Both the position numbers and the translations under genes were made by a program. DNA of 64,000 nucleotides from an uncultured Bacteroidales bacterium (GTDB lineage: Bacteria > Bacteroidota > Bacteroidia > Bacteroidales > UBA11471), in assembly GCA_947593515.1 (NCBI GenBank), contig CANQDQ010000010.1, positions 73 to 64,072 of the forward strand. The letters run 5' to 3'. The notes under the pieces are model-generated. The model ran no database searches, was not told the DNA's origin, and worked only from the letters and a program-made list of their open reading frames with translations. Shown here one piece after another: positions 1 to 64,000 of the stretch (its first letter is position 1; each line of letters opens with the position of its first letter).

Positions 1-127
1 AATCATAATGATTATCAACGCTTTTGCATTATTCACCGAATCACCAAACAGAGTGCAAGGAAAACGTTTTGAAAAAGTATTCCTTATAAAAATCATTAAA
101 AAGTTTCGCAAATTAGAAACTTCCCGC

Positions 128-135
128 TATATTTG
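128..135 (+). promoter_or_regulatory. Bacteroidota -7 promoter box TATATTTG (consensus TAnnTTTG)
   Basis: Exact consensus match 18 nt upstream of the GTG start at 153. Confidence 0.4.
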
Positions 136-152
136 CGGAAACATGAAACGCG

Positions 153-491
153 GTGAAACAAAATATCTTCAAATTAGTTTTGTCCGATGAGGCAAAAGAC
201 TTCATAAACGGTTTGCCGGAAGAAGTATCTTACAAGATATACTACAACATCAAACGGGTAGCCGGCGGAGAACGAAACAACGAACTGTTCAAGAAATTGG
301 AGAATACCGAAATATGGGAATTTCGTACCCTTTACAACAAAACCGCTTACCGGTTGTTTGCTTTTTGGGACAAAGCAGAAGAAACGCTTGTCATCGCCAC
401 ACACGGAATAATCAAGAAGACACAAAAGACTCCGCACAAAGAGATTGCGAAAGCAGAGGCAATAAGAAAAGAATACTTCAAAAATAAATAA
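153..491 (+). CDS. RelE/ParE-superfamily toxin (HigB / Gp49-like)
   Basis: 112-aa basic protein with a GTG start. The pattern ...EFRTLYNKTAYRLFAFWDK..LVIATHGIIKKTQKTP..EI.KAE is typical of Gp49/HigB-type toxins. It lies 3 nt upstream of an XRE-HTH gene. Confidence 0.75.
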   Translation: MKQNIFKLVLSDEAKDFINGLPEEVSYKIYYNIKRVAGGERNNELFKKLENTEIWEFRTLYNKTAYRLFAFWDKAEETLVIATHGIIKKTQKTPHKEIAKAEAIRKEYFKNK

Positions 492-494
492 CGT

Positions 495-824
495 ATGACA
501 CAAATGAAATTTACGCCTTTTGAGGAGGTATTAGACGAACACTTCGGAAAAATAGGGACTCCGAAACGGGATAAATTTGAAAGAGATGTCGAAGAGGCAT
601 TGCACGCATACCGCATAGGAGAAGCGATAAAAGCAGTGCGGCTGCAACAGAACTTGACACAGAAAGAATTGGGCGAAAAAATCGGCGTACAAAAAGCACA
701 AATATCCCGCATGGAGAGAGGATACAGCATAAGCATTCCGACGATGAGCCGCGTATTCAAGGCATTGGGTATAGCTACGGCAACCCTCGACTTGGGTGTA
801 GCCGGAAAAATCGCCTTGTGGTAA
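495..824 (+). CDS. XRE-family HTH antitoxin (HigA-like)
   Basis: 109 aa. HTH_3 core LTQKELGEKIGVQKAQISRMERG. Tightly coupled to the upstream toxin gene. Confidence 0.8.
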   Translation: MTQMKFTPFEEVLDEHFGKIGTPKRDKFERDVEEALHAYRIGEAIKAVRLQQNLTQKELGEKIGVQKAQISRMERGYSISIPTMSRVFKALGIATATLDLGVAGKIALW

Positions 825-844
825 AAACAAAAGAGGTTATTCAA

Positions 845-882
845 TAAAAAAGGGGGCATACAAATGTCCCCCCCCTTTTTAT
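845..882. terminator. Bidirectional rho-independent terminator between convergent genes
   Basis: AAAAAAGGGGG..loop..CCCCCCCCTTTTT hairpin flanked by A and T runs, between the stops at 824 (+) and 906 (-). Confidence 0.6.
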
Positions 883-905
883 TGCCGATTATCAATGATT
901 TTCCG

Positions 906-1883
906 TTACGGACGTTTGAAATGAAGTGCGATTTCAAACTTGTCGGTATTCCTTTCCCAAATCGTTTGCAGGTCTTCTATTTTTTCCAAACCAAGCATTG
1001 GAAGCAACATAGGCATCAGAGGTGCCATATCTGCCGGAACGGCACTCATCGCCATTTCCCAAAGACCGGGCAGCAACGGCAGGAGTACTTCCATATAAGG
1101 TGCAACCATTTCCTTGTCGATGTACAACGTAAGCACGTCACTCTCCATCTTATATTTCAAGGGAATGCCGTTTTCGAGCAGATCGTTCAATTTATCTTCT
1201 CCTAAAAAACCGCTTAACATAGCGATAACAGCATCGAACGACACGCTGCTGCCATCTGCAGGAATTTGCGCTTTGATGGCTTCCATATCGAGCTTCAAAT
1301 TGACCATACCGTCTTTCAGCGACCACGATACCAACCCCGAAGGAGCATTCTCCCACGTGCGCGGATAAAGCGGGTATTCGAGCTTTTGTGCTTCCTCCGC
1401 GTTGTCGGCTTCAAGCGACGACCCCAACAAAGCCGATGCCATCCAAGTCATCAGAGCCGATTCCTCAACTGGCTTCCACGTACCATCAGAAGAATCCCAC
1501 ATTTGATTGAATATCGGTGAAGGATAATATTCAGCTGTCAACTCTCCGTTCTCCGAAAGCGTAATTGAATGAACAACCTCCGGCAGCAATTTTGACAACA
1601 AGTTAGTTCCCAAAAGAGACAAATTATCAGCATTCGGAGTTATTGTATCGCTCTTGGCTGTCCATTCCAAAGAAATCGACGGATAGGGATTGACAAATCG
1701 TTCAAATTCCCACGTATCAGGGTCCATTTCTCCTACTGCATAGGGTACTTGCAGCGAGAGATTCCACGTTCCCGACAAAGCGGAAACCTCCGGATCGACA
1801 GGCTTTACCTTATTCGAATCATCATCACAGGCAGAGAATGCAAACATACCTGCCAACACTAAAAGTAAATTGAGTTTTTTCAT
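906..1883 (-). CDS. Lipoprotein of unknown function
   Basis: 325-aa ORF with the lipoprotein signal MKKLNLLLVLAGMFAFSAC. A TATCTTTG box lies 30 nt upstream. I recognised no family. Confidence 0.65.
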   Translation of the reverse strand: MKKLNLLLVLAGMFAFSACDDDSNKVKPVDPEVSALSGTWNLSLQVPYAVGEMDPDTWEFERFVNPYPSISLEWTAKSDTITPNADNLSLLGTNLLSKLLPEVVHSITLSENGELTAEYYPSPIFNQMWDSSDGTWKPVEESALMTWMASALLGSSLEADNAEEAQKLEYPLYPRTWENAPSGLVSWSLKDGMVNLKLDMEAIKAQIPADGSSVSFDAVIAMLSGFLGEDKLNDLLENGIPLKYKMESDVLTLYIDKEMVAPYMEVLLPLLPGLWEMAMSAVPADMAPLMPMLLPMLGLEKIEDLQTIWERNTDKFEIALHFKRP

Positions 1884-1912
1884 TTTTCTTGTTTTAATTT
1901 TTAATTTTGCCG

Positions 1913-1920
1913 CAAAGATA
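1913..1920 (-). promoter_or_regulatory. -7 promoter box TATCTTTG (minus strand)
   Basis: Forward-strand caaagata is TATCTTTG on the minus strand, 30 nt upstream of the ATG at 1883. Confidence 0.45.
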
Positions 1921-1962
1921 ATATTTTATTTAATCATTAAATAAATGTGATTATTTTTTTTT

Positions 1963-2028
1963 GAATCATCATCACAAGCAAAGAATGCGAACATACCGTT
2001 TTTTCATTTTTAATTTGCCGCAAAGATA
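1963..2028 (-). pseudogene. Relic duplicate of the lipoprotein 5' end (promoter box, ATG and truncated signal peptide)
   Basis: 1963-2028 aligns to 1816-1920 but lacks a 23-nt internal segment. It retains TATCTTTG (2021-2028) and an ATG, then frameshifts to an 11-codon ORF. Confidence 0.6.
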
Positions 2029-2116
2029 TGAAATATATTGTTGTGCTATTAGGTAAATGCATTAATTTTTGTTTATTTCAAAAAAATCAAGAAATTCTCT
2101 CTATCTCCGGAAGCGG

Positions 2117-3265
2117 CTACAAGGCTTTTGCTTTCAAAAAATTCCGCACCGGATTGGCATACATTTCGAGAATGCGCTCCCGCAGAAACAGTTCGTCTTT
2201 TTGCGGCAAATCGATTTTCGCGACTTGCTGCTGCACGTAACGGTCGAACGTTTCCCGTTCGTCGGGGGTGTAATGTTCCGCCATGCTCCCCGCACCCCAC
2301 AACTCGTCGTAAGCGACATAATTCCCTGCATAGAAGCGGTAGTGTGAATGTATGGACGTGTCGATGAGGTGCGCCACCTCGGCAACAGCCTCCGTGCGGG
2401 GCATATCGGAGGAGAGGGCAGCCAATGACTCGTTCAGCGGCGCAGCCGCCTCGAAATGGATTTGCCCCTTGTAACCCACGATACCGGTCGCCATGTTGGT
2501 CAAGTCGTCCGACGGCTGCTTCCGGTAGTCGGCATCGTCGCGTTTGAGCTGCATCTCTTTGGCTTTCAGAAAATCGCACGGGTCGTATTCATACGATATA
2601 GCCACCGGAACGATATTCAGCGAACGGATATTTTCCATGAAGTCGCCGCCGCCGGCAAGGGCAAACATTTTGACGATGCTCTCCTGCGTACAGTCGTCGG
2701 AATTTTTGGCACGTCCCTCGCGCTGCGCTATCCACACCGACTGCCGCTTCTCCTGCACGGCGTGGTGCATATAGGCAGAAAGGCGCATCGACACTTCGAG
2801 CATCTGCCGGCGGGAAACGCCGCGATTGACGATAAAACTCTTGTTGAGGCGCACGAAATCGACAATCCACGGATAGATGAGCAGATTGTCGCCGATGGCT
2901 ATCTCGCACGTATCGAAACCGCTCTTATAGAGGACGAGGTTGAGAAATGCCGAATCGAGCGTTATATCGCGGTGGTTGGAAACATAGGTGTAACAGTCGT
3001 TCCGCGAAAGATTCGCAAATCCGCCGGAAGTAAGCCCTTTCGACGCTTTCTCCACGAGAGCGTTCAAGGTCGGCAGAGCCAACTGCACTTGAAAATCCCT
3101 GACCGTGCGGCAGTTTCTCAGCACCGACAAAAAAGAATCCAAGTCGGGAACGATATGCGAAACCGCCTTGCAGAAAAGCGGTTCTTCGCTCAATCGGGCG
3201 GCAGCTTCCGCCACCTCCGCTCCCTCGTAAGGGCGTATCGAATCAAAATCAAAAACCTGTTCCAT
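2117..3265 (-). CDS. Glycerolipid acyltransferase (PlsC/GPAT-like family)
   Basis: 382 aa. Acyltransferase-type block SNHRDITLDSAF followed by ...FIVNRG...EGRAKN. Adjacent to ddl, as in many Bacteroidales. Confidence 0.65.
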   Translation of the reverse strand: MEQVFDFDSIRPYEGAEVAEAAARLSEEPLFCKAVSHIVPDLDSFLSVLRNCRTVRDFQVQLALPTLNALVEKASKGLTSGGFANLSRNDCYTYVSNHRDITLDSAFLNLVLYKSGFDTCEIAIGDNLLIYPWIVDFVRLNKSFIVNRGVSRRQMLEVSMRLSAYMHHAVQEKRQSVWIAQREGRAKNSDDCTQESIVKMFALAGGGDFMENIRSLNIVPVAISYEYDPCDFLKAKEMQLKRDDADYRKQPSDDLTNMATGIVGYKGQIHFEAAAPLNESLAALSSDMPRTEAVAEVAHLIDTSIHSHYRFYAGNYVAYDELWGAGSMAEHYTPDERETFDRYVQQQVAKIDLPQKDELFLRERILEMYANPVRNFLKAKAL

Positions 3266-3283
3266 ACCTCTTTCTCCATTTCG

Positions 3284-4267
3284 TTATCGCGCCAGTTCCG
3301 TTTCTATGATGTCGGTCATCACCTGTCGAATGTCCAACCCTGCCGCCCGCACCTGCTGCGGAATGAAGCTCGTCGGCGTCATGCCGGGCGTCGTGTTCAC
3401 TTCGAGCAGATAGGGGACGCCTTTCACAATGATGTAGTCGGCGCGGATAATGCCTTTGCATTCGAGCAGGTCGTATATGCGGGCGGTCGCCTGCTGCACC
3501 GCCTGCATCTGTTCGTCGGGAATACGGGCAGGGGTAATCTCCGACACTTTCGAGAGGGTATATTTGGCTTCGTAGTCGAAAAATTCGTTTTTGCTCACTA
3601 CTTCGGTAATGGGCAGCACGGTCTTTCCGTGCATCGTGCAATAGCAGCCGCACGACACTTCCGTGCCTTCGAGAAACGACTCCGCCACCACTTCGTTGTC
3701 TTCGGCAAACGCCGCCGTTATCGCCGGCAGTACGGCGTCTGCCGTTTTCACTTTCGTCGTGCCGAAACTCGACCCGCCCTGATTGGGTTTGATGAAACAG
3801 GGCAGCCCTACGGCATCGACAATTTCCTGCGCCGTAACTTTCTCGCCGTGCAGAATCCGTCTCGAACGGGCGATGTGAAACCCGAATCTCGCCAGATACT
3901 GATTGCAAAAATATTTGCTGAACGTGAGCGCCGCCGCCAGCACGCCGCAACAGCTGTACGGCATACCGATCATATCGAAGTAGCCTTGCAAGAGGCCGTT
4001 TTCGCCCGGTGTTCCGTGTATGGTGATATACGCCAAGTCGAAGCCGATTTTCCTGCCGTCCACCGTTATCGAAAAATCATTCTTATCGACCGGCGTTTCC
4101 GACCCGTCGGACAGCACGGCGTTCCACGCTTCGCGGGTGATACATATCATATATACATCGTAACGCTCGGCATCGAGAAAAGAGGCGATGCCCTGCGCGC
4201 TCTTGCGCGAGATGACGACTTCGGAAGAGTAGCCGCCGAACACGACGGCGATATTTCGTTTTTTCAT
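3284..4267 (-). CDS. ddl: D-alanine--D-alanine ligase
   Basis: 327 aa. N-terminus MKKRNIAVVFGGYSSEVVISRKSA, ATP-grasp blocks (FIKPNQGGSSFG, EVNTTPGMT). Confidence 0.9.
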   Translation of the reverse strand: MKKRNIAVVFGGYSSEVVISRKSAQGIASFLDAERYDVYMICITREAWNAVLSDGSETPVDKNDFSITVDGRKIGFDLAYITIHGTPGENGLLQGYFDMIGMPYSCCGVLAAALTFSKYFCNQYLARFGFHIARSRRILHGEKVTAQEIVDAVGLPCFIKPNQGGSSFGTTKVKTADAVLPAITAAFAEDNEVVAESFLEGTEVSCGCYCTMHGKTVLPITEVVSKNEFFDYEAKYTLSKVSEITPARIPDEQMQAVQQATARIYDLLECKGIIRADYIIVKGVPYLLEVNTTPGMTPTSFIPQQVRAAGLDIRQVMTDIIETELAR

Positions 4268-4277
4268 ATTCGCAATA

Positions 4278-5345
4278 TTATAATTCCATTGTTTCCTTGT
4301 TGTTGCTGTATGTACGCCAGCGTTCTATCAGCGCCGACATGTCGGGCGGCAGCTCCGAATCGAAGAAAAGCCGCTTCCCCGCTGTCGGGTGCGTGAATCC
4401 CAACGTCTTGGCGTGCAGCGCCTGACGGGGGCATATCTCGAAACAGTTGTGCACGAACTGTCGGTATTTGGCGAAAGTCGTACCTTTGAGTATTTCGTCG
4501 CCGCCGTAGCGGGCATCGTTGAAAAGCGTGTGTCCGATATGTTTCATGTGCACCCGTATCTGGTGCGTGCGCCCCGTTTCGAGGCGACACTCGACCAACG
4601 ATACGTAGCCCAGCCGTTCCAGCGTGGTGTAATGCGTTACCGCCGGCTTGCCTTGACTGCCGTCGGTGAAAACCGTCATTTGCAGACGGTCTTTCGGATT
4701 CCTGCCGATATTGCCTTCGATGCGTCCTTCGGCTTCCTCCATGCGTCCCCACACCAACGCCACATACTTCCGCTCGGTCGTTTTCTCGAAAAACTGTTTT
4801 CCGAGCGAAGTTTTCGCCGTCGGCGTCTTGGCGACGACCAACAAGCCCGATGTATCTTTATCGATGCGGTGCACCAACCCGAGTCGTGGGTCGGTAACGT
4901 CGAAATCGGGGTCGTCGCGGAAACGGAACGCCAGCGCATTGAGCAGCGTTCCCGTATAATTTCCGTGTCCCGGGTGCACGACAAGACCCGCCGGTTTGTT
5001 TACCACTAATACGTCGGCATCTTCATACACCACATCGAGCGGGATATCCTCCGGCAGAATATCATTCTCATACGGCGGACGGTCCATGACGATGGAAACG
5101 ACATCGAGCGGCTTCACCCGATAATTCGATTTCACCGGCTTGCCGTTCACCAATATGCAACCCGCCTCCGCAGCCTGTTGTATGCGGTTTCGCGACACGT
5201 TTCCCGTGCGGGCGACCAAGAACTTGTCGATGCGCAGCAAATCCTGCCCCTTGTCCACCACAAAGCGGTAATGCTCGTATAGCTCTCGCGAATCGCCATC
5301 GTCGAGCTCTATATCGTCATCGGCATATCTGTTTTCGCTATCCAT
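4278..5345 (-). CDS. rluD: 23S rRNA pseudouridine synthase, RluA/RluD family
   Basis: 355 aa. S4 domain (RIDKFL...SRNRIQ) and the catalytic motif HRIDKDTSGLLVVAKT. Confidence 0.9.
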   Translation of the reverse strand: MDSENRYADDDIELDDGDSRELYEHYRFVVDKGQDLLRIDKFLVARTGNVSRNRIQQAAEAGCILVNGKPVKSNYRVKPLDVVSIVMDRPPYENDILPEDIPLDVVYEDADVLVVNKPAGLVVHPGHGNYTGTLLNALAFRFRDDPDFDVTDPRLGLVHRIDKDTSGLLVVAKTPTAKTSLGKQFFEKTTERKYVALVWGRMEEAEGRIEGNIGRNPKDRLQMTVFTDGSQGKPAVTHYTTLERLGYVSLVECRLETGRTHQIRVHMKHIGHTLFNDARYGGDEILKGTTFAKYRQFVHNCFEICPRQALHAKTLGFTHPTAGKRLFFDSELPPDMSALIERWRTYSNNKETMEL

Positions 5346-5357
5346 ACGGGCAACGGG

Positions 5358-5990
5358 CTACAAATCCAAAAGGTCGAAATCCGTTAATTCCACGACATCT
5401 GTTTCCGTAGAATCTTCCGCTGCCGATACGACTTTCCGTCGTGCCGGCAGGAAACGTCCGTTTCCCACCACCAGCGTCAATCGGGTATCTTCGGCATAAC
5501 GTTCTTCCGCATCTATCGGCTCCCCGTCGGCAAGCACTCTCAATACCAAGTCTTTATATTCCGAGTCTTCATATACGATATACGGTTTCGGAAAGCCGAG
5601 GCTTTTCAAAACCTCCTGCGCCTGCCGGTAAGACAAATCGTCCAGTTTGGGAATCGGAATCCGTCGGGGCGAAAACGCATTGACGGTAAGATATATCGTG
5701 CGTCCCCGTTTTACCGAGCTTCCGGCACAGGGCACCTGATCGAGTACGACACCTCTCGGCCGGTCGTCGATATACATCGAATCCACAATCGTCGCATACA
5801 TTTCGTGCTCTGCCAGCAATATATCGGCATCGTCATAAAAAAGATCGACGATATCGGGCACCTCTACGGACTCGCCATGCCGCGTATAGTGGTCGAGCCA
5901 CCAAAAAGCGCCGCCGACAAGCAGCACGGCAACCAGCAAAAGAATAAGGATATGCAATCCAACAGCCTTGAAGCGAACACGTATTTTCAT
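5358..5990 (-). CDS. PASTA domain-containing membrane protein (no kinase or PBP domain)
   Basis: Start chosen at ATG 5990 (MKIRVRFKAV..). It has an N-terminal TM helix then PASTA-like repeats (VPDIVDL..., IPKLDDLSYRQAQEVLKSLGF). Confidence 0.7.
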   Translation of the reverse strand: MKIRVRFKAVGLHILILLLVAVLLVGGAFWWLDHYTRHGESVEVPDIVDLFYDDADILLAEHEMYATIVDSMYIDDRPRGVVLDQVPCAGSSVKRGRTIYLTVNAFSPRRIPIPKLDDLSYRQAQEVLKSLGFPKPYIVYEDSEYKDLVLRVLADGEPIDAEERYAEDTRLTLVVGNGRFLPARRKVVSAAEDSTETDVVELTDFDLLDL

Positions 5991-6149
5991 AGCGATGCCT
6001 GCGATGATTCGATAAAATTCACAGGACAAAGATAACCATATTTTCAACGCAGAGAGCTGTTCGGAATATATTTTTACCGAATAAATGTTTTCTTCAAGGG
6101 AAAATTTCTAAAAAAATCCGTTTCATTTACGTTCTTCGGTAAAAGTGAT

Positions 6150-6157
6150 TATCTTTG
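6150..6157 (+). promoter_or_regulatory. -7 promoter box TATCTTTG
   Basis: Exact consensus 46 nt upstream of ATG 6204. Confidence 0.4.
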
Positions 6158-6203
6158 TCAAGGGAGAAAACCGTTTTTCTCCGACAGCACGCAATTGAGG
6201 ACA

Positions 6204-7100
6204 ATGAAGAAACAGGTTTCCATCGTATGGGTTATCGTCGCAGGCTCTATGCTGCTTGCCATCGCCGCCGCGCTCATCGGCTACGCCTATTGGCAGCACG
6301 CCGAAATGCGGCGCTTCAAAGAGCGCGTTTCCCTCGAAGCGGAACGGGAGCGCCTCGAAGAAGAGTATGCCGACATCTCCCAAGAATACAACTTCTACGA
6401 ACAGCGGAACGTATATTTCAACAACGACTCCCTCTCCGAGCAGCTTGCGCGGGAAAAGCTGCGGGTGCAGCGACTGCTCGAAGAACTGCGCACCAACAAG
6501 GATTTCAATTCATCGACGTTGGACACACTGCAATCCCAATTGACAACCTTGCGGCAAAGCATTCGCTTCTATCGCTCGCAAATCGACTCCCTCAGCCGCG
6601 AAAACCAACAACTGCAAGCCGAACGTAACGATGCTCTCGACCGCTACCGGAAAGCGGCGCAAACTGCCGACCGACTTCAAAAAGACAACGAAAACCTCCA
6701 CGAAAAAGTGAATCAGGCTGCCCGCCTCGAAGCCATCGACCTGCAAATCGAAACCCTCAACAAACGCGGGAAAAACACCCTTTCGTGCGACAAAGTCGAA
6801 CGTATCAAAATACAATTCGTCATCGCCCGAAACACGTTGGTGCCGCACGGCGAAAAAGAGATATACCTCTGCATCGTCAAACCCGACGGACAAACGCTCG
6901 TCAAAGACCGGACAAACATTTTCACGCACAACGACCAGAAATACTATTCGCTCCGCCAAATCATGGATTACACCGGCATCGCCGAAAAAATGTATTTTTC
7001 GTGGAATGTCGAAGAGTACCTCCCCGTCGGCATCTATTCGGTCGAAATATACGCTGATAATCAACTCATCGGCTCGGGAATCTTTTCCTTGAAAAAATAA
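6204..7100 (+). CDS. Membrane-anchored coiled-coil protein, function unknown
   Basis: ATG at 6204 (the track start at 6195 is TTG). TM helix VSIVWVIVAGSMLLAIAAALIGYAYW, then a long heptad-rich region and a C-terminal beta-rich domain. Confidence 0.6.
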   Translation: MKKQVSIVWVIVAGSMLLAIAAALIGYAYWQHAEMRRFKERVSLEAERERLEEEYADISQEYNFYEQRNVYFNNDSLSEQLAREKLRVQRLLEELRTNKDFNSSTLDTLQSQLTTLRQSIRFYRSQIDSLSRENQQLQAERNDALDRYRKAAQTADRLQKDNENLHEKVNQAARLEAIDLQIETLNKRGKNTLSCDKVERIKIQFVIARNTLVPHGEKEIYLCIVKPDGQTLVKDRTNIFTHNDQKYYSLRQIMDYTGIAEKMYFSWNVEEYLPVGIYSVEIYADNQLIGSGIFSLKK

Positions 7101-7171
7101 TCGTTCCCTTTTCCGTTTGACAAAAAAGAATTTTTTTGCCCCAAAACCGTGTACAGACGGATTAATTGCTT

Positions 7172-7179
7172 TATATTTG
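7172..7179 (+). promoter_or_regulatory. -7 promoter box TATATTTG
   Basis: Exact consensus about 138 nt upstream of the TolC-like start. The intervening leader contains a TTGTTGCG-TATT-CGCAACAA hairpin. Confidence 0.35.
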
Positions 7180-7316
7180 TAAAAATTTAGGCATCGGAGA
7201 AAAACTCAACCCGACCCGAATTATCGGAAGCGGTGTTTTTTTCTACGAATTTGTTGCGTATTCGCAACAAAACAAGATGCCTGAATGTATTAATATCGGA
7301 ATCAATTCTTGAAAAG

Positions 7317-8774
7317 ATGAAAAAAAGCATCGCCTTCGCGGTTCTGTTTTTGGTCGCCGCTTCCGTTACGAAAGCGCAGCAACCGCTCACTCTCGACTCC
7401 TGCCGGCAAATGGCGTTACGCAACAATACGCAGCTGCGCATATCCGAAGCCAAGATAAAAGCGGCGCATTACAACCGGAAAGCCGCTTTCGCTACCTATT
7501 TTCCGGGCATCGACGTCACCGGCGGGTATCTGTACAGCTCCCGCGAAATATCTCTGTTGAACGAAAATCTGCAAAAGAGTTTGCCTCAACTCGGTACGGC
7601 ATTGGTACAGAATCTGGCAACGGCAGCGGCTTCAAATCCTGTATTGGCAGGAGTGCTGGCAACTCTCGGTGGCGGATTGGAAGCCCCGCTGAATCAATTG
7701 GGGCAGACTGTCGTCGATGAATTTCACACCGATACGCGAAATATGTTTGCCGGCACCGTAACCCTCATGCAGCCTATCTACATGGGCGGGAAAATTCGTG
7801 CGTACAACAAAATCACCCATTATGCCGAAGACTTGGCGAAAAGCCAACACAATACCGAAGTACAGGAACTCGTTTACAAAATAGACGAACTCTATTGGCA
7901 GGTCGTATCGCTCAGTTATAAAAAGCAACTCGCCGAAAGCTACGCCCGATTGCTCGACGAACTCGACAACAACGTGCAAGCCATGATCGACGAAGGCGTG
8001 GCTACCCGCTCCGATGGACTCTCCGTCGCCGTCAAAGCCAACGAGGCGCAAATCACCCTTACTCAAGTAACCGACGGTCTCAGTCTGGCAAAAATGGTAC
8101 TCGCCCAAATGTGCGGGCTGCCCATCGATGCAGGCTTCCAATTGAACGATGAAGTTGCGCCCGTCGAAAACGAAACAGCCCTTCAACCCGAAACCGTCCC
8201 CATCGATATGGAAACGGTATTTGCCAACCGCAGCGAAATACAAAGCCTCTCGTTCGCCGAAAAAATATTCCGAAACAAACAGAAAGTCGTCATGTCGGGA
8301 ATGCTTCCCACTTTGGCACTTACCGGCAGCTACACGCTGACGAATCCGACTTTGTACAACGGGTTTGAACGGGAATTCAAAGGAATCTTCAACGTCGGCG
8401 TCGTATTGCGCATTCCTATCCTGCATTGGGGTGAAAACATCTACAAATACCGCTCGGCAAAAGCCGATAGCTACATCGCCCGACTCAATATGAAAGAGGC
8501 GAAAGAAAAAATCGAACTGCAAGTAAACCAAGCCTCTTTCAAAGTGAACGAAGCCTACAAACGGCTCGACATGACCAAACACAATCTGGAAAATGCCGAC
8601 GAAAACCTGCATAACGCCCAAACCGGCTTCAAAGAAGGCGTGCTCACCACCAGCAACCTGCTGGAAGCCCAGACGGCTTGGTTGAAAGCCCAATCGGAAT
8701 ACATCGATGCCCGCATCGGCGTCAAACTCTGCGATGCCTATCTCAGCAAAGCCGTCGGCATGATGCCATATTGA
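7317..8774 (+). CDS. TolC-family outer membrane efflux protein
   Basis: Start at MKKSIAFAVLFLVAASVTKAQQ (signal peptide). About 485 aa with two OEP repeats, first gene of the efflux cluster. Confidence 0.85.
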   Translation: MKKSIAFAVLFLVAASVTKAQQPLTLDSCRQMALRNNTQLRISEAKIKAAHYNRKAAFATYFPGIDVTGGYLYSSREISLLNENLQKSLPQLGTALVQNLATAAASNPVLAGVLATLGGGLEAPLNQLGQTVVDEFHTDTRNMFAGTVTLMQPIYMGGKIRAYNKITHYAEDLAKSQHNTEVQELVYKIDELYWQVVSLSYKKQLAESYARLLDELDNNVQAMIDEGVATRSDGLSVAVKANEAQITLTQVTDGLSLAKMVLAQMCGLPIDAGFQLNDEVAPVENETALQPETVPIDMETVFANRSEIQSLSFAEKIFRNKQKVVMSGMLPTLALTGSYTLTNPTLYNGFEREFKGIFNVGVVLRIPILHWGENIYKYRSAKADSYIARLNMKEAKEKIELQVNQASFKVNEAYKRLDMTKHNLENADENLHNAQTGFKEGVLTTSNLLEAQTAWLKAQSEYIDARIGVKLCDAYLSKAVGMMPY

Positions 8775-8808
8775 TTTACCAAAACAGTAACCACAAATTT
8801 ATTTTACA

Positions 8809-9798
8809 ATGGATAACTCTAATAAAGAAAAGGGATTGACTATCGGATTGGTTGCGATAATTCTCGTTATCGTATTGCTCGCCCTCATCGGCTTCTTCTT
8901 GTTGGACCCGAAAACGGAAATCGTTCAAGGGCAAGCCGAAGCCACGCAAATACGCATATCCGGAAAACTTCCCGGTCGTATTGCCGAATATTGGGTAGAA
9001 GAAGGACAGCGCGTACATCGCGGCGACACGCTGGTGCGCATCTCTTCGCCCGACGCCGAAGCCAAACTCCTGCAAGCCTCCGCCATGGAGAGTGTTTACA
9101 AAGCCACCAACGAAAAAGTCGATAACGGCGCGCGCAAAGAGGTGATACAATCGGCTTACGATATGTGGCAAAAAGCATTGGCAGGATTGGAAATAGCGAA
9201 AAAATCGTTCGACCGCATGAATGCCCTTTACGAAAAAGGCGTCATCTCCGCCCAAAAGCGCGATGAAGTCGAAGCACAATACAAAGCGATGGTCGCTACC
9301 GAAAGCGCCGCCCGCGCCCAATACGATTTGGCAGTCAGCGGTGCGCAAAGCGAAGACAAAAAAGCGGCGGCCGCCATGGTGCTTGCCGCACAAGGTGGCG
9401 TGAATCAGGTGAAATCGGTACTGGCAGATTCCTATCTGACCGCTCCTGTCGACGGCGAAGTGTCGGAAATATTCCCCAACGTGAGCGAACTCGTGGGCAC
9501 CGGCGCTCCTATCATGAACGTACTGCAACTCGACGATATGTGGGTAACGTTCAACGTGCGCGAAGAGCTGTTGAAAGACTTCACGATGGGTAAAGAAATA
9601 AATGTCGTCATACCGGCACTCGGCAATGAAAAAGCCGTGCTCAAAATCTATTTCATAAAAGATATGGGCAGCTATGCCGTATGGAGAGCCACCAAAGCTA
9701 CGGGAAGCTACGATGCACGGACGTTCCAAATCAAAGCCCGCCCCACAAGTCCTATCAAAGACTTGCGACCGGGAATGTCGGTACTGATACAAAAATAG
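8809..9798 (+). CDS. HlyD-family membrane fusion / periplasmic adaptor protein
   Basis: 329 aa. N-terminal TM, biotinyl-lipoyl-like hairpin (VQGQAEATQIRISGKLPGRI...GDTLVRI), coiled coil, beta-barrel C-terminus. Confidence 0.85.
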   Translation: MDNSNKEKGLTIGLVAIILVIVLLALIGFFLLDPKTEIVQGQAEATQIRISGKLPGRIAEYWVEEGQRVHRGDTLVRISSPDAEAKLLQASAMESVYKATNEKVDNGARKEVIQSAYDMWQKALAGLEIAKKSFDRMNALYEKGVISAQKRDEVEAQYKAMVATESAARAQYDLAVSGAQSEDKKAAAAMVLAAQGGVNQVKSVLADSYLTAPVDGEVSEIFPNVSELVGTGAPIMNVLQLDDMWVTFNVREELLKDFTMGKEINVVIPALGNEKAVLKIYFIKDMGSYAVWRATKATGSYDARTFQIKARPTSPIKDLRPGMSVLIQK

Positions 9799-9813
9799 AG
9801 GCGTTTGCACACA

Positions 9814-10995
9814 ATGGAAAAAGAGACGACGGTATTCGGCACTTTGCGGAAATTGATGCGTAGAGAGTGGCACGCGTTGGTGTCGCGTCCGCTCTATTGG
9901 ACAATCATGATTTGCGCGCCGCTGTTCTGCTATGTCTTTTTCCTTTCGCTGATGGATAACGGGCTGCCCGAAAAACTGCCCACTGCCGTCGTCGATCTCG
10001 ACCATAGCGCCACCTCCCGCAACCTGACCCGCCAGCTTACCACATACCAAACGCTCGACATCACGGCCCAATATGTGAGCTTTGCCGAAGCCCGTCAAGC
10101 CATGCAGCAAGGAAAACTGTTCGGCTTCTTGGTGATTCCGGAATCGTTCGAGGCCGACCTTTATGCCAACCGCCAACCGCAAATACCCTATTTCACCACC
10201 AGCGTCTACTTCATTCCCAGCGCGTTGATATACAAGAGCTTCACCACCATGACGACGCTCGCCGCCGGTGCTGCCGTACAGCAAACCCTGTTGGCAAAAG
10301 GCGAGTACGAGCGCGACATCATGCCGCAGATACAGCCCATTACGGTGGATATGCACCCACTCGGAAACCCGTGGACAAACTACTCCATATACCTCAACAA
10401 CACTTTTCTGCCGGGCATATTGGAGGTATTGATACTTCTGGTAACCATTTTCTCGATAGGCTCCGAAGTCAAAGACGGGACATCGCGCGAATGGCTGAAT
10501 ACCGCCAACAACAATATCCTCTTGGCAATCATCGGGAAGCTGCTGCCGCAAACGCTCATCTTTTTCATCATGGGCATATTCTGTCAGTCGCTGCTCTACG
10601 GCTATTGCGGATTCCCGCTACAAAACGGCATTCTGCCCATGTCAGCAGCCATGTTCCTTTTCGTCGTGGCGATACAGGGCACGGGCGTACTCTTTTTCAG
10701 CATCATTCCCTCGCTGCGCCTCGCACTGAGTGCCGGCTCGCTGTTGGGTGTCGTATCGTTTTCCCTTACGGGATTTTCATTCCCGTCCGAAGCCATGTAC
10801 TCGACATTCCATCTCTTGACCGACATTCTGCCCCTGCGACATTACTTCATCATCTACGTCGATCAGGCATTGAACAGCATTCCGCTCTACTACTGCCGGA
10901 TTCACTATCTCGCGCTCCTCGTTTATCCGTTATTGGCACTTTGTTTCCTGCCGCTGCTCAAAAGAGCGTTGCGCCAACAAGTCTACATACCTTAA
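9814..10995 (+). CDS. ABC-2 type transporter permease (YhhJ/YbhS-like)
   Basis: ATG 9814 (the track start at 9805 is TTG). About 393 aa with an N-terminal TM, a large periplasmic loop and five C-terminal TMs. Confidence 0.8.
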   Translation: MEKETTVFGTLRKLMRREWHALVSRPLYWTIMICAPLFCYVFFLSLMDNGLPEKLPTAVVDLDHSATSRNLTRQLTTYQTLDITAQYVSFAEARQAMQQGKLFGFLVIPESFEADLYANRQPQIPYFTTSVYFIPSALIYKSFTTMTTLAAGAAVQQTLLAKGEYERDIMPQIQPITVDMHPLGNPWTNYSIYLNNTFLPGILEVLILLVTIFSIGSEVKDGTSREWLNTANNNILLAIIGKLLPQTLIFFIMGIFCQSLLYGYCGFPLQNGILPMSAAMFLFVVAIQGTGVLFFSIIPSLRLALSAGSLLGVVSFSLTGFSFPSEAMYSTFHLLTDILPLRHYFIIYVDQALNSIPLYYCRIHYLALLVYPLLALCFLPLLKRALRQQVYIP

Positions 10996-11006
10996 TATAT
11001 ACCGAT

Positions 11007-12212
11007 ATGAAAACAGGATTTTTCGCTTCATTGAAAAACGGGTTGGCAGACACCATTCGTATCTGGCGGCAAGAATACGTATCGGTATTCAAAGATATGG
11101 GCGCGATGTTGTTTTTCTTCGTCTTGCCTTTTGCCTATCCTCTGTTATACGCATTCATCTACAATCCGGAAGTGGTACGGGACGTACCCCTTGTCGTCGT
11201 CGATAACTCCCGCACGGTACTGAGCCGGGAGCTGTGCCGGCGTGTCGATGCCTCGCCCAACACGGCAATCGTTTCTTACTGCGCCAATCTCGACGAAGCA
11301 AAAGACTTGATGTACCGGCGCGTGTGCCACGGCATCATGGAAATTCCTGAAGATTTCAGCAAAAAGGTGGTACAGAACGAACAAAGCCCCGTTCTGTTCT
11401 ACTCCGACATGAGCATTCTCATCAATTACAAAAACTTCTTGGCGACTCTCACGGAAATAACCCTCGACATGGGCAAGGAGTTGCAGAGCGAAAAATTGGT
11501 AGGCGCCACCGCGAAACAAATCGATATGGCAACCAACCCCATACCCGGATTTTCCATCGTACTCTACAACCCGACCGGAGGATTCGCCTCGTTCCTCATG
11601 CCGGCGTTGCTCATAGTCATCTTGCAGCAAAGTATCATCTTAGGCATCGGATTGCTTGCCGGAGGGCGGCACGAACATAGAAAGCTCTCCCCCGAAACCC
11701 GACAAGAGAACGTATGGCACCTGTTGTTCGGAAAATCGGCTTGCTATTACAGTCTTTACATCATGACGGTAATGTACACGCTGCACATCATTCCGTGGCT
11801 GTTCGACTATCCGCAACTCGGCAACCAATGGGATATATACATCTTCCTGTTGCCGTTCCTGCTCTCGTCGATATTCTTCGGCTTGACACTGTCGGTACTG
11901 GTACGCGAGCGCGAAAGCGTATTCTTGGTCATCGTCTTCACCTCTATGGTATTCCTCTTCGTAAGCGGCGTTACATGGCCCTACGACCGAATGCCGCTCG
12001 TGTGGAAAGTTTTGGGTGGATTCATTCCCTCGACATGGGGAGTGGAAGGTTTTCTGCGCTTGAACTCCGAAGGCGCAACGATGCCCGACGTCAAGGAAGA
12101 ATTTTACAGCCTTTGGGGTCTTACCCTGCTCTATTTCTTCACCGCTTACGGCGTCATTCATTACCGTCAGTGGAAAGAGAGAAAAGCCCTCGCTGCCGTC
12201 GAAACGGAATAA
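11007..12212 (+). CDS. ABC-2 type transporter permease (second paralogue)
   Basis: True start at ATG 11007 (MKTGFFASLKNG). The 613-aa track ORF is an upstream out-of-gene extension. Same architecture as the preceding permease. Confidence 0.8.
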   Translation: MKTGFFASLKNGLADTIRIWRQEYVSVFKDMGAMLFFFVLPFAYPLLYAFIYNPEVVRDVPLVVVDNSRTVLSRELCRRVDASPNTAIVSYCANLDEAKDLMYRRVCHGIMEIPEDFSKKVVQNEQSPVLFYSDMSILINYKNFLATLTEITLDMGKELQSEKLVGATAKQIDMATNPIPGFSIVLYNPTGGFASFLMPALLIVILQQSIILGIGLLAGGRHEHRKLSPETRQENVWHLLFGKSACYYSLYIMTVMYTLHIIPWLFDYPQLGNQWDIYIFLLPFLLSSIFFGLTLSVLVRERESVFLVIVFTSMVFLFVSGVTWPYDRMPLVWKVLGGFIPSTWGVEGFLRLNSEGATMPDVKEEFYSLWGLTLLYFFTAYGVIHYRQWKERKALAAVETE

Positions 12213-12216
12213 TCCG

Positions 12217-12723
12217 TTACTCCTTAAAATCTTTCAACGTCAGTTGCAGCTGCTGTCGACCAACGTAAATACGGCTTTTCACCGTGCCGATGGGTATGCC
12301 TATCTTGCGAGCGATTTCGTGATATTTATATCCCGATAAATAAAGAGAAAACGGAATTTTATACGTTTCATGGAGCGACTCTACGGCTTCATGTATTTCG
12401 CGCACATCGCAACCCGCATCGGAAGACTCCGACGATAAAAAATCGAAAGAAAAATTTTCAATCCGTGCCCACTGTTCGTCAGGCAGACGACACTGCCTGA
12501 CAGTACGGTTGTATTCATTGAAATAAAGGTTGCGCATCACCGTGTAAATCCACCCGTCCAGATTGATTTCCTCCTTATACGCATGACAAGCCGCCAGAAT
12601 CTTCAACATTGTCGATTGCAGCAAATCGCGGGCTTCTTCACAATCCGACGTCAAATTGTAAGCCCATTGATACATTTCCTTTTGATTACGGACCAAATAA
12701 TCGGTCAAAACATGTTTATCCAT
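12217..12723 (-). CDS. RNA polymerase sigma-70 family factor (ECF-like)
   Basis: 168 aa. Region 2 (ARDLLQSTMLKIL...WIYTVMRNLYFNEY) and region 4 HTH (YHEIARKIGIPIGTVKSRIYVGRQQL). Confidence 0.85.
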   Translation of the reverse strand: MDKHVLTDYLVRNQKEMYQWAYNLTSDCEEARDLLQSTMLKILAACHAYKEEINLDGWIYTVMRNLYFNEYNRTVRQCRLPDEQWARIENFSFDFLSSESSDAGCDVREIHEAVESLHETYKIPFSLYLSGYKYHEIARKIGIPIGTVKSRIYVGRQQLQLTLKDFKE

Positions 12724-12847
12724 TCCCTTACAGCCTCCCCTTTCTCGGGCTTTTTCTCTTAAACAAATTTAAGAGTTTTCTTGTTCGGTGGATACTTGCT
12801 TTCCCCTATTTTTTTGAAAAAAAATAAATTTATCTTCCAAAGGAGCT

Positions 12848-13342
12848 CTATAACGCTGAAACTTTGATGCCGACAGCCGTTATCCCATCCAACTCCAAAT
12901 CCTGCATTCCCTGCTGTATGGCAATATGCCAAAGCCCAGACCGGTCGAACCGGAATGCCTGCCGATATAAAAATTCATATTGTATCGAAGCCCCGATTCC
13001 CGACCCGAGCCATCGGCCGTATTCATCTGCCAGACGAATGTTCACCGTATCGACCGTCGCCGTATTGTCGGGCGCCACCGTCGTTACGAAAAGCCATAAG
13101 TTGCTGTACGGATAATCATCGGTATATCGCAGGCGCAATGCCACGTCGTACACTCCGACCGTATCGGAAACAGGCACCTCCATACGCACCGGCGAATCGG
13201 CAAGCCACCCCGATACCGGCACCGACTCATACCACTGCATATTGTTTCCGTCGAAACGGCACGACGCCAACACGAGCGTCGAGAGCAACAAAATGCAGCA
13301 GCTATTGATTATCGGTCGGTTGTTGGGGCGCAGCATTATCAT
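12848..13342 (-). CDS. gldH: Gliding-motility / T9SS-associated lipoprotein GldH
   Basis: Start at ATG 13342 (MIMLRPNN...LLLSTLVLASC lipobox). The body (WYESVPVSGW...YDVALRLRYTDDYPYSNLWLFV) is GldH-like. It sits directly downstream of a PSP1 gene, as in other Bacteroidota. Confidence 0.7.
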   Translation of the reverse strand: MIMLRPNNRPIINSCCILLLSTLVLASCRFDGNNMQWYESVPVSGWLADSPVRMEVPVSDTVGVYDVALRLRYTDDYPYSNLWLFVTTVAPDNTATVDTVNIRLADEYGRWLGSGIGASIQYEFLYRQAFRFDRSGLWHIAIQQGMQDLELDGITAVGIKVSAL

Positions 13343-14636
13343 CGTTCGTAAAATTACGCCGGTTGTTTTTATTATTGTTGTTTCCGTTGTGGCGGCGATT
13401 GTGCCGGTTCTCGCCGCGTGCATTGAAGCCCGACTGCTGCTCCCTGTTGTTTTCAGGGCGTTGGGCACCGCCGCCGTTGCGATTTTTCTTTTTCCGGTTG
13501 TTGCCGCCCTGACGGTTTTTCTTGTCGAAACGGGTAAGGCTGTCCTGCCCCACCACATCTTCAAACTCTTTCCGTACAGGTTCGGTGCTTTCCATCGCCA
13601 ACTTTTCGGGTTTGATGCCCCGCTTGTTGAGGGCGATGACCTCGAAGGCTCGCGAAGCATCGACGGTTACCAGATTGGCTGCCACCTCTTTCGACGACGA
13701 ATAGGTGAGCTGCCGTTTGAAAATATCGGTCTTGAAATGGTAGAAAGTACCCTCCTGCGTTTCCAACGGAATCTCCCGCGAAGGCAGTCGCTTGAAACTC
13801 TCGACGTAGGCATCGACCTCGAAATTGAGGCAGCATTTCAGCTTGGCGCACTGCCCCGCCAACTTCTGCGGATTGAGCGAAATATCCTGATAACGGGCGG
13901 CACTGGTGGCAACAGACACGAAATTACTAATCCATGACGAACAGCACAGCTGCCTGCCGCACGGTCCGATGCCGCCGATGCGTCCCGCCTCCTGCCGCGC
14001 ACCGATTTGTTTCATTTCTATGCGCACATGGAAAACATCTGCCAGCACTTTTATCAACTGCCGGAAATCGACACGGTCGTCGGCAATGTAATAAAATATC
14101 GCCTTATTGCCGTCGCCCTGATACTCCACATCGCCGATTTTCATGTTCAGATGCAGGTCTTCCGCAATTTTTCGGGCGCGGAGCATCGTATCGTGTTCGC
14201 GCGACTTGGCTTCTTTGAATTTTTCGAGGTCGTTGGATTTTGCTTTCCGGTAGACCCGCTTCAAATCGGGATTGTCGAGCCGCACGCCGTTTTTCCGCAT
14301 TTGCAGCAAAACCAGCCGGCCGGTAAGCGAAACGACGCCTATATCGTGTCCGGGATTTCCTTCCACCGCCACGATGTCGCCTTTTTCGAGACGAAGATGC
14401 GCCGAGTTTTTATAGTAGCCTTTCCGTGTATTCTTGAATTGCACCTCCACCATTTCCGTATCGTCGTGCGACTCCGGAATGTCCGCCAGCCAGTCGCAGC
14501 AGCCGAGCTTCCCGCCGCACTGCGCCACGACTGCCGCTGACAAATCGGGCGAAACAGCCGCCGACGTCTCCGGCACGGGGACATTGTTGGGGGCAATATC
14601 GGATTGTTTGTTGTCCATAATCTTCCTGTCTTGCAA
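13302..14636 (-). CDS. PSP1 domain protein (RicT/YaaT-like) with an R/N/G-rich C-terminal tail
   Basis: 444 aa. PSP1 core with the cysteine cluster GPCGRQLCCSSW...CAKLKCCLNFE. The last ~76 aa are low-complexity and basic. Confidence 0.85.
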   Translation of the reverse strand: MQDRKIMDNKQSDIAPNNVPVPETSAAVSPDLSAAVVAQCGGKLGCCDWLADIPESHDDTEMVEVQFKNTRKGYYKNSAHLRLEKGDIVAVEGNPGHDIGVVSLTGRLVLLQMRKNGVRLDNPDLKRVYRKAKSNDLEKFKEAKSREHDTMLRARKIAEDLHLNMKIGDVEYQGDGNKAIFYYIADDRVDFRQLIKVLADVFHVRIEMKQIGARQEAGRIGGIGPCGRQLCCSSWISNFVSVATSAARYQDISLNPQKLAGQCAKLKCCLNFEVDAYVESFKRLPSREIPLETQEGTFYHFKTDIFKRQLTYSSSKEVAANLVTVDASRAFEVIALNKRGIKPEKLAMESTEPVRKEFEDVVGQDSLTRFDKKNRQGGNNRKKKNRNGGGAQRPENNREQQSGFNARGENRHNRRHNGNNNNKNNRRNFTNDDNAAPQQPTDNQ

Positions 14637-14701
14637 CGCCCTGCGGGCAAGCGAACGTCATGCCGCCTCCCCGCCGGACAAAAGAAAATGAGCTTTCGTG
14701 T

Positions 14702-16243
14702 TTATTTGGCGAAACTTACCGCACGGGTTTCGCGGATTACCGTAATCTTCACCTGTCCCGGATAGGTCATTTCGTCCTGTATGCGCTTGGCGATTTCCGA
14801 CGACAGCGTTTCGATTTCGGAATCGTCTATCTTGTCGGCGCCCACGATTACGCGCAATTCGCGACCGGCTTGTATGGCATACGTTTTCAATACGCCCGGA
14901 TAAGAGAGCGCCAACTGCTCCAAATCGTTCAGCCGTTTGATGTAGGCTTCGACGATTTCGCGGCGGGCACCCGGGCGGGCGCCTGAAATGGCATCGCACA
15001 CCTGCACGATAGGTGCCAACAGGCTGGTCATTTCCGTCTCGTCGTGGTGCGCCCCGATAGCATTGCATATCTCCGGTTTTTCCTTGTATTTCTCCGCCAG
15101 CTTCATACCCAGCAGTGCGTGCGGCAGTTCCGGCTCGTCGTCGGGTACCTTGCCGATATCGTGCAAGAGTCCGGCGCGTTTGGCTTTCTTCGGGTTCAAT
15201 CCGAGTTCCGAAGCCATGATGGCGCAAAGGTTCGCCGTTTCGCGGGAGTGTTGCAACAGGTTCTGTCCGTAAGACGAACGGTATTTCATCTTGCCCACCA
15301 AGCGAATAAGTTCGGGGTGCAGACCGTGTACGCCCAAATCTATTGTCGTGCGCTTACCGGTTTCTATGATTTCTTCTTCCACCTGTTTTTTCACTTTGGC
15401 AACGACCTCTTCGATGCGGGCGGGGTGTATGCGACCGTCCGTTACCAGCTGGTGCAGAGCCAGACGGGCGATTTCGCGACGCACCGGATCGAATCCCGAA
15501 AGCACGATGGCTTCGGGCGTGTCGTCCACGATGATTTCGATTCCCGTAGCCGCTTCGAGGGCGCGGATGTTGCGACCTTCGCGACCGATTATGCGACCCT
15601 TTATTTCATCGGAATCGATATGGAATACCGTTACCGAATTTTCTATCGCCGTTTCGGTAGCCACGCGCTGTATCGTCTTGATGACGATGCTCTTGGCTTC
15701 CTTATTCGCCGTCATGCGGGCTTCGTCCATGATGTCGTTGATATACGATGCCGCCTGCGTTTTTGCCTCTTCTTTGAGCGACTCGACAAGGCGCTCTTTC
15801 GCCTCCTCCGCCGACAAACCCGAAATGTGTTCGAGTTTTTCTACTTCGGCTTTATGCAGGCGTTCCAGCTCCTGCTTCCGCTTCTCGACCATTTCCACCT
15901 GCGCATCGAGATTGGTGCGCACGGCGTCGGTTTCCGTTTTTTTGCGCTGCAACTCCTGTTGCTGCTGGTTGAGTTGCATTTCGCGCTGCCGTATTTTCGC
16001 CTCTGCCGACTGCACTTTGGCGCTGCGTCCGGCAAGCTGGTTTTCGAGGTCGGCTTTCATGGAAATGAATTTCTCTTTCACTTCCATCATTTTATTGCGT
16101 TTTATCGTTTCCGCTTCCGTTCTCGCTTCTTCGAGAATCGAACGGGTGCGCCCGTTCAAACGCACTTTGTAGATTACAAAGCAGAGCAGCAGCGCTACGG
16201 CAAGCCCTGCCACGATTCCTATCACTAATGATATAGGTTCCAT
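14702..16243 (-). CDS. rny: Ribonuclease Y
   Basis: 513 aa. N-terminal TM, long coiled coil, KH domain ([12 protein letters not shown]), HD domain (LLHDIGK...GAHHDE). Confidence 0.95.
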
Positions 16244-16261
16244 ATTGTCGTAATTTTAGTT

Positions 16262-16305
16262 AAAAAAAAGCACCGCATCAATATTTGAAAATATTGTTGC
16301 AGTGC
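16262..16305 (-). terminator. Rho-independent terminator-like hairpin between zapA and rny
   Basis: Minus strand reads GCACTGCAACAATAT-TTTCA-AATATTGATGCGGTGC followed by T8. It ends 18 nt before the rny ATG. Confidence 0.6.
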
Positions 16306-16327
16306 GGGTTATCCAGTATGTTTGTAA

Positions 16328-16669
16328 TCAATCTTCTATCCCGGTCTCAGGCTCGGGAGTCTGCAAATAGCTTTCGAGTTCCTTGTCTATACGGAGCAAT
16401 TCCCCGTTCAGAATCTCGGCATCTTTCGATGCTTCCAGAAACAGATAATCGTAAGCGATATCCCATGCCGCAAGAGAGAGAAAGTCCTGCGTATCTTTTT
16501 TCGACTGGGACATCTGCTGCTGATATTTTCTGTACCGTCGTCCCACTTCCTCGGCGGCGCCCCGCGCGATAGGTTCCTGTGTACTGAGTTTGTCTCTCGA
16601 TACGGCCAGGGTGTAAGACCGGTTGGCTATCGTAACAGTTATTCGTTGTTTACTTTGTTTATCGTCCAT
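16328..16669 (-). CDS. zapA: Cell division protein ZapA
   Basis: Start at ATG 16669 (MDDKQSKQRITVTIANRSYTLAV...). Size and pattern are typical of ZapA. Confidence 0.8.
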   Translation of the reverse strand: MDDKQSKQRITVTIANRSYTLAVSRDKLSTQEPIARGAAEEVGRRYRKYQQQMSQSKKDTQDFLSLAAWDIAYDYLFLEASKDAEILNGELLRIDKELESYLQTPEPETGIED

Positions 16670-16674
16670 CGCAT

Positions 16675-16968
16675 CTAATCGTTTAACAAAGAGATGCACT
16701 TGTCGATTTCCCGCACCAACTTTTCAAATCGGCTGCGCGCTTCCGAAAAATCGCCTTTTTCGGAAACAACGGCTTGTGCCATAAGCAGATTCCGGTATTT
16801 CGACTCTATCCCTTCCAGTTTCTTTTTCAACTCCTCCACTGTATTGTTTCGCTCCCGCAATCGGCTTTCCAGTTTTTCGCATCGCTCGCGCAATGCCTCA
16901 TGGCGGGTTATCAATTCAGTTACATGAGTATGCAAACTGTCTATTGCATTTCGGGGACTGTCTGCCAT
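16675..16968 (-). CDS. Small coiled-coil protein adjacent to zapA (function unknown)
   Basis: Start at ATG 16968 (MADSPRNAIDSLH...). About 97 aa, almost entirely heptad-like. A TATCTTTG box lies 22 nt upstream. Confidence 0.55.
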   Translation of the reverse strand: MADSPRNAIDSLHTHVTELITRHEALRERCEKLESRLRERNNTVEELKKKLEGIESKYRNLLMAQAVVSEKGDFSEARSRFEKLVREIDKCISLLND

Positions 16969-16989
16969 ATAGATACACCAAAATCTACA

Positions 16990-16997
16990 CAAAGATA
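16990..16997 (-). promoter_or_regulatory. -7 promoter box TATCTTTG (minus strand)
   Basis: Forward-strand caaagata, 22 nt upstream of ATG 16968. Confidence 0.45.
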
Positions 16998-17092
16998 GAT
17001 ATTTTCTTTCGATTCGGCAACTATTTCCCTGTCTTTTCATTATTTTTTCGATTTATTTTTATTATTTTTGACTCTCATACAAACTTTATCAT

Positions 17093-17100
17093 TACCTTTG
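17093..17100 (+). promoter_or_regulatory. -7 promoter box TACCTTTG
   Basis: Consensus match 123 nt upstream of the RND adaptor ATG. It is followed by the hairpin GCCCTG-N13-CAGGGC and ATTTTCT at 17115-17146. Confidence 0.35.
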
Positions 17101-17222
17101 CGTCTGTTTTTACAGCCCTGAAAGCCTTACTGACAGGGCATTTTCTCGCAAAGACAAGGAAAGAATAATAAGGTAAAAAAAATAATTCTCTAAGCATCTT
17201 AACAAAAAAACAGAACGTGATT

Positions 17223-18347
17223 ATGAAATCAATCCGATTTTCTATCCGCATCGTTGCTTATGCAACACTGTGTGCCACACTGTTTTCCTGTGGAGGAAAA
17301 GGCACGCAGGGACAAGGAGGATTCGCTCGCGAATACCATGTTCAGACTTTGGAACCTTCCGGAATGGAATGGTACAGCAATTATCCGGCAGCCATCAAAG
17401 GAAAACAAGACATAGCCATACGCCCCAACGTAAGCGGCTTCATCACGGAATTGTGCGTCGATGAAGGCTCCCTCGTGAAAAAGGGCGACGTGCTTTTCGT
17501 CATCGATACGATTCCCTACAAAGCCGCGCTGAAAATAGCCGAAGCCAACGTCGAAGTGGCAAAATCCGCTACCGAGACCGCCCGCCTCACAGCCGAAAAC
17601 AAACAGGAACTCTATCGTAAAGGCATCATCAGCGAATACGAAATGCAAATGGCGCAAAACTCGTATGCCTCCGCCAAAGCCCAACTGGCTGAAGCCGAAG
17701 CCCAATTGGTCAATGCCCGCAACAACGATTCGTTCACCCGCGTAACCAGCCCACTCACCGGTGTCGTAGGCGAAATTCCTTTCCGTGTGGGCAGTCTGGT
17801 ATCGCCCTCGACAGCAACGCCCCTGACGACCGTTTCCGACAACTCCGAAATGTATGTTTATTTCTCCATGACCGAGCGTCAGATTCTGGAAATGGCAAAC
17901 CAATACGGAGCAAACAATTTCCTGAGCAAACTCCCCGCCGTATCGCTGCGGCTCTCCGACGGCAGCATCTACCCCTTGAAGGGTAAAATCGAAACCGTCA
18001 GCGGTATCATCGATGCGCAAACCGGTTCGTCGGTCATGCGCGCCACCTTCAAAAACCCCGACAAACTGCTGCGCAGCGGCGGCAGCGGCGTCATCATGAT
18101 TCCGATGAAAAACGATGCAGCCATACTCATTCCGCAAAAAGCCACCTTTGAAATACAAGACAAAAAATTCGTCTATGTACTCACCGACAGTTCTACGGTA
18201 AAATCGACCGAAGTGGGCATTTCTGCTATCGACAACGGAAAAGAATACATGGTTACTTCGGGTGTGAAAGCCGGCGACCGCATCGTCATCGAAGGTGTCA
18301 ATACCCTCAAAGACGGCATCGCCATCAAAGTAGCCGCTAACAACTAA
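17223..18347 (+). CDS. RND efflux periplasmic adaptor subunit (AcrA/MexA-like lipoprotein)
   Basis: ATG 17223 (the track start at 17217 is GTG). Lipobox LFSCGG, a lipoyl hairpin, coiled coil and beta-barrel. Confidence 0.9.
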   Translation: MKSIRFSIRIVAYATLCATLFSCGGKGTQGQGGFAREYHVQTLEPSGMEWYSNYPAAIKGKQDIAIRPNVSGFITELCVDEGSLVKKGDVLFVIDTIPYKAALKIAEANVEVAKSATETARLTAENKQELYRKGIISEYEMQMAQNSYASAKAQLAEAEAQLVNARNNDSFTRVTSPLTGVVGEIPFRVGSLVSPSTATPLTTVSDNSEMYVYFSMTERQILEMANQYGANNFLSKLPAVSLRLSDGSIYPLKGKIETVSGIIDAQTGSSVMRATFKNPDKLLRSGGSGVIMIPMKNDAAILIPQKATFEIQDKKFVYVLTDSSTVKSTEVGISAIDNGKEYMVTSGVKAGDRIVIEGVNTLKDGIAIKVAANN

Positions 18348-18376
18348 TAAACAACTTCGTAAAGAGGTAAAAAGAT

Positions 18377-21300
18377 ATGAAGTTAGACAGATTCATCAAC
18401 CGTCCGGTACTCTCGACCGTCATCTCCATTTTCATGGTCATATTGGGAGCTTTGGGATTAGTATCCATACCTATCACCCAATACCCGGACATAGCACCGC
18501 CTACCATACAGGTATCGACCACCTACACGGGTGCCAATGCCCAAACGGTGCTCAACAGTGTCATCGCACCTTTGGAAGAAGCCATCAACGGTGTGGAAAA
18601 CATGATGTACATGACTTCCTCCGCCACCAACACAGGCTCCGCCACCATCACCATATATTTCAAACAGGGCACCGACCCCGATATGGCGGCAGTCAATGTA
18701 CAAAACCGCGTTGCCAAAGCGCAAGGTCTGCTGCCGGCGGAGGTTACGCAGGTGGGTGTGATTACGCAGAAGCGACAGACGAGTATGCTGGTCGTATTCT
18801 CTCTGTACAGTACCGACGACCGTTACAACTTCGATTTTCTTGAAAACTACATGAAAATCAACGTCATTCCGCAGGTACAGCGTGTTCCGGGCGTAGGCGA
18901 TGCCAGCGTCATGGCATCGGACTACTCCATGCGCATCTGGCTCAAACCCGACGTGATGGCGCAATACGGTCTTATGCCGAGCGACATAACCGCCGTTCTG
19001 GCAGAACAAAACATCGAAGCCGCTCCGGGTCAATTCGGCGACCAAGGCAACCAGTCGTTCCAATACGTGCTTACGTATAAAGGACGTTTGCAGACTGCCG
19101 AACAGTTCGGCGACATAATTATACGCGCCAACCCCGACGGGCAGATTCTCTACCTGAAAGATGTTGCCGAAATCGAATTGGGTCGTCTGACTTACGGTTT
19201 CAAAAACTTCATGAGCGGACACAACGCTGCAACCGCTATCGTATATCAGACAGCCGGTTCCAACGCCACCGAAATCATCAAAAACATCACCGCGCTGCTC
19301 GACGATATGAGCAAAGACCTGCCGGCAGGTATGGCTTTCTCGGTATCGATGAATGCCAACGACTTCCTTTTCGCCTCTATCCATGAGGTGGCAAAAACGC
19401 TCGTCGAGGCATTCCTGCTCGTATTCCTCGTCGTCTATGTTTTCTTGCAGGATTTTCGTTCTACGCTTATTCCCGCCATTGCCATTCCGGTATCGCTCAT
19501 CGGTACGTTCTTCGTGCTGTTCCTTATCGGATTCAGTCTCAACCTGCTGACACTCTGCGCGCTCGTGCTGGCTATCGCCATTGTGGTCGATGACGCCATA
19601 GTCGTCGTCGAGGGTGTCCATGCCAAGCTCGACCAAGGCTACAAGTCGCCGCGCAAAGCGGCTATCGACGCCATGGGCGAACTCTCGGGCGCCATTCTCT
19701 CCATTACGCTGGTCATGATGTCGGTGTTCATTCCCGTGAGCTTCATGACGGGAACATCGGGAACATTCTACCGTCAATTCGGTCTGACGATGGCAATCGC
19801 CATCGGCTTCTCGGCTGTCAATGCCTTGACATTAAGTCCTGCCTTGTGCGCCGTCCTGCTGAAACCGCATAAAGACGAAAAAGAGGGCAAGCCCTCTATG
19901 ACAAAACGTTTCCAAACGGCGTTCAATGCCGCTTACGATTCGCTGCTCTCCAAATACAAAGTCGGCGTATCGCACTTCGTCAAACATAAAAAACTTTCAT
20001 TTGCAGGCGTCATCGTGGGCATCGCTGCGCTTATCGTTCTGATGAACACCACCCCGACGGGACTTATCCCCAACGAAGATACAGGTACTATCATGATTAC
20101 CATCGACTTGCAACCGGGAAGCTCGCAAGAGCGCACCGAAGCCGTCGTGCAGCAAGTCAATGAAATACTCATGTCGCACCCCGCCGTCGAAAGCACGACC
20201 GGTATCTTGGGATTCAGCCTTATCGGCGGACAAGGCAACACATATGCCTCGTTCTTCGTCCAGCTCAAACCGTGGGACGAACGTAAAGGCAAAGGCATGG
20301 ACGTCAATTCGGTCATCGGCGTCATCTACGGACGATGCGCTCTCGAAGTGAAAGACGCCCGCGTACTCTGCTTCGCGCCGCCTATGATTCCGGGTTACAG
20401 TATCAGCAACGGTTTCGAATTTAACCTGCAAGACAAGACGGGCGGCTCGCTCGACAACTTCTATCAGGTGGCACAAGATTTCCTCGCCGAACTGACGAAG
20501 CGTCCGGAAATATCTACGGCTGCAACGACGTTCAACCCGACATTCCCGCAATACCTCGTCGATGTCGATGTTGCCAAGTGCAAACGGGCAGGCATATCGC
20601 CGAGAGACGTATTGAGCGCTCTACAAGGCTACTTCGGCGGTATATACGCTTCCAACTTCAACCGGTTCGGCAAGCTCTACCGCGTCATGATACAAGCCGA
20701 CCCGCAAGCGCGCGTCAGCCCCGAAAGTCTGAACAACATCAAGATACGCAACGGCGCCGAAATGGCTCCCATCACCAACTTCATCACGCTGAAAAAGGTA
20801 TATGGTCCCGACGTCATCAAGCGTTTCAATATGTTCACCGCCATGACCGTCAATGGTAACCCCGCTGCCGGATACAGCTCGGGCGAAGCCATCAAAGCTA
20901 TCCAAGAGGTGGCAGCTTCTTCGTTGCCCGTAGGTTTCGGATACGAATTTTCGGGTATGACGCGTGAAGAGCAAAGTACGAGCAGCGGCACCACCGCTAT
21001 TATCTTCATGCTCTGCTTCGTATTCGTCTATCTGTTGTTGAGTGCGCAATACGAAAGCTACATTCTGCCTCTCGCCGTATTGCTCTCCGTACCGTTCGGT
21101 CTGGCAGGCAGCTTCATCTTCGCCTCTATCATGGACGTCGAAAACGACATCTACCTGCAAATCGCCTTGATCATGCTCATCGGTCTGTTGGCAAAGAACG
21201 CCATTCTTATCGTGGAATTTTCGCTCGACCGCCGGCGCACCGGTATGCCTATCATCAATGCCGCCATCAGCGGTGCGGCAGCCCGTCTGCGTCCTATCCT

Positions 21301-21562
21301 CATGACCTCTTTGGCAATGGTCATCGGTCTTTTGCCCATGATGTTCGCACACGGTGTCGGCGCCAACGGCAACAGCACGCTGGGTTCGGGTGCCGTAGGC
21401 GGCATGCTCATCGGTATGATATGCCAGATATTCGTCGTGCCGGCATTGTTCGTCGTATTCCAGACCATTCAGGAAAAAGTGAAACCGCTGGTATGGAACG
21501 ACCTCGACAACAAAGATATTCTTGCCGAAATCGAGCAATATACCAAATCGAAAAAACAATAA
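18377..21562 (+). CDS. RND efflux inner-membrane permease (AcrB/HAE1 family)
   Basis: 1061 aa. Canonical start MKLDRFINRPVLSTVISIFMVILG and a 12-TM architecture with two large periplasmic loops. Confidence 0.95.
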   Translation: MKLDRFINRPVLSTVISIFMVILGALGLVSIPITQYPDIAPPTIQVSTTYTGANAQTVLNSVIAPLEEAINGVENMMYMTSSATNTGSATITIYFKQGTDPDMAAVNVQNRVAKAQGLLPAEVTQVGVITQKRQTSMLVVFSLYSTDDRYNFDFLENYMKINVIPQVQRVPGVGDASVMASDYSMRIWLKPDVMAQYGLMPSDITAVLAEQNIEAAPGQFGDQGNQSFQYVLTYKGRLQTAEQFGDIIIRANPDGQILYLKDVAEIELGRLTYGFKNFMSGHNAATAIVYQTAGSNATEIIKNITALLDDMSKDLPAGMAFSVSMNANDFLFASIHEVAKTLVEAFLLVFLVVYVFLQDFRSTLIPAIAIPVSLIGTFFVLFLIGFSLNLLTLCALVLAIAIVVDDAIVVVEGVHAKLDQGYKSPRKAAIDAMGELSGAILSITLVMMSVFIPVSFMTGTSGTFYRQFGLTMAIAIGFSAVNALTLSPALCAVLLKPHKDEKEGKPSMTKRFQTAFNAAYDSLLSKYKVGVSHFVKHKKLSFAGVIVGIAALIVLMNTTPTGLIPNEDTGTIMITIDLQPGSSQERTEAVVQQVNEILMSHPAVESTTGILGFSLIGGQGNTYASFFVQLKPWDERKGKGMDVNSVIGVIYGRCALEVKDARVLCFAPPMIPGYSISNGFEFNLQDKTGGSLDNFYQVAQDFLAELTKRPEISTAATTFNPTFPQYLVDVDVAKCKRAGISPRDVLSALQGYFGGIYASNFNRFGKLYRVMIQADPQARVSPESLNNIKIRNGAEMAPITNFITLKKVYGPDVIKRFNMFTAMTVNGNPAAGYSSGEAIKAIQEVAASSLPVGFGYEFSGMTREEQSTSSGTTAIIFMLCFVFVYLLLSAQYESYILPLAVLLSVPFGLAGSFIFASIMDVENDIYLQIALIMLIGLLAKNAILIVEFSLDRRRTGMPIINAAISGAAARLRPILMTSLAMVIGLLPMMFAHGVGANGNSTLGSGAVGGMLIGMICQIFVVPALFVVFQTIQEKVKPLVWNDLDNKDILAEIEQYTKSKKQ

Positions 21563-21575
21563 AGCGAAACGCAGT

Positions 21576-22985
21576 ATGAAACGAATCATTCTATATACCG
21601 TATGCGGCATGGCCTTGGCTTCGATGCTCAACAGCTGCCACATATACCGAAAATACCAACGTCCCGACGATATAACGACGGAAGGTCTGTTCCGCGACAC
21701 GATACCCGCCGGCGAAGCGCTGCCCGACGACAGCCTCAATATCGGGGATATGGATTGGACGGAGATTTTCACCGACCCCGCGTTACAAACGCTTATCCGT
21801 GCGGGATTGGAGAAGAACAGCGACCTGCAAAGCGCGCTGTTGCAAGTCGAGGCGGTACAAGCCGATTTCAAGGCGGCACGGCTGGCATTCCTGCCGTCGT
21901 TCACCCTCGCCCCGCAGGGTGCCGTCAGCAGCTTCGACCACAAAAAGGCATCGTGGACCTATAACGTGCCCATTACCGCAAGCTGGGAAATCGACATCTT
22001 CGGCAGGCTGATGAACTCCAAACGGAACGCAAAAGCCGCCCTCGTACAGAGTAAAGCCTACGCACAAGCCGTCCGCACGCAAATCATCGCCGCCATTGCC
22101 AACGGCTACTACACACTGCTGATGCTCGACAAGCAGCTCGCCATTACCGAAGAAACCGCCCTCTTGTGGGAACAAAGCGTGCAAACCATGCGCGATATGA
22201 AAATCGGCGGCATGACCAACGAAGCCGCTATCGCCCAAAGCGAAGCCAACTGCCGCATGATTGCCGCCTCCATACCGGCGCTGCGCCGGCAGATTCGGGA
22301 AACGGAAAACAGCCTCTCGACGCTGCTCTATCAGGCTCCGCAAACCATTGCGCGCGGCTCGTTCGACGACCAGACGCTGCCCGATATGCTGCACGCCGGC
22401 GTACCGGTACAGTTGCTGGCAAACCGTCCCGACGTGCAAGCTGCCGAAATGTCGCTGGCTTCTGCCTACTATTCGACAAACATCGCCCGCTCGGCGCTCT
22501 ATCCCAATCTGGTGATTTCGGGTTCGGCAGGGTGGACGAACTCCGCCGGAAGCGCGATTATCAATCCGGGAAAACTCCTGCTCTCGGCAGCCGCCTCGCT
22601 CGTGCAGCCAATCTTCAACCACGGCAGCAACTTAGCTCGCCTCAAAGCCGCCAAAGCGCAGCAGGAAATCGCCGCTATCGGATTTCAGCAGACAATACTC
22701 AACGCCGGCAAAGAGGTGAGCGATGCGCTCTACCAATACCAGTCGTACAATGAAATACTCGCCCAGCGCCACTTGCAGGTGGCAGCCCTGCACGATGCCG
22801 TAGAGTATACCGAATCGCTGATGAAGCTCGGCACCTCGACCTACCTCGAAGTATTGACTGCCCAGCAGTCGCTGCTTAGCGCGCAGTTGTCGGAAGTGTC
22901 GGACACCTACCAGTCCATGATTGCCGTCGTAAGCCTCTACCACGCCTTGGGCGGCGGTCGTGAAATAGCGGACGAAAAAAAATGA
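21576..22985 (+). CDS. RND efflux outer-membrane factor lipoprotein (NodT family)
   Basis: Start at MKRIILYTVCGMALASMLNSC (lipobox). OEP repeats. Its start lies 11 nt beyond the pump gene stop (21562). Confidence 0.9.
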   Translation: MKRIILYTVCGMALASMLNSCHIYRKYQRPDDITTEGLFRDTIPAGEALPDDSLNIGDMDWTEIFTDPALQTLIRAGLEKNSDLQSALLQVEAVQADFKAARLAFLPSFTLAPQGAVSSFDHKKASWTYNVPITASWEIDIFGRLMNSKRNAKAALVQSKAYAQAVRTQIIAAIANGYYTLLMLDKQLAITEETALLWEQSVQTMRDMKIGGMTNEAAIAQSEANCRMIAASIPALRRQIRETENSLSTLLYQAPQTIARGSFDDQTLPDMLHAGVPVQLLANRPDVQAAEMSLASAYYSTNIARSALYPNLVISGSAGWTNSAGSAIINPGKLLLSAAASLVQPIFNHGSNLARLKAAKAQQEIAAIGFQQTILNAGKEVSDALYQYQSYNEILAQRHLQVAALHDAVEYTESLMKLGTSTYLEVLTAQQSLLSAQLSEVSDTYQSMIAVVSLYHALGGGREIADEKK

Positions 22986-23007
22986 ATTCCTTAAAAACGT
23001 ACATACT

Positions 23008-23790
23008 ATGATCAGCCCATTAGCATACGTCGATTCCAAAGCCCAAATAGGGGAAAACGTAACGATACACCCTTTCGCCTACATCGACAAAGACGTTGTT
23101 ATCGGAGATAACTGCGAAATCATGCCCTACGCCAGCGTGCTGGCAGGTACCACGATGGGAAAAAACAATCGGGTGTTTCAGGGCGCTATACTCGGCGCGG
23201 AGCCGCAGGATTTCATGTTCAAAGGCGAAGCCACCCGTTTGCAGATAGGCGACAACAACTATATCCGCGAATACGCCATTATCAATAGGGCTACTACCCC
23301 CGAAGGCGAAACCGTCATCGGAAACGGCAACTACCTGCTCAAAGGCACCCGCATCGGACACGACAGCCGCGTCGATGACTCCTGCATCTTGGGCAACGAC
23401 AGCGACATCGCCGGCAACTGCCACATACACAGCTGCGCCGTACTCGCCGGTCGTGTCATCATCAAAGACAATTGTCGGGTAGGAAGCTGGGCGCTGGTAA
23501 AAAGCGGCTGCCGCAGCGACAAGGACATTCCGCCCTACATCTTGGCAGCCCACAACCCCATCAAATATGCGGGTATCAACGCCTACATACTTCGTCAGCA
23601 CAATTTCAGCAACGAGGCCATCGAAAACATCGCCCTCGCCTACCGGCAGGTCTACTCGTCGGGCACCAGCCTCGAAAACGGTATACTCCGCATCAAAGAG
23701 GTCGTGTCGCGAAGCCCTGAGATAGATTACATTCTCTCTTTCTTGGAAAGCGCGAAAGGCATCATCGATACCTCCGGCGAAAACAACTGA
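23008..23790 (+). CDS. lpxA: Acyl-ACP--UDP-N-acetylglucosamine O-acyltransferase
   Basis: 260 aa. Hexapeptide left-handed beta-helix N-terminus (MISPLAYVDSKAQIGENVTIHPFAYI) and a helical C-terminal domain. Confidence 0.9.
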   Translation: MISPLAYVDSKAQIGENVTIHPFAYIDKDVVIGDNCEIMPYASVLAGTTMGKNNRVFQGAILGAEPQDFMFKGEATRLQIGDNNYIREYAIINRATTPEGETVIGNGNYLLKGTRIGHDSRVDDSCILGNDSDIAGNCHIHSCAVLAGRVIIKDNCRVGSWALVKSGCRSDKDIPPYILAAHNPIKYAGINAYILRQHNFSNEAIENIALAYRQVYSSGTSLENGILRIKEVVSRSPEIDYILSFLESAKGIIDTSGENN

Positions 23791-23814
23791 CAACGATTCT
23801 CCTTATATAAGATG

Positions 23815-23998
23815 TGCCCGCCCTGCCGAATCATCGGCGCGGCGGGCATGTTTATAAAAAAACGCACGGTTCGGTCGATACGATTAAACTTTTTGCGACC
23901 GGACAAGTCTAATGATAAATCAATATAAATTACCATGAAAAAATTTCTGCTATCGACCCTTTTATTGACAAGCGCCCTATGCCTGTTCGCCCAAGACC
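23815..23998 (+). repeat. Copy A of a ~190-nt duplicated module (hairpin, ECF-like promoter, signal-peptide codons)
   Basis: Aligns block by block with 25770-25962. Shared blocks are the hairpin, gtttat, ttcggtcga, ttaaac, gtctaat and atgaaaaa..tgctatcgacc. Confidence 0.75.
23884..23913 (+). promoter_or_regulatory. Candidate ECF-sigma-type promoter TTAAAC-N17-GTCTAAT
   Basis: Motif and 17-nt spacer are identical to those at 25840-25869. It lies 22 nt upstream of ATG 23935, and no TAnnTTTG box is present. Confidence 0.35.
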
Positions 23999-25734
23999 CG
24001 CGCGAACGGGTCTATAACTACGAAGTGCTACACCCGAGCCATCAGGTCAAGCCGCTTGTCGAAGGCTATGCCACAGAACGGGTTTGCGAAAAGTTGGGAC
24101 GCGGACTGACCGCCGCCCTGTCGGAAGACGGCAAAGGTATTTACCTCAGCTGGCGGCTGCTCGCCGACGACCCGCAAACCGCCGCTTTCCACCTCTACCG
24201 AAGAGTGGGCGGAAAATCCAAACGACTGACAAACAAACCGATAACGCAAACGACCGATTTCATCGACCGCAATCCCGTCAAAGGAGTTGCTGAATATCGG
24301 GTAATCCGCGCCGACAGCGACCCGAAAACCGTTAGCGAGGAATCCTCGCCGTGGGTGGCAGCCGATTTCGACAAGCTGCAAAAATCGCCCCGCTACGTTT
24401 CCTTCAAGACCGAAGGGCGCGTGGGCAAGCTCGGCATCGGCGACCTCGACGGCGACGGCATCTTCGATTTCGTCGTCCGCACCCCCGCCACGAATGTCGA
24501 CCCGGGCGTGCAGGGAATCCACTTCGACTCCATCTACACTATCTCCGCCTACCGGCACGACGGCACCCGTCTGTGGAGCTACTCGCTGGGCGAAGGCGTG
24601 GAACCGGGCGTGTGGTATTCGCCCTACGCCGTTTATGACTTCGACGGCGACGGTCGGGCAGAAGTCGCCCTGCGCATCTGTCCCGACGGCACGCGCGACT
24701 CCACTCACCACGTAATGAACGGACACGAATACCTGCTCGTACTCGACGGCGAAACAGGCAAGGAAATCGACCGCGTGCCGTGGCCCGAACGCACTTGGCG
24801 TCTGGGCGAACGCAACCGGCAGAGCCGCCACCAGATAGGCATGGCATATCTCGACGGGCGCACGCCGGCAATCCTCGCCGCTCGCGGCACCTATCGGGCG
24901 ATGTTGGTCGATGCGTGGCAGCTGCACGACGGCAAACTGACCCACCTGTGGCGCTGGGACGGCGATGAAGAAAATCCCGTGATACGCAGTCAAGGTTCGC
25001 ACAACATGGTAGTCGGCGACGTCGATGCCGACGGTCGCGATGAAATACTGTTGGGCGCCTGTATGCTCGACGACAACGGTTCGTTGCTGTGGTCGGCAGG
25101 CGTGGGGCACCCCGACAAAATCTATCTGACGGACATCGACCCCGCACGTCCGGGCATGGAAGTGCTGTTCGGCGTCGAAGTGCATCATGAAGACGGACGC
25201 GGCGTCTGCTGCGTCGATGCCTCAACGGGCGAACAGGTGTGGAACATCGGGCATAACACGTTCCACGTAGGCGACGCCATGGTGGCTGACATCGACCCGG
25301 CTCATGCCGGATTGGAGTGCTTCGCTTCGGAAGACCGCAAAGGCGGCAGCGAAGCCCGCTACCTGCTGACGGCACAAGGCGAATCCCTGACTTCGGACTC
25401 GAAGCTCATACCGCCCTGCCGCGACTGGGTATGGTGGGACGGCGACCTGCTGCGTGAAACGATGCGCCGCCGGAGCATCATCAAATGGGGCGGCGCGACG
25501 CTGACTAAGGGCATCGAAGGCATGGTACTATTGATTGGCGACATCACCGGCGACTGGCGCGAAGAAATCGTTACCGCCGTCGGCAACGAAATCCGCATCT
25601 ACTCCACCTGCATTCCTGCCGTCGACCGGCGCACGACCCTCATGCAAGACCCCATTTACCGCAGTTACATCGTCGAACGCAGTCAAGGCTATCCCCAATC
25701 GCCCGTACCTTCGTATTACTTAGGTGAACAATAA
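23935..25734 (+). CDS. Secreted FG-GAP/VCBS beta-propeller protein, rhamnogalacturonan lyase (PL11)-like
   Basis: 599 aa with a signal peptide. Repeated Ca-binding-like DxDxDG blades (GDLDGDGIFDF, YDFDGDGRAEV, GDVDADGRDEI). The C-terminus ...GYPQSPVPSYYLG resembles PL11 YesW-type enzymes. Confidence 0.55.
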   Translation: MKKFLLSTLLLTSALCLFAQDPRERVYNYEVLHPSHQVKPLVEGYATERVCEKLGRGLTAALSEDGKGIYLSWRLLADDPQTAAFHLYRRVGGKSKRLTNKPITQTTDFIDRNPVKGVAEYRVIRADSDPKTVSEESSPWVAADFDKLQKSPRYVSFKTEGRVGKLGIGDLDGDGIFDFVVRTPATNVDPGVQGIHFDSIYTISAYRHDGTRLWSYSLGEGVEPGVWYSPYAVYDFDGDGRAEVALRICPDGTRDSTHHVMNGHEYLLVLDGETGKEIDRVPWPERTWRLGERNRQSRHQIGMAYLDGRTPAILAARGTYRAMLVDAWQLHDGKLTHLWRWDGDEENPVIRSQGSHNMVVGDVDADGRDEILLGACMLDDNGSLLWSAGVGHPDKIYLTDIDPARPGMEVLFGVEVHHEDGRGVCCVDASTGEQVWNIGHNTFHVGDAMVADIDPAHAGLECFASEDRKGGSEARYLLTAQGESLTSDSKLIPPCRDWVWWDGDLLRETMRRRSIIKWGGATLTKGIEGMVLLIGDITGDWREEIVTAVGNEIRIYSTCIPAVDRRTTLMQDPIYRSYIVERSQGYPQSPVPSYYLGEQ

Positions 25735-25768
25735 ACCTTCTTAGGCAAAAATCTCTTTTAATATATCT

Positions 25769-25804
25769 GCGTCCGCCCTGCCGATTCATCGACAGGGCGG
25801 GCGC
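25769..25804 (+). terminator. Terminator-like hairpin after the beta-propeller gene
   Basis: GCGTCCGCCCTG-N12-CAGGGCGGGCGC, a 12-bp stem with one G-U pair. The T tract is weak (GTTTAT). Confidence 0.45.
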
Positions 25805-25962
25805 GTTTATCGACAAAATCCTCCTTTCGGTCGAAGCGGTTAAACCCTTTGCCAAGCCGATTGTCTAATCGATACAAACTTAAAAAACATACGATTATGA
25901 AAAAGATTTTGCTATCGACCATGCTCCTGACGAGCGCCTTGTGCCTGTCTGCCCAAAACCCG
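25770..25962 (+). repeat. Copy B of the ~190-nt duplicated module
   Basis: See copy A. The encoded signal peptides are 18/22 identical (MKKFLLSTLLLTSALCLFAQDP versus MKKILLSTMLLTSALCLSAQNP). Confidence 0.75.
25840..25869 (+). promoter_or_regulatory. Candidate ECF-sigma-type promoter TTAAAC-N17-GTCTAAT
   Basis: Same motif and spacer as 23884-23913, 28 nt upstream of ATG 25897. Confidence 0.35.
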
Positions 25963-26382
25963 CAGGGTCATCGTCCCCAACGCGGACACGAACCCCAACA
26001 CGCTACGCCCGAAATGAGAGCGCAGGCAAAAACCGACCAAATGAAAAAAACGCTCGACCTCACCGACGAGCAATACAAGGCGCTCTACGAACTCAACCTG
26101 CAAGAGGCGCAGGAACGGCAGCAATTCATGCGCACGCAGCGACAGGGCAACCGTCCGCCGCGTCCGGAGGGCGGACAAAAAGCCCGCCCGAAAAACGACC
26201 GCCCGCAAGGCGATGTTGAGACTCCCGCCCCGTTGAGCAGAGAGCAGTTACAGGAAAGCGCCCAAAAGCGCGAGCAGGAAATCCAAAAAATTCTCGGCGA
26301 AGAAAAGTACGCCCGTTGGCAAGCCGAAATGCAGAAGATGCGGGAGGCCCGTGCTTCGCGACCCGCTCCCGAACGGCAGTAA
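25897..26382 (+). CDS. Periplasmic DUF4890-like (Spy/CpxP-like) helical protein
   Basis: Start at MKKILLSTMLL. About 161 aa, rich in R/Q/E/P. The motif MKKTLDLTDEQYKALYELNLQ is typical of DUF4890 proteins. Confidence 0.6.
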   Translation: MKKILLSTMLLTSALCLSAQNPQGHRPQRGHEPQHATPEMRAQAKTDQMKKTLDLTDEQYKALYELNLQEAQERQQFMRTQRQGNRPPRPEGGQKARPKNDRPQGDVETPAPLSREQLQESAQKREQEIQKILGEEKYARWQAEMQKMREARASRPAPERQ

Positions 26383-26411
26383 CGTTTTAATCTCAAAATC
26401 TCTTTAATGAT

Positions 26412-26457
26412 GGAGGCTCAAACCCGTAACAGGTTCGAGCCTCCGTCATTTTATTTT
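26412..26457 (+). terminator. Rho-independent terminator
   Basis: GGAGGCTCAAACC-CGTAACA-GGTTCGAGCCTCC (13-bp stem, one mismatch) followed by a T-rich tract. Confidence 0.65.
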
Positions 26458-26523
26458 ATTCTCTGCTAAAATGCTATTTAATAAAAAATTTTTTCAAAGT
26501 GTTGCTATTCGATATAATATTTA

Positions 26524-26531
26524 TATCTTTG
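26524..26531 (+). promoter_or_regulatory. -7 promoter box TATCTTTG
   Basis: Exact consensus 108 nt upstream of ATG 26640. Confidence 0.35.
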
Positions 26532-26639
26532 CAGCTGTAATCTCGAAAGACTTTTACAAGTGCATGATAAACCATATCGTCCCTGCACTTTATTCAAACA
26601 ATGCCTTACATGGGACTGACAGGCAAAAATTTTTTGACA

Positions 26640-27632
26640 ATGAAAAATACTTGTTTTGTACTTCTGACAACTCTTATTCTGCTGTCCGGCTGCGGCGGGA
26701 CAAAATTATTCGGTGTAAAATTTGCTATTGCCTCCGACGATGAAGATTTATCCGTTCTTTCGCAAGTAACAAACAATGACGAACCTTGTATCGACCCTCA
26801 TGGAGGCGATAACGGAAAAAACTTATTTTTTGCTGCTCGGGAAAACAAAAAATATTACAACATATACAAAAAGGAAAATCCTTTTTCCTCCGCCATGAGT
26901 CAAATGACAAGCGGCAAAAATTTTAACTGTGAACCGGCTTACAATGCTGCCACAGATCGAATAGCGTTTCACTGTCAAAACGAAGGCAATACGACATCGG
27001 ATATTTACACGATAAAAGCCACCAAAGGGAAAGCCCAAACCCAAATTACGGAAACGTCCAATGCCTTCGAAGGAAATCCCTGCTTTTCAAAAGACGGGAA
27101 ATATATAGTATATGACAAAAGATCTTATGACATTGTAAAAACTGTTTCTCATTCAGGGATTAATTCTTCCCTTCACCTTATCGAAAAAAGCGAAATCTGG
27201 TTAAAAAATTTGGAAACAGGAGAATCAATATTGTTAGGGAACGGCTATCAACCGTCATTTTCTCCTGATGATAAAAAAATTGCATACGTGAAATTTTCTG
27301 CCGACGCACAAAGCTGCAGCATTTGGATTATGGATATAGACGGGGGCAATGCCAGTCAAATTACCGATGCAAAAAAAGGATATGCCTATTATCCGAGATG
27401 GAGTCCCGATGGCAAGCGTTTGGTTTATCAAGCGGCATCTGTCGAAAGGAAGAAAAAAGATTCAGATATTTACATTATCGACATAGACGGTAATAATCCG
27501 GTACAACTGACAAAAAACAAATCTTTCGACGGCACGCCCTATTGGACGACCGACGGCTATATTTATTTCGTCTCCGACAGAGGAAACAAAGCGGGGAATT
27601 ATCAAATCTGGCGTTTCAAAATAACGGATTAA
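26640..27632 (+). CDS. TolB-like PD40/WD40-like beta-propeller lipoprotein
   Basis: Start at MKNTCFVLLTTLILLSGC (lipobox). PD40-type repeats (PCFSKDGKYIVYD, PSFSPDDKKIAYV, YPRWSPDGKRLVYQ, TPYWTTDGYIYFVSDR). The gene is AT-rich. Confidence 0.7.
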   Translation: MKNTCFVLLTTLILLSGCGGTKLFGVKFAIASDDEDLSVLSQVTNNDEPCIDPHGGDNGKNLFFAARENKKYYNIYKKENPFSSAMSQMTSGKNFNCEPAYNAATDRIAFHCQNEGNTTSDIYTIKATKGKAQTQITETSNAFEGNPCFSKDGKYIVYDKRSYDIVKTVSHSGINSSLHLIEKSEIWLKNLETGESILLGNGYQPSFSPDDKKIAYVKFSADAQSCSIWIMDIDGGNASQITDAKKGYAYYPRWSPDGKRLVYQAASVERKKKDSDIYIIDIDGNNPVQLTKNKSFDGTPYWTTDGYIYFVSDRGNKAGNYQIWRFKITD

Positions 27633-28100
27633 TCAGTCCTCTTCATTCAGTTTTTCGCCGATGATGCGGGCGGCAGTGGCGACGTAGTCGGCACAGGGAC
27701 GGCGCCGGTAATAAGCCTCCGTGCGGTCTGCCGGCATCGGCGTGTCGGCACCGGCAGGCAATCCGAGCAATTCGTGACAGATAATGGAGCCGTTCTCCTT
27801 GCGGAAGCGGGCGGCAAGCTCCTGCACCACCGTATAGCAGCGCGTCTTCGCCGCCTTGTCCTGCGGGTCGGCGGAGGCATATTTCAGACCCGACAACATG
27901 AACGCCGCACTCACCGCGCCGCACACTTCACGCAGACGTCCCATGCCGCCACCCAGCGGTGCCGTCGCCAGCGCAGCCGTTTTAGCGTCCATACCGAACA
28001 CATCGGCGTATGCCAGAAACACCGATTGCGCACAATTGTAACCCGCCGTAAACAATTCGCGGGCGCGGGCTGCCCGACTCTCTACATCGACCTTTTCCAT
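27633..28100 (-). CDS. C_GCAxxG_C_C family protein
   Basis: 155 aa. Signature GYNCAQSVFLAY...GGGMG....CGAVSAA...C and a C-terminal Cys. Confidence 0.85.
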   Translation of the reverse strand: MEKVDVESRAARARELFTAGYNCAQSVFLAYADVFGMDAKTAALATAPLGGGMGRLREVCGAVSAAFMLSGLKYASADPQDKAAKTRCYTVVQELAARFRKENGSIICHELLGLPAGADTPMPADRTEAYYRRRPCADYVATAARIIGEKLNEED

Positions 28101-28104
28101 AGCG

Positions 28105-28767
28105 TTACCACTGTATGGGGGTTATGCCGTGCGCCTGTAAATATTCGTTGGCACGGCTGAAATGGCGGTTCCCGAAAAATCCGCGATGCGCCGAGAGCGG
28201 CGACGGGTGCGGCGACTGCAACACCAAATGGCGGTTGCGGTCGATGAAATCGCCCTTGCGCTGCGCATACGAGCCCCACAAAATGAATACCAAATGTTCC
28301 CGCTCCTGCGCCAGTGCGTGTATCACGGCATCGGTAAACTGCTCCCAACCCTTGTTCTGGTGCGACCCCGCCTGATGTGCGCGCACCGTCAGCGTGGCAT
28401 TGAGCAGCAGCACGCCCTGCTGCGCCCAACGGGTGAGGTTGCCGCTCGTGGGTATGGGAGTGCCCAAGTCGTCGTGTATCTCTTTGAAAATGTTTTGCAG
28501 CGACGGTGGAAAAGGCACGCCGTCGTTCACCGAAAAGCAAAGCCCGTGCGCCTGTCCGGGTTCGTGATACGGGTCTTGTCCTAAAATAACCACTTTCACC
28601 TGCTCGAAAGGGCAGGCATCGAAAGCCGCAAACATCTGGCTTCCGGGCGGATAAACCCGCGTCGTGGCATACTCCTGCCGCACAAAATCGGTAAGCTCCT
28701 TGAAATAAGGCGCCTCAAATTCCGATTGCAGCCGTTTTTTCCAACTCTCATCGATGCGTACATTCAT
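28105..28767 (-). CDS. ung: Uracil-DNA glycosylase (family 1)
   Basis: 220 aa. Motifs VVILGQDPYH, GVLLLNATLTV, HPSPLSA. Confidence 0.95.
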   Translation of the reverse strand: MNVRIDESWKKRLQSEFEAPYFKELTDFVRQEYATTRVYPPGSQMFAAFDACPFEQVKVVILGQDPYHEPGQAHGLCFSVNDGVPFPPSLQNIFKEIHDDLGTPIPTSGNLTRWAQQGVLLLNATLTVRAHQAGSHQNKGWEQFTDAVIHALAQEREHLVFILWGSYAQRKGDFIDRNRHLVLQSPHPSPLSAHRGFFGNRHFSRANEYLQAHGITPIQW

Positions 28768-28816
28768 TTTTCGATGTTTTTACAAAAATTCTTTTTGCAA
28801 AGCTACAAATAATTAT

Positions 28817-28824
28817 TACTTTTG
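28817..28824 (+). promoter_or_regulatory. -7 promoter box TACTTTTG for the tRNA
   Basis: Consensus match ending 11 nt before tRNA position 1. Confidence 0.45.
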
Positions 28825-28835
28825 CCAACCGAATC

Positions 28836-28908
28836 GGCCCCGTAGTTTAGTGAATAGAACGTCAGATTCCGGTTCTGAAGGTCACAGGTTTGAGTCCTGT
28901 CGGGGTCA
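28836..28908 (+). tRNA. tRNA-Arg (anticodon CCG)
   Basis: 73-nt cloverleaf. Acceptor stem GGCCCCG/CGGGGTC (one G-U), D stem GTTT/GAAC, anticodon stem TCAGA/TCTGA with loop TTCCGGT, T stem ACAGG/CCTGT, discriminator A. CCA is not encoded. Confidence 0.9.
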
Positions 28909-28919
28909 CACGGTGAAAT

Positions 28920-28957
28920 GCTCCGAATTGTCCAAAGCAGTTCGGAGCGGTTTTTTA
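28920..28957 (+). terminator. Rho-independent terminator after the tRNA
   Basis: GCTCCGAA-N13-TTCGGAGC followed by GGTTTTTTA. Confidence 0.7.
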
Positions 28958-28989
28958 TCTGATAGACAAAGCCATTCCGACAGGGAATT

Positions 28990-31476
28990 TCAGAGCGCAA
29001 GAAATCTGCCGGTTATGCTCGCCGGATTGGCGGCAATCTGCTCCGGTGTACCCTGCGCAACGATTCTGCCGCCCTCTTCTCCGCCGCCCGGTCCGAGGTC
29101 GATGACGTAATCGCAGTTGGCAATCACATCGAGGTCGTGCTCAATGACGACAATGGTCGCGCCGAGTTCGAGCAGCTGTTGAAACACCCCGATGAGGGTG
29201 CGGGTATCGAGCGGGTGCAAACCGATGGTCGGCTCGTCGAAGACAAACAGACTGTCGTCTTGTCGGCACCCCATTTCGGCAGCCAGTTTCAACCGCTGGG
29301 CTTCGCCGCCCGAAAGGCTCGTGGTGGCTTCGCCGAGCGTAATATACCCCAGACCGATGCGGTCGAGCGATTCGAGGCGCGATTTCAATACCTTGTAGCG
29401 GGCAAGGGCTTTGGCGGCATCGGCAACGTCCATTTTCATCAAGTCGGGCAGCGAAAGAGCGTTTTCGCCGGCAGCCTCCAAACAGAACTCTTCCGCCCGT
29501 CGCGCATAGCGCGAGCCATGGCACTCCGGACACGGAATATCGACATCGGGCAGAAACTGCACATCAAGACTCACCGTCCCCGTTCCGTCGCACACCGGAC
29601 ACCGCAGCGCACCCGTATTGTACGAGAAATCGCCCGCCTTCACCGAAGCCGACTTGGCGGCAGGGGTCTTGGCAAAGAGGCTGCGCAGGTCGTCGTGCAC
29701 GTTGGCATAGGTTGCCACCGTAGAGCGCACGTTGGCGCCTATCGGCGTGGAGTCGATGAGCTTCACATTTTTGATGCCTTCGGCGGAGATGCTCTCCACG
29801 TACTCCGGCAGCTTTTCACCGCGTATCGAAGATTGAAGCGCCGGCACAAGGCTTTCGAGCACCGTCGTGGTCTTTCCCGAACCGGAAACGCCCGTTATCG
29901 CCACCATGCGCCCTTTGGGAATGCGGACTTCGAGCGGGTGCACCGTGTGAATCCGTCCGGTCTTCATCGTTATCGCGCCGGCGGCAAACATCTCTGCTTC
30001 CGACGCACGTTGGCGCACCGCCGCCACCCTCTTGGCGGAAAGGAACGGCGCTATCATGGAGCGGGGATTTTTTTCGATTTGTTCCACCGTTCCCTGCGCG
30101 ATGATTTCCCCGCCTTTGGCGCCGGCTTGGGGTCCTAACTCTATCAGCCGGTCAGCACTGCGAAGAATCTGCACATCGTGATCGACCAGCAGCACGGAAT
30201 TGCCGTCGTCCACCAAATCTTTCATCACCCCGACCAGCCCCACGATATTGACGGGGTGCAGCCCGATAGAGGGCTCGTCGAGTACGTATATCACGCCGGT
30301 GGTACGGTTGCGGACGCAGCGCGCCAGTTGCATACGCTGACGCTCTCCGGTGGAAAGCGTCGCGCCGGCGCGGTCGAGGCTGAGATACGACAACCCCAGT
30401 TCGAGAAGCCGGCGGGAGGTATCGAAATAAGACTGACTGATGCTTTCGCACATGGGGCGCATTTCTTCGGGCAACCACGCCGGAATGCCTTTCACCCACT
30501 CGTCAAGCTGCGTAAGCGTCATTTCGCAGGCTTGCGCCAGATCGATGCCGCGAATGAGCGGCGCGAGAGCCGCTTCGTTCAAACGGGTGCCGCGACAATC
30601 GGGACATATATCCTGTTTCAAAAATTTCTCGACACGCTTCATGCCCTTGTCGTCCTTGACTTTCGACAGGGCATTTTCCACCGTATAGACGGCATTGTAA
30701 TAGGTGAAATCCATTTCACCCGACACCTCCGAAGTTTTGCTCTTGTACAAAATATGCTTCTTGACGGCAGGACCGTGATAGACGATATCTTTTTCTTCGG
30801 GCGTCAAATCCTTGAAAGGTACATCGGTGCGCACGCCCATGGCGCGGCATACGTCGATCATCAGCGTCCACATCAGGGAGTTCCACGGAGCGACAGCGCC
30901 TTGATCTATCGTCAAATCCTGATTGGGAACAAGCGTCGCTTCATCGACCGTCATCACCGTACCTATGCCTCCGCACTTCTTGCACGCGCCACTGCTGTTG
31001 AACGACAGCTCTTCCGCCGACGGGGCAAAAAAGTGCGCCCCACACTCCGGACAGACGATTTCGCGACCTGCCGCCACGTTGAGCATCGGTGGGCAGTAGT
31101 GCCCATTGGGGCAGCGGTGGTTCGCCAAACGGGAATACATCAGGCGCAGGCTGTTGAGCAGCTCCGTGCCCGTGCCGAACGTGCTGCGAATGCCGGGCAC
31201 CCCCGGTCGCTGCCGCAAGGCGATGGCGGCAGGCACGTAGAGTATATCGTCGAGGTCGGCTTTGGACGCCTGCGAGATGCGGCGGCGGGTATAGGTCGAT
31301 AACGCCTCTAAATAGCGTCGGGAGCCTTCGGCATAGACCACGCCCAGCGCAAGCGACGACTTGCCGGAGCCGGACACGCCCGCCACTCCGACAATCTTGT
31401 TCAACGGTATATCGACATCGATGGCTTTCAGGTTGTGCACCCTCGCGCCGCGTATTTCTATTTTGTCCCGTTCCAT
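28990..31476 (-). CDS. UvrA-family ABC ATPase, short paralogue (UvrA2 / class II-like)
   Basis: ATG 31476 (MERDKIEIRGARVHNLK; the track start at 31503 is TTG). 828 aa with two Walker A motifs (GVSGSGKSS, GVSGSGKTT), two LSGGE/LSTGE signatures and Zn modules (CPECG, CKKCGG, CPDCRG, CPVCDG..CPECHG). Confidence 0.9.
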   Translation of the reverse strand: MERDKIEIRGARVHNLKAIDVDIPLNKIVGVAGVSGSGKSSLALGVVYAEGSRRYLEALSTYTRRRISQASKADLDDILYVPAAIALRQRPGVPGIRSTFGTGTELLNSLRLMYSRLANHRCPNGHYCPPMLNVAAGREIVCPECGAHFFAPSAEELSFNSSGACKKCGGIGTVMTVDEATLVPNQDLTIDQGAVAPWNSLMWTLMIDVCRAMGVRTDVPFKDLTPEEKDIVYHGPAVKKHILYKSKTSEVSGEMDFTYYNAVYTVENALSKVKDDKGMKRVEKFLKQDICPDCRGTRLNEAALAPLIRGIDLAQACEMTLTQLDEWVKGIPAWLPEEMRPMCESISQSYFDTSRRLLELGLSYLSLDRAGATLSTGERQRMQLARCVRNRTTGVIYVLDEPSIGLHPVNIVGLVGVMKDLVDDGNSVLLVDHDVQILRSADRLIELGPQAGAKGGEIIAQGTVEQIEKNPRSMIAPFLSAKRVAAVRQRASEAEMFAAGAITMKTGRIHTVHPLEVRIPKGRMVAITGVSGSGKTTTVLESLVPALQSSIRGEKLPEYVESISAEGIKNVKLIDSTPIGANVRSTVATYANVHDDLRSLFAKTPAAKSASVKAGDFSYNTGALRCPVCDGTGTVSLDVQFLPDVDIPCPECHGSRYARRAEEFCLEAAGENALSLPDLMKMDVADAAKALARYKVLKSRLESLDRIGLGYITLGEATTSLSGGEAQRLKLAAEMGCRQDDSLFVFDEPTIGLHPLDTRTLIGVFQQLLELGATIVVIEHDLDVIANCDYVIDLGPGGGEEGGRIVAQGTPEQIAANPASITGRFLAL

Positions 31477-31616
31477 TTCATTTCTATTTGAATGCTTGTA
31501 CAAAAATAAAGAAAGAGAAGCAACAAACGCCTTTTTATCACTAAAAAATGTACGGTTTTTTCTCTCACCGGAAAATTATCGCTACCTTTATACTCGCGTA
31601 ATCAACCGAAAAGAAA

Positions 31617-33032
31617 ATGGGACACCGACTATTGAAACATACCGCCCTTGCCGTTACCGCCCTGTCGTTGGTATCGTGCAATTCTCAATCCCGACGCAAA
31701 AAGGCTACTCCCGAGCGTCCGAACATCATCTTCATACTCGCCGACGACATGGGCTACGGCGACCTGTCGTGCTACGGCTCACGCTACGTGAAAACGCCCA
31801 ACATCGACAAGCTTGCCCGCACGGGCACCCGATTCGACCAGTGCTACGCCGGCAGCGGCATTTCGTCGCCCTCGCGCTGCGCGCTGATGACGGGTATGCA
31901 CAGCGGCAAGGGGCGCATTCGCGACAATATGTGCACCGCCGGCGGTCTGACGGGACTTAAAATCACGCCGCGCGGCGACACCTCTATCGTCAGACGCACC
32001 AACCTGCAACCCGAAGACACCACCCTCGCCACCGTCGTCGGGGCGGCAGGCTACCGCACCTGTCTGGTAAACAAATGGCACCTCGACGGCTACGACCCTA
32101 CGGCAGCGCCGCATCATCGGGGATTCGACGAATTTTACGGCTGGCTCATTTCCACCGTTTACAGCAACGACCCCTATTACTATCCCTACTGGCGTTTTCA
32201 CGGCGATTCGCTCATCAACATCTCCGCCAACGAGCACGACCGGCACGTGATTCACAACACCGACCTCTCGACCGACGATGCCATTCGCTTCATCGACCGC
32301 AACCACGAAAATCCGTTCTTCCTTTTCCTCGCCTACGATGCGCCGCACGAACCTTACAACATCGACGACACTTCGTGGTACGACGACCAAGCCCAATGGG
32401 ACGAAAACACCAAACGCTATGCCGCTCTGATTACCCACATGGACGAAGCCATAGGCAGATTGCTGGCGGAACTCGACCGGCTGGGTCTGCGCGAGAACAC
32501 CCTCGTCATCTTCGCCAGCGACAACGGCGCTGCCATTCAGGCTCCGCTCGAACAACTGAACTGCAACGCCGGTTTTCGCGGCCGCAAGGGGCAGCTCTAC
32601 GAAGGGGGCATACGGGTGCCCCTCATCGTCAATCAGCCCGGGCGCGTACCCGTCCGTCGTTTGCAAAATACGGTCTATTTCCCCGACATCATGCCCACCC
32701 TCGCCGCGCTTACCGGCGCCGAACAGGCTTTGCCGCAAGGGTATAGCGGCATGAATATTCTGCCACTGTTCTACGGCGGAGAGGCGGACACCGACCACCG
32801 CCTGCTTTACTGGGAGTTCACCGGCAAGCAGCGCGCCGCCCGCTGCGGCAAATGGAAATGCGTTACCATCAAGAAAGGCGCCCCGTTGGAGCTGTACGAC
32901 TTGGAAAAAGACCCGGGCGAACAACACGACTTGGCGGCAGAATATCCCGACCTCGTACGACAGTTCGACGAGGAAATGCAGCGGCAGCACGTACCCTCGC
33001 CCTGCTGGCCGCTGGCGGGAGAAAAGTTTTGA
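31617..33032 (+). CDS. Sulfatase (S1 family, Ser-type formylglycine motif)
   Basis: 471 aa. PNIIFILADDMGYGDL and the signature SSPSRCALMTG (Ser at the FGly position). Lipoprotein-type signal ...LSLVSC. Confidence 0.9.
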   Translation: MGHRLLKHTALAVTALSLVSCNSQSRRKKATPERPNIIFILADDMGYGDLSCYGSRYVKTPNIDKLARTGTRFDQCYAGSGISSPSRCALMTGMHSGKGRIRDNMCTAGGLTGLKITPRGDTSIVRRTNLQPEDTTLATVVGAAGYRTCLVNKWHLDGYDPTAAPHHRGFDEFYGWLISTVYSNDPYYYPYWRFHGDSLINISANEHDRHVIHNTDLSTDDAIRFIDRNHENPFFLFLAYDAPHEPYNIDDTSWYDDQAQWDENTKRYAALITHMDEAIGRLLAELDRLGLRENTLVIFASDNGAAIQAPLEQLNCNAGFRGRKGQLYEGGIRVPLIVNQPGRVPVRRLQNTVYFPDIMPTLAALTGAEQALPQGYSGMNILPLFYGGEADTDHRLLYWEFTGKQRAARCGKWKCVTIKKGAPLELYDLEKDPGEQHDLAAEYPDLVRQFDEEMQRQHVPSPCWPLAGEKF

Positions 33033-33062
33033 CAACTGTCGTTTTTCATCACAAAGAAAAAA

Positions 33063-34286
33063 ATGATAGCGCCCTTTGGAAAACCCCTCTATGTCATGGC
33101 AAAGCCGGTCGGTGCGCGGTGCAACCTCGCCTGCGAATATTGCTATTATCTGGAAAAAGAGAAACTTTCCGGAAACCCTGCCGCCTGCCGACCGATGAGC
33201 GACGAGCTGCTGGAACAATTCACCCGCGACTACATTCAAAGCCAGACGATGCAAGAGGTGCTCTTTACTTGGCACGGCGGCGAACCGCTGCTGCGCCCGC
33301 TGTCGTTCTATCGAAAGGCGCTCGACCTGCAACGCCGCTATGCCGGCGGACGCCACATCGACAACGCCATACAGACCAACGGCACGCTGCTTACCGACGA
33401 GTGGTGCCGCTTCCTGCACGATAACGGCTGGCTCGTAGGCATATCCATCGACGGACCCCGAGAGCTGCACGACCGCTATCGCCGCAGCCGCGGCGGCGAC
33501 CCGTCGTGGGAGAGCGTCATGCGGGGTATCGACCTGCTCCAAAAGCACAATGTGGAATGGAACGCCATGGCTACGGTCAATGCCTGCAATGCCGACCACC
33601 CGTTGGAATTTTACCGGTTCTTCCGCGACATCGGCGCGCACTACCTGCAATTTACCCCCGTCGTCGAGCGGCTTCTCCCCCACGACGACGGTCGCACGCT
33701 CGCCGCTCCCGCCGACACGGACGCTCCGCTTGCCGGCTACTCCGTCAGTCCGCAGCAATGGGGCGATTTCCTTTGCCGAATTTTCGACGAATGGGTGGTC
33801 AGCGACGTAGGGCAAATTTTCGTTCAACTGTTCGACGCCACGTTAGCCAACTGGTGCGGCATGCCGCCCGGCGTCTGCTCCATGTCGGAAGACTGCGGTC
33901 ATGCGGCAGTCATGGAAGCCAACGGCGACGTTTACAGCTGCGACCATTTCGTTTTTCCCGAATACCGGTTGGGCAACATCAGGCAGCACACGTTGGTCGA
34001 AATGCTCTACGGGCAGCGTCAGCAGCAGTTCGGTCGGCAGAAACGCCACGCCCTGCCCCGTCAGTGCCGCGAGTGCAGCTACCTGTTCGCCTGCCACGGC
34101 GAATGCCCCAAAAACCGTTTTGCCACCGCTGCCGACGGCGAACCCGGGCTCAACTACCTTTGCTCCGGTTATCACGCTTTCTTCCGCCACGCCGAGCCTT
34201 GCATGGAGTATATGCGCCGCGAGATAACTGCCGGTCGTCCCCCTGCCAACGTCATGCCGGTCGCCCGCCGGCTTCTTGCACAATAA
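33063..34286 (+). CDS. Anaerobic sulfatase-maturating enzyme (radical SAM / SPASM)
   Basis: 407 aa. CNLACEYCYY radical-SAM cluster and C-terminal SPASM cysteines (CSMSEDCGH..., CDHF, CRECSYLFACHGECPK). Confidence 0.9.
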   Translation: MIAPFGKPLYVMAKPVGARCNLACEYCYYLEKEKLSGNPAACRPMSDELLEQFTRDYIQSQTMQEVLFTWHGGEPLLRPLSFYRKALDLQRRYAGGRHIDNAIQTNGTLLTDEWCRFLHDNGWLVGISIDGPRELHDRYRRSRGGDPSWESVMRGIDLLQKHNVEWNAMATVNACNADHPLEFYRFFRDIGAHYLQFTPVVERLLPHDDGRTLAAPADTDAPLAGYSVSPQQWGDFLCRIFDEWVVSDVGQIFVQLFDATLANWCGMPPGVCSMSEDCGHAAVMEANGDVYSCDHFVFPEYRLGNIRQHTLVEMLYGQRQQQFGRQKRHALPRQCRECSYLFACHGECPKNRFATAADGEPGLNYLCSGYHAFFRHAEPCMEYMRREITAGRPPANVMPVARRLLAQ

Positions 34287-34287
34287 A
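34242..34287 (+). repeat. Repeat X1 (3' end of the maturase CDS plus stop)
   Basis: 46 nt, 43/46 identical to X2 at 35577-35622. Confidence 0.85.
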
Positions 34288-34298
34288 AAATAAAAAAT

Positions 34299-34306
34299 TA
34301 CTTTTG
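34299..34306 (+). promoter_or_regulatory. -7 promoter box TACTTTTG
   Basis: Consensus match 18 nt upstream of ATG 34324. Confidence 0.4.
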
Positions 34307-34323
34307 CCTCGGAAAAAGGAGTT

Positions 34324-34920
34324 ATGAAAATTGAAGAATTTACCGAAAAAGATATTCGTGAGGCTTCACACCTTGCCTATCCTGTGTGGGGAGTGAACTA
34401 CATTGCCGATGGTCAAGATGAGAAATTTGGGTTGCTAATGTGCGAGTATATCATTCGCTATGGTTGGTATGGTGCACCTTATGCCTTTAAAATTACTGAT
34501 AAAGGCAAGATGGCAGGCTGCATACTTGCGGGCAATATCAAGCAGGATAACGGTTACAACGAGTGGATTGATGAACTAATGCCCACATTCAACGACAAAC
34601 AGCGCGAGGCGGCGTTAGCTCTACGCGATTATTTTGGCAATACCTCGCCAAAAGTCTATCGCTATATGCAGGCAGACAAGGATTTATATTTGTCGTTCTT
34701 TCTATCTGCCGTGCAGGGTTGCGGTAAGCAGTTGCTTGCCGAGGTTGTAGCAGGGGCAAAGAGAGATGGTTACGAGAAACTCTACCTCTGGACAGACTCT
34801 TCGTGCAACCACTCCTACTATGCCCGCCACGGCTTTGAGAAAGTCGCCGAATTCAAGTCGGACGAGTGGAAGACCAACTCCAACAACTATTTGACTTATA
34901 TCTATCGCAAAAGTTTATAA
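34324..34920 (+). CDS. GNAT-family N-acetyltransferase
   Basis: 198 aa. Acetyl-CoA motif A-like VQGCGKQLLAEV and a C-terminal ...YYARHGFEKV. AT-rich. Confidence 0.7.
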   Translation: MKIEEFTEKDIREASHLAYPVWGVNYIADGQDEKFGLLMCEYIIRYGWYGAPYAFKITDKGKMAGCILAGNIKQDNGYNEWIDELMPTFNDKQREAALALRDYFGNTSPKVYRYMQADKDLYLSFFLSAVQGCGKQLLAEVVAGAKRDGYEKLYLWTDSSCNHSYYARHGFEKVAEFKSDEWKTNSNNYLTYIYRKSL

Positions 34921-35017
34921 TGGAGAGAGACGATATCGACTTTCGGCAAAAGCGCGTTTCGATGTTATTTCGAAAAGAGATAAAGTAATACTAAAATAAT
35001 TTTAATCAAATAGATAT

Positions 35018-35521
35018 ATGGCAACGATAATAAAGAGTGAAGTCAAAGATTTCCAACCCAATCCAAACAAGATAGATGGGTTTAGGCTACTGACGGATAG
35101 GACAAGAGAGGCTATGGGAATTACCCCCAAATGGCTCAATTTCGATGTACGACAGCTCAATCCTCGTGAGTGTAATGCTGCTTATCACTTTCATCGTTAT
35201 GCTGAGGAATTATTTATTATCCAACAAGGTGCAGCCAAATTACGTACTCCCCAAGGCGTAGAAATAGTAAAATCAGGCGATATTATATTTTTCGAAGCAG
35301 GAGAAACGGGCGCTCATCAACTTTACAATCATACAGAAGAACCGTGTATATTCCTTGACATACGCACTTATATCGGGCATGATATATGCGAATATCCTGA
35401 TTCTAACAATATTATCATCGTTCCAAATGGTGAAACCTTCAAACGCGATGAACAACACAACTATTTTGAGGGAGAAGAAGGGATTTACGATATCTGGAAT
35501 AAATTAAACAAGTCTGAATAA
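35018..35521 (+). CDS. Cupin domain protein
   Basis: 167 aa. Two cupin motifs (YHFHRYAEELFIIQQG and GDIIFFEAGETGAHQLYN). Confidence 0.7.
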   Translation: MATIIKSEVKDFQPNPNKIDGFRLLTDRTREAMGITPKWLNFDVRQLNPRECNAAYHFHRYAEELFIIQQGAAKLRTPQGVEIVKSGDIIFFEAGETGAHQLYNHTEEPCIFLDIRTYIGHDICEYPDSNNIIIVPNGETFKRDEQHNYFEGEEGIYDIWNKLNKSE

Positions 35522-35530
35522 ATAAAAGAT

Positions 35531-35577
35531 GCTTGCATTTTTATATCATTATCGGCGAAAAATTTTCGTCCGATGAC
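35531..35577 (+). repeat. Repeat Y1
   Basis: 47 nt, 44/47 identical to Y2 at 35953-35999. It abuts X2 with no spacer. Confidence 0.85.
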
Positions 35578-35622
35578 CTGCCAATGTCATGCCGGTAGCC
35601 CGCCGGATTCTTGCACAATAAA
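35577..35622 (+). repeat. Repeat X2 (non-coding copy of the maturase 3' end)
   Basis: 46 nt, 43/46 identical to X1. No maturase-like sequence lies upstream of it. Confidence 0.85.
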
Positions 35623-35629
35623 TTGATAA

Positions 35630-35896
35630 TCAATTATAAAACAATAACAGCAACAGAACTATTATTTGAGTCAGCAGTATTAAGGGAATGCCATATTTGA
35701 ATTTTTTGTGCAGCGTTTTATGATGCCACACTTTCATTCCTAACCAAGCCCCCACACTGCCGCCCAGCGCAGCCATCAGCAACAGCGCAGCTTCCGAGAT
35801 GCGCCGTGCGGATTTCTTCGCTTTCCACTTGTCGATGCCGTACACGAAAAAAACGACCCCGTTGATGACGACAAGGCAGATAAAGAGATAATACAT
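35630..35896 (-). CDS. DUF1294 domain membrane protein
   Basis: 88 aa. YGIDKWKAKKSARRISE..LL..A..GGS.GAW.GM....HKT.HKKF pattern. Confidence 0.75.
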   Translation of the reverse strand: MYYLFICLVVINGVVFFVYGIDKWKAKKSARRISEAALLLMAALGGSVGAWLGMKVWHHKTLHKKFKYGIPLILLTQIIVLLLLLFYN

Positions 35897-35928
35897 ATAC
35901 TTCGATTAAACAAGAATCATCGGAAAAG

Positions 35929-35961
35929 AATGCAAGCGCCTCCGAAAAAGGCGCTTGCATT
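35929..35961 (-). terminator. Terminator hairpin downstream of the LbH nucleotidyltransferase-like gene
   Basis: Perfect 12-bp stem AATGCAAGCGCC-N9-GGCGCTTGCATT. Its right arm is the start of repeat Y2. Confidence 0.65.
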
Positions 35962-35999
35962 TTTATATCCTTATCGGCGAAAAATTTTCGCCCGACGAC
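35953..35999 (+). repeat. Repeat Y2
   Basis: 47 nt, 44/47 identical to Y1. Confidence 0.85.
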
Positions 36000-36011
36000 A
36001 CGCCGACATTT

Positions 36012-37208
36012 TTATGCTTTCGGCGGATAAGGGTGGTCGTACAGCGCCTGCAAAACAGCACGGTCGGCATCGGAAAGCGATTTGCCGCGCCGCGCCATCA
36101 TGCGCTCCGCCATCTCCTCGACACGCGACAAAGCGACTGGGTCGAAGCCTTCGGCGCCTCCCTGCACAAAAGAATCGATAATCGTGCGAGGGAAACCGGG
36201 TCCATACACATTCGCGCCTACACCCACCATCGTCGCCGTGTTGAACATCGTATTGATGCCCGAGCGCGAATGGTCGCCCATCAGCAAGCCGCAGAATTGC
36301 AGCCCCGTAGAGTGGAAGCGGTGTTCCGTATAGTTCCACAATTTCACTTCGGCGTAGTTGTTTTTCAGGTTCGAGCAATTCGTGTCCGCCCCGAGATTGC
36401 ACCATTCGCCGATAACGGCGTTGCCCAGATAGCCGTCGTGTCCCTTATTGGAATAACCGAGCATCACCACATTGCTCAACTCGCCGCCCGCCTTGCAATG
36501 CGGACCGAGCGTCGTCGCCCCGTATATTTTGGCATTCATGTTCACGGTGGCGTGGGTGCAGGCGGCAAACGGCGCGCGAATGGCGACACCCTCCATGATT
36601 TCGGCATCGCGACCGATGTATATCGCCCCGTTCTTCACATTGAGAATGGCGCATTCGAGCGTCGCCCCCTCCTCGATGAAAAGTTTAGGCGTACCGTCGG
36701 CAAAGCACGGGTCGCCGACCAGCCGGCACGAAGCGGGCAGCGGCTGCGAGGTGCGTCCCGCCGTTATGGCGCGGAAGTCTTTTTCCAACTCTTTGCCGTT
36801 CTCCCTGAAAATATCATATACGGCGCGTATCGCCGTGTAATCCTTTTCGTACCGGCGTGTCGAGGCAAACGCCTTGCTGTCGAAACCGGCACGGTCGCCG
36901 CGGTAAGCCAGCAGCGTATCGTCGGCGCCGAACAGCGCTTCGCCCTCCGACAAAGCGGCAACGGCGGCAGCCAAGTCGGCATCGGGGCAGAGATTGCCCG
37001 CCACGAACAAAGCCCTGTCGGGCACGGCAGGATATTTCACAGCCAGATACTCCGCGCTCAGCGCCGTATATTCACCCGGCAAAAAACGCTCCCATTTTTC
37101 GCGTATCGTAACGATGCCCACGCGCACATCGCTCACCGCGCGGGTGAACGTTATCGGGAGGCACGCACAATGGCTTGCCTGCGTATCGAAAAGAACGATG
37201 TTTTCCAT
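36012..37208 (-). CDS. Putative sugar nucleotidyltransferase with left-handed beta-helix (GlmU-like)
   Basis: Start at ATG 37208 (MENIVLFD). N-terminal nucleotidyltransferase-like part, then hexapeptide repeats (IGRDAEIMEGVAI..., GNAVIGEWCNLGADTNCSNL). Confidence 0.6.
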   Translation of the reverse strand: MENIVLFDTQASHCACLPITFTRAVSDVRVGIVTIREKWERFLPGEYTALSAEYLAVKYPAVPDRALFVAGNLCPDADLAAAVAALSEGEALFGADDTLLAYRGDRAGFDSKAFASTRRYEKDYTAIRAVYDIFRENGKELEKDFRAITAGRTSQPLPASCRLVGDPCFADGTPKLFIEEGATLECAILNVKNGAIYIGRDAEIMEGVAIRAPFAACTHATVNMNAKIYGATTLGPHCKAGGELSNVVMLGYSNKGHDGYLGNAVIGEWCNLGADTNCSNLKNNYAEVKLWNYTEHRFHSTGLQFCGLLMGDHSRSGINTMFNTATMVGVGANVYGPGFPRTIIDSFVQGGAEGFDPVALSRVEEMAERMMARRGKSLSDADRAVLQALYDHPYPPKA

Positions 37209-37227
37209 ATTCATCTGTTTTTGGTTT

Positions 37228-37737
37228 TTAATCTTCTGCATCTTCATCGCAACCGGCAGGGTAAAGAATAAACGTCGTGCCTCCTATCGACACGATAGCG
37301 CCGTCGTCGAGGCGTATCCGGTCGCGGCGTCCGAGCCGGATCTCCCGCAGATAGGTGCCCGACCGCGCCGAGCAGTCGCTCAATGTATAGACGAATCCGC
37401 CCTGCTTGTCGGGGCGTACGTTGAGTATGCAATGGCGGCGTTCCAAGTCGGCATCGCTGCTTTCGATGGCAATATCCACGTCGGTGCCCTTGTTGCGCCT
37501 GCCTATCACGTTGTCGCCGAGCGCGAGCGGAAACTCCTGCCGGTAGCAGCAGTTGTTTTCCAACACGACGATGCGACCGCAGTCGGGGGCATCGTCCTGC
37601 GCCGAAATTTCCTGATGCGACAGCGAAAAGCTCTTCCCGCAGTGGGGACAAGTCAAATGGAGCGACTCGCCCGCCTCGCACCGCGTTTCGTCGAAAGTTA
37701 CATACCCGTCGCATCGGGGGCAAAGCACACGTTTCAT
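37228..37737 (-). CDS. Zinc-ribbon plus FHA domain protein
   Basis: Start at ATG 37737 (MKRVLCPRCDG...CPHCG, a CxxC...CxxC ribbon). The C-terminal FHA pattern is LGDNVIGRR....DIAI.....LERRHC.L......GGFVYTLSDCSARSGTYL....L. Confidence 0.7.
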   Translation of the reverse strand: MKRVLCPRCDGYVTFDETRCEAGESLHLTCPHCGKSFSLSHQEISAQDDAPDCGRIVVLENNCCYRQEFPLALGDNVIGRRNKGTDVDIAIESSDADLERRHCILNVRPDKQGGFVYTLSDCSARSGTYLREIRLGRRDRIRLDDGAIVSIGGTTFILYPAGCDEDAED

Positions 37738-37788
37738 CTTCTCTGTTTTTTCCGGTCGGGAGCGGTATTTTCGCCCCGCTCCATGCTG

Positions 37789-37796
37789 CAAAGATA
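37789..37796 (-). promoter_or_regulatory. -7 promoter box TATCTTTG (minus strand)
   Basis: Forward-strand caaagata, 52 nt upstream of ATG 37737. Confidence 0.35.
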
Positions 37797-37879
37797 AAAG
37801 TTATTTTCATAAGCGGCACAGCAGAATCGGGGAGAAACGAATATTTCTTGTTTTCCTGTCGCTTTTTACCGTTTTTTCA

Positions 37880-37887
37880 TACATTTG
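37880..37887 (+). promoter_or_regulatory. -7 promoter box TACATTTG
   Basis: Consensus match 30 nt upstream of ATG 37918. Confidence 0.45.
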
Positions 37888-37917
37888 CAGAACAAATCGT
37901 TTCCAATAATTTTGTTT

Positions 37918-38469
37918 ATGAACGACCAAATCAAACAAATCGCCCACCGGTTGAAAGGTTTGCGGGAAGTACTCGACCTTTCGGTCGCCGACGTTGCCGC
38001 CGTATGCGGCTTGACTCCCGAAGCCTACGAACGGCTGGAATCGGGCGAAACCGACATTCCCGTCAGCGTGCTGCACCAAATCGGCACCCGTTACGAAATA
38101 GACCTTTCGGCGCTCATGTTCGGCGAAGAACCGCGCATGAACAGCTACTTCCTCACCCGCAGCGGGCAGGGTGCCAGCGTGCAGCGCACCAAAGCCTACA
38201 AATACCAGTCGCTCGCCGCCGGCTTCATGAACCGTAAAGCCGACCCCTTCATCGTAACGGTGGAGCCGTCGGACAGCAAAGAGATTTATCTCAACACCCA
38301 CCCGGGACAGGAGTTCAACTACATTCTCGAAGGGCGCATGATTCTGCAAATCGGCGAAAAGCAATTGACCCTCAACGAGGGCGACAGCCTCTACTTCGAC
38401 GCCAACCGCCCACACGGCATGAAGGCGCTCGACGGAAAACGGGTGCGCTTTCTCGCCATCATTCTCTAA
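37918..38469 (+). CDS. XRE-family transcriptional regulator with C-terminal cupin domain
   Basis: Start at MNDQIKQIAHRLKGLRE. HTH_3 N-terminus and cupin_2 C-terminus (HPGQEFNYILEGRMILQIG...GDSLYFDANRPHGM). Confidence 0.8.
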   Translation: MNDQIKQIAHRLKGLREVLDLSVADVAAVCGLTPEAYERLESGETDIPVSVLHQIGTRYEIDLSALMFGEEPRMNSYFLTRSGQGASVQRTKAYKYQSLAAGFMNRKADPFIVTVEPSDSKEIYLNTHPGQEFNYILEGRMILQIGEKQLTLNEGDSLYFDANRPHGMKALDGKRVRFLAIIL

Positions 38470-38499
38470 TACATTCAACTGGGTAAAAAAGAAATCATC

Positions 38500-40152
38500 A
38501 TGGTAGAAAAATTCTTGCAACAGACGAAATTTTCTTCACAGGAAGATTTTATTCGGAACTTCAAAATAAAGGTGCCCGAGAATTTCAATTTCGGGTACGA
38601 CGTCGTCGATGAGTGGGCACGCACCGCTCCCGACAAAAAAGCCCTCTGTTGGACGAACGACAAGGGCAAACACATCGACTTCACTTTCGCCGACATAAAA
38701 CGGGAAAGCGACAAAGCCGCCGCGTTTTTCACCTCGCTGGGAATAGGCAAAGGCGATATGGTGATGCTCATTCTCAAACGCCGCTACGAATTTTGGTTTT
38801 CGATTATCGCCCTGCACAAAATCGGGGCGGTATGTATTCCCGCCACCCACCTGCTGACCGAAAAAGATATCATATACCGCTGCAACGCCGCCGACATAAA
38901 AATGATTGTGGCAGTGGGCGAAGACATCGTACTCGGGCACGTCGATCGCTCGGTGGAGGCATCGCCCTCGCTCAAATACCGCGTGTCGATAGGACCGTCG
39001 GTGCCGGAGGGCTGGCTCGACTTCCACGCCGGCACGGAGGCTGCCGCGCCTTTCGTGCGTCCGGCACACGTCAATACCAACGACGACATATCGCTGCTCT
39101 ACTTTACTTCGGGTACGACCGGCAACCCCAAAATGGTGGCGCATACCTTCACCTACCCGCTGGGGCACATCGTTACCGGCTCGTTCTGGCACAACCTCGA
39201 CGAAACGAGCCTGCACCTCACCCTCGCCGACACAGGCTGGGGCAAAGCCGTGTGGGGCAAGCTCTACGGGCAATGGATTGCCGGCGCCAACGTGTTCGTT
39301 TACGACTACGACAAGTTCACCCCCGCCGACGTGCTGGAGATGATAGAGAAATACCGGATTACCTCGTTCTGCGCACCGCCCACCGTATTCCGCTTCCTCA
39401 TACGCGAGGACATTTCGCGCTACGACATCTCCTCGCTGCGCTACTGCACCATTGCCGGCGAAGCCCTCAACCCCAAAGTATATGAGGAGTTTTTCCGCAT
39501 CACGGGCATCAAACTGATGGAGGGCTTCGGGCAGACCGAAACGACCCTCACCATCGCCACCTATCCGTGGATAGAGCCGAAACCCGGCTCTATGGGCATA
39601 CCCAATCCGCAATACGACGTCGATTTGCTCACGCCCGACGGACGCCGCGCCGAAGAGGGCGAACAGGGGCAAATCGTCGTGCGCACCGACAAGGGCTATC
39701 CGATAGGACTTTTCAAGGAGTATTACCGCGACGAGGAGCGCACGCGCGAAGTCTTCCACGACAACATCTATTACACGGGCGACGTGGCTTGGCGCGACGA
39801 AGACGGCTATTTCTGGTTCGTGGGACGCGCCGACGACGTTATCAAGTCGTCGGGCTACCGCATCGGTCCTTTCGAAGTGGAAAGTGCGCTGATGACCCAC
39901 CCCGCCGTAGTCGAATGCGCCATTACCGGCGTGCCCGACGAAATACGCGGGCAGGTGGTGAAAGCCACCATCGTGCTCTCCAAAGAGTACAAATCTCGCG
40001 CCGGCGACGAACTCGTCAAAGAGATACAAGACCACGTGAAGCGGGTTACCGCCCCGTACAAATATCCGCGCATCGTCGAATTTGTCGATGAATTGCCGAA
40101 GACCATCAGCGGCAAGATACGGCGCGTGGAAATACGCGACAAATCTAAATAA
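38500..40152 (+). CDS. AMP-forming acyl-CoA synthetase (medium-chain / ACSM-like)
   Basis: 550 aa. AMP-binding signature LYFTSGTTGNPKMV, YGQTE-like GFGQTE, and the C-terminal PKTISGKIRR lysine motif. Confidence 0.9.
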   Translation: MVEKFLQQTKFSSQEDFIRNFKIKVPENFNFGYDVVDEWARTAPDKKALCWTNDKGKHIDFTFADIKRESDKAAAFFTSLGIGKGDMVMLILKRRYEFWFSIIALHKIGAVCIPATHLLTEKDIIYRCNAADIKMIVAVGEDIVLGHVDRSVEASPSLKYRVSIGPSVPEGWLDFHAGTEAAAPFVRPAHVNTNDDISLLYFTSGTTGNPKMVAHTFTYPLGHIVTGSFWHNLDETSLHLTLADTGWGKAVWGKLYGQWIAGANVFVYDYDKFTPADVLEMIEKYRITSFCAPPTVFRFLIREDISRYDISSLRYCTIAGEALNPKVYEEFFRITGIKLMEGFGQTETTLTIATYPWIEPKPGSMGIPNPQYDVDLLTPDGRRAEEGEQGQIVVRTDKGYPIGLFKEYYRDEERTREVFHDNIYYTGDVAWRDEDGYFWFVGRADDVIKSSGYRIGPFEVESALMTHPAVVECAITGVPDEIRGQVVKATIVLSKEYKSRAGDELVKEIQDHVKRVTAPYKYPRIVEFVDELPKTISGKIRRVEIRDKSK

Positions 40153-40159
40153 TTCCGCC

Positions 40160-41251
40160 ATGCCCCGCTACAAACGCATCACCGTAAAAATAGGCAGCAA
40201 CGTACTCACACGACCCGATGGGACGCTCGACGTTACCCGTATGTCGGCGCTGGTCGATCAGGTGGCTGCCCTGCACAAACAGGGCATCGAAGTGATACTC
40301 GTATCGTCGGGTGCCGTGGCGTCGGGGCGCAGCGAGCTGGGCATGGAACACGACCGGCGGCTCGACGCCGTATCGGCACGCCAGCTTTTCTCGGCAGTGG
40401 GGCAGGCAAAACTCATCAACCGTTATTACGAACTCTTCAAAGAACACGGCATCGCCTGCGGGCAGATACTCACGATGAAAGAGAGTTTCTCCACCCGCCG
40501 CCACTACCTCAACCAAAAGCACTGCATGGAGGTCATGCTCGAAAACGGCGTCATTCCTATCGTCAATGAAAACGACACCGTGTCGGTAACCGAACTGATG
40601 TTCACCGACAACGACGAACTCTCAGGCATGATAGCCTCCATGATGGACGCAGAAATACTCATCATACTCAGCAACATCGACGGCATCTACACCGGCGCCC
40701 CCGACGACCCGCAGAGCCGCCTTATTCCCGAAATATCGGCAGAAAGCCGCACCGACCTCTCCAAATACATTCAGACGGGAAAATCCTCTTTCGGACGCGG
40801 CGGTATGCTCACCAAGAGCAGCATCGCCCGCAAAGTGGCGCAGGAGGGTATCGAGGTAATCATTGCCAACGGTCGGCGCGACGACGTACTCGCTGCCCTG
40901 CTCCGTCGGGACGGCACGACACCCTGCACCCGCTTTCTTCCTTCGGACAAAACGACATCGAGCATCAAAAAGTGGATTGCCCACTCCGAAGGATTCGCCA
41001 AAGGCGGAGTGCACATCAACGAACAAGCGGCGGAGCGGCTGCTCTCCCGTCGGGCGACGAGCCTGCTTCCCATCGGAGTAACCGCCGTCGAAGGCGATTT
41101 CGAGAAAGGCGACATCGTGCGGATATACGCCCCCGACAGCCGCCAGATAGGCGTCGGGCGCATCAGCTGCGACAGCTCGAAAGCACGGACGCTCATCGGC
41201 AAACAGGGCGGACGCCCCCTCATTCACTACGACTACCTCTTCCTCGACTGA
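40160..41251 (+). CDS. proB: Glutamate 5-kinase with PUA domain
   Basis: Start at ATG 40160 (MPRYKRITVKIGSNVLT). Amino-acid kinase fold (VILVSSGAVASG, IPIVNENDTV) and a C-terminal PUA domain (GDIVRIY...IGVGRISC). Confidence 0.9.
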   Translation: MPRYKRITVKIGSNVLTRPDGTLDVTRMSALVDQVAALHKQGIEVILVSSGAVASGRSELGMEHDRRLDAVSARQLFSAVGQAKLINRYYELFKEHGIACGQILTMKESFSTRRHYLNQKHCMEVMLENGVIPIVNENDTVSVTELMFTDNDELSGMIASMMDAEILIILSNIDGIYTGAPDDPQSRLIPEISAESRTDLSKYIQTGKSSFGRGGMLTKSSIARKVAQEGIEVIIANGRRDDVLAALLRRDGTTPCTRFLPSDKTTSSIKKWIAHSEGFAKGGVHINEQAAERLLSRRATSLLPIGVTAVEGDFEKGDIVRIYAPDSRQIGVGRISCDSSKARTLIGKQGGRPLIHYDYLFLD

Positions 41252-41376
41252 CCCCGCCCGCAAAACCCGAATCGGCATTACCTCACCGCAAAATTTTACC
41301 GATTATTTACCCCTCTGCTTATTTCTCTGCACTCACATAAATCATACAAACACTTGCTTTTACCTACAAAAGATAT

Positions 41377-41384
41377 TATATTTG
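41377..41384 (+). promoter_or_regulatory. -7 promoter box TATATTTG
   Basis: Exact consensus 24 nt upstream of ATG 41408. Confidence 0.45.
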
Positions 41385-41407
41385 CATCGGTAAGAAATAA
41401 AAAACTG

Positions 41408-41971
41408 ATGCGAGAGTCTGATATACAAAAGATTAAAGCAGTCCTACTGTACATCTTGGACAAAATGCCGAAAGAACGATGCGATGTGTATCATATCGTA
41501 AAGACGGCATTCTATGCCCAGAAATATCATTTTGTCAGATATGCTTTACCGTTGTTCAAAGATGACATTACGGCATTGCAGTTCGGACCGGTTCCCTCTC
41601 TTATATACAACGCCCTAAAAGTTGCACGAGGACAGCAAGATGCGTATCACTTTTGCGATAAACACACCCTCGACACCCTCTCATCGGCCATAAATTTCAA
41701 AGACGAGTTCTTCTCTGCCAAAGAAAAAGCGGATATGGAAAGCCTGTCGAAATCCAACATAGAGTGCCTCGATGAAGCAATCTTACAGGTAAAAGATATG
41801 GCGTTTTCCGAATTAATGGAAGCCACCCACGATAAAGAATGGTATAGAGCGTATCACTCCTCAAACAACCATACGATGGATAATATAAACATCGCGAGGG
41901 AAAACGGAGCGGACGAATTGACGATCTCCTATCTTTCCGAAAGTCTTGAAATCGATCAAATGATTAATTGA
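41408..41971 (+). CDS. Panacea (DUF4065, SocA/GepA-like) antitoxin-domain protein
   Basis: ATG 41408 (the track start at 41354 is TTG). Pattern IQKIKAVLLYILDK......YHIVKTAFYAQKYHFVRYALPLF.DDITALQFGPVPSLIYNALK matches the DUF4065 core. Only 1 nt separates it from the downstream ORF. Confidence 0.75.
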   Translation: MRESDIQKIKAVLLYILDKMPKERCDVYHIVKTAFYAQKYHFVRYALPLFKDDITALQFGPVPSLIYNALKVARGQQDAYHFCDKHTLDTLSSAINFKDEFFSAKEKADMESLSKSNIECLDEAILQVKDMAFSELMEATHDKEWYRAYHSSNNHTMDNINIARENGADELTISYLSESLEIDQMIN

Positions 41972-41972
41972 T

Positions 41973-42413
41973 ATGTTATTAGGAGACCTTGAAAGATTAA
42001 AAGACTTTCAAATCCGTATCGGAAGTGTTTTCCGAATGACATTTTATCCCCAAGATAGAGTTACCCCGAAAGGACAAGGCGCACAATCGCGAATAAAATA
42101 TTTTGTAATTGTCGGTATCGATGCAAACGGTGATTATATCGGAGCGTCGTTGATTAACACAAACGTCAATATCAACTTTGCCGCAAAAATTGCGCCATAC
42201 CAATTATGTATATATCCGGATAAATATGAATTTTTAGACGGTAAATACCGGTATGTGGACGGATATGCCATTAAACAGATAAAAAAAGAGCGTATCCAAA
42301 ACGAGGCTGAATATATCGGGATTCTTGAAGATGACGATATTGAGAAAATCCGTGAATTATTGAGAAAATCTCCGGCTATGGATACACGCACATTGCGCCA
42401 ATTCGGCATATAG
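41973..42413 (+). CDS. Candidate cognate toxin (possibly a divergent MazF/PemK-like fold)
   Basis: 146 aa, translationally coupled to the Panacea gene. By eye the block order resembles MazF (G.V....F.P......R.KYFVIVG......IGASLINTN......L..........RYVDGYAIKQIKKERI......G.L...DIEKIRELL). Confidence 0.45.
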   Translation: MLLGDLERLKDFQIRIGSVFRMTFYPQDRVTPKGQGAQSRIKYFVIVGIDANGDYIGASLINTNVNINFAAKIAPYQLCIYPDKYEFLDGKYRYVDGYAIKQIKKERIQNEAEYIGILEDDDIEKIRELLRKSPAMDTRTLRQFGI

Positions 42414-42523
42414 TTTCCCACCAATCGGTCGTTATTCCCCTGCGACGCGTAAAGCGCAAAATCGAATTTACTTTTTTGTAAAAGATTTATCCACCTATTG
42501 CTGTTCTGTAAAAATAAAAACAG

Positions 42524-42531
42524 TAAATTTG
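42524..42531 (+). promoter_or_regulatory. -7 promoter box TAAATTTG
   Basis: Exact consensus 62 nt upstream of ATG 42594. Confidence 0.4.
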
Positions 42532-42593
42532 TATGGCACTGGTTTATTTTAATACTACATTGATTTACAAATTATTATCCAACCTATTTTACC

Positions 42594-43439
42594 ATGAAAC
42601 TATACGACAATCTTCAAGAATCCATAAAAGTGGTGAACACTTCGGCACAAAACCTCATGTTGGGCATAAATGCCCTCGATAATGTTTTGAAAGGAATCGA
42701 ACCGGGCAGCGTCGTTGTGATAGAAGGACGGGCGGACAACGGTCGGGCGGAGATGTTCAACACCCTTATCTGCAACATTGCCATTAAACAATCGCGTCCG
42801 TCGCTTATATTGAATATCTCCACGTTGGAGTCCGAATTTTACAACCGGCTCTTTTCGGCGCTTACCAATACGGACATCGACATCGTGCGAAAATCGCCTG
42901 CCGATATTTGGGCTAAACATTCCGACAAACTGCAAAAAACGAACTGCGATATAGAATTTCTCCGGTTTGCCCCTATCAAAGACATCGCCGCGTGCATAAG
43001 GGAATATGCCGCCGCAGGAGTAGAAATCGTATTTATCGACCTTTTCCAAGCCATCGACGACGACGGAGATAATCGTTACTGCATATCGGAGCGATGCTCA
43101 AAATTGTTGTATTCCCTCGCAAAAGAATATAAAATCACAATCATCTTGACAAGCAACATTTATCCGACAGAAGAACGGATAGGCGGCATACGGGAAAAAC
43201 AACCGTCACTCGCCGATTTAGCCCCGTTCGGACAGCTCGACGAGTTCAGCGATGTCGTCATATCGCTGTTTGTTCCGGAAATATATAACATCAAAGAAGA
43301 TTTGCAAGGCAACGATTTGACAGAGCAGGCTTTCGTTTCCATCATAAAAAATACTCTCAATCAAAAACTACCTTCCGTGCGCCTCTATTATGATGCCCAA
43401 CATTTCAAAATGGAAGGCACACAACTATGGAATGCGTAA
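42594..43439 (+). CDS. Orphan DnaB C-terminal-like RecA-fold protein with degenerate catalytic motifs
   Basis: 281 aa, collinear with DnaB_C. GSVVVIEGRADNGRAEMF stands for the Walker A GxxxxGKT, VFIDLFQA for IDYLQL, TSNIY for SQLNR, and DLAPFGQLDEFSDVV for DLRESGSIEQDADLI. There is no N-terminal DnaB domain. Confidence 0.7.
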   Translation: MKLYDNLQESIKVVNTSAQNLMLGINALDNVLKGIEPGSVVVIEGRADNGRAEMFNTLICNIAIKQSRPSLILNISTLESEFYNRLFSALTNTDIDIVRKSPADIWAKHSDKLQKTNCDIEFLRFAPIKDIAACIREYAAAGVEIVFIDLFQAIDDDGDNRYCISERCSKLLYSLAKEYKITIILTSNIYPTEERIGGIREKQPSLADLAPFGQLDEFSDVVISLFVPEIYNIKEDLQGNDLTEQAFVSIIKNTLNQKLPSVRLYYDAQHFKMEGTQLWNA

Positions 43440-43477
43440 AAATCCATTGGGAATAAACGGCGATAGTCGTTTTTCAC

Positions 43478-43485
43478 TATATTTG
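43478..43485 (+). promoter_or_regulatory. -7 promoter box TATATTTG
   Basis: Exact consensus 126 nt upstream of ATG 43612. It is the only such box before the three-gene block 43612-47383. Confidence 0.4.
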
Positions 43486-43611
43486 CAATTGGAAAGAGGC
43501 AACCCATTCCAAGACATATCGAAAAAAGAGCGTTATGCTTATCTTGTAATTGAAAAAGTCAAAATTTTAGAAAGGGACTCTGGTAATCGAAGAATATAAA
43601 ATTCATTGCGT

Positions 43612-44103
43612 ATGAATACGATTAACAAAACATTTCTTGTTAGCTGTTGCCTTTTAATGCTTGTAAGTTGTAGAGCTCTTCAACAGCCTGTTATTGTCAG
43701 GAACGCTCCTATTGAGACTTTTAAGTACGCATATATTTCTCCCACAAAAGAACTTACTTCAAGTAGTAGTGGAATATATTACGAAATATATGAAACTTCG
43801 ACAACAAAAAGTGTCAATCCGAGTGATGTTATATCTGGAGTATTGATAAAAGAAGGATTTATCATATTACCCGAACTTAAATCCGAGCTATCTCATGAAA
43901 CTCTAATCGTTAATTATGGAGAGAGTGGTCGGCGCAATATCGGTTTGTTTTCCTATGCAACAGAAGTAACGATACAATTCATATCTGCCGAAACAAACCA
44001 AATGATATGCACTTGTACTGCCGAAGGACAAGGCGAAACAGAAGCAGATAGTATTCGCCAAGCCATTAGACGAGCATTGTCAAGCCTGTTCGAGAACAAA
44101 TAA
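43612..44103 (+). CDS. Small lipoprotein, function unknown
   Basis: ATG 43612 (the track start is TTG). Signal and lipobox MNTINKTFLVSCCLLMLVSC. 163 aa. AT-rich. Confidence 0.6.
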   Translation: MNTINKTFLVSCCLLMLVSCRALQQPVIVRNAPIETFKYAYISPTKELTSSSSGIYYEIYETSTTKSVNPSDVISGVLIKEGFIILPELKSELSHETLIVNYGESGRRNIGLFSYATEVTIQFISAETNQMICTCTAEGQGETEADSIRQAIRRALSSLFENK

Positions 44104-44136
44104 AACCGTTTGCATCAAATAATTAAACAGGAGATT

Positions 44137-44733
44137 ATGAAAAATTTTATTATCACATTTGCATTGATGACAATTGCATTAGCCGCATTTGCACAAAGCA
44201 ATTCAGAACATCTCACTTTCAAAGGTGTACCTATTGATGGAACTCTCAATGAATATGTTGCAAAAATGGAAAATGCAGGATTTAGTCATATTGACACAAA
44301 AGACGGCGTTGCCATTTTGAGTGGAGAATTTGCTGGCTATAAAGATTGTATGATTGGTGTAATGACTTTCCAAAAATGTGATCTCGTCCACGAAATTAGA
44401 ATCCTTTTCCCAAGACAAAACACGTGGAAAGGCTTAGATTTTGATTATAATAGATTAAAATCAATGCTTTCAAAAAAATATGGGAAGCCTGATGAGTGTG
44501 TCGAAAAATTTGTTAATACCCCAAGATATCTCAACATGAATGATGAGAATGACAAAATGCGTGAAGTTGAAAATAACCACTGCATATATTATTCTGTATT
44601 CAAAATTAAAAACGGCAATATTTCACTATTTATCGAATATGACGGTGTATTCGGTGGTTGTCGTGTTAAATTATGGTATTCGGACAAAATCAATTCAAAG
44701 GCTTTTGAAGAAGCGGCAATAGATGATTTATAA
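44137..44733 (+). CDS. Secreted protein, function unknown (small-exported-protein family common in Bacteroidales)
   Basis: ATG 44137 (the track start is TTG). Signal peptide MKNFIITFALMTIALAAFAQ, then the LTFKGVPIDGTLNEYV...KYGKP... pattern. Confidence 0.6.
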   Translation: MKNFIITFALMTIALAAFAQSNSEHLTFKGVPIDGTLNEYVAKMENAGFSHIDTKDGVAILSGEFAGYKDCMIGVMTFQKCDLVHEIRILFPRQNTWKGLDFDYNRLKSMLSKKYGKPDECVEKFVNTPRYLNMNDENDKMREVENNHCIYYSVFKIKNGNISLFIEYDGVFGGCRVKLWYSDKINSKAFEEAAIDDL

Positions 44734-44758
44734 TTATTTTATTGTAAATAATTGATAT

Positions 44759-47383
44759 ATGAATCTTTTGCTTGCCTTAATTGTATGTGCTGTTGCTATT
44801 TATATTGCAATTGTAGCTACAATCCGAAACCGTCTTAAAGTTAAGGCAAACGAGTTATCGGAACAAATAAAAAGGATTCCTTCATACAGCGATAAATTCA
44901 ATTATGAGCAAACAGAAAAGAGATTGTCTGCTCTTAATGAAAAAGGATTCATCGATATTTCCACAGATCTAAACAACAATTTTTCCGGCAAGATAATCTC
45001 TGCAACGCAAAAAAAGGATTTTATTAATCACTATACGCCATATTTTCAAGAAGTCTATTCTCTTTTTGAAAAACTTGAAACTTTTAAGATAACACCCTCT
45101 GAAACTATATCCAAATTCATCAATGATTTTGAGGCTATCAATCGACTTGTAAAACAGCATAATGACAGTGTCATCGCCTTTTTGCTCGATACGCATAAAG
45201 ACTTTTTCGACCATTGTCTAAAATATCCATTAGACAAGCAACAAAGACGTTCAATTATTTCAGAAGAAGACAATTGCTTGGTGGTCAGCAGTGCCGGTAG
45301 CGGAAAGACATCGTCTATCGTTGGGAAAGTCAAATATCTAACTGAAATTAAAGGTGTTGCGCCTCATAGGATTTTACTCATTAGTTACACGAATAAAGCA
45401 GCCGCCGAACTCACAGAGAGAATAGCGACTGAGGGGTTGAAAGGTTATACATTTCATAAATTAGCTATTGATATTATCGGAAAAGCAACCGGTACCAAAC
45501 CATCTATTTGCGATAATACAGATGCTTTATTCATAGATATTTATCATAATCTATTAAAAAAATCGGCTTTCAAAAAAAGCGTTATAGAATATTTCAAGAA
45601 TTACCAAACAAGCAAAACCGATTGGGAGCAGCGCAAAGATGAAAGAAGAGAAATGTTGTCGGAACAAAAAAACGTACAACTAAAAGCCTTATTTCCCGAT
45701 ATGGACGGTAAAGCCATATATGTGAGAAGCGTGCAAGAGTATAAGATATGCTTCATATTATCATCACTTGGGATAAAATTCAGATATGAAGAACCATACG
45801 AATATCCGTTAGCTGATGAAATGCATTCACAATATCGTCCCGATTTTTCAATATATTTTGAGCAGGAAGGAGTAACAAAGCGTATCTACTTAGAACACTT
45901 TGGCGTTGATGAGCACGGTCTCGTTCCCGCATGGTTTGCAAAGGATAAAAATATCACATACGAAGAAGCCAATCAAAAATATAATGATGGCATAACTTGG
46001 AAGAAAGTAGCTCACAAAAAATTTGGCACCCAACTTCTGGTAACTTCGAGTGCCGATTTTCTCTGTTCTGATTCCGATATAAGCGATAAACTCCGAAAAT
46101 TATTAGATAATGCAGGAGTGCCTATTCACGAAAAAACAAATGAAGAATTATATGATTTGGTTTTACCCGAAGACAGCAAACAAGAAAAAGCATTTATTCG
46201 GCTTGTAGCTACTTTCGTTACATTAATAAAATCAAGCTGCAAATCCGTTATAGAAGTTTTAAGAAAAGCAGAAACTGTTCATGATGAACGAAGTGTTTTT
46301 ATTATAATGAATATCTTTCAACCCGTTTATGACTGTTATATACAAGCATTAAAGATACGTAAGCAAATAGATTTCACCGATGCGATTCTTCAAGCTACCG
46401 ATATATGCCGTACTTTGCACCCTGTCGAGTATGACTATATCATTGTAGATGAATTTCAAGATATATCGATTGACCGGTACAACTTTTTGAAAGTATTGAG
46501 AGAAGGAAATCCTCCTACAAAATTATATTGTGTCGGCGATGATTGGCAATCCATATATCGCTTTTCCGGAAGCGATATGTCTCTTTTTAATCAATTTCCC
46601 GAATACTTCGGTGCAACAGAAATAAATAAGATTGAAACTACATACCGATTCGGAGAGCCTTTGGTATCTCTATCTTCCCATTTTATCCAACGCAATAAAG
46701 CCCAAATACAAAAGAATATCCGCTCTTTTAGCCCTGAGATGAAAACCGAATTGGAGTTTTATCCTTATGTCCGAAGTGATTATTGCAACACAATAGGAGA
46801 ATTAGTATCTTCTATCCCACCGAATAAATCCATATTTCTATTAGGTCGTTATTCTTTTGACGATTATTACCTCTCCTTTATGTATCAATCCATTAAAGAG
46901 GGAGATAAATTCTACTATATGATAGGAGGACGAAAAATAGAATTCTTGACCGTACACAAATCAAAAGGTCTCGAAGCAGATTATGTAATACTTTTGCAAT
47001 GCAATAAAGATATATACGGTTTTCCGTCCCTTATAAGCGACGACCCTGTACTTAATTACGTACTCACTAAAAGCGACCAGTTCCCATACGGAGAAGAACG
47101 AAGATTGTTTTATGTTGCCCTCACAAGAGCAAAGATAAAAACAATAGTGCTTTACGACAGCCGTTTTCCGTCTGTCTTTGTCGATGAGTTTTTACACCCC
47201 GAAAAAACGTCGGAAGAAAGTTATGCAAAACACAAAAATGCCAATAAGCGATGGACTCGCAATGAAGACAAATTCTTATTAGAACTATACAAAGAGGGCA
47301 AGAGTATCAAATATATTGCATCGAAAATGGGGCGTAGTCAAACATCTATCGTGATGCATTTGGGAAAATTAAATGCCGATTAA
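44759..47383 (+). CDS. Membrane-anchored SF1 helicase (UvrD / helicase IV-like) with PD-(D/E)xK-like insert and C-terminal Myb/SANT-like HTH
   Basis: 874 aa. TM helix aa 3-23. Walker A SSAGSGKTSS (aa 177-186), motif II IIVDEFQD (aa 561-568), motif III CVGDDWQSIYRFSG, motif V/VI TVHKSKGLEADYVIL and RRLFYVALTRAK. Insert aa ~318-385 reads SVQEYKI..L..LGIKFRYEEPY....YRPDFSIYF....RIYLEHFG. C-terminus reads KRWTRNEDKFLLELYKEGKSIKYIASKMGRSQTSIVMHLGKL. Confidence 0.85.
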   Translation: MNLLLALIVCAVAIYIAIVATIRNRLKVKANELSEQIKRIPSYSDKFNYEQTEKRLSALNEKGFIDISTDLNNNFSGKIISATQKKDFINHYTPYFQEVYSLFEKLETFKITPSETISKFINDFEAINRLVKQHNDSVIAFLLDTHKDFFDHCLKYPLDKQQRRSIISEEDNCLVVSSAGSGKTSSIVGKVKYLTEIKGVAPHRILLISYTNKAAAELTERIATEGLKGYTFHKLAIDIIGKATGTKPSICDNTDALFIDIYHNLLKKSAFKKSVIEYFKNYQTSKTDWEQRKDERREMLSEQKNVQLKALFPDMDGKAIYVRSVQEYKICFILSSLGIKFRYEEPYEYPLADEMHSQYRPDFSIYFEQEGVTKRIYLEHFGVDEHGLVPAWFAKDKNITYEEANQKYNDGITWKKVAHKKFGTQLLVTSSADFLCSDSDISDKLRKLLDNAGVPIHEKTNEELYDLVLPEDSKQEKAFIRLVATFVTLIKSSCKSVIEVLRKAETVHDERSVFIIMNIFQPVYDCYIQALKIRKQIDFTDAILQATDICRTLHPVEYDYIIVDEFQDISIDRYNFLKVLREGNPPTKLYCVGDDWQSIYRFSGSDMSLFNQFPEYFGATEINKIETTYRFGEPLVSLSSHFIQRNKAQIQKNIRSFSPEMKTELEFYPYVRSDYCNTIGELVSSIPPNKSIFLLGRYSFDDYYLSFMYQSIKEGDKFYYMIGGRKIEFLTVHKSKGLEADYVILLQCNKDIYGFPSLISDDPVLNYVLTKSDQFPYGEERRLFYVALTRAKIKTIVLYDSRFPSVFVDEFLHPEKTSEESYAKHKNANKRWTRNEDKFLLELYKEGKSIKYIASKMGRSQTSIVMHLGKLNAD

Positions 47384-47385
47384 AT

Positions 47386-47416
47386 GAAAAAGCGGCGGAG
47401 GGGTCCGTCGCTTTTT
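47386..47416. terminator. Bidirectional terminator between the helicase and the GH57 gene
   Basis: AAAAAGCGGCGG-aggggt-CCGTCGCTTTTT, flanked by A5 and T5. Confidence 0.65.
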
Positions 47417-47435
47417 CGTTTCTATTTCGCAAGGA

Positions 47436-48866
47436 TTATTTCTTTTGAGCGGTTTTTGCCGGTTTCGGTTTAGCAGCAGCTTTGGGGGCAGCAGGCTTGG
47501 CTGCGGATTTGGCGGGAGCCGGTTTGGCAACCTTTGCTTTCGGCGCTTTCTTTTCGCCCGACTTTTTCTGCGCAACCTCTTCTTTGGCTATTTTCAACGA
47601 TTTTTTCAGCACCTCTATTTCCGATGCCTGATTTCGTATCGTGGTAATCAGCGAGTTCAATTCCTCGTTTTCGATGGAATCGGGATACTGCTCTTTCACC
47701 CGCACGATGAAGTCGCTCAACACATTCATATAATTGGTGAATGCCTCGTAAGCGGAATCGTAGGGGCTGTAATGGCTGTGTATCGCGCCGTCGGCGAGGT
47801 ACTTGGTGCACATATAATAGAAGTGGTCGCTGGCTTGCAGGTAGAGCCAGTCCTGTTTGAGTCGGCGGTCGTCGCAGAGGCGCACCCGTTCGGCAACGGA
47901 ATAGAGTTTGTCGAACGCCTCGTTCTGCAACAAGTTACCCAGCCATGCACTGGTATCGCGCTCCTCGTCCGCCCACGAAATGGGGTGAATGACCGAAAGC
48001 GTATCCACCGGTTTGAGTTTGGTAATGATCTCTGTCGGCGTGGAGAACGTGATGCCCATTTGTTCGGCAAAATAGGGCAGAGCTTTCATAAACTCGAATA
48101 TGCCGCTCTCGCGCGGTTGCAATTCGCCGAGCGTGTCGTAAGTCATAAAGAGGTTCACCACCTGCTCCGTTTCCGACAGGGAATTTATCCAGCCCATGAA
48201 TTTGTCGGCGGTGAGGGGATATTCGCTCCACTCGTAATTGGAGAAGCGGAAAGTAATGTCGTCGCTGAGTTTGTAGTTTTTCAACAGCAGTTTGAGTTTG
48301 GGCACGGCGGCAGAGCTATACAGGTAGTTCGGACTCTTCCACCCGAGAATGTGTTTGGCGCCTTCGGTAATGCAGCCTTTGAAACCCATGTCGGCAATCA
48401 TACAAGCGATTTCGTCGTTGTATATCAACTCCGTGTTGCGGAACACTTTGGGGCGCTGTCCGAAAAGCTGTTCGATTTTGTCGTCATGCTCTTTCACCTG
48501 CAAGGCAAACTCTTCGGGGTCGCGAAGCGATGCCAGCGAGTGGGCATACGTTTCGGAAAGGAACTCCACGCAGCCGGTCTTTGCCAACTCTTTCATCGAG
48601 TCGATGAACTCCGGCACATAGATTTCCAACTGTTCGAGAGCGACGCCCGAAATGGAGAACGCCACTTTGAATTTCCCGTTGGAATTTTTTATCATCTCCA
48701 ACAACGTCTGATTGGCAGGGAGATACGACCGTTGTGCAATACGGGTTATAATCTCGTCGTTGTTGAAATCATCGTAATAATAATGGTCGTTGCCTATATC
48801 GAAGAAACGATAGCGTTTGAGGCGGAACGGCTGATGAATCTGAAAGTAGAAACAGATGGTTTTCAT
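47436..48866 (-). CDS. Glycoside hydrolase family 57 (alpha-amylase/branching-like) with Lys/Ala/Pro-rich C-terminal tail
   Basis: 476 aa. The N-terminus MKTICFYFQIHQPFRLKRY is typical of GH57. The last ~50 aa are a KAPK/AKPA repeat tail. Confidence 0.9.
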   Translation of the reverse strand: MKTICFYFQIHQPFRLKRYRFFDIGNDHYYYDDFNNDEIITRIAQRSYLPANQTLLEMIKNSNGKFKVAFSISGVALEQLEIYVPEFIDSMKELAKTGCVEFLSETYAHSLASLRDPEEFALQVKEHDDKIEQLFGQRPKVFRNTELIYNDEIACMIADMGFKGCITEGAKHILGWKSPNYLYSSAAVPKLKLLLKNYKLSDDITFRFSNYEWSEYPLTADKFMGWINSLSETEQVVNLFMTYDTLGELQPRESGIFEFMKALPYFAEQMGITFSTPTEIITKLKPVDTLSVIHPISWADEERDTSAWLGNLLQNEAFDKLYSVAERVRLCDDRRLKQDWLYLQASDHFYYMCTKYLADGAIHSHYSPYDSAYEAFTNYMNVLSDFIVRVKEQYPDSIENEELNSLITTIRNQASEIEVLKKSLKIAKEEVAQKKSGEKKAPKAKVAKPAPAKSAAKPAAPKAAAKPKPAKTAQKK

Positions 48867-48899
48867 ATACTTGTTATTTGTTTTTCAAGGAATAAATTT

Positions 48900-50162
48900 T
48901 TATCGTTGCATCACTTTCCGGTAAATGTCGATGACCTTTTTGCCGGCATACACCCATTTTATTTCATCGACTTCCCGCTTGCCTTCGGTTTTCAACTGTT
49001 CGTACATGGCGGGATAGGTGATAATCGAATAAATGGCATCTGCCATGGCGTCGATGTCCCAATAGTCGATTTTGATGACGTTGTTGAGAATTTCGGCACA
49101 GCCCGACTGTTTGGAGATAATCGAGGGCACGCCCACCTGCATGGCTTCGAGGGGCGAGATGCCGAACGGCTCGGAAACCGACGGCATGATATACACGTCG
49201 CTGGCTTTCAGCATTTCATAGACCTGTTTTCCGCGAAGGAATCCCGTGAAATGGAAATGGTCTGAAATTTTGCGCTGCGCCGCAAGGCGTATCATCTTGT
49301 CCATCATATCGCCGCTGCCCGCCATGACGAAGCGCACGTTGTCGGTCTTGCGCAACACCTGAGCGGCAGCCTCCACGAAGTATTCGGGACCTTTCTGCAT
49401 CGTGATGCGACCCAAGAAAGTAACCACTTTTTCTTTCGGGTTGCGCGGCATCTGTATCGACAGGATTTCCTGACTGAGCGGCTCTACGGCATTGTGTACG
49501 GTGGTAACCTTAGCCGGGTCGATGCCGTATTTCTCGATGACGGTGCGACGCGTCAGGTTGCTGACGGTGATGATGTGGTCGGCCCAGTTCATACCGTCTT
49601 TTTCGATGGCGAATACCGTCGGGTTCACATTGCCGCGGCTGCGGTCGAAGTCGGTGGCGTGCACGTGAATGACGAGCGGCTTGCCCGTTACCTGCTTGGC
49701 ATGAATGCCGGCAGGATAGGTGAGCCAGTCGTGCGAGTGAATGACGTCGCAGTCGTAGGTGCGGGCTATCACGCCTGCCACAATCGAATAGTTGTTTATC
49801 TCTTCGAGCAGGTTGTCGGGGTAGCGCCCCGAGAACTCGATACAGCCCAAATCGTTGGTGTGCATATAATTGAAATCGGCGTAGATATGGTCGCGCAGGT
49901 TATAGTATTCCTGCGGGTCCATGCAATAGCCGAGCCGCTGGGAAACATAATCCCACGACACGTCGCGCCAAACGACGGGCGTATTGCCCGCGCCGATGAT
50001 GTGCGCGAAACTTTTGTCTTCATCTCCGAAGGGTTTGGGAATGACAAAAGTTATATCCATATCGCCGCACTCGGCCATACCTTTCGTCAGACCGTAGCTC
50101 GCCGTTCCCAAGCCTCCGAGAATATGCGGGGGGAACTCCCACCCGAACATGAGTGCTTTCAT
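48900..50162 (-). CDS. GT4-family glycosyltransferase (glycogen synthase-like)
   Basis: 420 aa. MKALMFGWEFPPHILGGLGTA N-terminus and the GT-B C-terminal E-x7-E region (PSVSEPFGISPLEAM). Confidence 0.85.
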   Translation of the reverse strand: MKALMFGWEFPPHILGGLGTASYGLTKGMAECGDMDITFVIPKPFGDEDKSFAHIIGAGNTPVVWRDVSWDYVSQRLGYCMDPQEYYNLRDHIYADFNYMHTNDLGCIEFSGRYPDNLLEEINNYSIVAGVIARTYDCDVIHSHDWLTYPAGIHAKQVTGKPLVIHVHATDFDRSRGNVNPTVFAIEKDGMNWADHIITVSNLTRRTVIEKYGIDPAKVTTVHNAVEPLSQEILSIQMPRNPKEKVVTFLGRITMQKGPEYFVEAAAQVLRKTDNVRFVMAGSGDMMDKMIRLAAQRKISDHFHFTGFLRGKQVYEMLKASDVYIMPSVSEPFGISPLEAMQVGVPSIISKQSGCAEILNNVIKIDYWDIDAMADAIYSIITYPAMYEQLKTEGKREVDEIKWVYAGKKVIDIYRKVMQR

Positions 50163-50186
50163 GTGTATATGATTAAAATCGGTTTA

Positions 50187-52136
50187 TTATATGTGATCGT
50201 ATTTTTTCAACAAACTCAAAACGCGCAATATCTCGCCCACGTTGGCAGCGAAGCTGATGGCGCCGCGACCGGTGAAAGGCGGGTTGCCGTCGAACAGCTC
50301 CGAAATGGAGCCGATACAGTTGTTCGACATCTCCTCCTCGAAGCCGATAAGCATACGCTCGAGGAACGAAACGCCACTGAGCCCGAACAGCCGGAGATAG
50401 GCATCGGCATAAGCGCCCATGAGCCACGGACGTGCCGGCCCCTGATAATAGGCATACGCCCGCTGCTCCTCGTTGCCCAGATACGTCGGCGAATAGCCGT
50501 GGCTTTTCGGGCTGAGGGTGCGGATTCCTTTCGGGGTGAGCAGTTCGCGCGTAACGACATCGAGCGCTTTTTTGCGCTCCGACTTGTCGAGCGGAGAATA
50601 ATCGAGCGAAAGGGCGAACAGCATATTCGGACGGACGCTCCAATCGGCATAATTCGTATCGACGTAGTCGAACAGATAGCCGTAATCGTTGAGGAACATC
50701 TCTTTGAACGAAACGGCAGTCGTATCGGCAAGCGTCGTCAGCCGGTCGGCAATGGCAGCCGTTTCGGGCGTGATAAACACGTGTTCGACAGCGAAGCGCA
50801 GCGCGTTATACCAAAGAGCGTTAAACTCTACCAAATAGCCGCTGCGCGGAATAATCGGGCGTTTCTCCCAGTTTTCGGCATCGATCCACGACACGACGGT
50901 TTCGCGGCCGTTGGTGTAGAGCAAGCCGTTGTCGTGCAGGAACAAGTTGGGTATTTTCGATTTGGAGATGCTGTCGATGATGAGCGAAATCAATTCGCCG
51001 TACCGTTTGCGACACTCCTCTATCGAGACCATCTTGGCATACTGCTGCAATGCCCATACGACCCACAGCAGCACATCGGGCTTGTCTATTTCCTTGATTA
51101 CCGCATCGCGCTCGCCTTTGAGAATCCATTTTTCCAGCGCCTTCGATGCCGTAGCCATCATTTCGTGGAACATCGGCACGTCATCGACCGCCAGCGTACA
51201 GCCCGGCAGGGCGATGAACATATCGCGGGCGCGGACGCCGAACCACGGATAACCCGCCAGCAGATAATTGTCTTTGTCGCGTTTGTAATAGAATTGCTGC
51301 GCCGAGTTTTTCAAGCAGTTGTAGAAGCTCGTGCGGTAAGTGCGCACACTCAACTCCTTGTTGTAAAGAGCCGTCAGCGAGCGCGATTTCACTTCGCTCA
51401 CACCTGCCGAGAAAATAATGCTTTCGCCTTTCTTGATAGGCACCTCGAAATAACCCGGCACGTAGAGGTCTTCCTTGTAATCATATCCCCGTTCTTGGTC
51501 TTTGACATATTCGATGCCTTTGTACCAGTTGGGCTGGAACACGAATTCCGCCGCTTTGTTGAACTGCATATACAGCGTCGGATAGCCGGCATACAGGCAG
51601 CAGCTGATACCGTTTTCCACCACATCGTAGTGGCGGTTGAGGTTTCCGTTTTCCACGCACAGGGAGTTGGCGTTGCGGAAAGCGAGGAACGGGCGGAATT
51701 GCAGCTTCGTTTCGGAGTGGGCGTCGAGCAGGGTATATCGGATAAGTATGCGGTTTTCGTGCGAAATGAAAACTTTTTCCTTGCTCAAAATCACACCACC
51801 CACCCGATAGGTACACTTCGGCACCGACTCGCAGGTAAACTCCCGAATGTACTTATGACCATTCGGGCTGAAACAATCGCCTTGGTATTTGTGCAACCCC
51901 AAATTAAACGGTGCGCCATGCTGTATCACCGTTTCGTCGAGCGACGAAAGCAAGACATGATTTTCATCGTCCATTTCGGGAATGGGTATTACCAACAGAC
52001 CGTGTTGTTTACGGGTATTGCACCCCACAATCGTCGTACAATGGTAAGCACCCGACTTGTTGGTACGCAACATCTCTTTCGGCAGAGATTGTTCGAGATT
52101 TATCATCAAATCTTTATCAAACTTCAAGTAGCTCAT
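50187..52136 (-). CDS. Glycogen debranching enzyme (GDE_N plus amylo-alpha-1,6-glucosidase domain)
   Basis: 649 aa. The N-terminal GDE_N pattern (...EMLRTNKSGAYHCTTIVGCNTRKQHGLLV) and a C-terminal (alpha/alpha)6 domain. Confidence 0.9.
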   Translation of the reverse strand: MSYLKFDKDLMINLEQSLPKEMLRTNKSGAYHCTTIVGCNTRKQHGLLVIPIPEMDDENHVLLSSLDETVIQHGAPFNLGLHKYQGDCFSPNGHKYIREFTCESVPKCTYRVGGVILSKEKVFISHENRILIRYTLLDAHSETKLQFRPFLAFRNANSLCVENGNLNRHYDVVENGISCCLYAGYPTLYMQFNKAAEFVFQPNWYKGIEYVKDQERGYDYKEDLYVPGYFEVPIKKGESIIFSAGVSEVKSRSLTALYNKELSVRTYRTSFYNCLKNSAQQFYYKRDKDNYLLAGYPWFGVRARDMFIALPGCTLAVDDVPMFHEMMATASKALEKWILKGERDAVIKEIDKPDVLLWVVWALQQYAKMVSIEECRKRYGELISLIIDSISKSKIPNLFLHDNGLLYTNGRETVVSWIDAENWEKRPIIPRSGYLVEFNALWYNALRFAVEHVFITPETAAIADRLTTLADTTAVSFKEMFLNDYGYLFDYVDTNYADWSVRPNMLFALSLDYSPLDKSERKKALDVVTRELLTPKGIRTLSPKSHGYSPTYLGNEEQRAYAYYQGPARPWLMGAYADAYLRLFGLSGVSFLERMLIGFEEEMSNNCIGSISELFDGNPPFTGRGAISFAANVGEILRVLSLLKKYDHI

Positions 52137-52340
52137 ATCTTTATCAATATTTTTTGAGGTCTTTGTCGTTTCTTAATTTTTAACTGCCGAATATAGAAAT
52201 TTTCTTGTAACATTCCAAATTTTTCGGCAAAAATTTCTTACAAAACCTTGTTTTTTCAAAAAACGTCGCCTTTTTCCGACATTTTTCCAGAAAACAGCCA
52301 GCGGATAATTTTTTTGAAAGTCATATCCCCAATTATAAAA

Positions 52341-52372
52341 CAAAAACGCACGCAACAAGTTGCGTGCGTTTA
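52341..52372 (-). terminator. Terminator after the MarC-family gene
   Basis: ACGCACGCA-ACAAGT-TGCGTGCGT, a perfect 9-bp stem flanked by A and T runs. Confidence 0.6.
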
Positions 52373-52391
52373 TAATATGCTTATTTTCAAA

Positions 52392-52994
52392 TTATTGGAA
52401 TTTTCTCAACAATTCCGAGATGTTGCTCACGAACATACGCACGGAAATCGCCAGCAGAATGATGCCGAAAAATTTGCGCAGCACATACACGAACGCCTTG
52501 CCACAAATGCGCTCCACTACGGCGGAATAACGCAACACGAAATAGACGATAATGATGTTCAGCACCAAAGCGATAAGAATATTCGGCAGGCTGTACAGCG
52601 CCCGCAGCGAAAGCAATGCCGTGAACGACCCCGCCCCCGCAATCAACGGGAAAACGATGGGCACCAGCGTCGCCGAGCCTTCGGGTCCGTCGTTCCGGAA
52701 AATCTGTATGCCGAAAATCATTTCGATAGCCATCACGAAAATAACCAATGCACCGGCTACGGCAAACGACGAAATGTCGACTTGGAACAACTGCAAAATA
52801 AAATCGCCGACAAATAAAAACGCAATAAACGTCGCCAATGAAAACAATGCGGCTTTCGGCGCCGAAATTTTCATGCCGCGATCTTGGTAATCGATAAACA
52901 CGGGCAGAAGTCCGGTAACATCTATTACCGCGAACAGCACGACGAACGCGCTGATTGTTTCCTGCAAATCGAAATAAAAATCCATTCCGTTCAT
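52392..52994 (-). CDS. MarC-family (UPF0056) integral membrane protein
   Basis: Start at ATG 52994 (MNGMDFYFDLQETISAFVVLFAVIDVTG). About 200 aa with six TM segments. Confidence 0.8.
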   Translation of the reverse strand: MNGMDFYFDLQETISAFVVLFAVIDVTGLLPVFIDYQDRGMKISAPKAALFSLATFIAFLFVGDFILQLFQVDISSFAVAGALVIFVMAIEMIFGIQIFRNDGPEGSATLVPIVFPLIAGAGSFTALLSLRALYSLPNILIALVLNIIIVYFVLRYSAVVERICGKAFVYVLRKFFGIILLAISVRMFVSNISELLRKFQ

Positions 52995-53195
52995 ATCATC
53001 AGGTTTAAGGTTAAATTGTACGAACAAAGATAGTAAAAAAACGAAAAAGGAAAACACAAAAAACGTTATCGGAACAAATTTTTCACTGTTCGTTTTTCCG
53101 TTATACATTAACAAAAAAAGAGCCGGAAATAGATTTTTTCAAAAACAATTAAATTGATTTTATGTTTATTGTTTAGAGATTTGGATAATTCTTCT

Positions 53196-53203
53196 TATTT
53201 TTG
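53196..53203 (+). promoter_or_regulatory. -7 promoter box TATTTTTG
   Basis: Consensus match 21 nt upstream of ATG 53224. Confidence 0.4.
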
Positions 53204-53223
53204 AGTTGTTAAAAACAAACGAT

Positions 53224-53913
53224 ATGGACAGTATGTACGATATTTTATTACAGCTTCCTCTTTTTCAGGGAGTAAGCAGAGAAAAAATGTCCGGAATCAT
53301 CGAGAAAACACGTTTCCATTTCTTAAAATATCCGGACAATGAAATCATCGTCCGGCGGGGCGAGGAGTGTACGCACCTGAAATTCATCGTATCGGGGAGC
53401 GTCCGTTCCGAAATGGTGAACAAAAGCGGAAAGATACGGGTATCGGAAACGCTGCACGCTCCCGACGTCTTGTTTCCCAACCACTTTTTCGGCAAAAACA
53501 CCTCTTACCCGAGCGAAATTCGGGCAAAAGGCGACTGCGGCATCATGCAACTCGACAAACAGTCGTTCATCGGACTTTTGCAACAGGAGTCCATTATCGT
53601 CATCAACCTGCTGAACATTCTTTCCCGCCGGTCGCAGAAAAGCATCGAATCGTTTCTCTCCCTGTCGTCGGGCAACATCAAGGAGCGGCTGGCGTTCTGG
53701 ATTCTGAGTTTTACCCAGCGCAACGCCACCGATATACAGATACTCTGCAAACAAAAAGACTTATACACGTTCTTCGGCGTACAGCGCTCCATTTTCATGA
53801 ACGCGCTCACCGAATTGCAGGACGACGGCATCATCGCCTTTTCGGCACAGGGCATCACCCTGCTCGACCGACAAAAACTGCACGATATTCTCGCCGGCGA
53901 AATCGACGAATAG
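53224..53913 (+). CDS. Crp/Fnr-family transcriptional regulator
   Basis: ATG 53224 (the track start is TTG). cNMP-binding-like beta-roll (LFQGVS...GEECTHLKFIVSGSVR) and a C-terminal HTH (QKDLYTFFGVQRSIFMNALTELQDDGII). Confidence 0.85.
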   Translation: MDSMYDILLQLPLFQGVSREKMSGIIEKTRFHFLKYPDNEIIVRRGEECTHLKFIVSGSVRSEMVNKSGKIRVSETLHAPDVLFPNHFFGKNTSYPSEIRAKGDCGIMQLDKQSFIGLLQQESIIVINLLNILSRRSQKSIESFLSLSSGNIKERLAFWILSFTQRNATDIQILCKQKDLYTFFGVQRSIFMNALTELQDDGIIAFSAQGITLLDRQKLHDILAGEIDE

Positions 53914-53933
53914 CCGACACATCGGACACATAT

Positions 53934-53966
53934 AAAAAAAGCCTTGCGTTCTTCGCAAGGCTTTTT
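53934..53966. terminator. Bidirectional terminator between convergent genes
   Basis: AAAAAAA-GCCTTGCG-TTCTT-CGCAAGGC-TTTTT. Confidence 0.7.
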
Positions 53967-53984
53967 GCTTTTATACAGGAAACG

Positions 53985-55178
53985 TTATTGCAGCTTTGCC
54001 AGCGCCTCTTTGATGCGGCGCAGGGCTTCCACCAGATTTTCATCGGAAGTGGCATACGAGAAGCGCAGGCACTCGGGAGCGCAGAATGCGGCGCCGCCCA
54101 CCGTAGCCACGTGCCCTTCTTCGAGCAGATACATTGCCAAATCGGCAGAGCCGCTGATCGTGCGGTCGCCGAATTTCTTTCCGTAATAATACGACACGTC
54201 GGGGAAAAGGTAAAATGCTCCTTGCGGTACATTGACTTTGAATCCGGGTATTTGGCGCGCCAGCTCCACCACGAGGTTGCGGCGACGCTCGAAAGCCTGC
54301 CGCATTTCTTCCACGCAGCGTTGGTCGCCGGCAAAGGCTGCCACAGAGGCTTTCTGGGCAATGGAGCTCGGACCTGACGTATATTGGCTTTGCAACTTGT
54401 TGCAAGCCTTTGCCAGCCATAGCGGCGCAGCAATGAACCCGATGCGCCAGCCCGTCATGGCATAGGCTTTGGAAACGCCGTTGATGATTGCCACGCGGTC
54501 GCGCACGTTTTCAAATTGGGCAATGCTTTGGTGCCCGCCCGCATAATTGATATGTTCGTATATTTCGTCGGCGATGATGATAATTTGCAGGTGCTTTGCC
54601 AGCACATCGGTCAACGCTTTCAATTCGTCGCGGGAATAGACGCTGCCGGTCGGGTTCGACGGCGAGCAGAGTATAATCGCTTTCGTCTTCGGCGTAATGG
54701 CGGCTTCGAGCTGCGCCGGCGTGATTTTGAAATCCTGTTCGATGCCTGCCGGCACGACCACGCTTTTGCCTTCGGCGAGCTTCACCATTTCGACGTAGCT
54801 CACCCAGCACGGAGCGGGTATGATTACTTCATCGCCCGGATTGACTATGCACAGCACGGCGTTGCATATCGCCTGTTTGGCGCCGTTGGACACCACAATC
54901 TGTTCCGGCGTGAAATCGAGACCGTTTTCATTTTTGAGTTTTCCGCAAATCGCTTTCCGCAAATCCAAATAACCGGGCACCGGCGAATAGAAAGAGAAAT
55001 TATCGTCGATAGCCTTTTTGGCTGCGGCTTTGATATGGTCGGGGGTATTGAAGTCGGGTTCCCCCACACTCAGGTTGATAACATCGACACCCTGCGCTTT
55101 CAGTTCGTTGCTTTTCTGCGACATGGCGAGCGTCTCCGACGGAGCGAGACTCATCAAACGGTCTGATAACTGATTCAT
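53985..55178 (-). CDS. Class I PLP-dependent aminotransferase (aspartate aminotransferase-like)
   Basis: 397 aa. ...INLSVGEPDFNTP..., the SKAYAMTGWRIG PLP-lysine motif. Confidence 0.9.
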   Translation of the reverse strand: MNQLSDRLMSLAPSETLAMSQKSNELKAQGVDVINLSVGEPDFNTPDHIKAAAKKAIDDNFSFYSPVPGYLDLRKAICGKLKNENGLDFTPEQIVVSNGAKQAICNAVLCIVNPGDEVIIPAPCWVSYVEMVKLAEGKSVVVPAGIEQDFKITPAQLEAAITPKTKAIILCSPSNPTGSVYSRDELKALTDVLAKHLQIIIIADEIYEHINYAGGHQSIAQFENVRDRVAIINGVSKAYAMTGWRIGFIAAPLWLAKACNKLQSQYTSGPSSIAQKASVAAFAGDQRCVEEMRQAFERRRNLVVELARQIPGFKVNVPQGAFYLFPDVSYYYGKKFGDRTISGSADLAMYLLEEGHVATVGGAAFCAPECLRFSYATSDENLVEALRRIKEALAKLQ

Positions 55179-55210
55179 GTTTTTTCGTTTTTGTTAGTTC
55201 AAAAGCCTTG

Positions 55211-55218
55211 CAAATATA
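55211..55218 (-). promoter_or_regulatory. -7 promoter box TATATTTG (minus strand)
   Basis: Forward-strand caaatata, 33 nt upstream of ATG 55178. Confidence 0.45.
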
Positions 55219-55296
55219 AACGAATATTTGGAAATACGGAAAGTTTTTCTTTCATTTTTCTTGCGTGGAAGAAACGACGGCTCCGCAACGGCGCAT

Positions 55297-56319
55297 TCAT
55301 TCTCCGAAAAGATACTCTTCCATGCCGGAAGTCATGGCAACGGCGCTCTCTGCGGAATCGACGGCATAAATAAGATAGGCTTCCATGTCGTCGTGCCGCT
55401 CGGCTATTTCAAGACTCTTTTCCACACCAAGCACCATGAAGGCGGTGGCATAGGCGTCGGCAGTCATACAGTCGGGTGCCAGCACGGTCGCGCTCAAGAG
55501 GGAATGCACGGCAGGATAGCCGGTCGTCGGGTCGATGGTATGCGCCACGCGTTTGCCATCGACGATGCGGAAGTTGCGGTAATTGCCTGACGTCGCCAGT
55601 GCGGCATCGTCGAGTACGACAACCTCTTGTATCTCGCCGCCGGCGACGTTGTTTTCGTCGGGCGTATCGATGCCCACACGCCACAGTTCGCCGTGTGCGT
55701 TTCGACCACGGGCAGCCACCTCACCGCCGATTTCCACCAAATAGTTTTCGACGCCCTGCGCCCGCAGAAACGACGCCACAACATCGACGGCAAAACCTTT
55801 GGCGATGGCGGAAAAATCGAGCGTCATGCGGGTATCATCTTTCAGCAGCCGCCCGTCGACGAGCGAAACGCGCTCCATGCCTACGAGTTGCCACAAGCTA
55901 TCGACCACCGCCGGCGTAACCGGTATGCCGCTCTTGAAGCCGAATCCCCACGCATTGATCAGCGGCGACACCGTCGGGTCGAAAGCCCCTTCGGTGTCCT
56001 GCCACACCTCTTTTGCCCGCGTAAAAACGGCGGTAAACCAGTCATCGGCACGCGCCGTCGAATCGTTGCTGTTGAATCGGGAAATGAGCGAGTACGGCTC
56101 AAACGGCGACAGCGACGCATTGAACCGCTGCAACTCCTCCTCTATTTGCGACTGGTAATTTTCCGACGACTCGTAGGTAAAATGATACACCGTGTGGAAC
56201 ACCAATCCTTCGTCGTAATGATACGCTGCCGGCTTCCCGCCGCTGCAATCGCGCCACACGAGCGCCACTGCGGCTGCCGCGACCAACAACATACACGCTA
56301 TCGCACCTCTTTTCATCAT
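55297..56319 (-). CDS. FAD:protein FMN transferase (ApbE family)
   Basis: 340 aa with a signal/anchor. Motifs GAFDPTVSPLINAWGFG, DFSAIAKGFAVD, VEIGGEV, ATSGNYRNF. Confidence 0.9.
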   Translation of the reverse strand: MMKRGAIACMLLVAAAAVALVWRDCSGGKPAAYHYDEGLVFHTVYHFTYESSENYQSQIEEELQRFNASLSPFEPYSLISRFNSNDSTARADDWFTAVFTRAKEVWQDTEGAFDPTVSPLINAWGFGFKSGIPVTPAVVDSLWQLVGMERVSLVDGRLLKDDTRMTLDFSAIAKGFAVDVVASFLRAQGVENYLVEIGGEVAARGRNAHGELWRVGIDTPDENNVAGGEIQEVVVLDDAALATSGNYRNFRIVDGKRVAHTIDPTTGYPAVHSLLSATVLAPDCMTADAYATAFMVLGVEKSLEIAERHDDMEAYLIYAVDSAESAVAMTSGMEEYLFGE

Positions 56320-56413
56320 TTCATCTTTTTTCTTGACGGCAAAGATACAAAAATGAAAGCCGGAAATCGTCCCCGACTCCCGACTTTCTTCACAACACTA
56401 TCAAAAAGCAAAG

Positions 56414-59338
56414 CTAAAAACGCTCATATCCTCGTGGTCCGCGACCGCCGCCGAAACCGCCGCGCGGCATCTCGCCGTCGCTGCCATTTCCGAATTTTTT
56501 GAACTGGTAAGCCACCGATAATATACAGTAGCTGCCAAGCGCATTCGTCTCTTCGTCGCGCACATACGTACCGCTCACCGAACGGCTGATGTTCGAGTTC
56601 TGTTGCAGAATGTCATACACCTTGAACTTCAAGGTAAGGCTTTTATTCTTCAACAAAGAGTAGGCAACCGACGCATTCCACATCACTTTGTGCAGGTTAT
56701 ACCCCTCTGCCATACCTGCCGTACCCGTGTAACGGCAATCCGTCCCGAACGACAAACCGCAATCGAAAAAGCAATCGAGACCGGCACGGGCGCCGAAGCG
56801 CGAAGTAAACAGGTTGTTCGATGTCTGTATCGTATTGTTCACATACTCGAAATTATAATTCCCTTCTACAAAGAAATTCAGATGTTCCGCCGAATAGCGC
56901 AGCGACACCCTTTCGCCTACTGAAACATCGCGCGAAACGTTTTTGTCGGTTTCTTTGCGGTCGAGCGAAACAAAGCCCACCGAATTTTGGTAATTGAGGT
57001 TGGTGTTGCTGTTGAATCGGAATTTCTTATTTCGCTTGAAAGGCATATCGTAATAAATCCATGCACCTGCCGACCATACCCCCTTGACGTTTACCGGCGT
57101 GCGAATGCGACCGCCGTCGTCGGTGTATGTAGTCTTATCGACGATGGAATTTTGCGTAACATTGGCATTGGCATTCACCGAGAACGTTCGGTACGTATCG
57201 GGGTTGTACGCATTGTATCGCAGCGTTATGCGGTGGCGGAACGACGATTTCAAATCGGGATTTCCGATATAGATATTCAGCGGATTGGACATATCGGGTG
57301 CCTGCTGTAACTGTCGGGCGGACGGTTGGGAGGAATTTCCCCGATAATCGGCACGCAGGTTTTTGTTTTTGTTGATGCGGTAGCGCAAGCGCAGCGACGG
57401 CGAAAAATTGAACGTGCGGGTCGTAATGTCATTGTCGGTGTTGCGACCGAAGAGATAGCGCGTTTCCCTTTTCTGATGCTCCACATTGCCGCCCACGCTG
57501 AAATTCATCTTGGCATAGACGCCCCGCAGCGAAACTTCGCCCCGATGCGTCTGGTAGCAGCTGCGCGACACATCGCTGAAATTCGGGTCGGCGACGGGAA
57601 ATCCCAGCGAATCGAGCTCCACATACCCGCCGGCATCGTCCATATCGTATGTATAAGCGTCGGCATCGTTATTATTATATCGGTATTGATAGACGAAATC
57701 CAAATAGTAGTGTGTCGACAGCGGCTCCACGTAGGTAGCGCGCACATCGTACGACTTTCCGTTTTGCGTATTGTTGTCCTGCTGATTCCGTATGGAGTCG
57801 CGCACGTTTTGCCGATAAAGGTTCAGGAGGTCATACGACGTTCCGTCTTCTTCGTTCCGGTTGCCGCTGTAATTGAAACTAAAACTGAGTCGCCGACGCG
57901 GATCGCTTCGGAAAGCGCGGCTGAAACTGAGTCGTCCCGATAAATTATATCCGTGTGCGTCGGCTTCCGAAATGGAGCGTTGATCGTTCACGCTGTCGCG
58001 CTCTGCCAACACCACATCGCGGTATCCGCCCATCGTTTCGGAAAAACTCTCGTTGTCGGGGAGCGACTTATTGAATCCGAAGTTCGGTGCGAACTCCAAC
58101 GCCGTCAAGGTATCTATCTCCCACCGCAGACGGAAATTCATGCGCAAATTGTGGCTGATGTTTTTGTTTTCCGAAAGGGAATTAACGAACGACGAGCTGT
58201 CGGCGGTCAGGAAATTCTGCTGCTCGCTGCGGCTCCAATAATACCGGTTGCTCGTCATATAGTTTACGGAGCCTCCTATACGAAATGTTTCCGATTCGTT
58301 GCCGGTATTGAAATTGCCGCCTACCATACCCGTTTTTCCCTCTCCTCTGCCACCGCTCATGATGCGGTTGCTGCCCGAAAACATCGACGACGCCAAATCG
58401 GAGGCTCCTTGATTGTTGGTGTTGTTGTACCCGCCCAAAAGCGTGAATTGACTGCTATTGACAAACCGGTTGGCGATACCGTTGACTTCATACATCGGGT
58501 CGAACTCTTCCATACGCGTACCGCCGCCGCCCTGTGCCGCTCCGAACCAGCCCTGTTTCATGCCTTTTTTCACAGTCAGGTTGATGACGGTCTCTTCTTC
58601 CCCGTCGTCTACACCGGAGAAACGCGCCTCATCGGATTTGCGGTCGACCACCTGTATTTTATCTATCATGCTGGCGGGCAGATTCTTGGAGGCGACTTTC
58701 GGGTCGTCCGAGAAAAATTCTTTTCCATCGACCAAAATCTTTTTCACCTCTTTACCCTGCACCTTGATACCGCCCTCGTCATCGACATCTACGCCGGGCA
58801 GCTTTTTCAACACATCTTCCACTGCGGCATTGGGTTGCGCCTTGAACGAATCGGCATTGTATTCCAGCGTATCTTCCTTCACGACGACAGGGGGCACGAC
58901 ACCCACGACCACCGCCTCCTGCAACATCACGACATCGGGTTCCAGCGTAACCGTACCGAGTTCGGCTGAGGGTTGCACCCGCAGCAGCCGCACCTCTTTA
59001 TATTGCGGTTTATAGCCGAGAAACGTAAGATGCACCAGATAATTTCCCCGTTTCAAGTTGTTGAGCAGAAATTTTCCGCCGTCATCGGTCATCGTACCCG
59101 TACCGGCGACGAGCGAGCTGTCGGCTGCCGACAGCAGGCGCACCGAAACAGCAACCATCGGTTCTCCTTTTTCGTCGAGTACTTTGCCCGTAATATGATA
59201 TTCCGCCTTGTCATCGGGAGCTTCGTTGCGGGCATTTTCCTGTCGGGGCGGTCGATTGCCGCCGAATCCACCGTTCCACTGGGCTGAGACGGAGAGACTG
59301 CACACGAAAAAAACGAGAAGCGAAATATATTTTTTCAT
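56414..59338 (-). CDS. Outer-membrane beta-barrel protein with N-terminal carboxypeptidase-regulatory-like and TonB-plug-like domains
   Basis: 974 aa with a signal peptide. CarbopepD_reg-like ITGKVLDEKGEPMVAVSV and a plug-like region. The long beta-rich body ends in ...YERF (C-terminal aromatic residue). Confidence 0.8.
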   Translation of the reverse strand: MKKYISLLVFFVCSLSVSAQWNGGFGGNRPPRQENARNEAPDDKAEYHITGKVLDEKGEPMVAVSVRLLSAADSSLVAGTGTMTDDGGKFLLNNLKRGNYLVHLTFLGYKPQYKEVRLLRVQPSAELGTVTLEPDVVMLQEAVVVGVVPPVVVKEDTLEYNADSFKAQPNAAVEDVLKKLPGVDVDDEGGIKVQGKEVKKILVDGKEFFSDDPKVASKNLPASMIDKIQVVDRKSDEARFSGVDDGEEETVINLTVKKGMKQGWFGAAQGGGGTRMEEFDPMYEVNGIANRFVNSSQFTLLGGYNNTNNQGASDLASSMFSGSNRIMSGGRGEGKTGMVGGNFNTGNESETFRIGGSVNYMTSNRYYWSRSEQQNFLTADSSSFVNSLSENKNISHNLRMNFRLRWEIDTLTALEFAPNFGFNKSLPDNESFSETMGGYRDVVLAERDSVNDQRSISEADAHGYNLSGRLSFSRAFRSDPRRRLSFSFNYSGNRNEEDGTSYDLLNLYRQNVRDSIRNQQDNNTQNGKSYDVRATYVEPLSTHYYLDFVYQYRYNNNDADAYTYDMDDAGGYVELDSLGFPVADPNFSDVSRSCYQTHRGEVSLRGVYAKMNFSVGGNVEHQKRETRYLFGRNTDNDITTRTFNFSPSLRLRYRINKNKNLRADYRGNSSQPSARQLQQAPDMSNPLNIYIGNPDLKSSFRHRITLRYNAYNPDTYRTFSVNANANVTQNSIVDKTTYTDDGGRIRTPVNVKGVWSAGAWIYYDMPFKRNKKFRFNSNTNLNYQNSVGFVSLDRKETDKNVSRDVSVGERVSLRYSAEHLNFFVEGNYNFEYVNNTIQTSNNLFTSRFGARAGLDCFFDCGLSFGTDCRYTGTAGMAEGYNLHKVMWNASVAYSLLKNKSLTLKFKVYDILQQNSNISRSVSGTYVRDEETNALGSYCILSVAYQFKKFGNGSDGEMPRGGFGGGRGPRGYERF

Positions 59339-59573
59339 TTCGAGATAAATTCTTTGTCAAAAAATCCAACGTTTTGACAACCGTACCCCGCAAAGGTTTA
59401 ATCTCCGACCCGAACAAAACTTTTTTTAACTGTTTATAACACCGCGCAACCCTCTCCGCCGTTTTTTCCGGCGTTCTCGCATTCGATTTTATCTTTTTCA
59501 AACATTTGTATTGCATTTTCCGTTTTTTTCGTTATCTTAGCCAAAATTATTTCCGTACGGCAAAAAAAACGCA

Positions 59574-61019
59574 ATGCCCGATTTTTTGACATACAATTGG
59601 AGCGATTGGGTTTATTACAGCTTCTACATCGCTTTCGTATTGACGATAATCTTTACCATCATTGTCGTCATACTCGAAAACCGGAATCCCGTAAAAAGCC
59701 TTGCTTGGATTGTCGTATTGGTATTTCTCCCTATTGGCGGCTTCATATTCTATCTATTTTTCGGGCAGCAATACCGCCACACGCGCATGATTTCACGACA
59801 CAAACGGCGCATTTTGCAGCGTATGTCCGACGCGGGATCGGGCACCCCCACCGTATCGTCGCCGCTGTCGCCGGCAAGCAAACAACAGATACAACTCGGC
59901 TACAAACTGGGCGGCACCAAGCTGTTCGTACAAAACCGCATTGAAATATTCACCGACGGCGTCAGCAAATTCGATGCGCTGATACGGGACTTGAAAGGGG
60001 CGACCGCATTCATTCACCTGCAATACTACATTTTCGACAACGATTCGCTCGGCAACACCATAAAAGACATTCTCGTGGAAAAATCCCGACAGGGTGTAAA
60101 AGTCCGCGTGCTCTACGATGACGTGGGCTGCTGGCGGGTAAAAAGGAGTTTTCACGACGAAATGCAGCTGGCAGGAATAGAGATACGGCCTTTTTTCAAA
60201 GTTACCTTCCCGCAGCTCGCCAACAAGCTCAACTACCGCAACCACCGCAAAGTGGCGATTATCGACGGCAAGGTGGGCTACATCGGCGGCATGAACATCG
60301 CCGACCGCTACCGCGACGGTGTAAGTTGGGGAGTGTGGCGCGACACGCACATTCGCATCGAAGGCACGGCGGTATATGGCTTGCAAACAGCATTTTCCAT
60401 CGATTGGAGTTTTACCTCGCAAGAATTTCTGTCGGCAGCGATTTACTATCCTGCAGTCAAAAGCGAAGGCAATACCGACATACAGATACTCACCGGCGGT
60501 CCGCTGGGCGAATGGAAAGAAATCGCCCTCTCTTTCCTCAAAGCCATATCCAACGCCAAGAGCTACATTTATATACAGACGCCCTATTTCCTTCCCACCG
60601 ACAGCCTGCTCAAAGGCTTGCAGATGGCGGCGCTGTCGAAAGTCGATGTGCGCCTCATGATTCCCGCGCATGGCGATTCCCGTCTGTTGCAGCTCGCCTC
60701 GCAATCCTACCTGCGAAACATTTTGCAAGCGGGTGTCAAAGTCTATTTTTATCAAGCGGGATTCCTGCACGCCAAAACTATCGTCATCGACGACGAATTT
60801 TCAACGGTCGGCTCCACCAATTTCGATTTTCGCAGCTTCGACCACAACTTTGAAATCAACGCTTTCATGTACAGCCCCGACACGGCGAAGCGTCTGAAAC
60901 AAATTTTCATTGACGATATGCAGCAGTGCCGCAACGTTTCGTTGGGCGAATGGATACGCCGTCCGCGCACCACGCGGGTGGTCGAGTCGTTCGTGCGGCT
61001 GATGAGCCCCGTCCTGTAA
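59574..61019 (+). CDS. cls: Cardiolipin synthase (PLD superfamily)
   Basis: 481 aa. Two N-terminal TMs and two HKD motifs (NHRKVAIIDGKVGYIGGMN and LHAKTIVIDDEFSTVGSTN). Confidence 0.9.
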   Translation: MPDFLTYNWSDWVYYSFYIAFVLTIIFTIIVVILENRNPVKSLAWIVVLVFLPIGGFIFYLFFGQQYRHTRMISRHKRRILQRMSDAGSGTPTVSSPLSPASKQQIQLGYKLGGTKLFVQNRIEIFTDGVSKFDALIRDLKGATAFIHLQYYIFDNDSLGNTIKDILVEKSRQGVKVRVLYDDVGCWRVKRSFHDEMQLAGIEIRPFFKVTFPQLANKLNYRNHRKVAIIDGKVGYIGGMNIADRYRDGVSWGVWRDTHIRIEGTAVYGLQTAFSIDWSFTSQEFLSAAIYYPAVKSEGNTDIQILTGGPLGEWKEIALSFLKAISNAKSYIYIQTPYFLPTDSLLKGLQMAALSKVDVRLMIPAHGDSRLLQLASQSYLRNILQAGVKVYFYQAGFLHAKTIVIDDEFSTVGSTNFDFRSFDHNFEINAFMYSPDTAKRLKQIFIDDMQQCRNVSLGEWIRRPRTTRVVESFVRLMSPVL

Positions 61020-61052
61020 TCCGAGCCCGACGGGTCGGGGAGGCGTCCGCAG

Positions 61053-62480
61053 TTATTCGGGCAGTTTGTCTTCGAGATATTCCTGTGAGGCATTGACGAG
61101 CGAGAGCCGCCCCGTCGTGCGGGTGAATGCCGTGTAGAGCCAGCGATAAAAGTCGATGCCCAAAGCGTCGGGGCGGATATATCCCATATCCACATACACA
61201 TTGCTCCACTGTCCGCCCTGCGCCTTGTGGCACGTTACGGCATAGGCATATTTCACTTGCAGGGCGTTGAACCAGACATCGCGTTTCAGCCGCTTCAACC
61301 GTTCGCGTTTCGACGGCACGTCGGCATAGTCGTCCATCACGGCGGTAAAGAGGCGGTTGTTCTCCTCCGCCGTGAGCGACGGCGATTCCGATTGCAGCGT
61401 GTCGAGTATCACTTTCGCCTCTATTTCCGTGTCGTAGTCGGGGAAGTAGAGCGCCACGTCGGCAAAGCGGAAACCGTACATCTCGCACGTGCCGCGCACC
61501 CTCACCACCCGCGCCACGTCGCCGTTGGCGATGAAATCGAGATTTTCGTACGTCTCGCTCCAAAAATAGTTGTTGCGGGCTATCAGCAGCAGGTCGCCCG
61601 ACACGAGCTCCTCCTCGCGGTAGAGAATGCGGTTGCGCACCCCTTGATTGAAAATATTTGCCCGCCTGTTCGAGCGGGTTACGATTATCGTTTCGTCCAT
61701 ACCATCGCGCCGGTAGTCGGTCGAGAGCGTCTCTATCAGTTCATCGCCCCGCACGTAACGCATATCGGGAAATCCCGACAGACGGATTTTCGGCAGGGCG
61801 AGCGGCGTTTGCCGCATCTCCGCCCGCAGGCGCGTGGCATTGAACAGCACGCCCGAATCCTCGCTCTGGCGCACCACGCCCGTCAATTCGCAGCCGTACA
61901 CCGGATAGCCGTACCGCTGCACATACTTCTCGTCGAGAGCCGGACTCTCCGCCTGCCCCACCGGCGGGAGCTGCGCCGTATCGCCCAACAGAATCAGGCG
62001 GCACCCGGCGCCGGAATATACATATTGAAAAAGGTCGTCGAGCAGCTGCCCCGACCCGCAAGCGGCGCCGTCGCCGGAACTGTTGGCTATCATCGACGCC
62101 TCATCGACGATAAAAAACGTATTCTTATGCGCATTGTGCGCTAACTGGAATCCTGAGAAATCGCCCGTAAACACCCGCTGGCGGTATATCTTTTTATGTA
62201 TGGTATAGGCGGCGTGTCCCGCATACGAAGCAAAAACTTTCGCGGCGCGACCCGTCGGAGCAAGCAGTATGCATCGCCGTTCGAACGATTCGAGCGTCTT
62301 TACCAGCGCCCCCACAAGCGAGGTCTTGCCCGTACCGGCATACCCTTTCAACAGAAAGACCGACGGCACATTGTCGTCCCACAAAAAATCGGCGAGATGC
62401 GCTATCGCCTCTGCCTGCTCCTCCGTAGGCACGTAAGGCAGATTTTCGGAAAGCTGTTTGATGAAATAATCGCTGAGCAT
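61053..62480 (-). CDS. RecD-like / Pif1-like SF1B DNA helicase
   Basis: Start at ATG 62480 (MLSDYFIKQL). Walker A GYAGTGKTSL, DEASM Walker B, and a C-terminal ...YAVTCHKAQGGQW motif. Confidence 0.85.
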   Translation of the reverse strand: MLSDYFIKQLSENLPYVPTEEQAEAIAHLADFLWDDNVPSVFLLKGYAGTGKTSLVGALVKTLESFERRCILLAPTGRAAKVFASYAGHAAYTIHKKIYRQRVFTGDFSGFQLAHNAHKNTFFIVDEASMIANSSGDGAACGSGQLLDDLFQYVYSGAGCRLILLGDTAQLPPVGQAESPALDEKYVQRYGYPVYGCELTGVVRQSEDSGVLFNATRLRAEMRQTPLALPKIRLSGFPDMRYVRGDELIETLSTDYRRDGMDETIIVTRSNRRANIFNQGVRNRILYREEELVSGDLLLIARNNYFWSETYENLDFIANGDVARVVRVRGTCEMYGFRFADVALYFPDYDTEIEAKVILDTLQSESPSLTAEENNRLFTAVMDDYADVPSKRERLKRLKRDVWFNALQVKYAYAVTCHKAQGGQWSNVYVDMGYIRPDALGIDFYRWLYTAFTRTTGRLSLVNASQEYLEDKLPE

Positions 62481-62631
62481 GGCATTTGCAGGTGTGTATG
62501 GCAAGCGATTACAAAAATACATTTTTTCGTCATACGTTCAAAATATTTAGCAAAAACGCCGACGGCGATTCAAAAAGATTTTAATATATGCTTTTTACGA
62601 AAAAAAGATTTGGATTTTTACAGTAAGTATA

Positions 62632-62639
62632 TAACTTTG
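62632..62639 (+). promoter_or_regulatory. -7 promoter box TAACTTTG
   Basis: Consensus match 113 nt upstream of ATG 62753. It is followed by the hairpin GCGCATT...AATGCGC. Confidence 0.35.
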
Positions 62640-62752
62640 CGGCGCATTTGTTATCGTGAAACGACATAATGCGCAACTCGGACAGAGCACACAAATATAT
62701 ATAAAAGAAACGACAAAAAAGAGATACTATACAAAAAAATATACACAGAATT

Positions 62753-64000
62753 ATGAAATCCCTCATTCTCTTGGTTTTGCTCATGTTGCTGCCGGTATGC
62801 GACGCAGGCGCCAAAGTCAAAAAAACAAAAAAAAAGCAAGTGCCGGCAACGGAGCTTTCCACACCCGACACCATTACTATTAAAGGGAAAGTTGCTTTCA
62901 CCTACAAAGGATATTGGAACTATCCCGCCCCGCAGCCCGAATTCAAAATGACCGTCTATCGGCAGGAGGGCACGGGACGAAAAGTCTTTGCCGAAGCCGA
63001 AATCGGCGACAACAACGAATACACGCTCCGGTTGCCGGTAAACTCGGTCGGCGTTTATACCGTCGATTGCGGACACTGGCAGTCGGTGCAGATATGGGCG
63101 GAAGATGAAAATCTCGAAATCGACTTCCGCGGATACGACACCGCCCGCATCAAAATCAAGAATCCCCCTTACGTATATATACGCGGCGGCGTAAAAAATG
63201 AAATCATGAATCAGTACAATTTTTGCGCTTACCGCAACTATCAGGGTATGATTGCCGTTTCGCGCGCCGCTTACCAATCGGGTGCCGATGAGGGCGTCCG
63301 CAAAAAAATCTCGGGCGAACTATACGAATATCTGAGCGACGAATACAAAGCCCGCGTGCGCTACATTGCCGAGCACAACGCCGCGACCACCAGCGTGCTG
63401 GCGCTGCTGCCGGCTTTCAATCCCGACACCGATAAAGCGTTCATCGACTCTGTTTTGTCCCAACTCGAAGCCGCGCACCCGGAATATGCTCCCATACAGG
63501 AATACCGCGAACAGGTGGCACAGGACAAGGCGCAGCGCGAACGGCTCGACAACGGCAACCCCGCCCCGACATTCGCCTACCCGCAGCTCGACGGCACCAC
63601 CCTCGCTCTCTCCGACCTCAAAGGCAAAATCGTGCTCGTCGATTTCTGGGCTTCTTGGTGCGGTCCCTGCCGCAAGGAAATTGTCAATCTCAAAAAATAT
63701 TACGAAGAATTCAAAGACAAAGGCGTGGAATTTTTGAGTGTCTCCATCGACGCCGACGATGCCGCATGGCGCAAAGCCGCTGCCGAAGAAGATATGCCAT
63801 GGCTGCAAGTACACGCCACCGACAGCGGGAAACAGGTGATGAGCGACTACCGCTTCAACGGCATTCCCCACGTCGTACTCATCGACGCACAAGGAAACCT
63901 CTATGCCAAAAACCTGCGGGGCGATGCCATTCGCGAAACGATACAGAAAGCGCTCGACGGTGTGGCGCCCGAAAAACCCGCACCTCGCAAGAGCATATCC
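62753..64000 (+). CDS. TlpA-family thiol-disulfide oxidoreductase (thioredoxin-like), 3'-partial at the window edge
   Basis: Not in the ORF track because no stop falls in the window. My translation from ATG 62753 stays open to 64000 (416 codons). It has the signal MKSLILLVLLMLLPVC and a C-terminal thioredoxin fold with FWASWCGPCRKE. Confidence 0.85.
   Translation, partial: MKSLILLVLLMLLPVCDAGAKVKKTKKKQVPATELSTPDTITIKGKVAFTYKGYWNYPAPQPEFKMTVYRQEGTGRKVFAEAEIGDNNEYTLRLPVNSVGVYTVDCGHWQSVQIWAEDENLEIDFRGYDTARIKIKNPPYVYIRGGVKNEIMNQYNFCAYRNYQGMIAVSRAAYQSGADEGVRKKISGELYEYLSDEYKARVRYIAEHNAATTSVLALLPAFNPDTDKAFIDSVLSQLEAAHPEYAPIQEYREQVAQDKAQRERLDNGNPAPTFAYPQLDGTTLALSDLKGKIVLVDFWASWCGPCRKEIVNLKKYYEEFKDKGVEFLSVSIDADDAAWRKAAAEEDMPWLQVHATDSGKQVMSDYRFNGIPHVVLIDAQGNLYAKNLRGDAIRETIQKALDGVAPEKPAPRKSIS

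Follow-up and report, generated by a model that had tools for sequence, protein, structure and literature searches.

The window, as we call the whole 64-kb stretch of Bacteroidales DNA that was analyzed, contains a gene for a stand-alone C-terminal domain (CTD) of the replicative helicase DnaB in which most of the catalytic residues have been replaced. The encoded 281-aa protein is very probably a maintained pseudo-ATPase that travels as cargo of mobile elements. Taken as a whole, our preferred reading is held tentatively, at somewhat less than an even chance: a maintained dead DnaB CTD paralogue in mobile cargo, which would act by binding or co-assembly and thereby modulate helicase loading.

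A DnaB C-terminal domain without the N-terminal collar

The 281-aa protein matched Pfam DnaB_C (PF03796) with an E-value of 1.1e-22 and 81.1 bits (cut-off 27). The match extends over profile positions 4-252 of 255, almost end to end, and the aligned region of E. coli DnaB comprises residues 208-456 (of 471). The DnaB equivalog TIGR00665 (NCBIfam) gave 64 bits against a cut-off of 385, and the PRK equivalog models likewise all remained far below their cut-offs. Weak similarity confined to the half from P-loop to Walker B was found with Pfam divDNAB (PF20307; 13.9 bits, gathering score 26) and with the KaiC-type ATPases (PF06745; 25.1 vs. 26.6), DnaB_C being clearly the best match.

An AlphaFold2 model, built from a 5-sequence alignment, had low confidence (pLDDT 57.6) and is good enough to recognize the DnaB fold, not to describe pocket or interfaces. 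In a Foldseek search of the PDB with this model, the best 50 matches were all DnaB CTDs. Because the structural model is poor, our statements on the nucleotide pocket and the subunit interfaces draw on sequence.

The protein thus shares its fold with DnaB (E. coli 6bbm/6kza; 2r6a_A/4esv) and is collinear with it from the linker region onward to the C-terminal end. Its hydrophobic core, the Asp-x-x-Gln of Walker B and the Lys-Asn within AKNRxG are kept. It differs in lacking the N-terminal collar and in having both Walker A residues (Lys and Thr), the catalytic Glu, the Gln of H3, the Arg of H4 and the arginine finger replaced. The features of the gene are as follows.

42594..43439, plus strand: coding sequence, 281 aa, stand-alone ATPase-degenerate DnaB CTD paralogue (ORF, Pfam, alignment, Foldseek)
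42594..42635, plus strand: N-terminal helix, aa 1-14, MKLYDNLQESIKVV (family profile alignment, model)
42726..42749, plus strand: degenerate P-loop GRADNGRA (aa 45-52) replacing GxxxxGKT, with Lys to Arg and Thr to Ala (alignment)
42819..42821, plus strand: Ser76 in place of the catalytic Glu that follows strand 2 in DnaB (SLEM); S, A or G in the family (alignment)
43032..43055, plus strand: FIDLFQAI, Walker B equivalent (IDLFQA = aa 148-153), with Asp149 and Gln152 kept and family-invariant
43149..43163, plus strand: TSNIY (aa 186-190) replacing H3 SQLNR, with sensor Gln to Asn (Asn188) and Arg to Tyr (alignment)
43215..43253, plus strand: DLAPFGQLDEFSD (aa 208-220) replacing H4 DLRESGxIEQDAD, with H4 Arg to Ala210 (alignment)
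43347..43361, plus strand: KNTLN replacing AK(N/H)RxG, with Thr254 at the arginine-finger position (alignment)

No sequence corresponding to the DnaB N-terminal domain (the primase-binding collar) is present in the 281-aa protein, whose start corresponds to DnaB residue ~161-170. Its first ~20 residues align to DnaB residues ~161-180, just upstream of the RecA core; position 4 of the family profile falls on residue 168 of 2vye_A/2r6a_A, and position 7 on residue 161 of 4nmn_A. The helix, which spans residues 3-10 in the AlphaFold2 model, has the family counterpart MAKQIYxxMxDFF, with M1 and Y4 invariant, and appears to be the DnaB linker helix. An earlier note on this DNA had described a protein collinear with the DnaB CTD that lacked both the N-terminal domain and the linker. 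The first two points hold, whereas part of the linker is apparently present, given this conserved helix.

Replacement of the catalytic motifs

Seven diagnostic columns were compared: Walker A Lys and Thr, catalytic Glu, Walker B Asp, H3 Gln, H4 Arg and the arginine finger. The 281-aa protein reads R-A-S-D-N-A-T at these columns, so that six of the seven are lost and the Walker B Asp is the sole one kept. The P-loop consensus of the family is G[RQ]xx[DN][GS]R[DEA], with an invariant Arg and the glycine framework retained. GxLDE(F/Y)SD forms a family signature within the H4 equivalent, and Lys252 and Asn253 are conserved in the arginine-finger segment. Of 164 aligned sequences, 108 have Arg in the finger column itself; most of the family has T, N or K there, and within the family Arg occurs only in P0002-4.

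The earlier note had read every catalytic motif as substituted, which is correct for six of the seven diagnostic residues and wrong for Asp149. Its peptides GRADNGRA, IDLFQA, TSNIY and DLAPFGQLDEFSD were all recovered where it had placed them, and the substitutions were confirmed by alignment. The change of IDYLQL to IDLFQA is real, but the catalytically relevant Asp149 and also Gln152 are kept, and solely hydrophobic positions differ. Similarly, SQLNR is indeed replaced by TSNIY, but the arginine finger that had been assigned to this motif sits in the AKxRxG segment (KNTLN). The loss of the catalytic Glu (Ser76) was missing from the motif list of that note.

The sequence predicts that the 281-aa protein does not hydrolyze ATP and cannot be a translocating helicase. 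With a Walker A Arg and the kept Walker B Asp, it could still bind nucleotide. The fixation of new acidic residues in the P-loop (DGR[DE]) points to a nucleotide pocket that is closed rather than used. We also considered that the protein is still an NTPase or an NTP-binding switch operating through non-canonical residues, namely the P-loop Arg, the Walker B Asp and Glu79, an invariant residue three positions past the usual catalytic one. The family-wide invariance of Arg51, Glu79, Asp149 and Gln152 and the kept glycine framework of the P-loop would agree with such a switch. However, the lost residues include the Thr that coordinates Mg, the sensor Gln and the arginine finger, acidic residues are fixed within the P-loop, and a Walker A Lys-to-Arg change normally abolishes hydrolysis. 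We therefore regard an active enzyme of this kind as very unlikely.

The sources that name these proteins (JGI/IMG) use "replicative DNA helicase". This annotation is misleading, because the motif analysis predicts that they lack that activity.

Conservation and descent

In all close variants (n = 14), the reading frame is unbroken and the altered motifs are unchanged, and they differ from each other only by substitutions and whole-codon indels. The altered motifs are also kept in relatives at 33-38% identity (~65% sequence divergence), and the shared family motifs are G[RQ]xxDGR[DE], FIDLFQAID and G(R/Q)LDE(F/Y)SD. The dN/dS ratio was 0.22-0.45 for the window clade, 0.17 for its sister clade and 0.15-0.20 for the neighboring helicase gene; the gene thus shows the signature of purifying selection.

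These data bear on the possibility that the gene is a pseudogene in progress, left by a decaying replicative helicase of a mobile element. The island around it does resemble the decayed end of an integrative mobilizable element (IME), and the N-terminal domain is missing. Nevertheless, none of the assemblies has a broken ORF, all indels being whole codons, dN/dS is below 0.5, and the replacement motifs have themselves been conserved over the divergence of the family. A decaying remnant is already contradicted by these findings and extremely improbable. The earlier suggestion of an intact ORF encoding a maintained pseudo-enzyme, and not a decaying fragment, is borne out by the same results, and the frameshifted relatives that would have spoken against it were not found in any of the assemblies.

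The family is very rare: a set of 1.84 billion representative proteins contained 7 clusters of it at E<1e-30. The tree places it as the sister of a second degenerate clade, nested within the stand-alone DnaB_C proteins. Fully canonical motifs were found in 23 of 74 short stand-alone DnaB_C proteins vs. 59 of 73 full-length DnaB proteins, with a graded loss. The stand-alone DnaB_C proteins of Bacteroidota (~280-370 aa; P0013, P0016, P0020) are the nearest tree neighbors of the family; they likewise consist of the linker-region helix and the CTD without an N-terminal domain, and occur in gene arrays of the same type. Intact members keep GKT, SLE, IDYLQL, SQLNR, DLRDSG and AKxRxG, many with a D-x-PF tail, whereas the degenerate family has lost five to six of the seven diagnostic residues, lacks the PF tail and possesses conserved motifs of its own. 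We conclude that the gene descends from the stand-alone DnaB_C proteins that are common in Bacteroidota.

An independent cassette in a mosaic island

The gene is located in an AT-rich chromosomal island of mosaic composition, with the following parts.

41267..47420, unstranded: mosaic AT-rich island, GC 0.33-0.45, between proB (GC 0.585) and a GH57 gene
41267..42440, plus strand: separately inserted cassette, missing from L011, with a SocA/Panacea-domain antitoxin (41354/41408-41971) and a 146-aa ORF (41973-42413) (domain search, blastn)
42441..43494, unstranded: DnaB_C-like cassette of promoter and gene (blastn against the related assemblies L011 and L004)
42524..42531, plus strand: TAAATTTG, Bacteroidota-type -7 promoter box, 63 nt 5' of the ATG (consensus match)
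43495..44004, plus strand: inserted segment with most of a 165-aa lipoprotein-like ORF (43606-44103), missing from L011 and L004 (blastn)
44110..44733, plus strand: 207-aa signal-peptide protein, 32% identity to the 192-aa gene preceding the helicase in IMEs
44759..47383, plus strand: 874-aa UvrD/helicase IV-like SF1 helicase with N-terminal TM segment and C-terminal HTH

TAnnTTTG is the Bacteroides promoter consensus. It occurs in 63 copies in the window (35.5 expected), and each of the three intergenic regions of the island has one plus-strand copy; the box that had been proposed earlier as the gene's own is present among them. A widespread IME of Bacteroidales carries the 874-aa helicase as its terminal cargo gene, and DNA homology to this IME begins only 3' of the DnaB_C-like stop codon. 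The DnaB_C-like gene is hence an independent promoter-bearing cassette in a chromosomal mosaic island that adjoins IME-derived cargo. No convincing flanking att-like or cassette repeats were found, and an Rfam search of the island for ncRNA or retron RNA returned only a terminator-like hairpin 3' of the helicase.

Three candidate relationships of neighboring genes were rejected. The 874-aa helicase is not an obligate partner, as its homologues occur in thousands of genomes without a DnaB_C-like gene; copies with 82-84% identity abound in several genera of Bacteroidales, and in L025-L032 they are IME cargo or solitary and never accompanied by a DnaB_C-like gene. The pair of PanA and the 146-aa ORF is missing from L011, where the DnaB_C-like gene directly follows proB. 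The 146-aa ORF showed no similarity to HAD_SAK_2, the recurrent neighbor of the sister clade described below, and is not its equivalent.

Neighborhoods of the relatives

Relatives of the gene are found beside VapE/DUF5906, WYL, AAA_15, UvrD, RT, HisKin-conflict and iREC genes, as well as PIF1, Kinase-PolyVal, DUF3127 (SSB-like), and HD with RT, WYL and UvrD. Several are located in regions of conjugative elements with anti-restriction-type polyvalent proteins (ArdC-N/MPTase), and ADP-ribosylglycohydrolases, NUDIX, NT5C and radical SAM genes are also close to relatives. As the neighbors are shuffled between loci, the family has no single conserved partner, and a loader, primase or phage gene was not consistently adjacent across the loci examined. 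The gene is conserved accessory cargo of Bacteroidales mobile elements, belonging to their conflict/establishment pool. One proposal of the earlier note, the remnant of a mobile-element replication module, survives in its first half: the gene is mobile-element cargo, but a conserved accessory gene instead of a relic of a replication module. A phage origin was rejected. Profile similarity exists to PHROG 19/243 (phage DnaB-like helicases), no relatives were found in IMG/VR viral contigs, and annotated phages and plasmids gave just generic DnaB at 27% identity or less.

Some neighbors do recur. DUF3127, HD and retropepsin-like genes occur beside both degenerate clades. In the sister clade (310-469 aa), 11 loci contain HAD_SAK_2, which in several lineages lies immediately upstream at a spacing of 36-40 nt, and 9 contain Metallophos, in 6 of them immediately downstream. 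The question of whether the gene is always an orphan is thus answered in the negative: the window clade is, whereas these two genes usually flank the copies of the sister clade. Within the 64 kb, neither the partners of the sister clade nor an RT homologue was found at the window copy. Reverse transcriptases at three loci of the two degenerate clades (L003, L016 and L024) are scored as RTs of type XI retrons, at distances of 8 kb (L003), 4 kb (L016) and 1.1 kb (L024) from the DnaB_C-like gene, and P0087 is an RT-DnaB_C fusion.

DnaB_C accessory ORFs have been described beside the RTs of protease-less type XI-like retrons of the lineage TXI_noncan_h, where the ORF usually directly adjoins the RT (offset +/-1); the catalytic motifs of these accessories are not discussed (bioRxiv 10.64898/2026.05.14.725207). 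This preprint was the sole relevant item that literature searches on DnaB_C in defense, HAD_SAK_2, divDNAB, DUF3127 and inactive DnaB-like proteins brought up. Both cases concern stand-alone DnaB_C ORFs in defense contexts of gut Bacteroidota/Bacillota with type XI-scoring RTs. Compared by description, they differ in that the RT is 1-8 kb away in our relatives and absent from the window.

On this basis, the protein might be a subunit of a multi-gene conflict module without function of its own, in which HAD_SAK_2 (on the upstream side) and Metallophos or HD (on the downstream side) would supply phosphoesterases, accompanied by DUF3127, a retropepsin-like protein and/or a protease-less type XI-like retron RT, and with the partners lost in the window so that an orphan is left. 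The HAD_SAK_2 and Metallophos genes of the sister clade, the neighbors that recur in both clades, the type XI scores of the L003 and L024 RTs, the RT-DnaB_C fusion and the retron accessories speak for such a module. Conversely, the window clade stays intact in at least 14 variants and at least four assemblies without such partners in 64 kb, the identity and order of partners differ between loci, and the RTs of the family's own loci are distant, not adjacent. We consider the module unlikely, albeit the foremost of the rival explanations.

Alternatively, the protein could be a host-beneficial defense decoy that mimics the DnaB CTD and would titrate or sense helicase loaders or inhibitors of phages or plasmids, or poison invading DnaB-type hexamers. 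The defense-type island with a toxin-antitoxin pair and an SF1 helicase alongside, the WYL, AAA_15, UvrD, RT and HisKin-conflict genes adjoining the relatives, and the kept fold and putative interface elements are consistent with this. However, the 281-aa protein matched none of the families of PADLOC-DB 2.0 at E<=1, and the HAD, Metallophos, FGase and C10 neighbors had no PADLOC match either. Viral contigs yielded nothing, no effector gene is linked, and the anti-restriction-type polyvalent proteins near relatives fit a gene benefiting the element at least as well. A host decoy thus seems rather improbable to us.

Possible mode of action

Returning to the maintained pseudo-ATPase in mobile cargo, NTP hydrolysis cannot be coupled to translocation, and therefore a stoichiometric action by binding would be anticipated. 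The kept fold, the N-terminal helix and the Walker B region build the subunit interface of DnaB, so that oligomerization or co-assembly is the most likely mode. The 281-aa protein would oligomerize, or co-assemble with a DnaB-type helicase, its loader or partner, or ssDNA, and such co-assembly may modulate helicase loading in conflicts between host, mobile element and phage. Considered separately from the maintenance of the gene, a mechanism of DnaB mimicry or binding is possible but on the doubtful side. The Rad51-paralogue Shu complex (Csm2-Psy3) has a RecA-like fold without Walker-motif function and acts as a structural regulator of active RecA-family assembly. Being eukaryotic recombination factors, these proteins offer an analogy of principle only, not homology.

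More speculatively, and in our opinion unlikely, the two degenerate clades could represent an undescribed class of DnaB mimics: ATPase-dead linker-plus-CTD protomers, deployed by Bacteroidales mobile elements or hosts, that would cap or poison helicase rings or sequester loaders or SSB-like partners. In this way, they would determine whose DNA receives the replicative helicase during conjugation, mobilization or phage infection, and would be the replication-level counterpart of mimic proteins of the PsiB or Ocr type. If so, they would constitute a new type of interaction of mobile element, phage and host replisome in an important gut phylum, and provide a handle on the poorly understood helicase loading in Bacteroidota. 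If the proteins instead belong as subunits to modules of the phosphoesterase or retron-like kind, new conflict systems could be defined with their help. The stand-alone DnaB_C proteins of Bacteroidota form a natural series from intact enzyme to fully degenerate protein, the extreme members of which have fixed new motifs, apparently under purifying selection.

A DnaB C-terminal paralogue with a degenerate ATPase site

The DnaB_C-like coding sequence (42594-43439, + strand, 281 aa, ORF call) encodes a protein that matched Pfam DnaB_C (PF03796) over profile positions 4-252 of 255 (E 1.1e-22, 81.1 bits versus a cut-off of 27), and no other domain was found by the Pfam search. NCBIfam DnaB models matched with their C-terminal halves alone and scored far under their cut-offs (TIGR00665, 64 bits versus 385). 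Residues 22-269 aligned with E. coli DnaB 208-456 (phmmer, PDB sequences). The AlphaFold2 model, built from a five-sequence alignment, was poor (pLDDT 57.6, pTM 0.63); the top 50 Foldseek hits of this low-confidence model in the PDB were all DnaB or G40P C-terminal domains. The window protein is a paralogue of DnaB_C that has no N-terminal domain. The earlier note, whose quoted peptides were all recovered at their residue and nucleotide positions, had described both this domain and the linker as absent. The former is indeed absent, whereas the latter is probably only partly missing, since the N-terminal ~20 residues (window protein MKLYDNLQESI, family MAKQIYxxMxDFF) form a family-conserved helix that aligns directly ahead of the RecA core, near residue 168 of chain 2vye_A/2r6a_A and 161 of 4nmn_A. 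This helix would correspond to the linker-helix region of DnaB.

Motif states were read from an alignment of the window protein, 153 top hits and family members from the fetched loci, with a canonical 506-aa Bacteroidales DnaB (locus L014) as reference. The roles given to the motifs are those we assume from the DnaB, T7 gp4 and RecA literature. Six of the seven diagnostic positions are lost.

Table. Diagnostic positions (canonical residue; residue in the window protein)
Walker A Lys: K; R
Walker A Thr/Ser: T/S; A
Catalytic Glu (SLEM): E; S
Walker B Asp: D; D, retained
H3 sensor Gln (SQLNR): Q; N
H4 Arg (DLRESG, ssDNA loop): R; A
Arginine finger (AKxRxG): R; T

The claim that every catalytic motif is substituted holds for these six positions but fails for the Walker B acidic residue, which is invariant, as is the retained Gln three residues past it. 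We regard residual NTPase activity of a site that keeps these residues and lacks the other six as improbable. Loss of the catalytic Glu adds to the motifs listed previously, and the arginine finger, which had been placed in SQLNR, actually lies in the KNTLN segment (aa 252-256).

The degenerate family is rare and under purifying selection

A word-index search with the window protein retrieved one cluster at 98% identity and three 313-aa proteins at 36-38% identity. Exhaustive HMMER searching of 1.84 billion representatives returned only seven at E<1e-30, beyond which ordinary DnaB and DnaB_C-only proteins followed without a break. The family is very rare, and the same replacements occur in all its members, making new conserved motifs:

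G[RQ]xx[DN][GS]R[DEA]
PSLILN(L/I)
(V/F)FID(L/K/S)FQ(A/M/S)I
G(R/Q)LDE(F/Y)SD
LKN

The window clade (the closest variants of the window protein) comprises 32 member sequences, 14 of them distinct near-full-length variants that differ by substitutions and whole-codon indels only; the altered motifs are all invariant.

Table. dN/dS (Nei-Gojobori)
Window clade, four assemblies: 0.22-0.45
Two sister-clade genes (113 substitutions, dS 0.43): 0.17
Neighbouring helicase: 0.15-0.20
Housekeeping AMP-ligase: 0.01-0.04

These values indicate purifying selection on the DnaB_C-like gene at a level typical of accessory genes. The in-frame variants, the invariant altered motifs and dN/dS of 0.17-0.45 bear out the proposal of a maintained pseudo-enzyme rather than a decaying fragment, and simple decay of a former helicase gene is unlikely.

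In a neighbour-joining tree of DnaB_C-like proteins, which is rough and agrees with the HMM scores, the window clade is the deepest branch of the family, and the family is sister to a second degenerate clade (representatives P0009, P0010, P0025, P0033, P0038 and P0113). Both are nested within stand-alone DnaB_C proteins of the short Bacteroidota type (280-370 aa). All seven positions are canonical in 59 of 73 full-length DnaB hits versus only 23 of 74 short proteins; the remaining short proteins have lost 1 to 6, so that loss is graded and concentrated in stand-alone proteins. The family of the window protein is the extreme of this series. Many Bacteroidota DnaB and stand-alone DnaB_C proteins (P0013-P0090) end in a D-x-(I/L/V)-PF tail resembling the SSB C-terminal tip, which the degenerate family does not have.

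The gene is an independent cassette in a mosaic island

An AT-rich island (about 41267-47420) surrounds the gene, flanked by ordinary chromosomal genes. GC content is 0.585 in the proB flank, 0.50 in the GH57 flank, 0.449 in the DnaB_C-like gene and 0.356 in the neighbouring helicase gene. Two MAGs of uncultured Bacteroidales recovered from rabbit gut are the nearest genomes (96-98% identity). Comparison with related assemblies, including loci L004 and L011, resolved the island into a mosaic of cassettes:

41267-42440, SocA/Panacea antitoxin gene and 146-aa ORF, missing from L011
42441-43494, DnaB_C-like cassette
43495-44004, segment with most of a 165-aa lipoprotein-like gene, missing from L011 and L004
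about 43482 to 47357, DNA homologous to a Bacteroidales integrative mobilizable element (IME), through an 874-aa UvrD/helicase IV-like gene

The DnaB_C-like gene in the window is an independent cassette. Each of three intergenic regions carries one plus-strand Bacteroidota -7 box, TAnnTTTG (41377, 42524 and 43478; 63 matches in the window versus 35.5 expected), an arrangement that points to three transcription units.

The SocA/Panacea-domain protein (Pfam E 1e-16) and the 146-aa ORF, which starts 1 nt downstream and matched no family, span 41354-42413 and resemble a PanA antitoxin paired with a novel toxin. Together they form an insertion: MAG locus L011 lacks them and is otherwise collinear. 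A perfect 14-nt inverted repeat, GGATTCTTGAAGAT / ATCTTCAAGAATCC, has its arms in the 3' end of the 146-aa ORF (42319-42332) and in codons 6-10 of the DnaB_C-like gene (42610-42623); chance alone would give about 0.1 pairs of this kind in the island, and the repeat is possibly meaningless. Two other AT-rich stretches (34000-36000 and 51500-53500, GC 0.40-0.44), with GNAT-like, cupin, DUF1294 and MarC-family genes, show no link to the DnaB_C-like gene.

The 874-aa helicase, whose gene (44759-47383) ends the stretch 43482-47383 and which also occurs in loci L025-L032, combines a TM segment at its N-terminus with a C-terminal HTH. It shows 82-84% identity across Bacteroides, Coprobacter, Butyricimonas and Prevotellaceae. 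The IME of B. uniformis-type loci has the order DUF5906/VapE-like, Toprim primase, Mob_Pre relaxase, two small signal-peptide genes and the helicase, which is the final gene ahead of a variable chromosomal flank. As these loci lack the DnaB_C-like gene and the helicase has thousands of homologues, we rejected an obligate partnership between the two. The window carries the IME cargo end only; neither IME backbone homologues nor homologues of sister-clade partners were found in its 64 kb.

Relatives are carried in mobile-element or defence cargo

Among sister-clade genes (310-469 aa), the modal order is HAD_SAK_2, DnaB_C-like gene, Metallophos. HAD_SAK_2 occurs in 11 loci (36-40 nt directly upstream in several lineages) and Metallophos in 9 (directly downstream in 6), while FGase-like, DUF218, DUF3127, DUF4846 and retropepsin-like genes recur nearby. 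DUF3127 is an OB-fold protein with an SSB-like DLPF tail (e.g. L016:8516-8917). The genes sit in long one-direction arrays that also carry WYL, AAA_15/21, UvrD or NERD-UvrD, HisKin-conflict and iREC genes. Sir2 occurs in L014 and L020, and L001 starts with a VapE/DUF5906 gene, as do IMEs.

In the second degenerate clade, L023 has a PIF1 helicase directly upstream along with retropepsin-like and Kinase-PolyVal genes; L024 runs from WYL, UvrD-like, RT and others through DnaB_C, HD and others, DUF3127 and a second, partly degenerate DnaB_C to DUF218; L033-35 hold DnaB_C, DUF3127 and HD; L036 adjoins ArdC-N/MPTase polyvalent proteins, the mark of a conjugative element; and L039-40 have a retropepsin-like gene 7 nt upstream. 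Which genes adjoin, and in what order, changes from locus to locus, so the neighbours look more like cassettes from a single accessory gene pool than like a fixed operon. Degenerate DnaB_C genes are carried in Bacteroidales mobile-element or defence cargo. No relatives were found on viral contigs, and annotated phages and plasmids yielded generic DnaB only (<=27% identity).

Several loci held further features. Retropepsin-like aspartyl-protease-domain proteins lie 1-3 genes from degenerate DnaB_C in both clades (L006-L008, L014, L023, L033, L039-L040), some directly adjacent. L017:1-20747, a 20-kb one-direction array, is rich in genes that process nucleotides and NAD/ADP-ribose (two ADP-ribosylglycohydrolases, NT5C, NUDIX-NrtR, Metallophos, radical SAM, DUF1848, FGase-like and three HAD_SAK_2) and looks like detoxification or counter-defence cargo. 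In L014:9857-13451 the canonical 506-aa dnaB has a family member 1 kb upstream and is followed by a Sir2-family gene. In L001, the C-terminal ~55 residues of a 313-aa DnaB_C-like protein (10001-10942) resemble the C-terminus of the 192-aa protein directly downstream (11034-11612; 29% identity, E 1e-5), suggesting that they share a small C-terminal module. For the P0006 type (L013:1253-2662, L016:9479-10888), the longest ORF (469 aa) has a ~158-aa N-terminal extension with no Pfam match, and the conserved family start MEKQ(V/I)Y lies internally; the extension could be a true additional domain or could reflect a wrongly called start.

RTs in the sister-clade arrays score as type XI retron RTs without protease (E 1e-100), and P0087 is a 795-aa fusion that physically links a reverse transcriptase to a DnaB_C with intact motifs. 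Protease-less type XI-like retron RTs adjoin DnaB_C-domain accessory ORFs in Bacteroidota and Bacillota in a 2026 preprint (bioRxiv 10.64898/2026.05.14.725207), which does not cover the catalytic motifs of those ORFs. The main rival explanation is that the window protein is a subunit of such a retron-like module, or of a phosphoesterase module, orphaned in the window.

A probable maintained pseudo-ATPase

We consider the window protein very probably a maintained pseudo-ATPase of mobile cargo; that it acts as a DnaB mimic is a tentative and rather doubtful proposal. Its role may lie in defence, counter-defence or element establishment. Judged by its motifs, it would have no motor activity and would have to act by binding. 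The new acidic residues that have become fixed in the P-loop (DGR[DE]) argue for a closed nucleotide pocket, and the kept fold, linker-region helix and Walker B strand argue for oligomerisation or co-assembly, with DnaB-type helicases, their loaders or partners, or ssDNA as likely targets.

The idea of a RecA-fold pseudo-enzyme has precedent. Bacteroidota commonly carry stand-alone DnaB_C proteins, and an association between DnaB_C ORFs and retron-like RTs was reported very recently. What is new is a conserved clade that is fully degenerate and has motifs of its own, together with the graded series leading up to it and its behaviour as a cargo cassette. We found no earlier description of this clade in the searchable literature. 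The sources that name its proteins (JGI/IMG, cluster of P0005) call them 'replicative DNA helicase', an automatic annotation that, given the motif state, appears functionally wrong.
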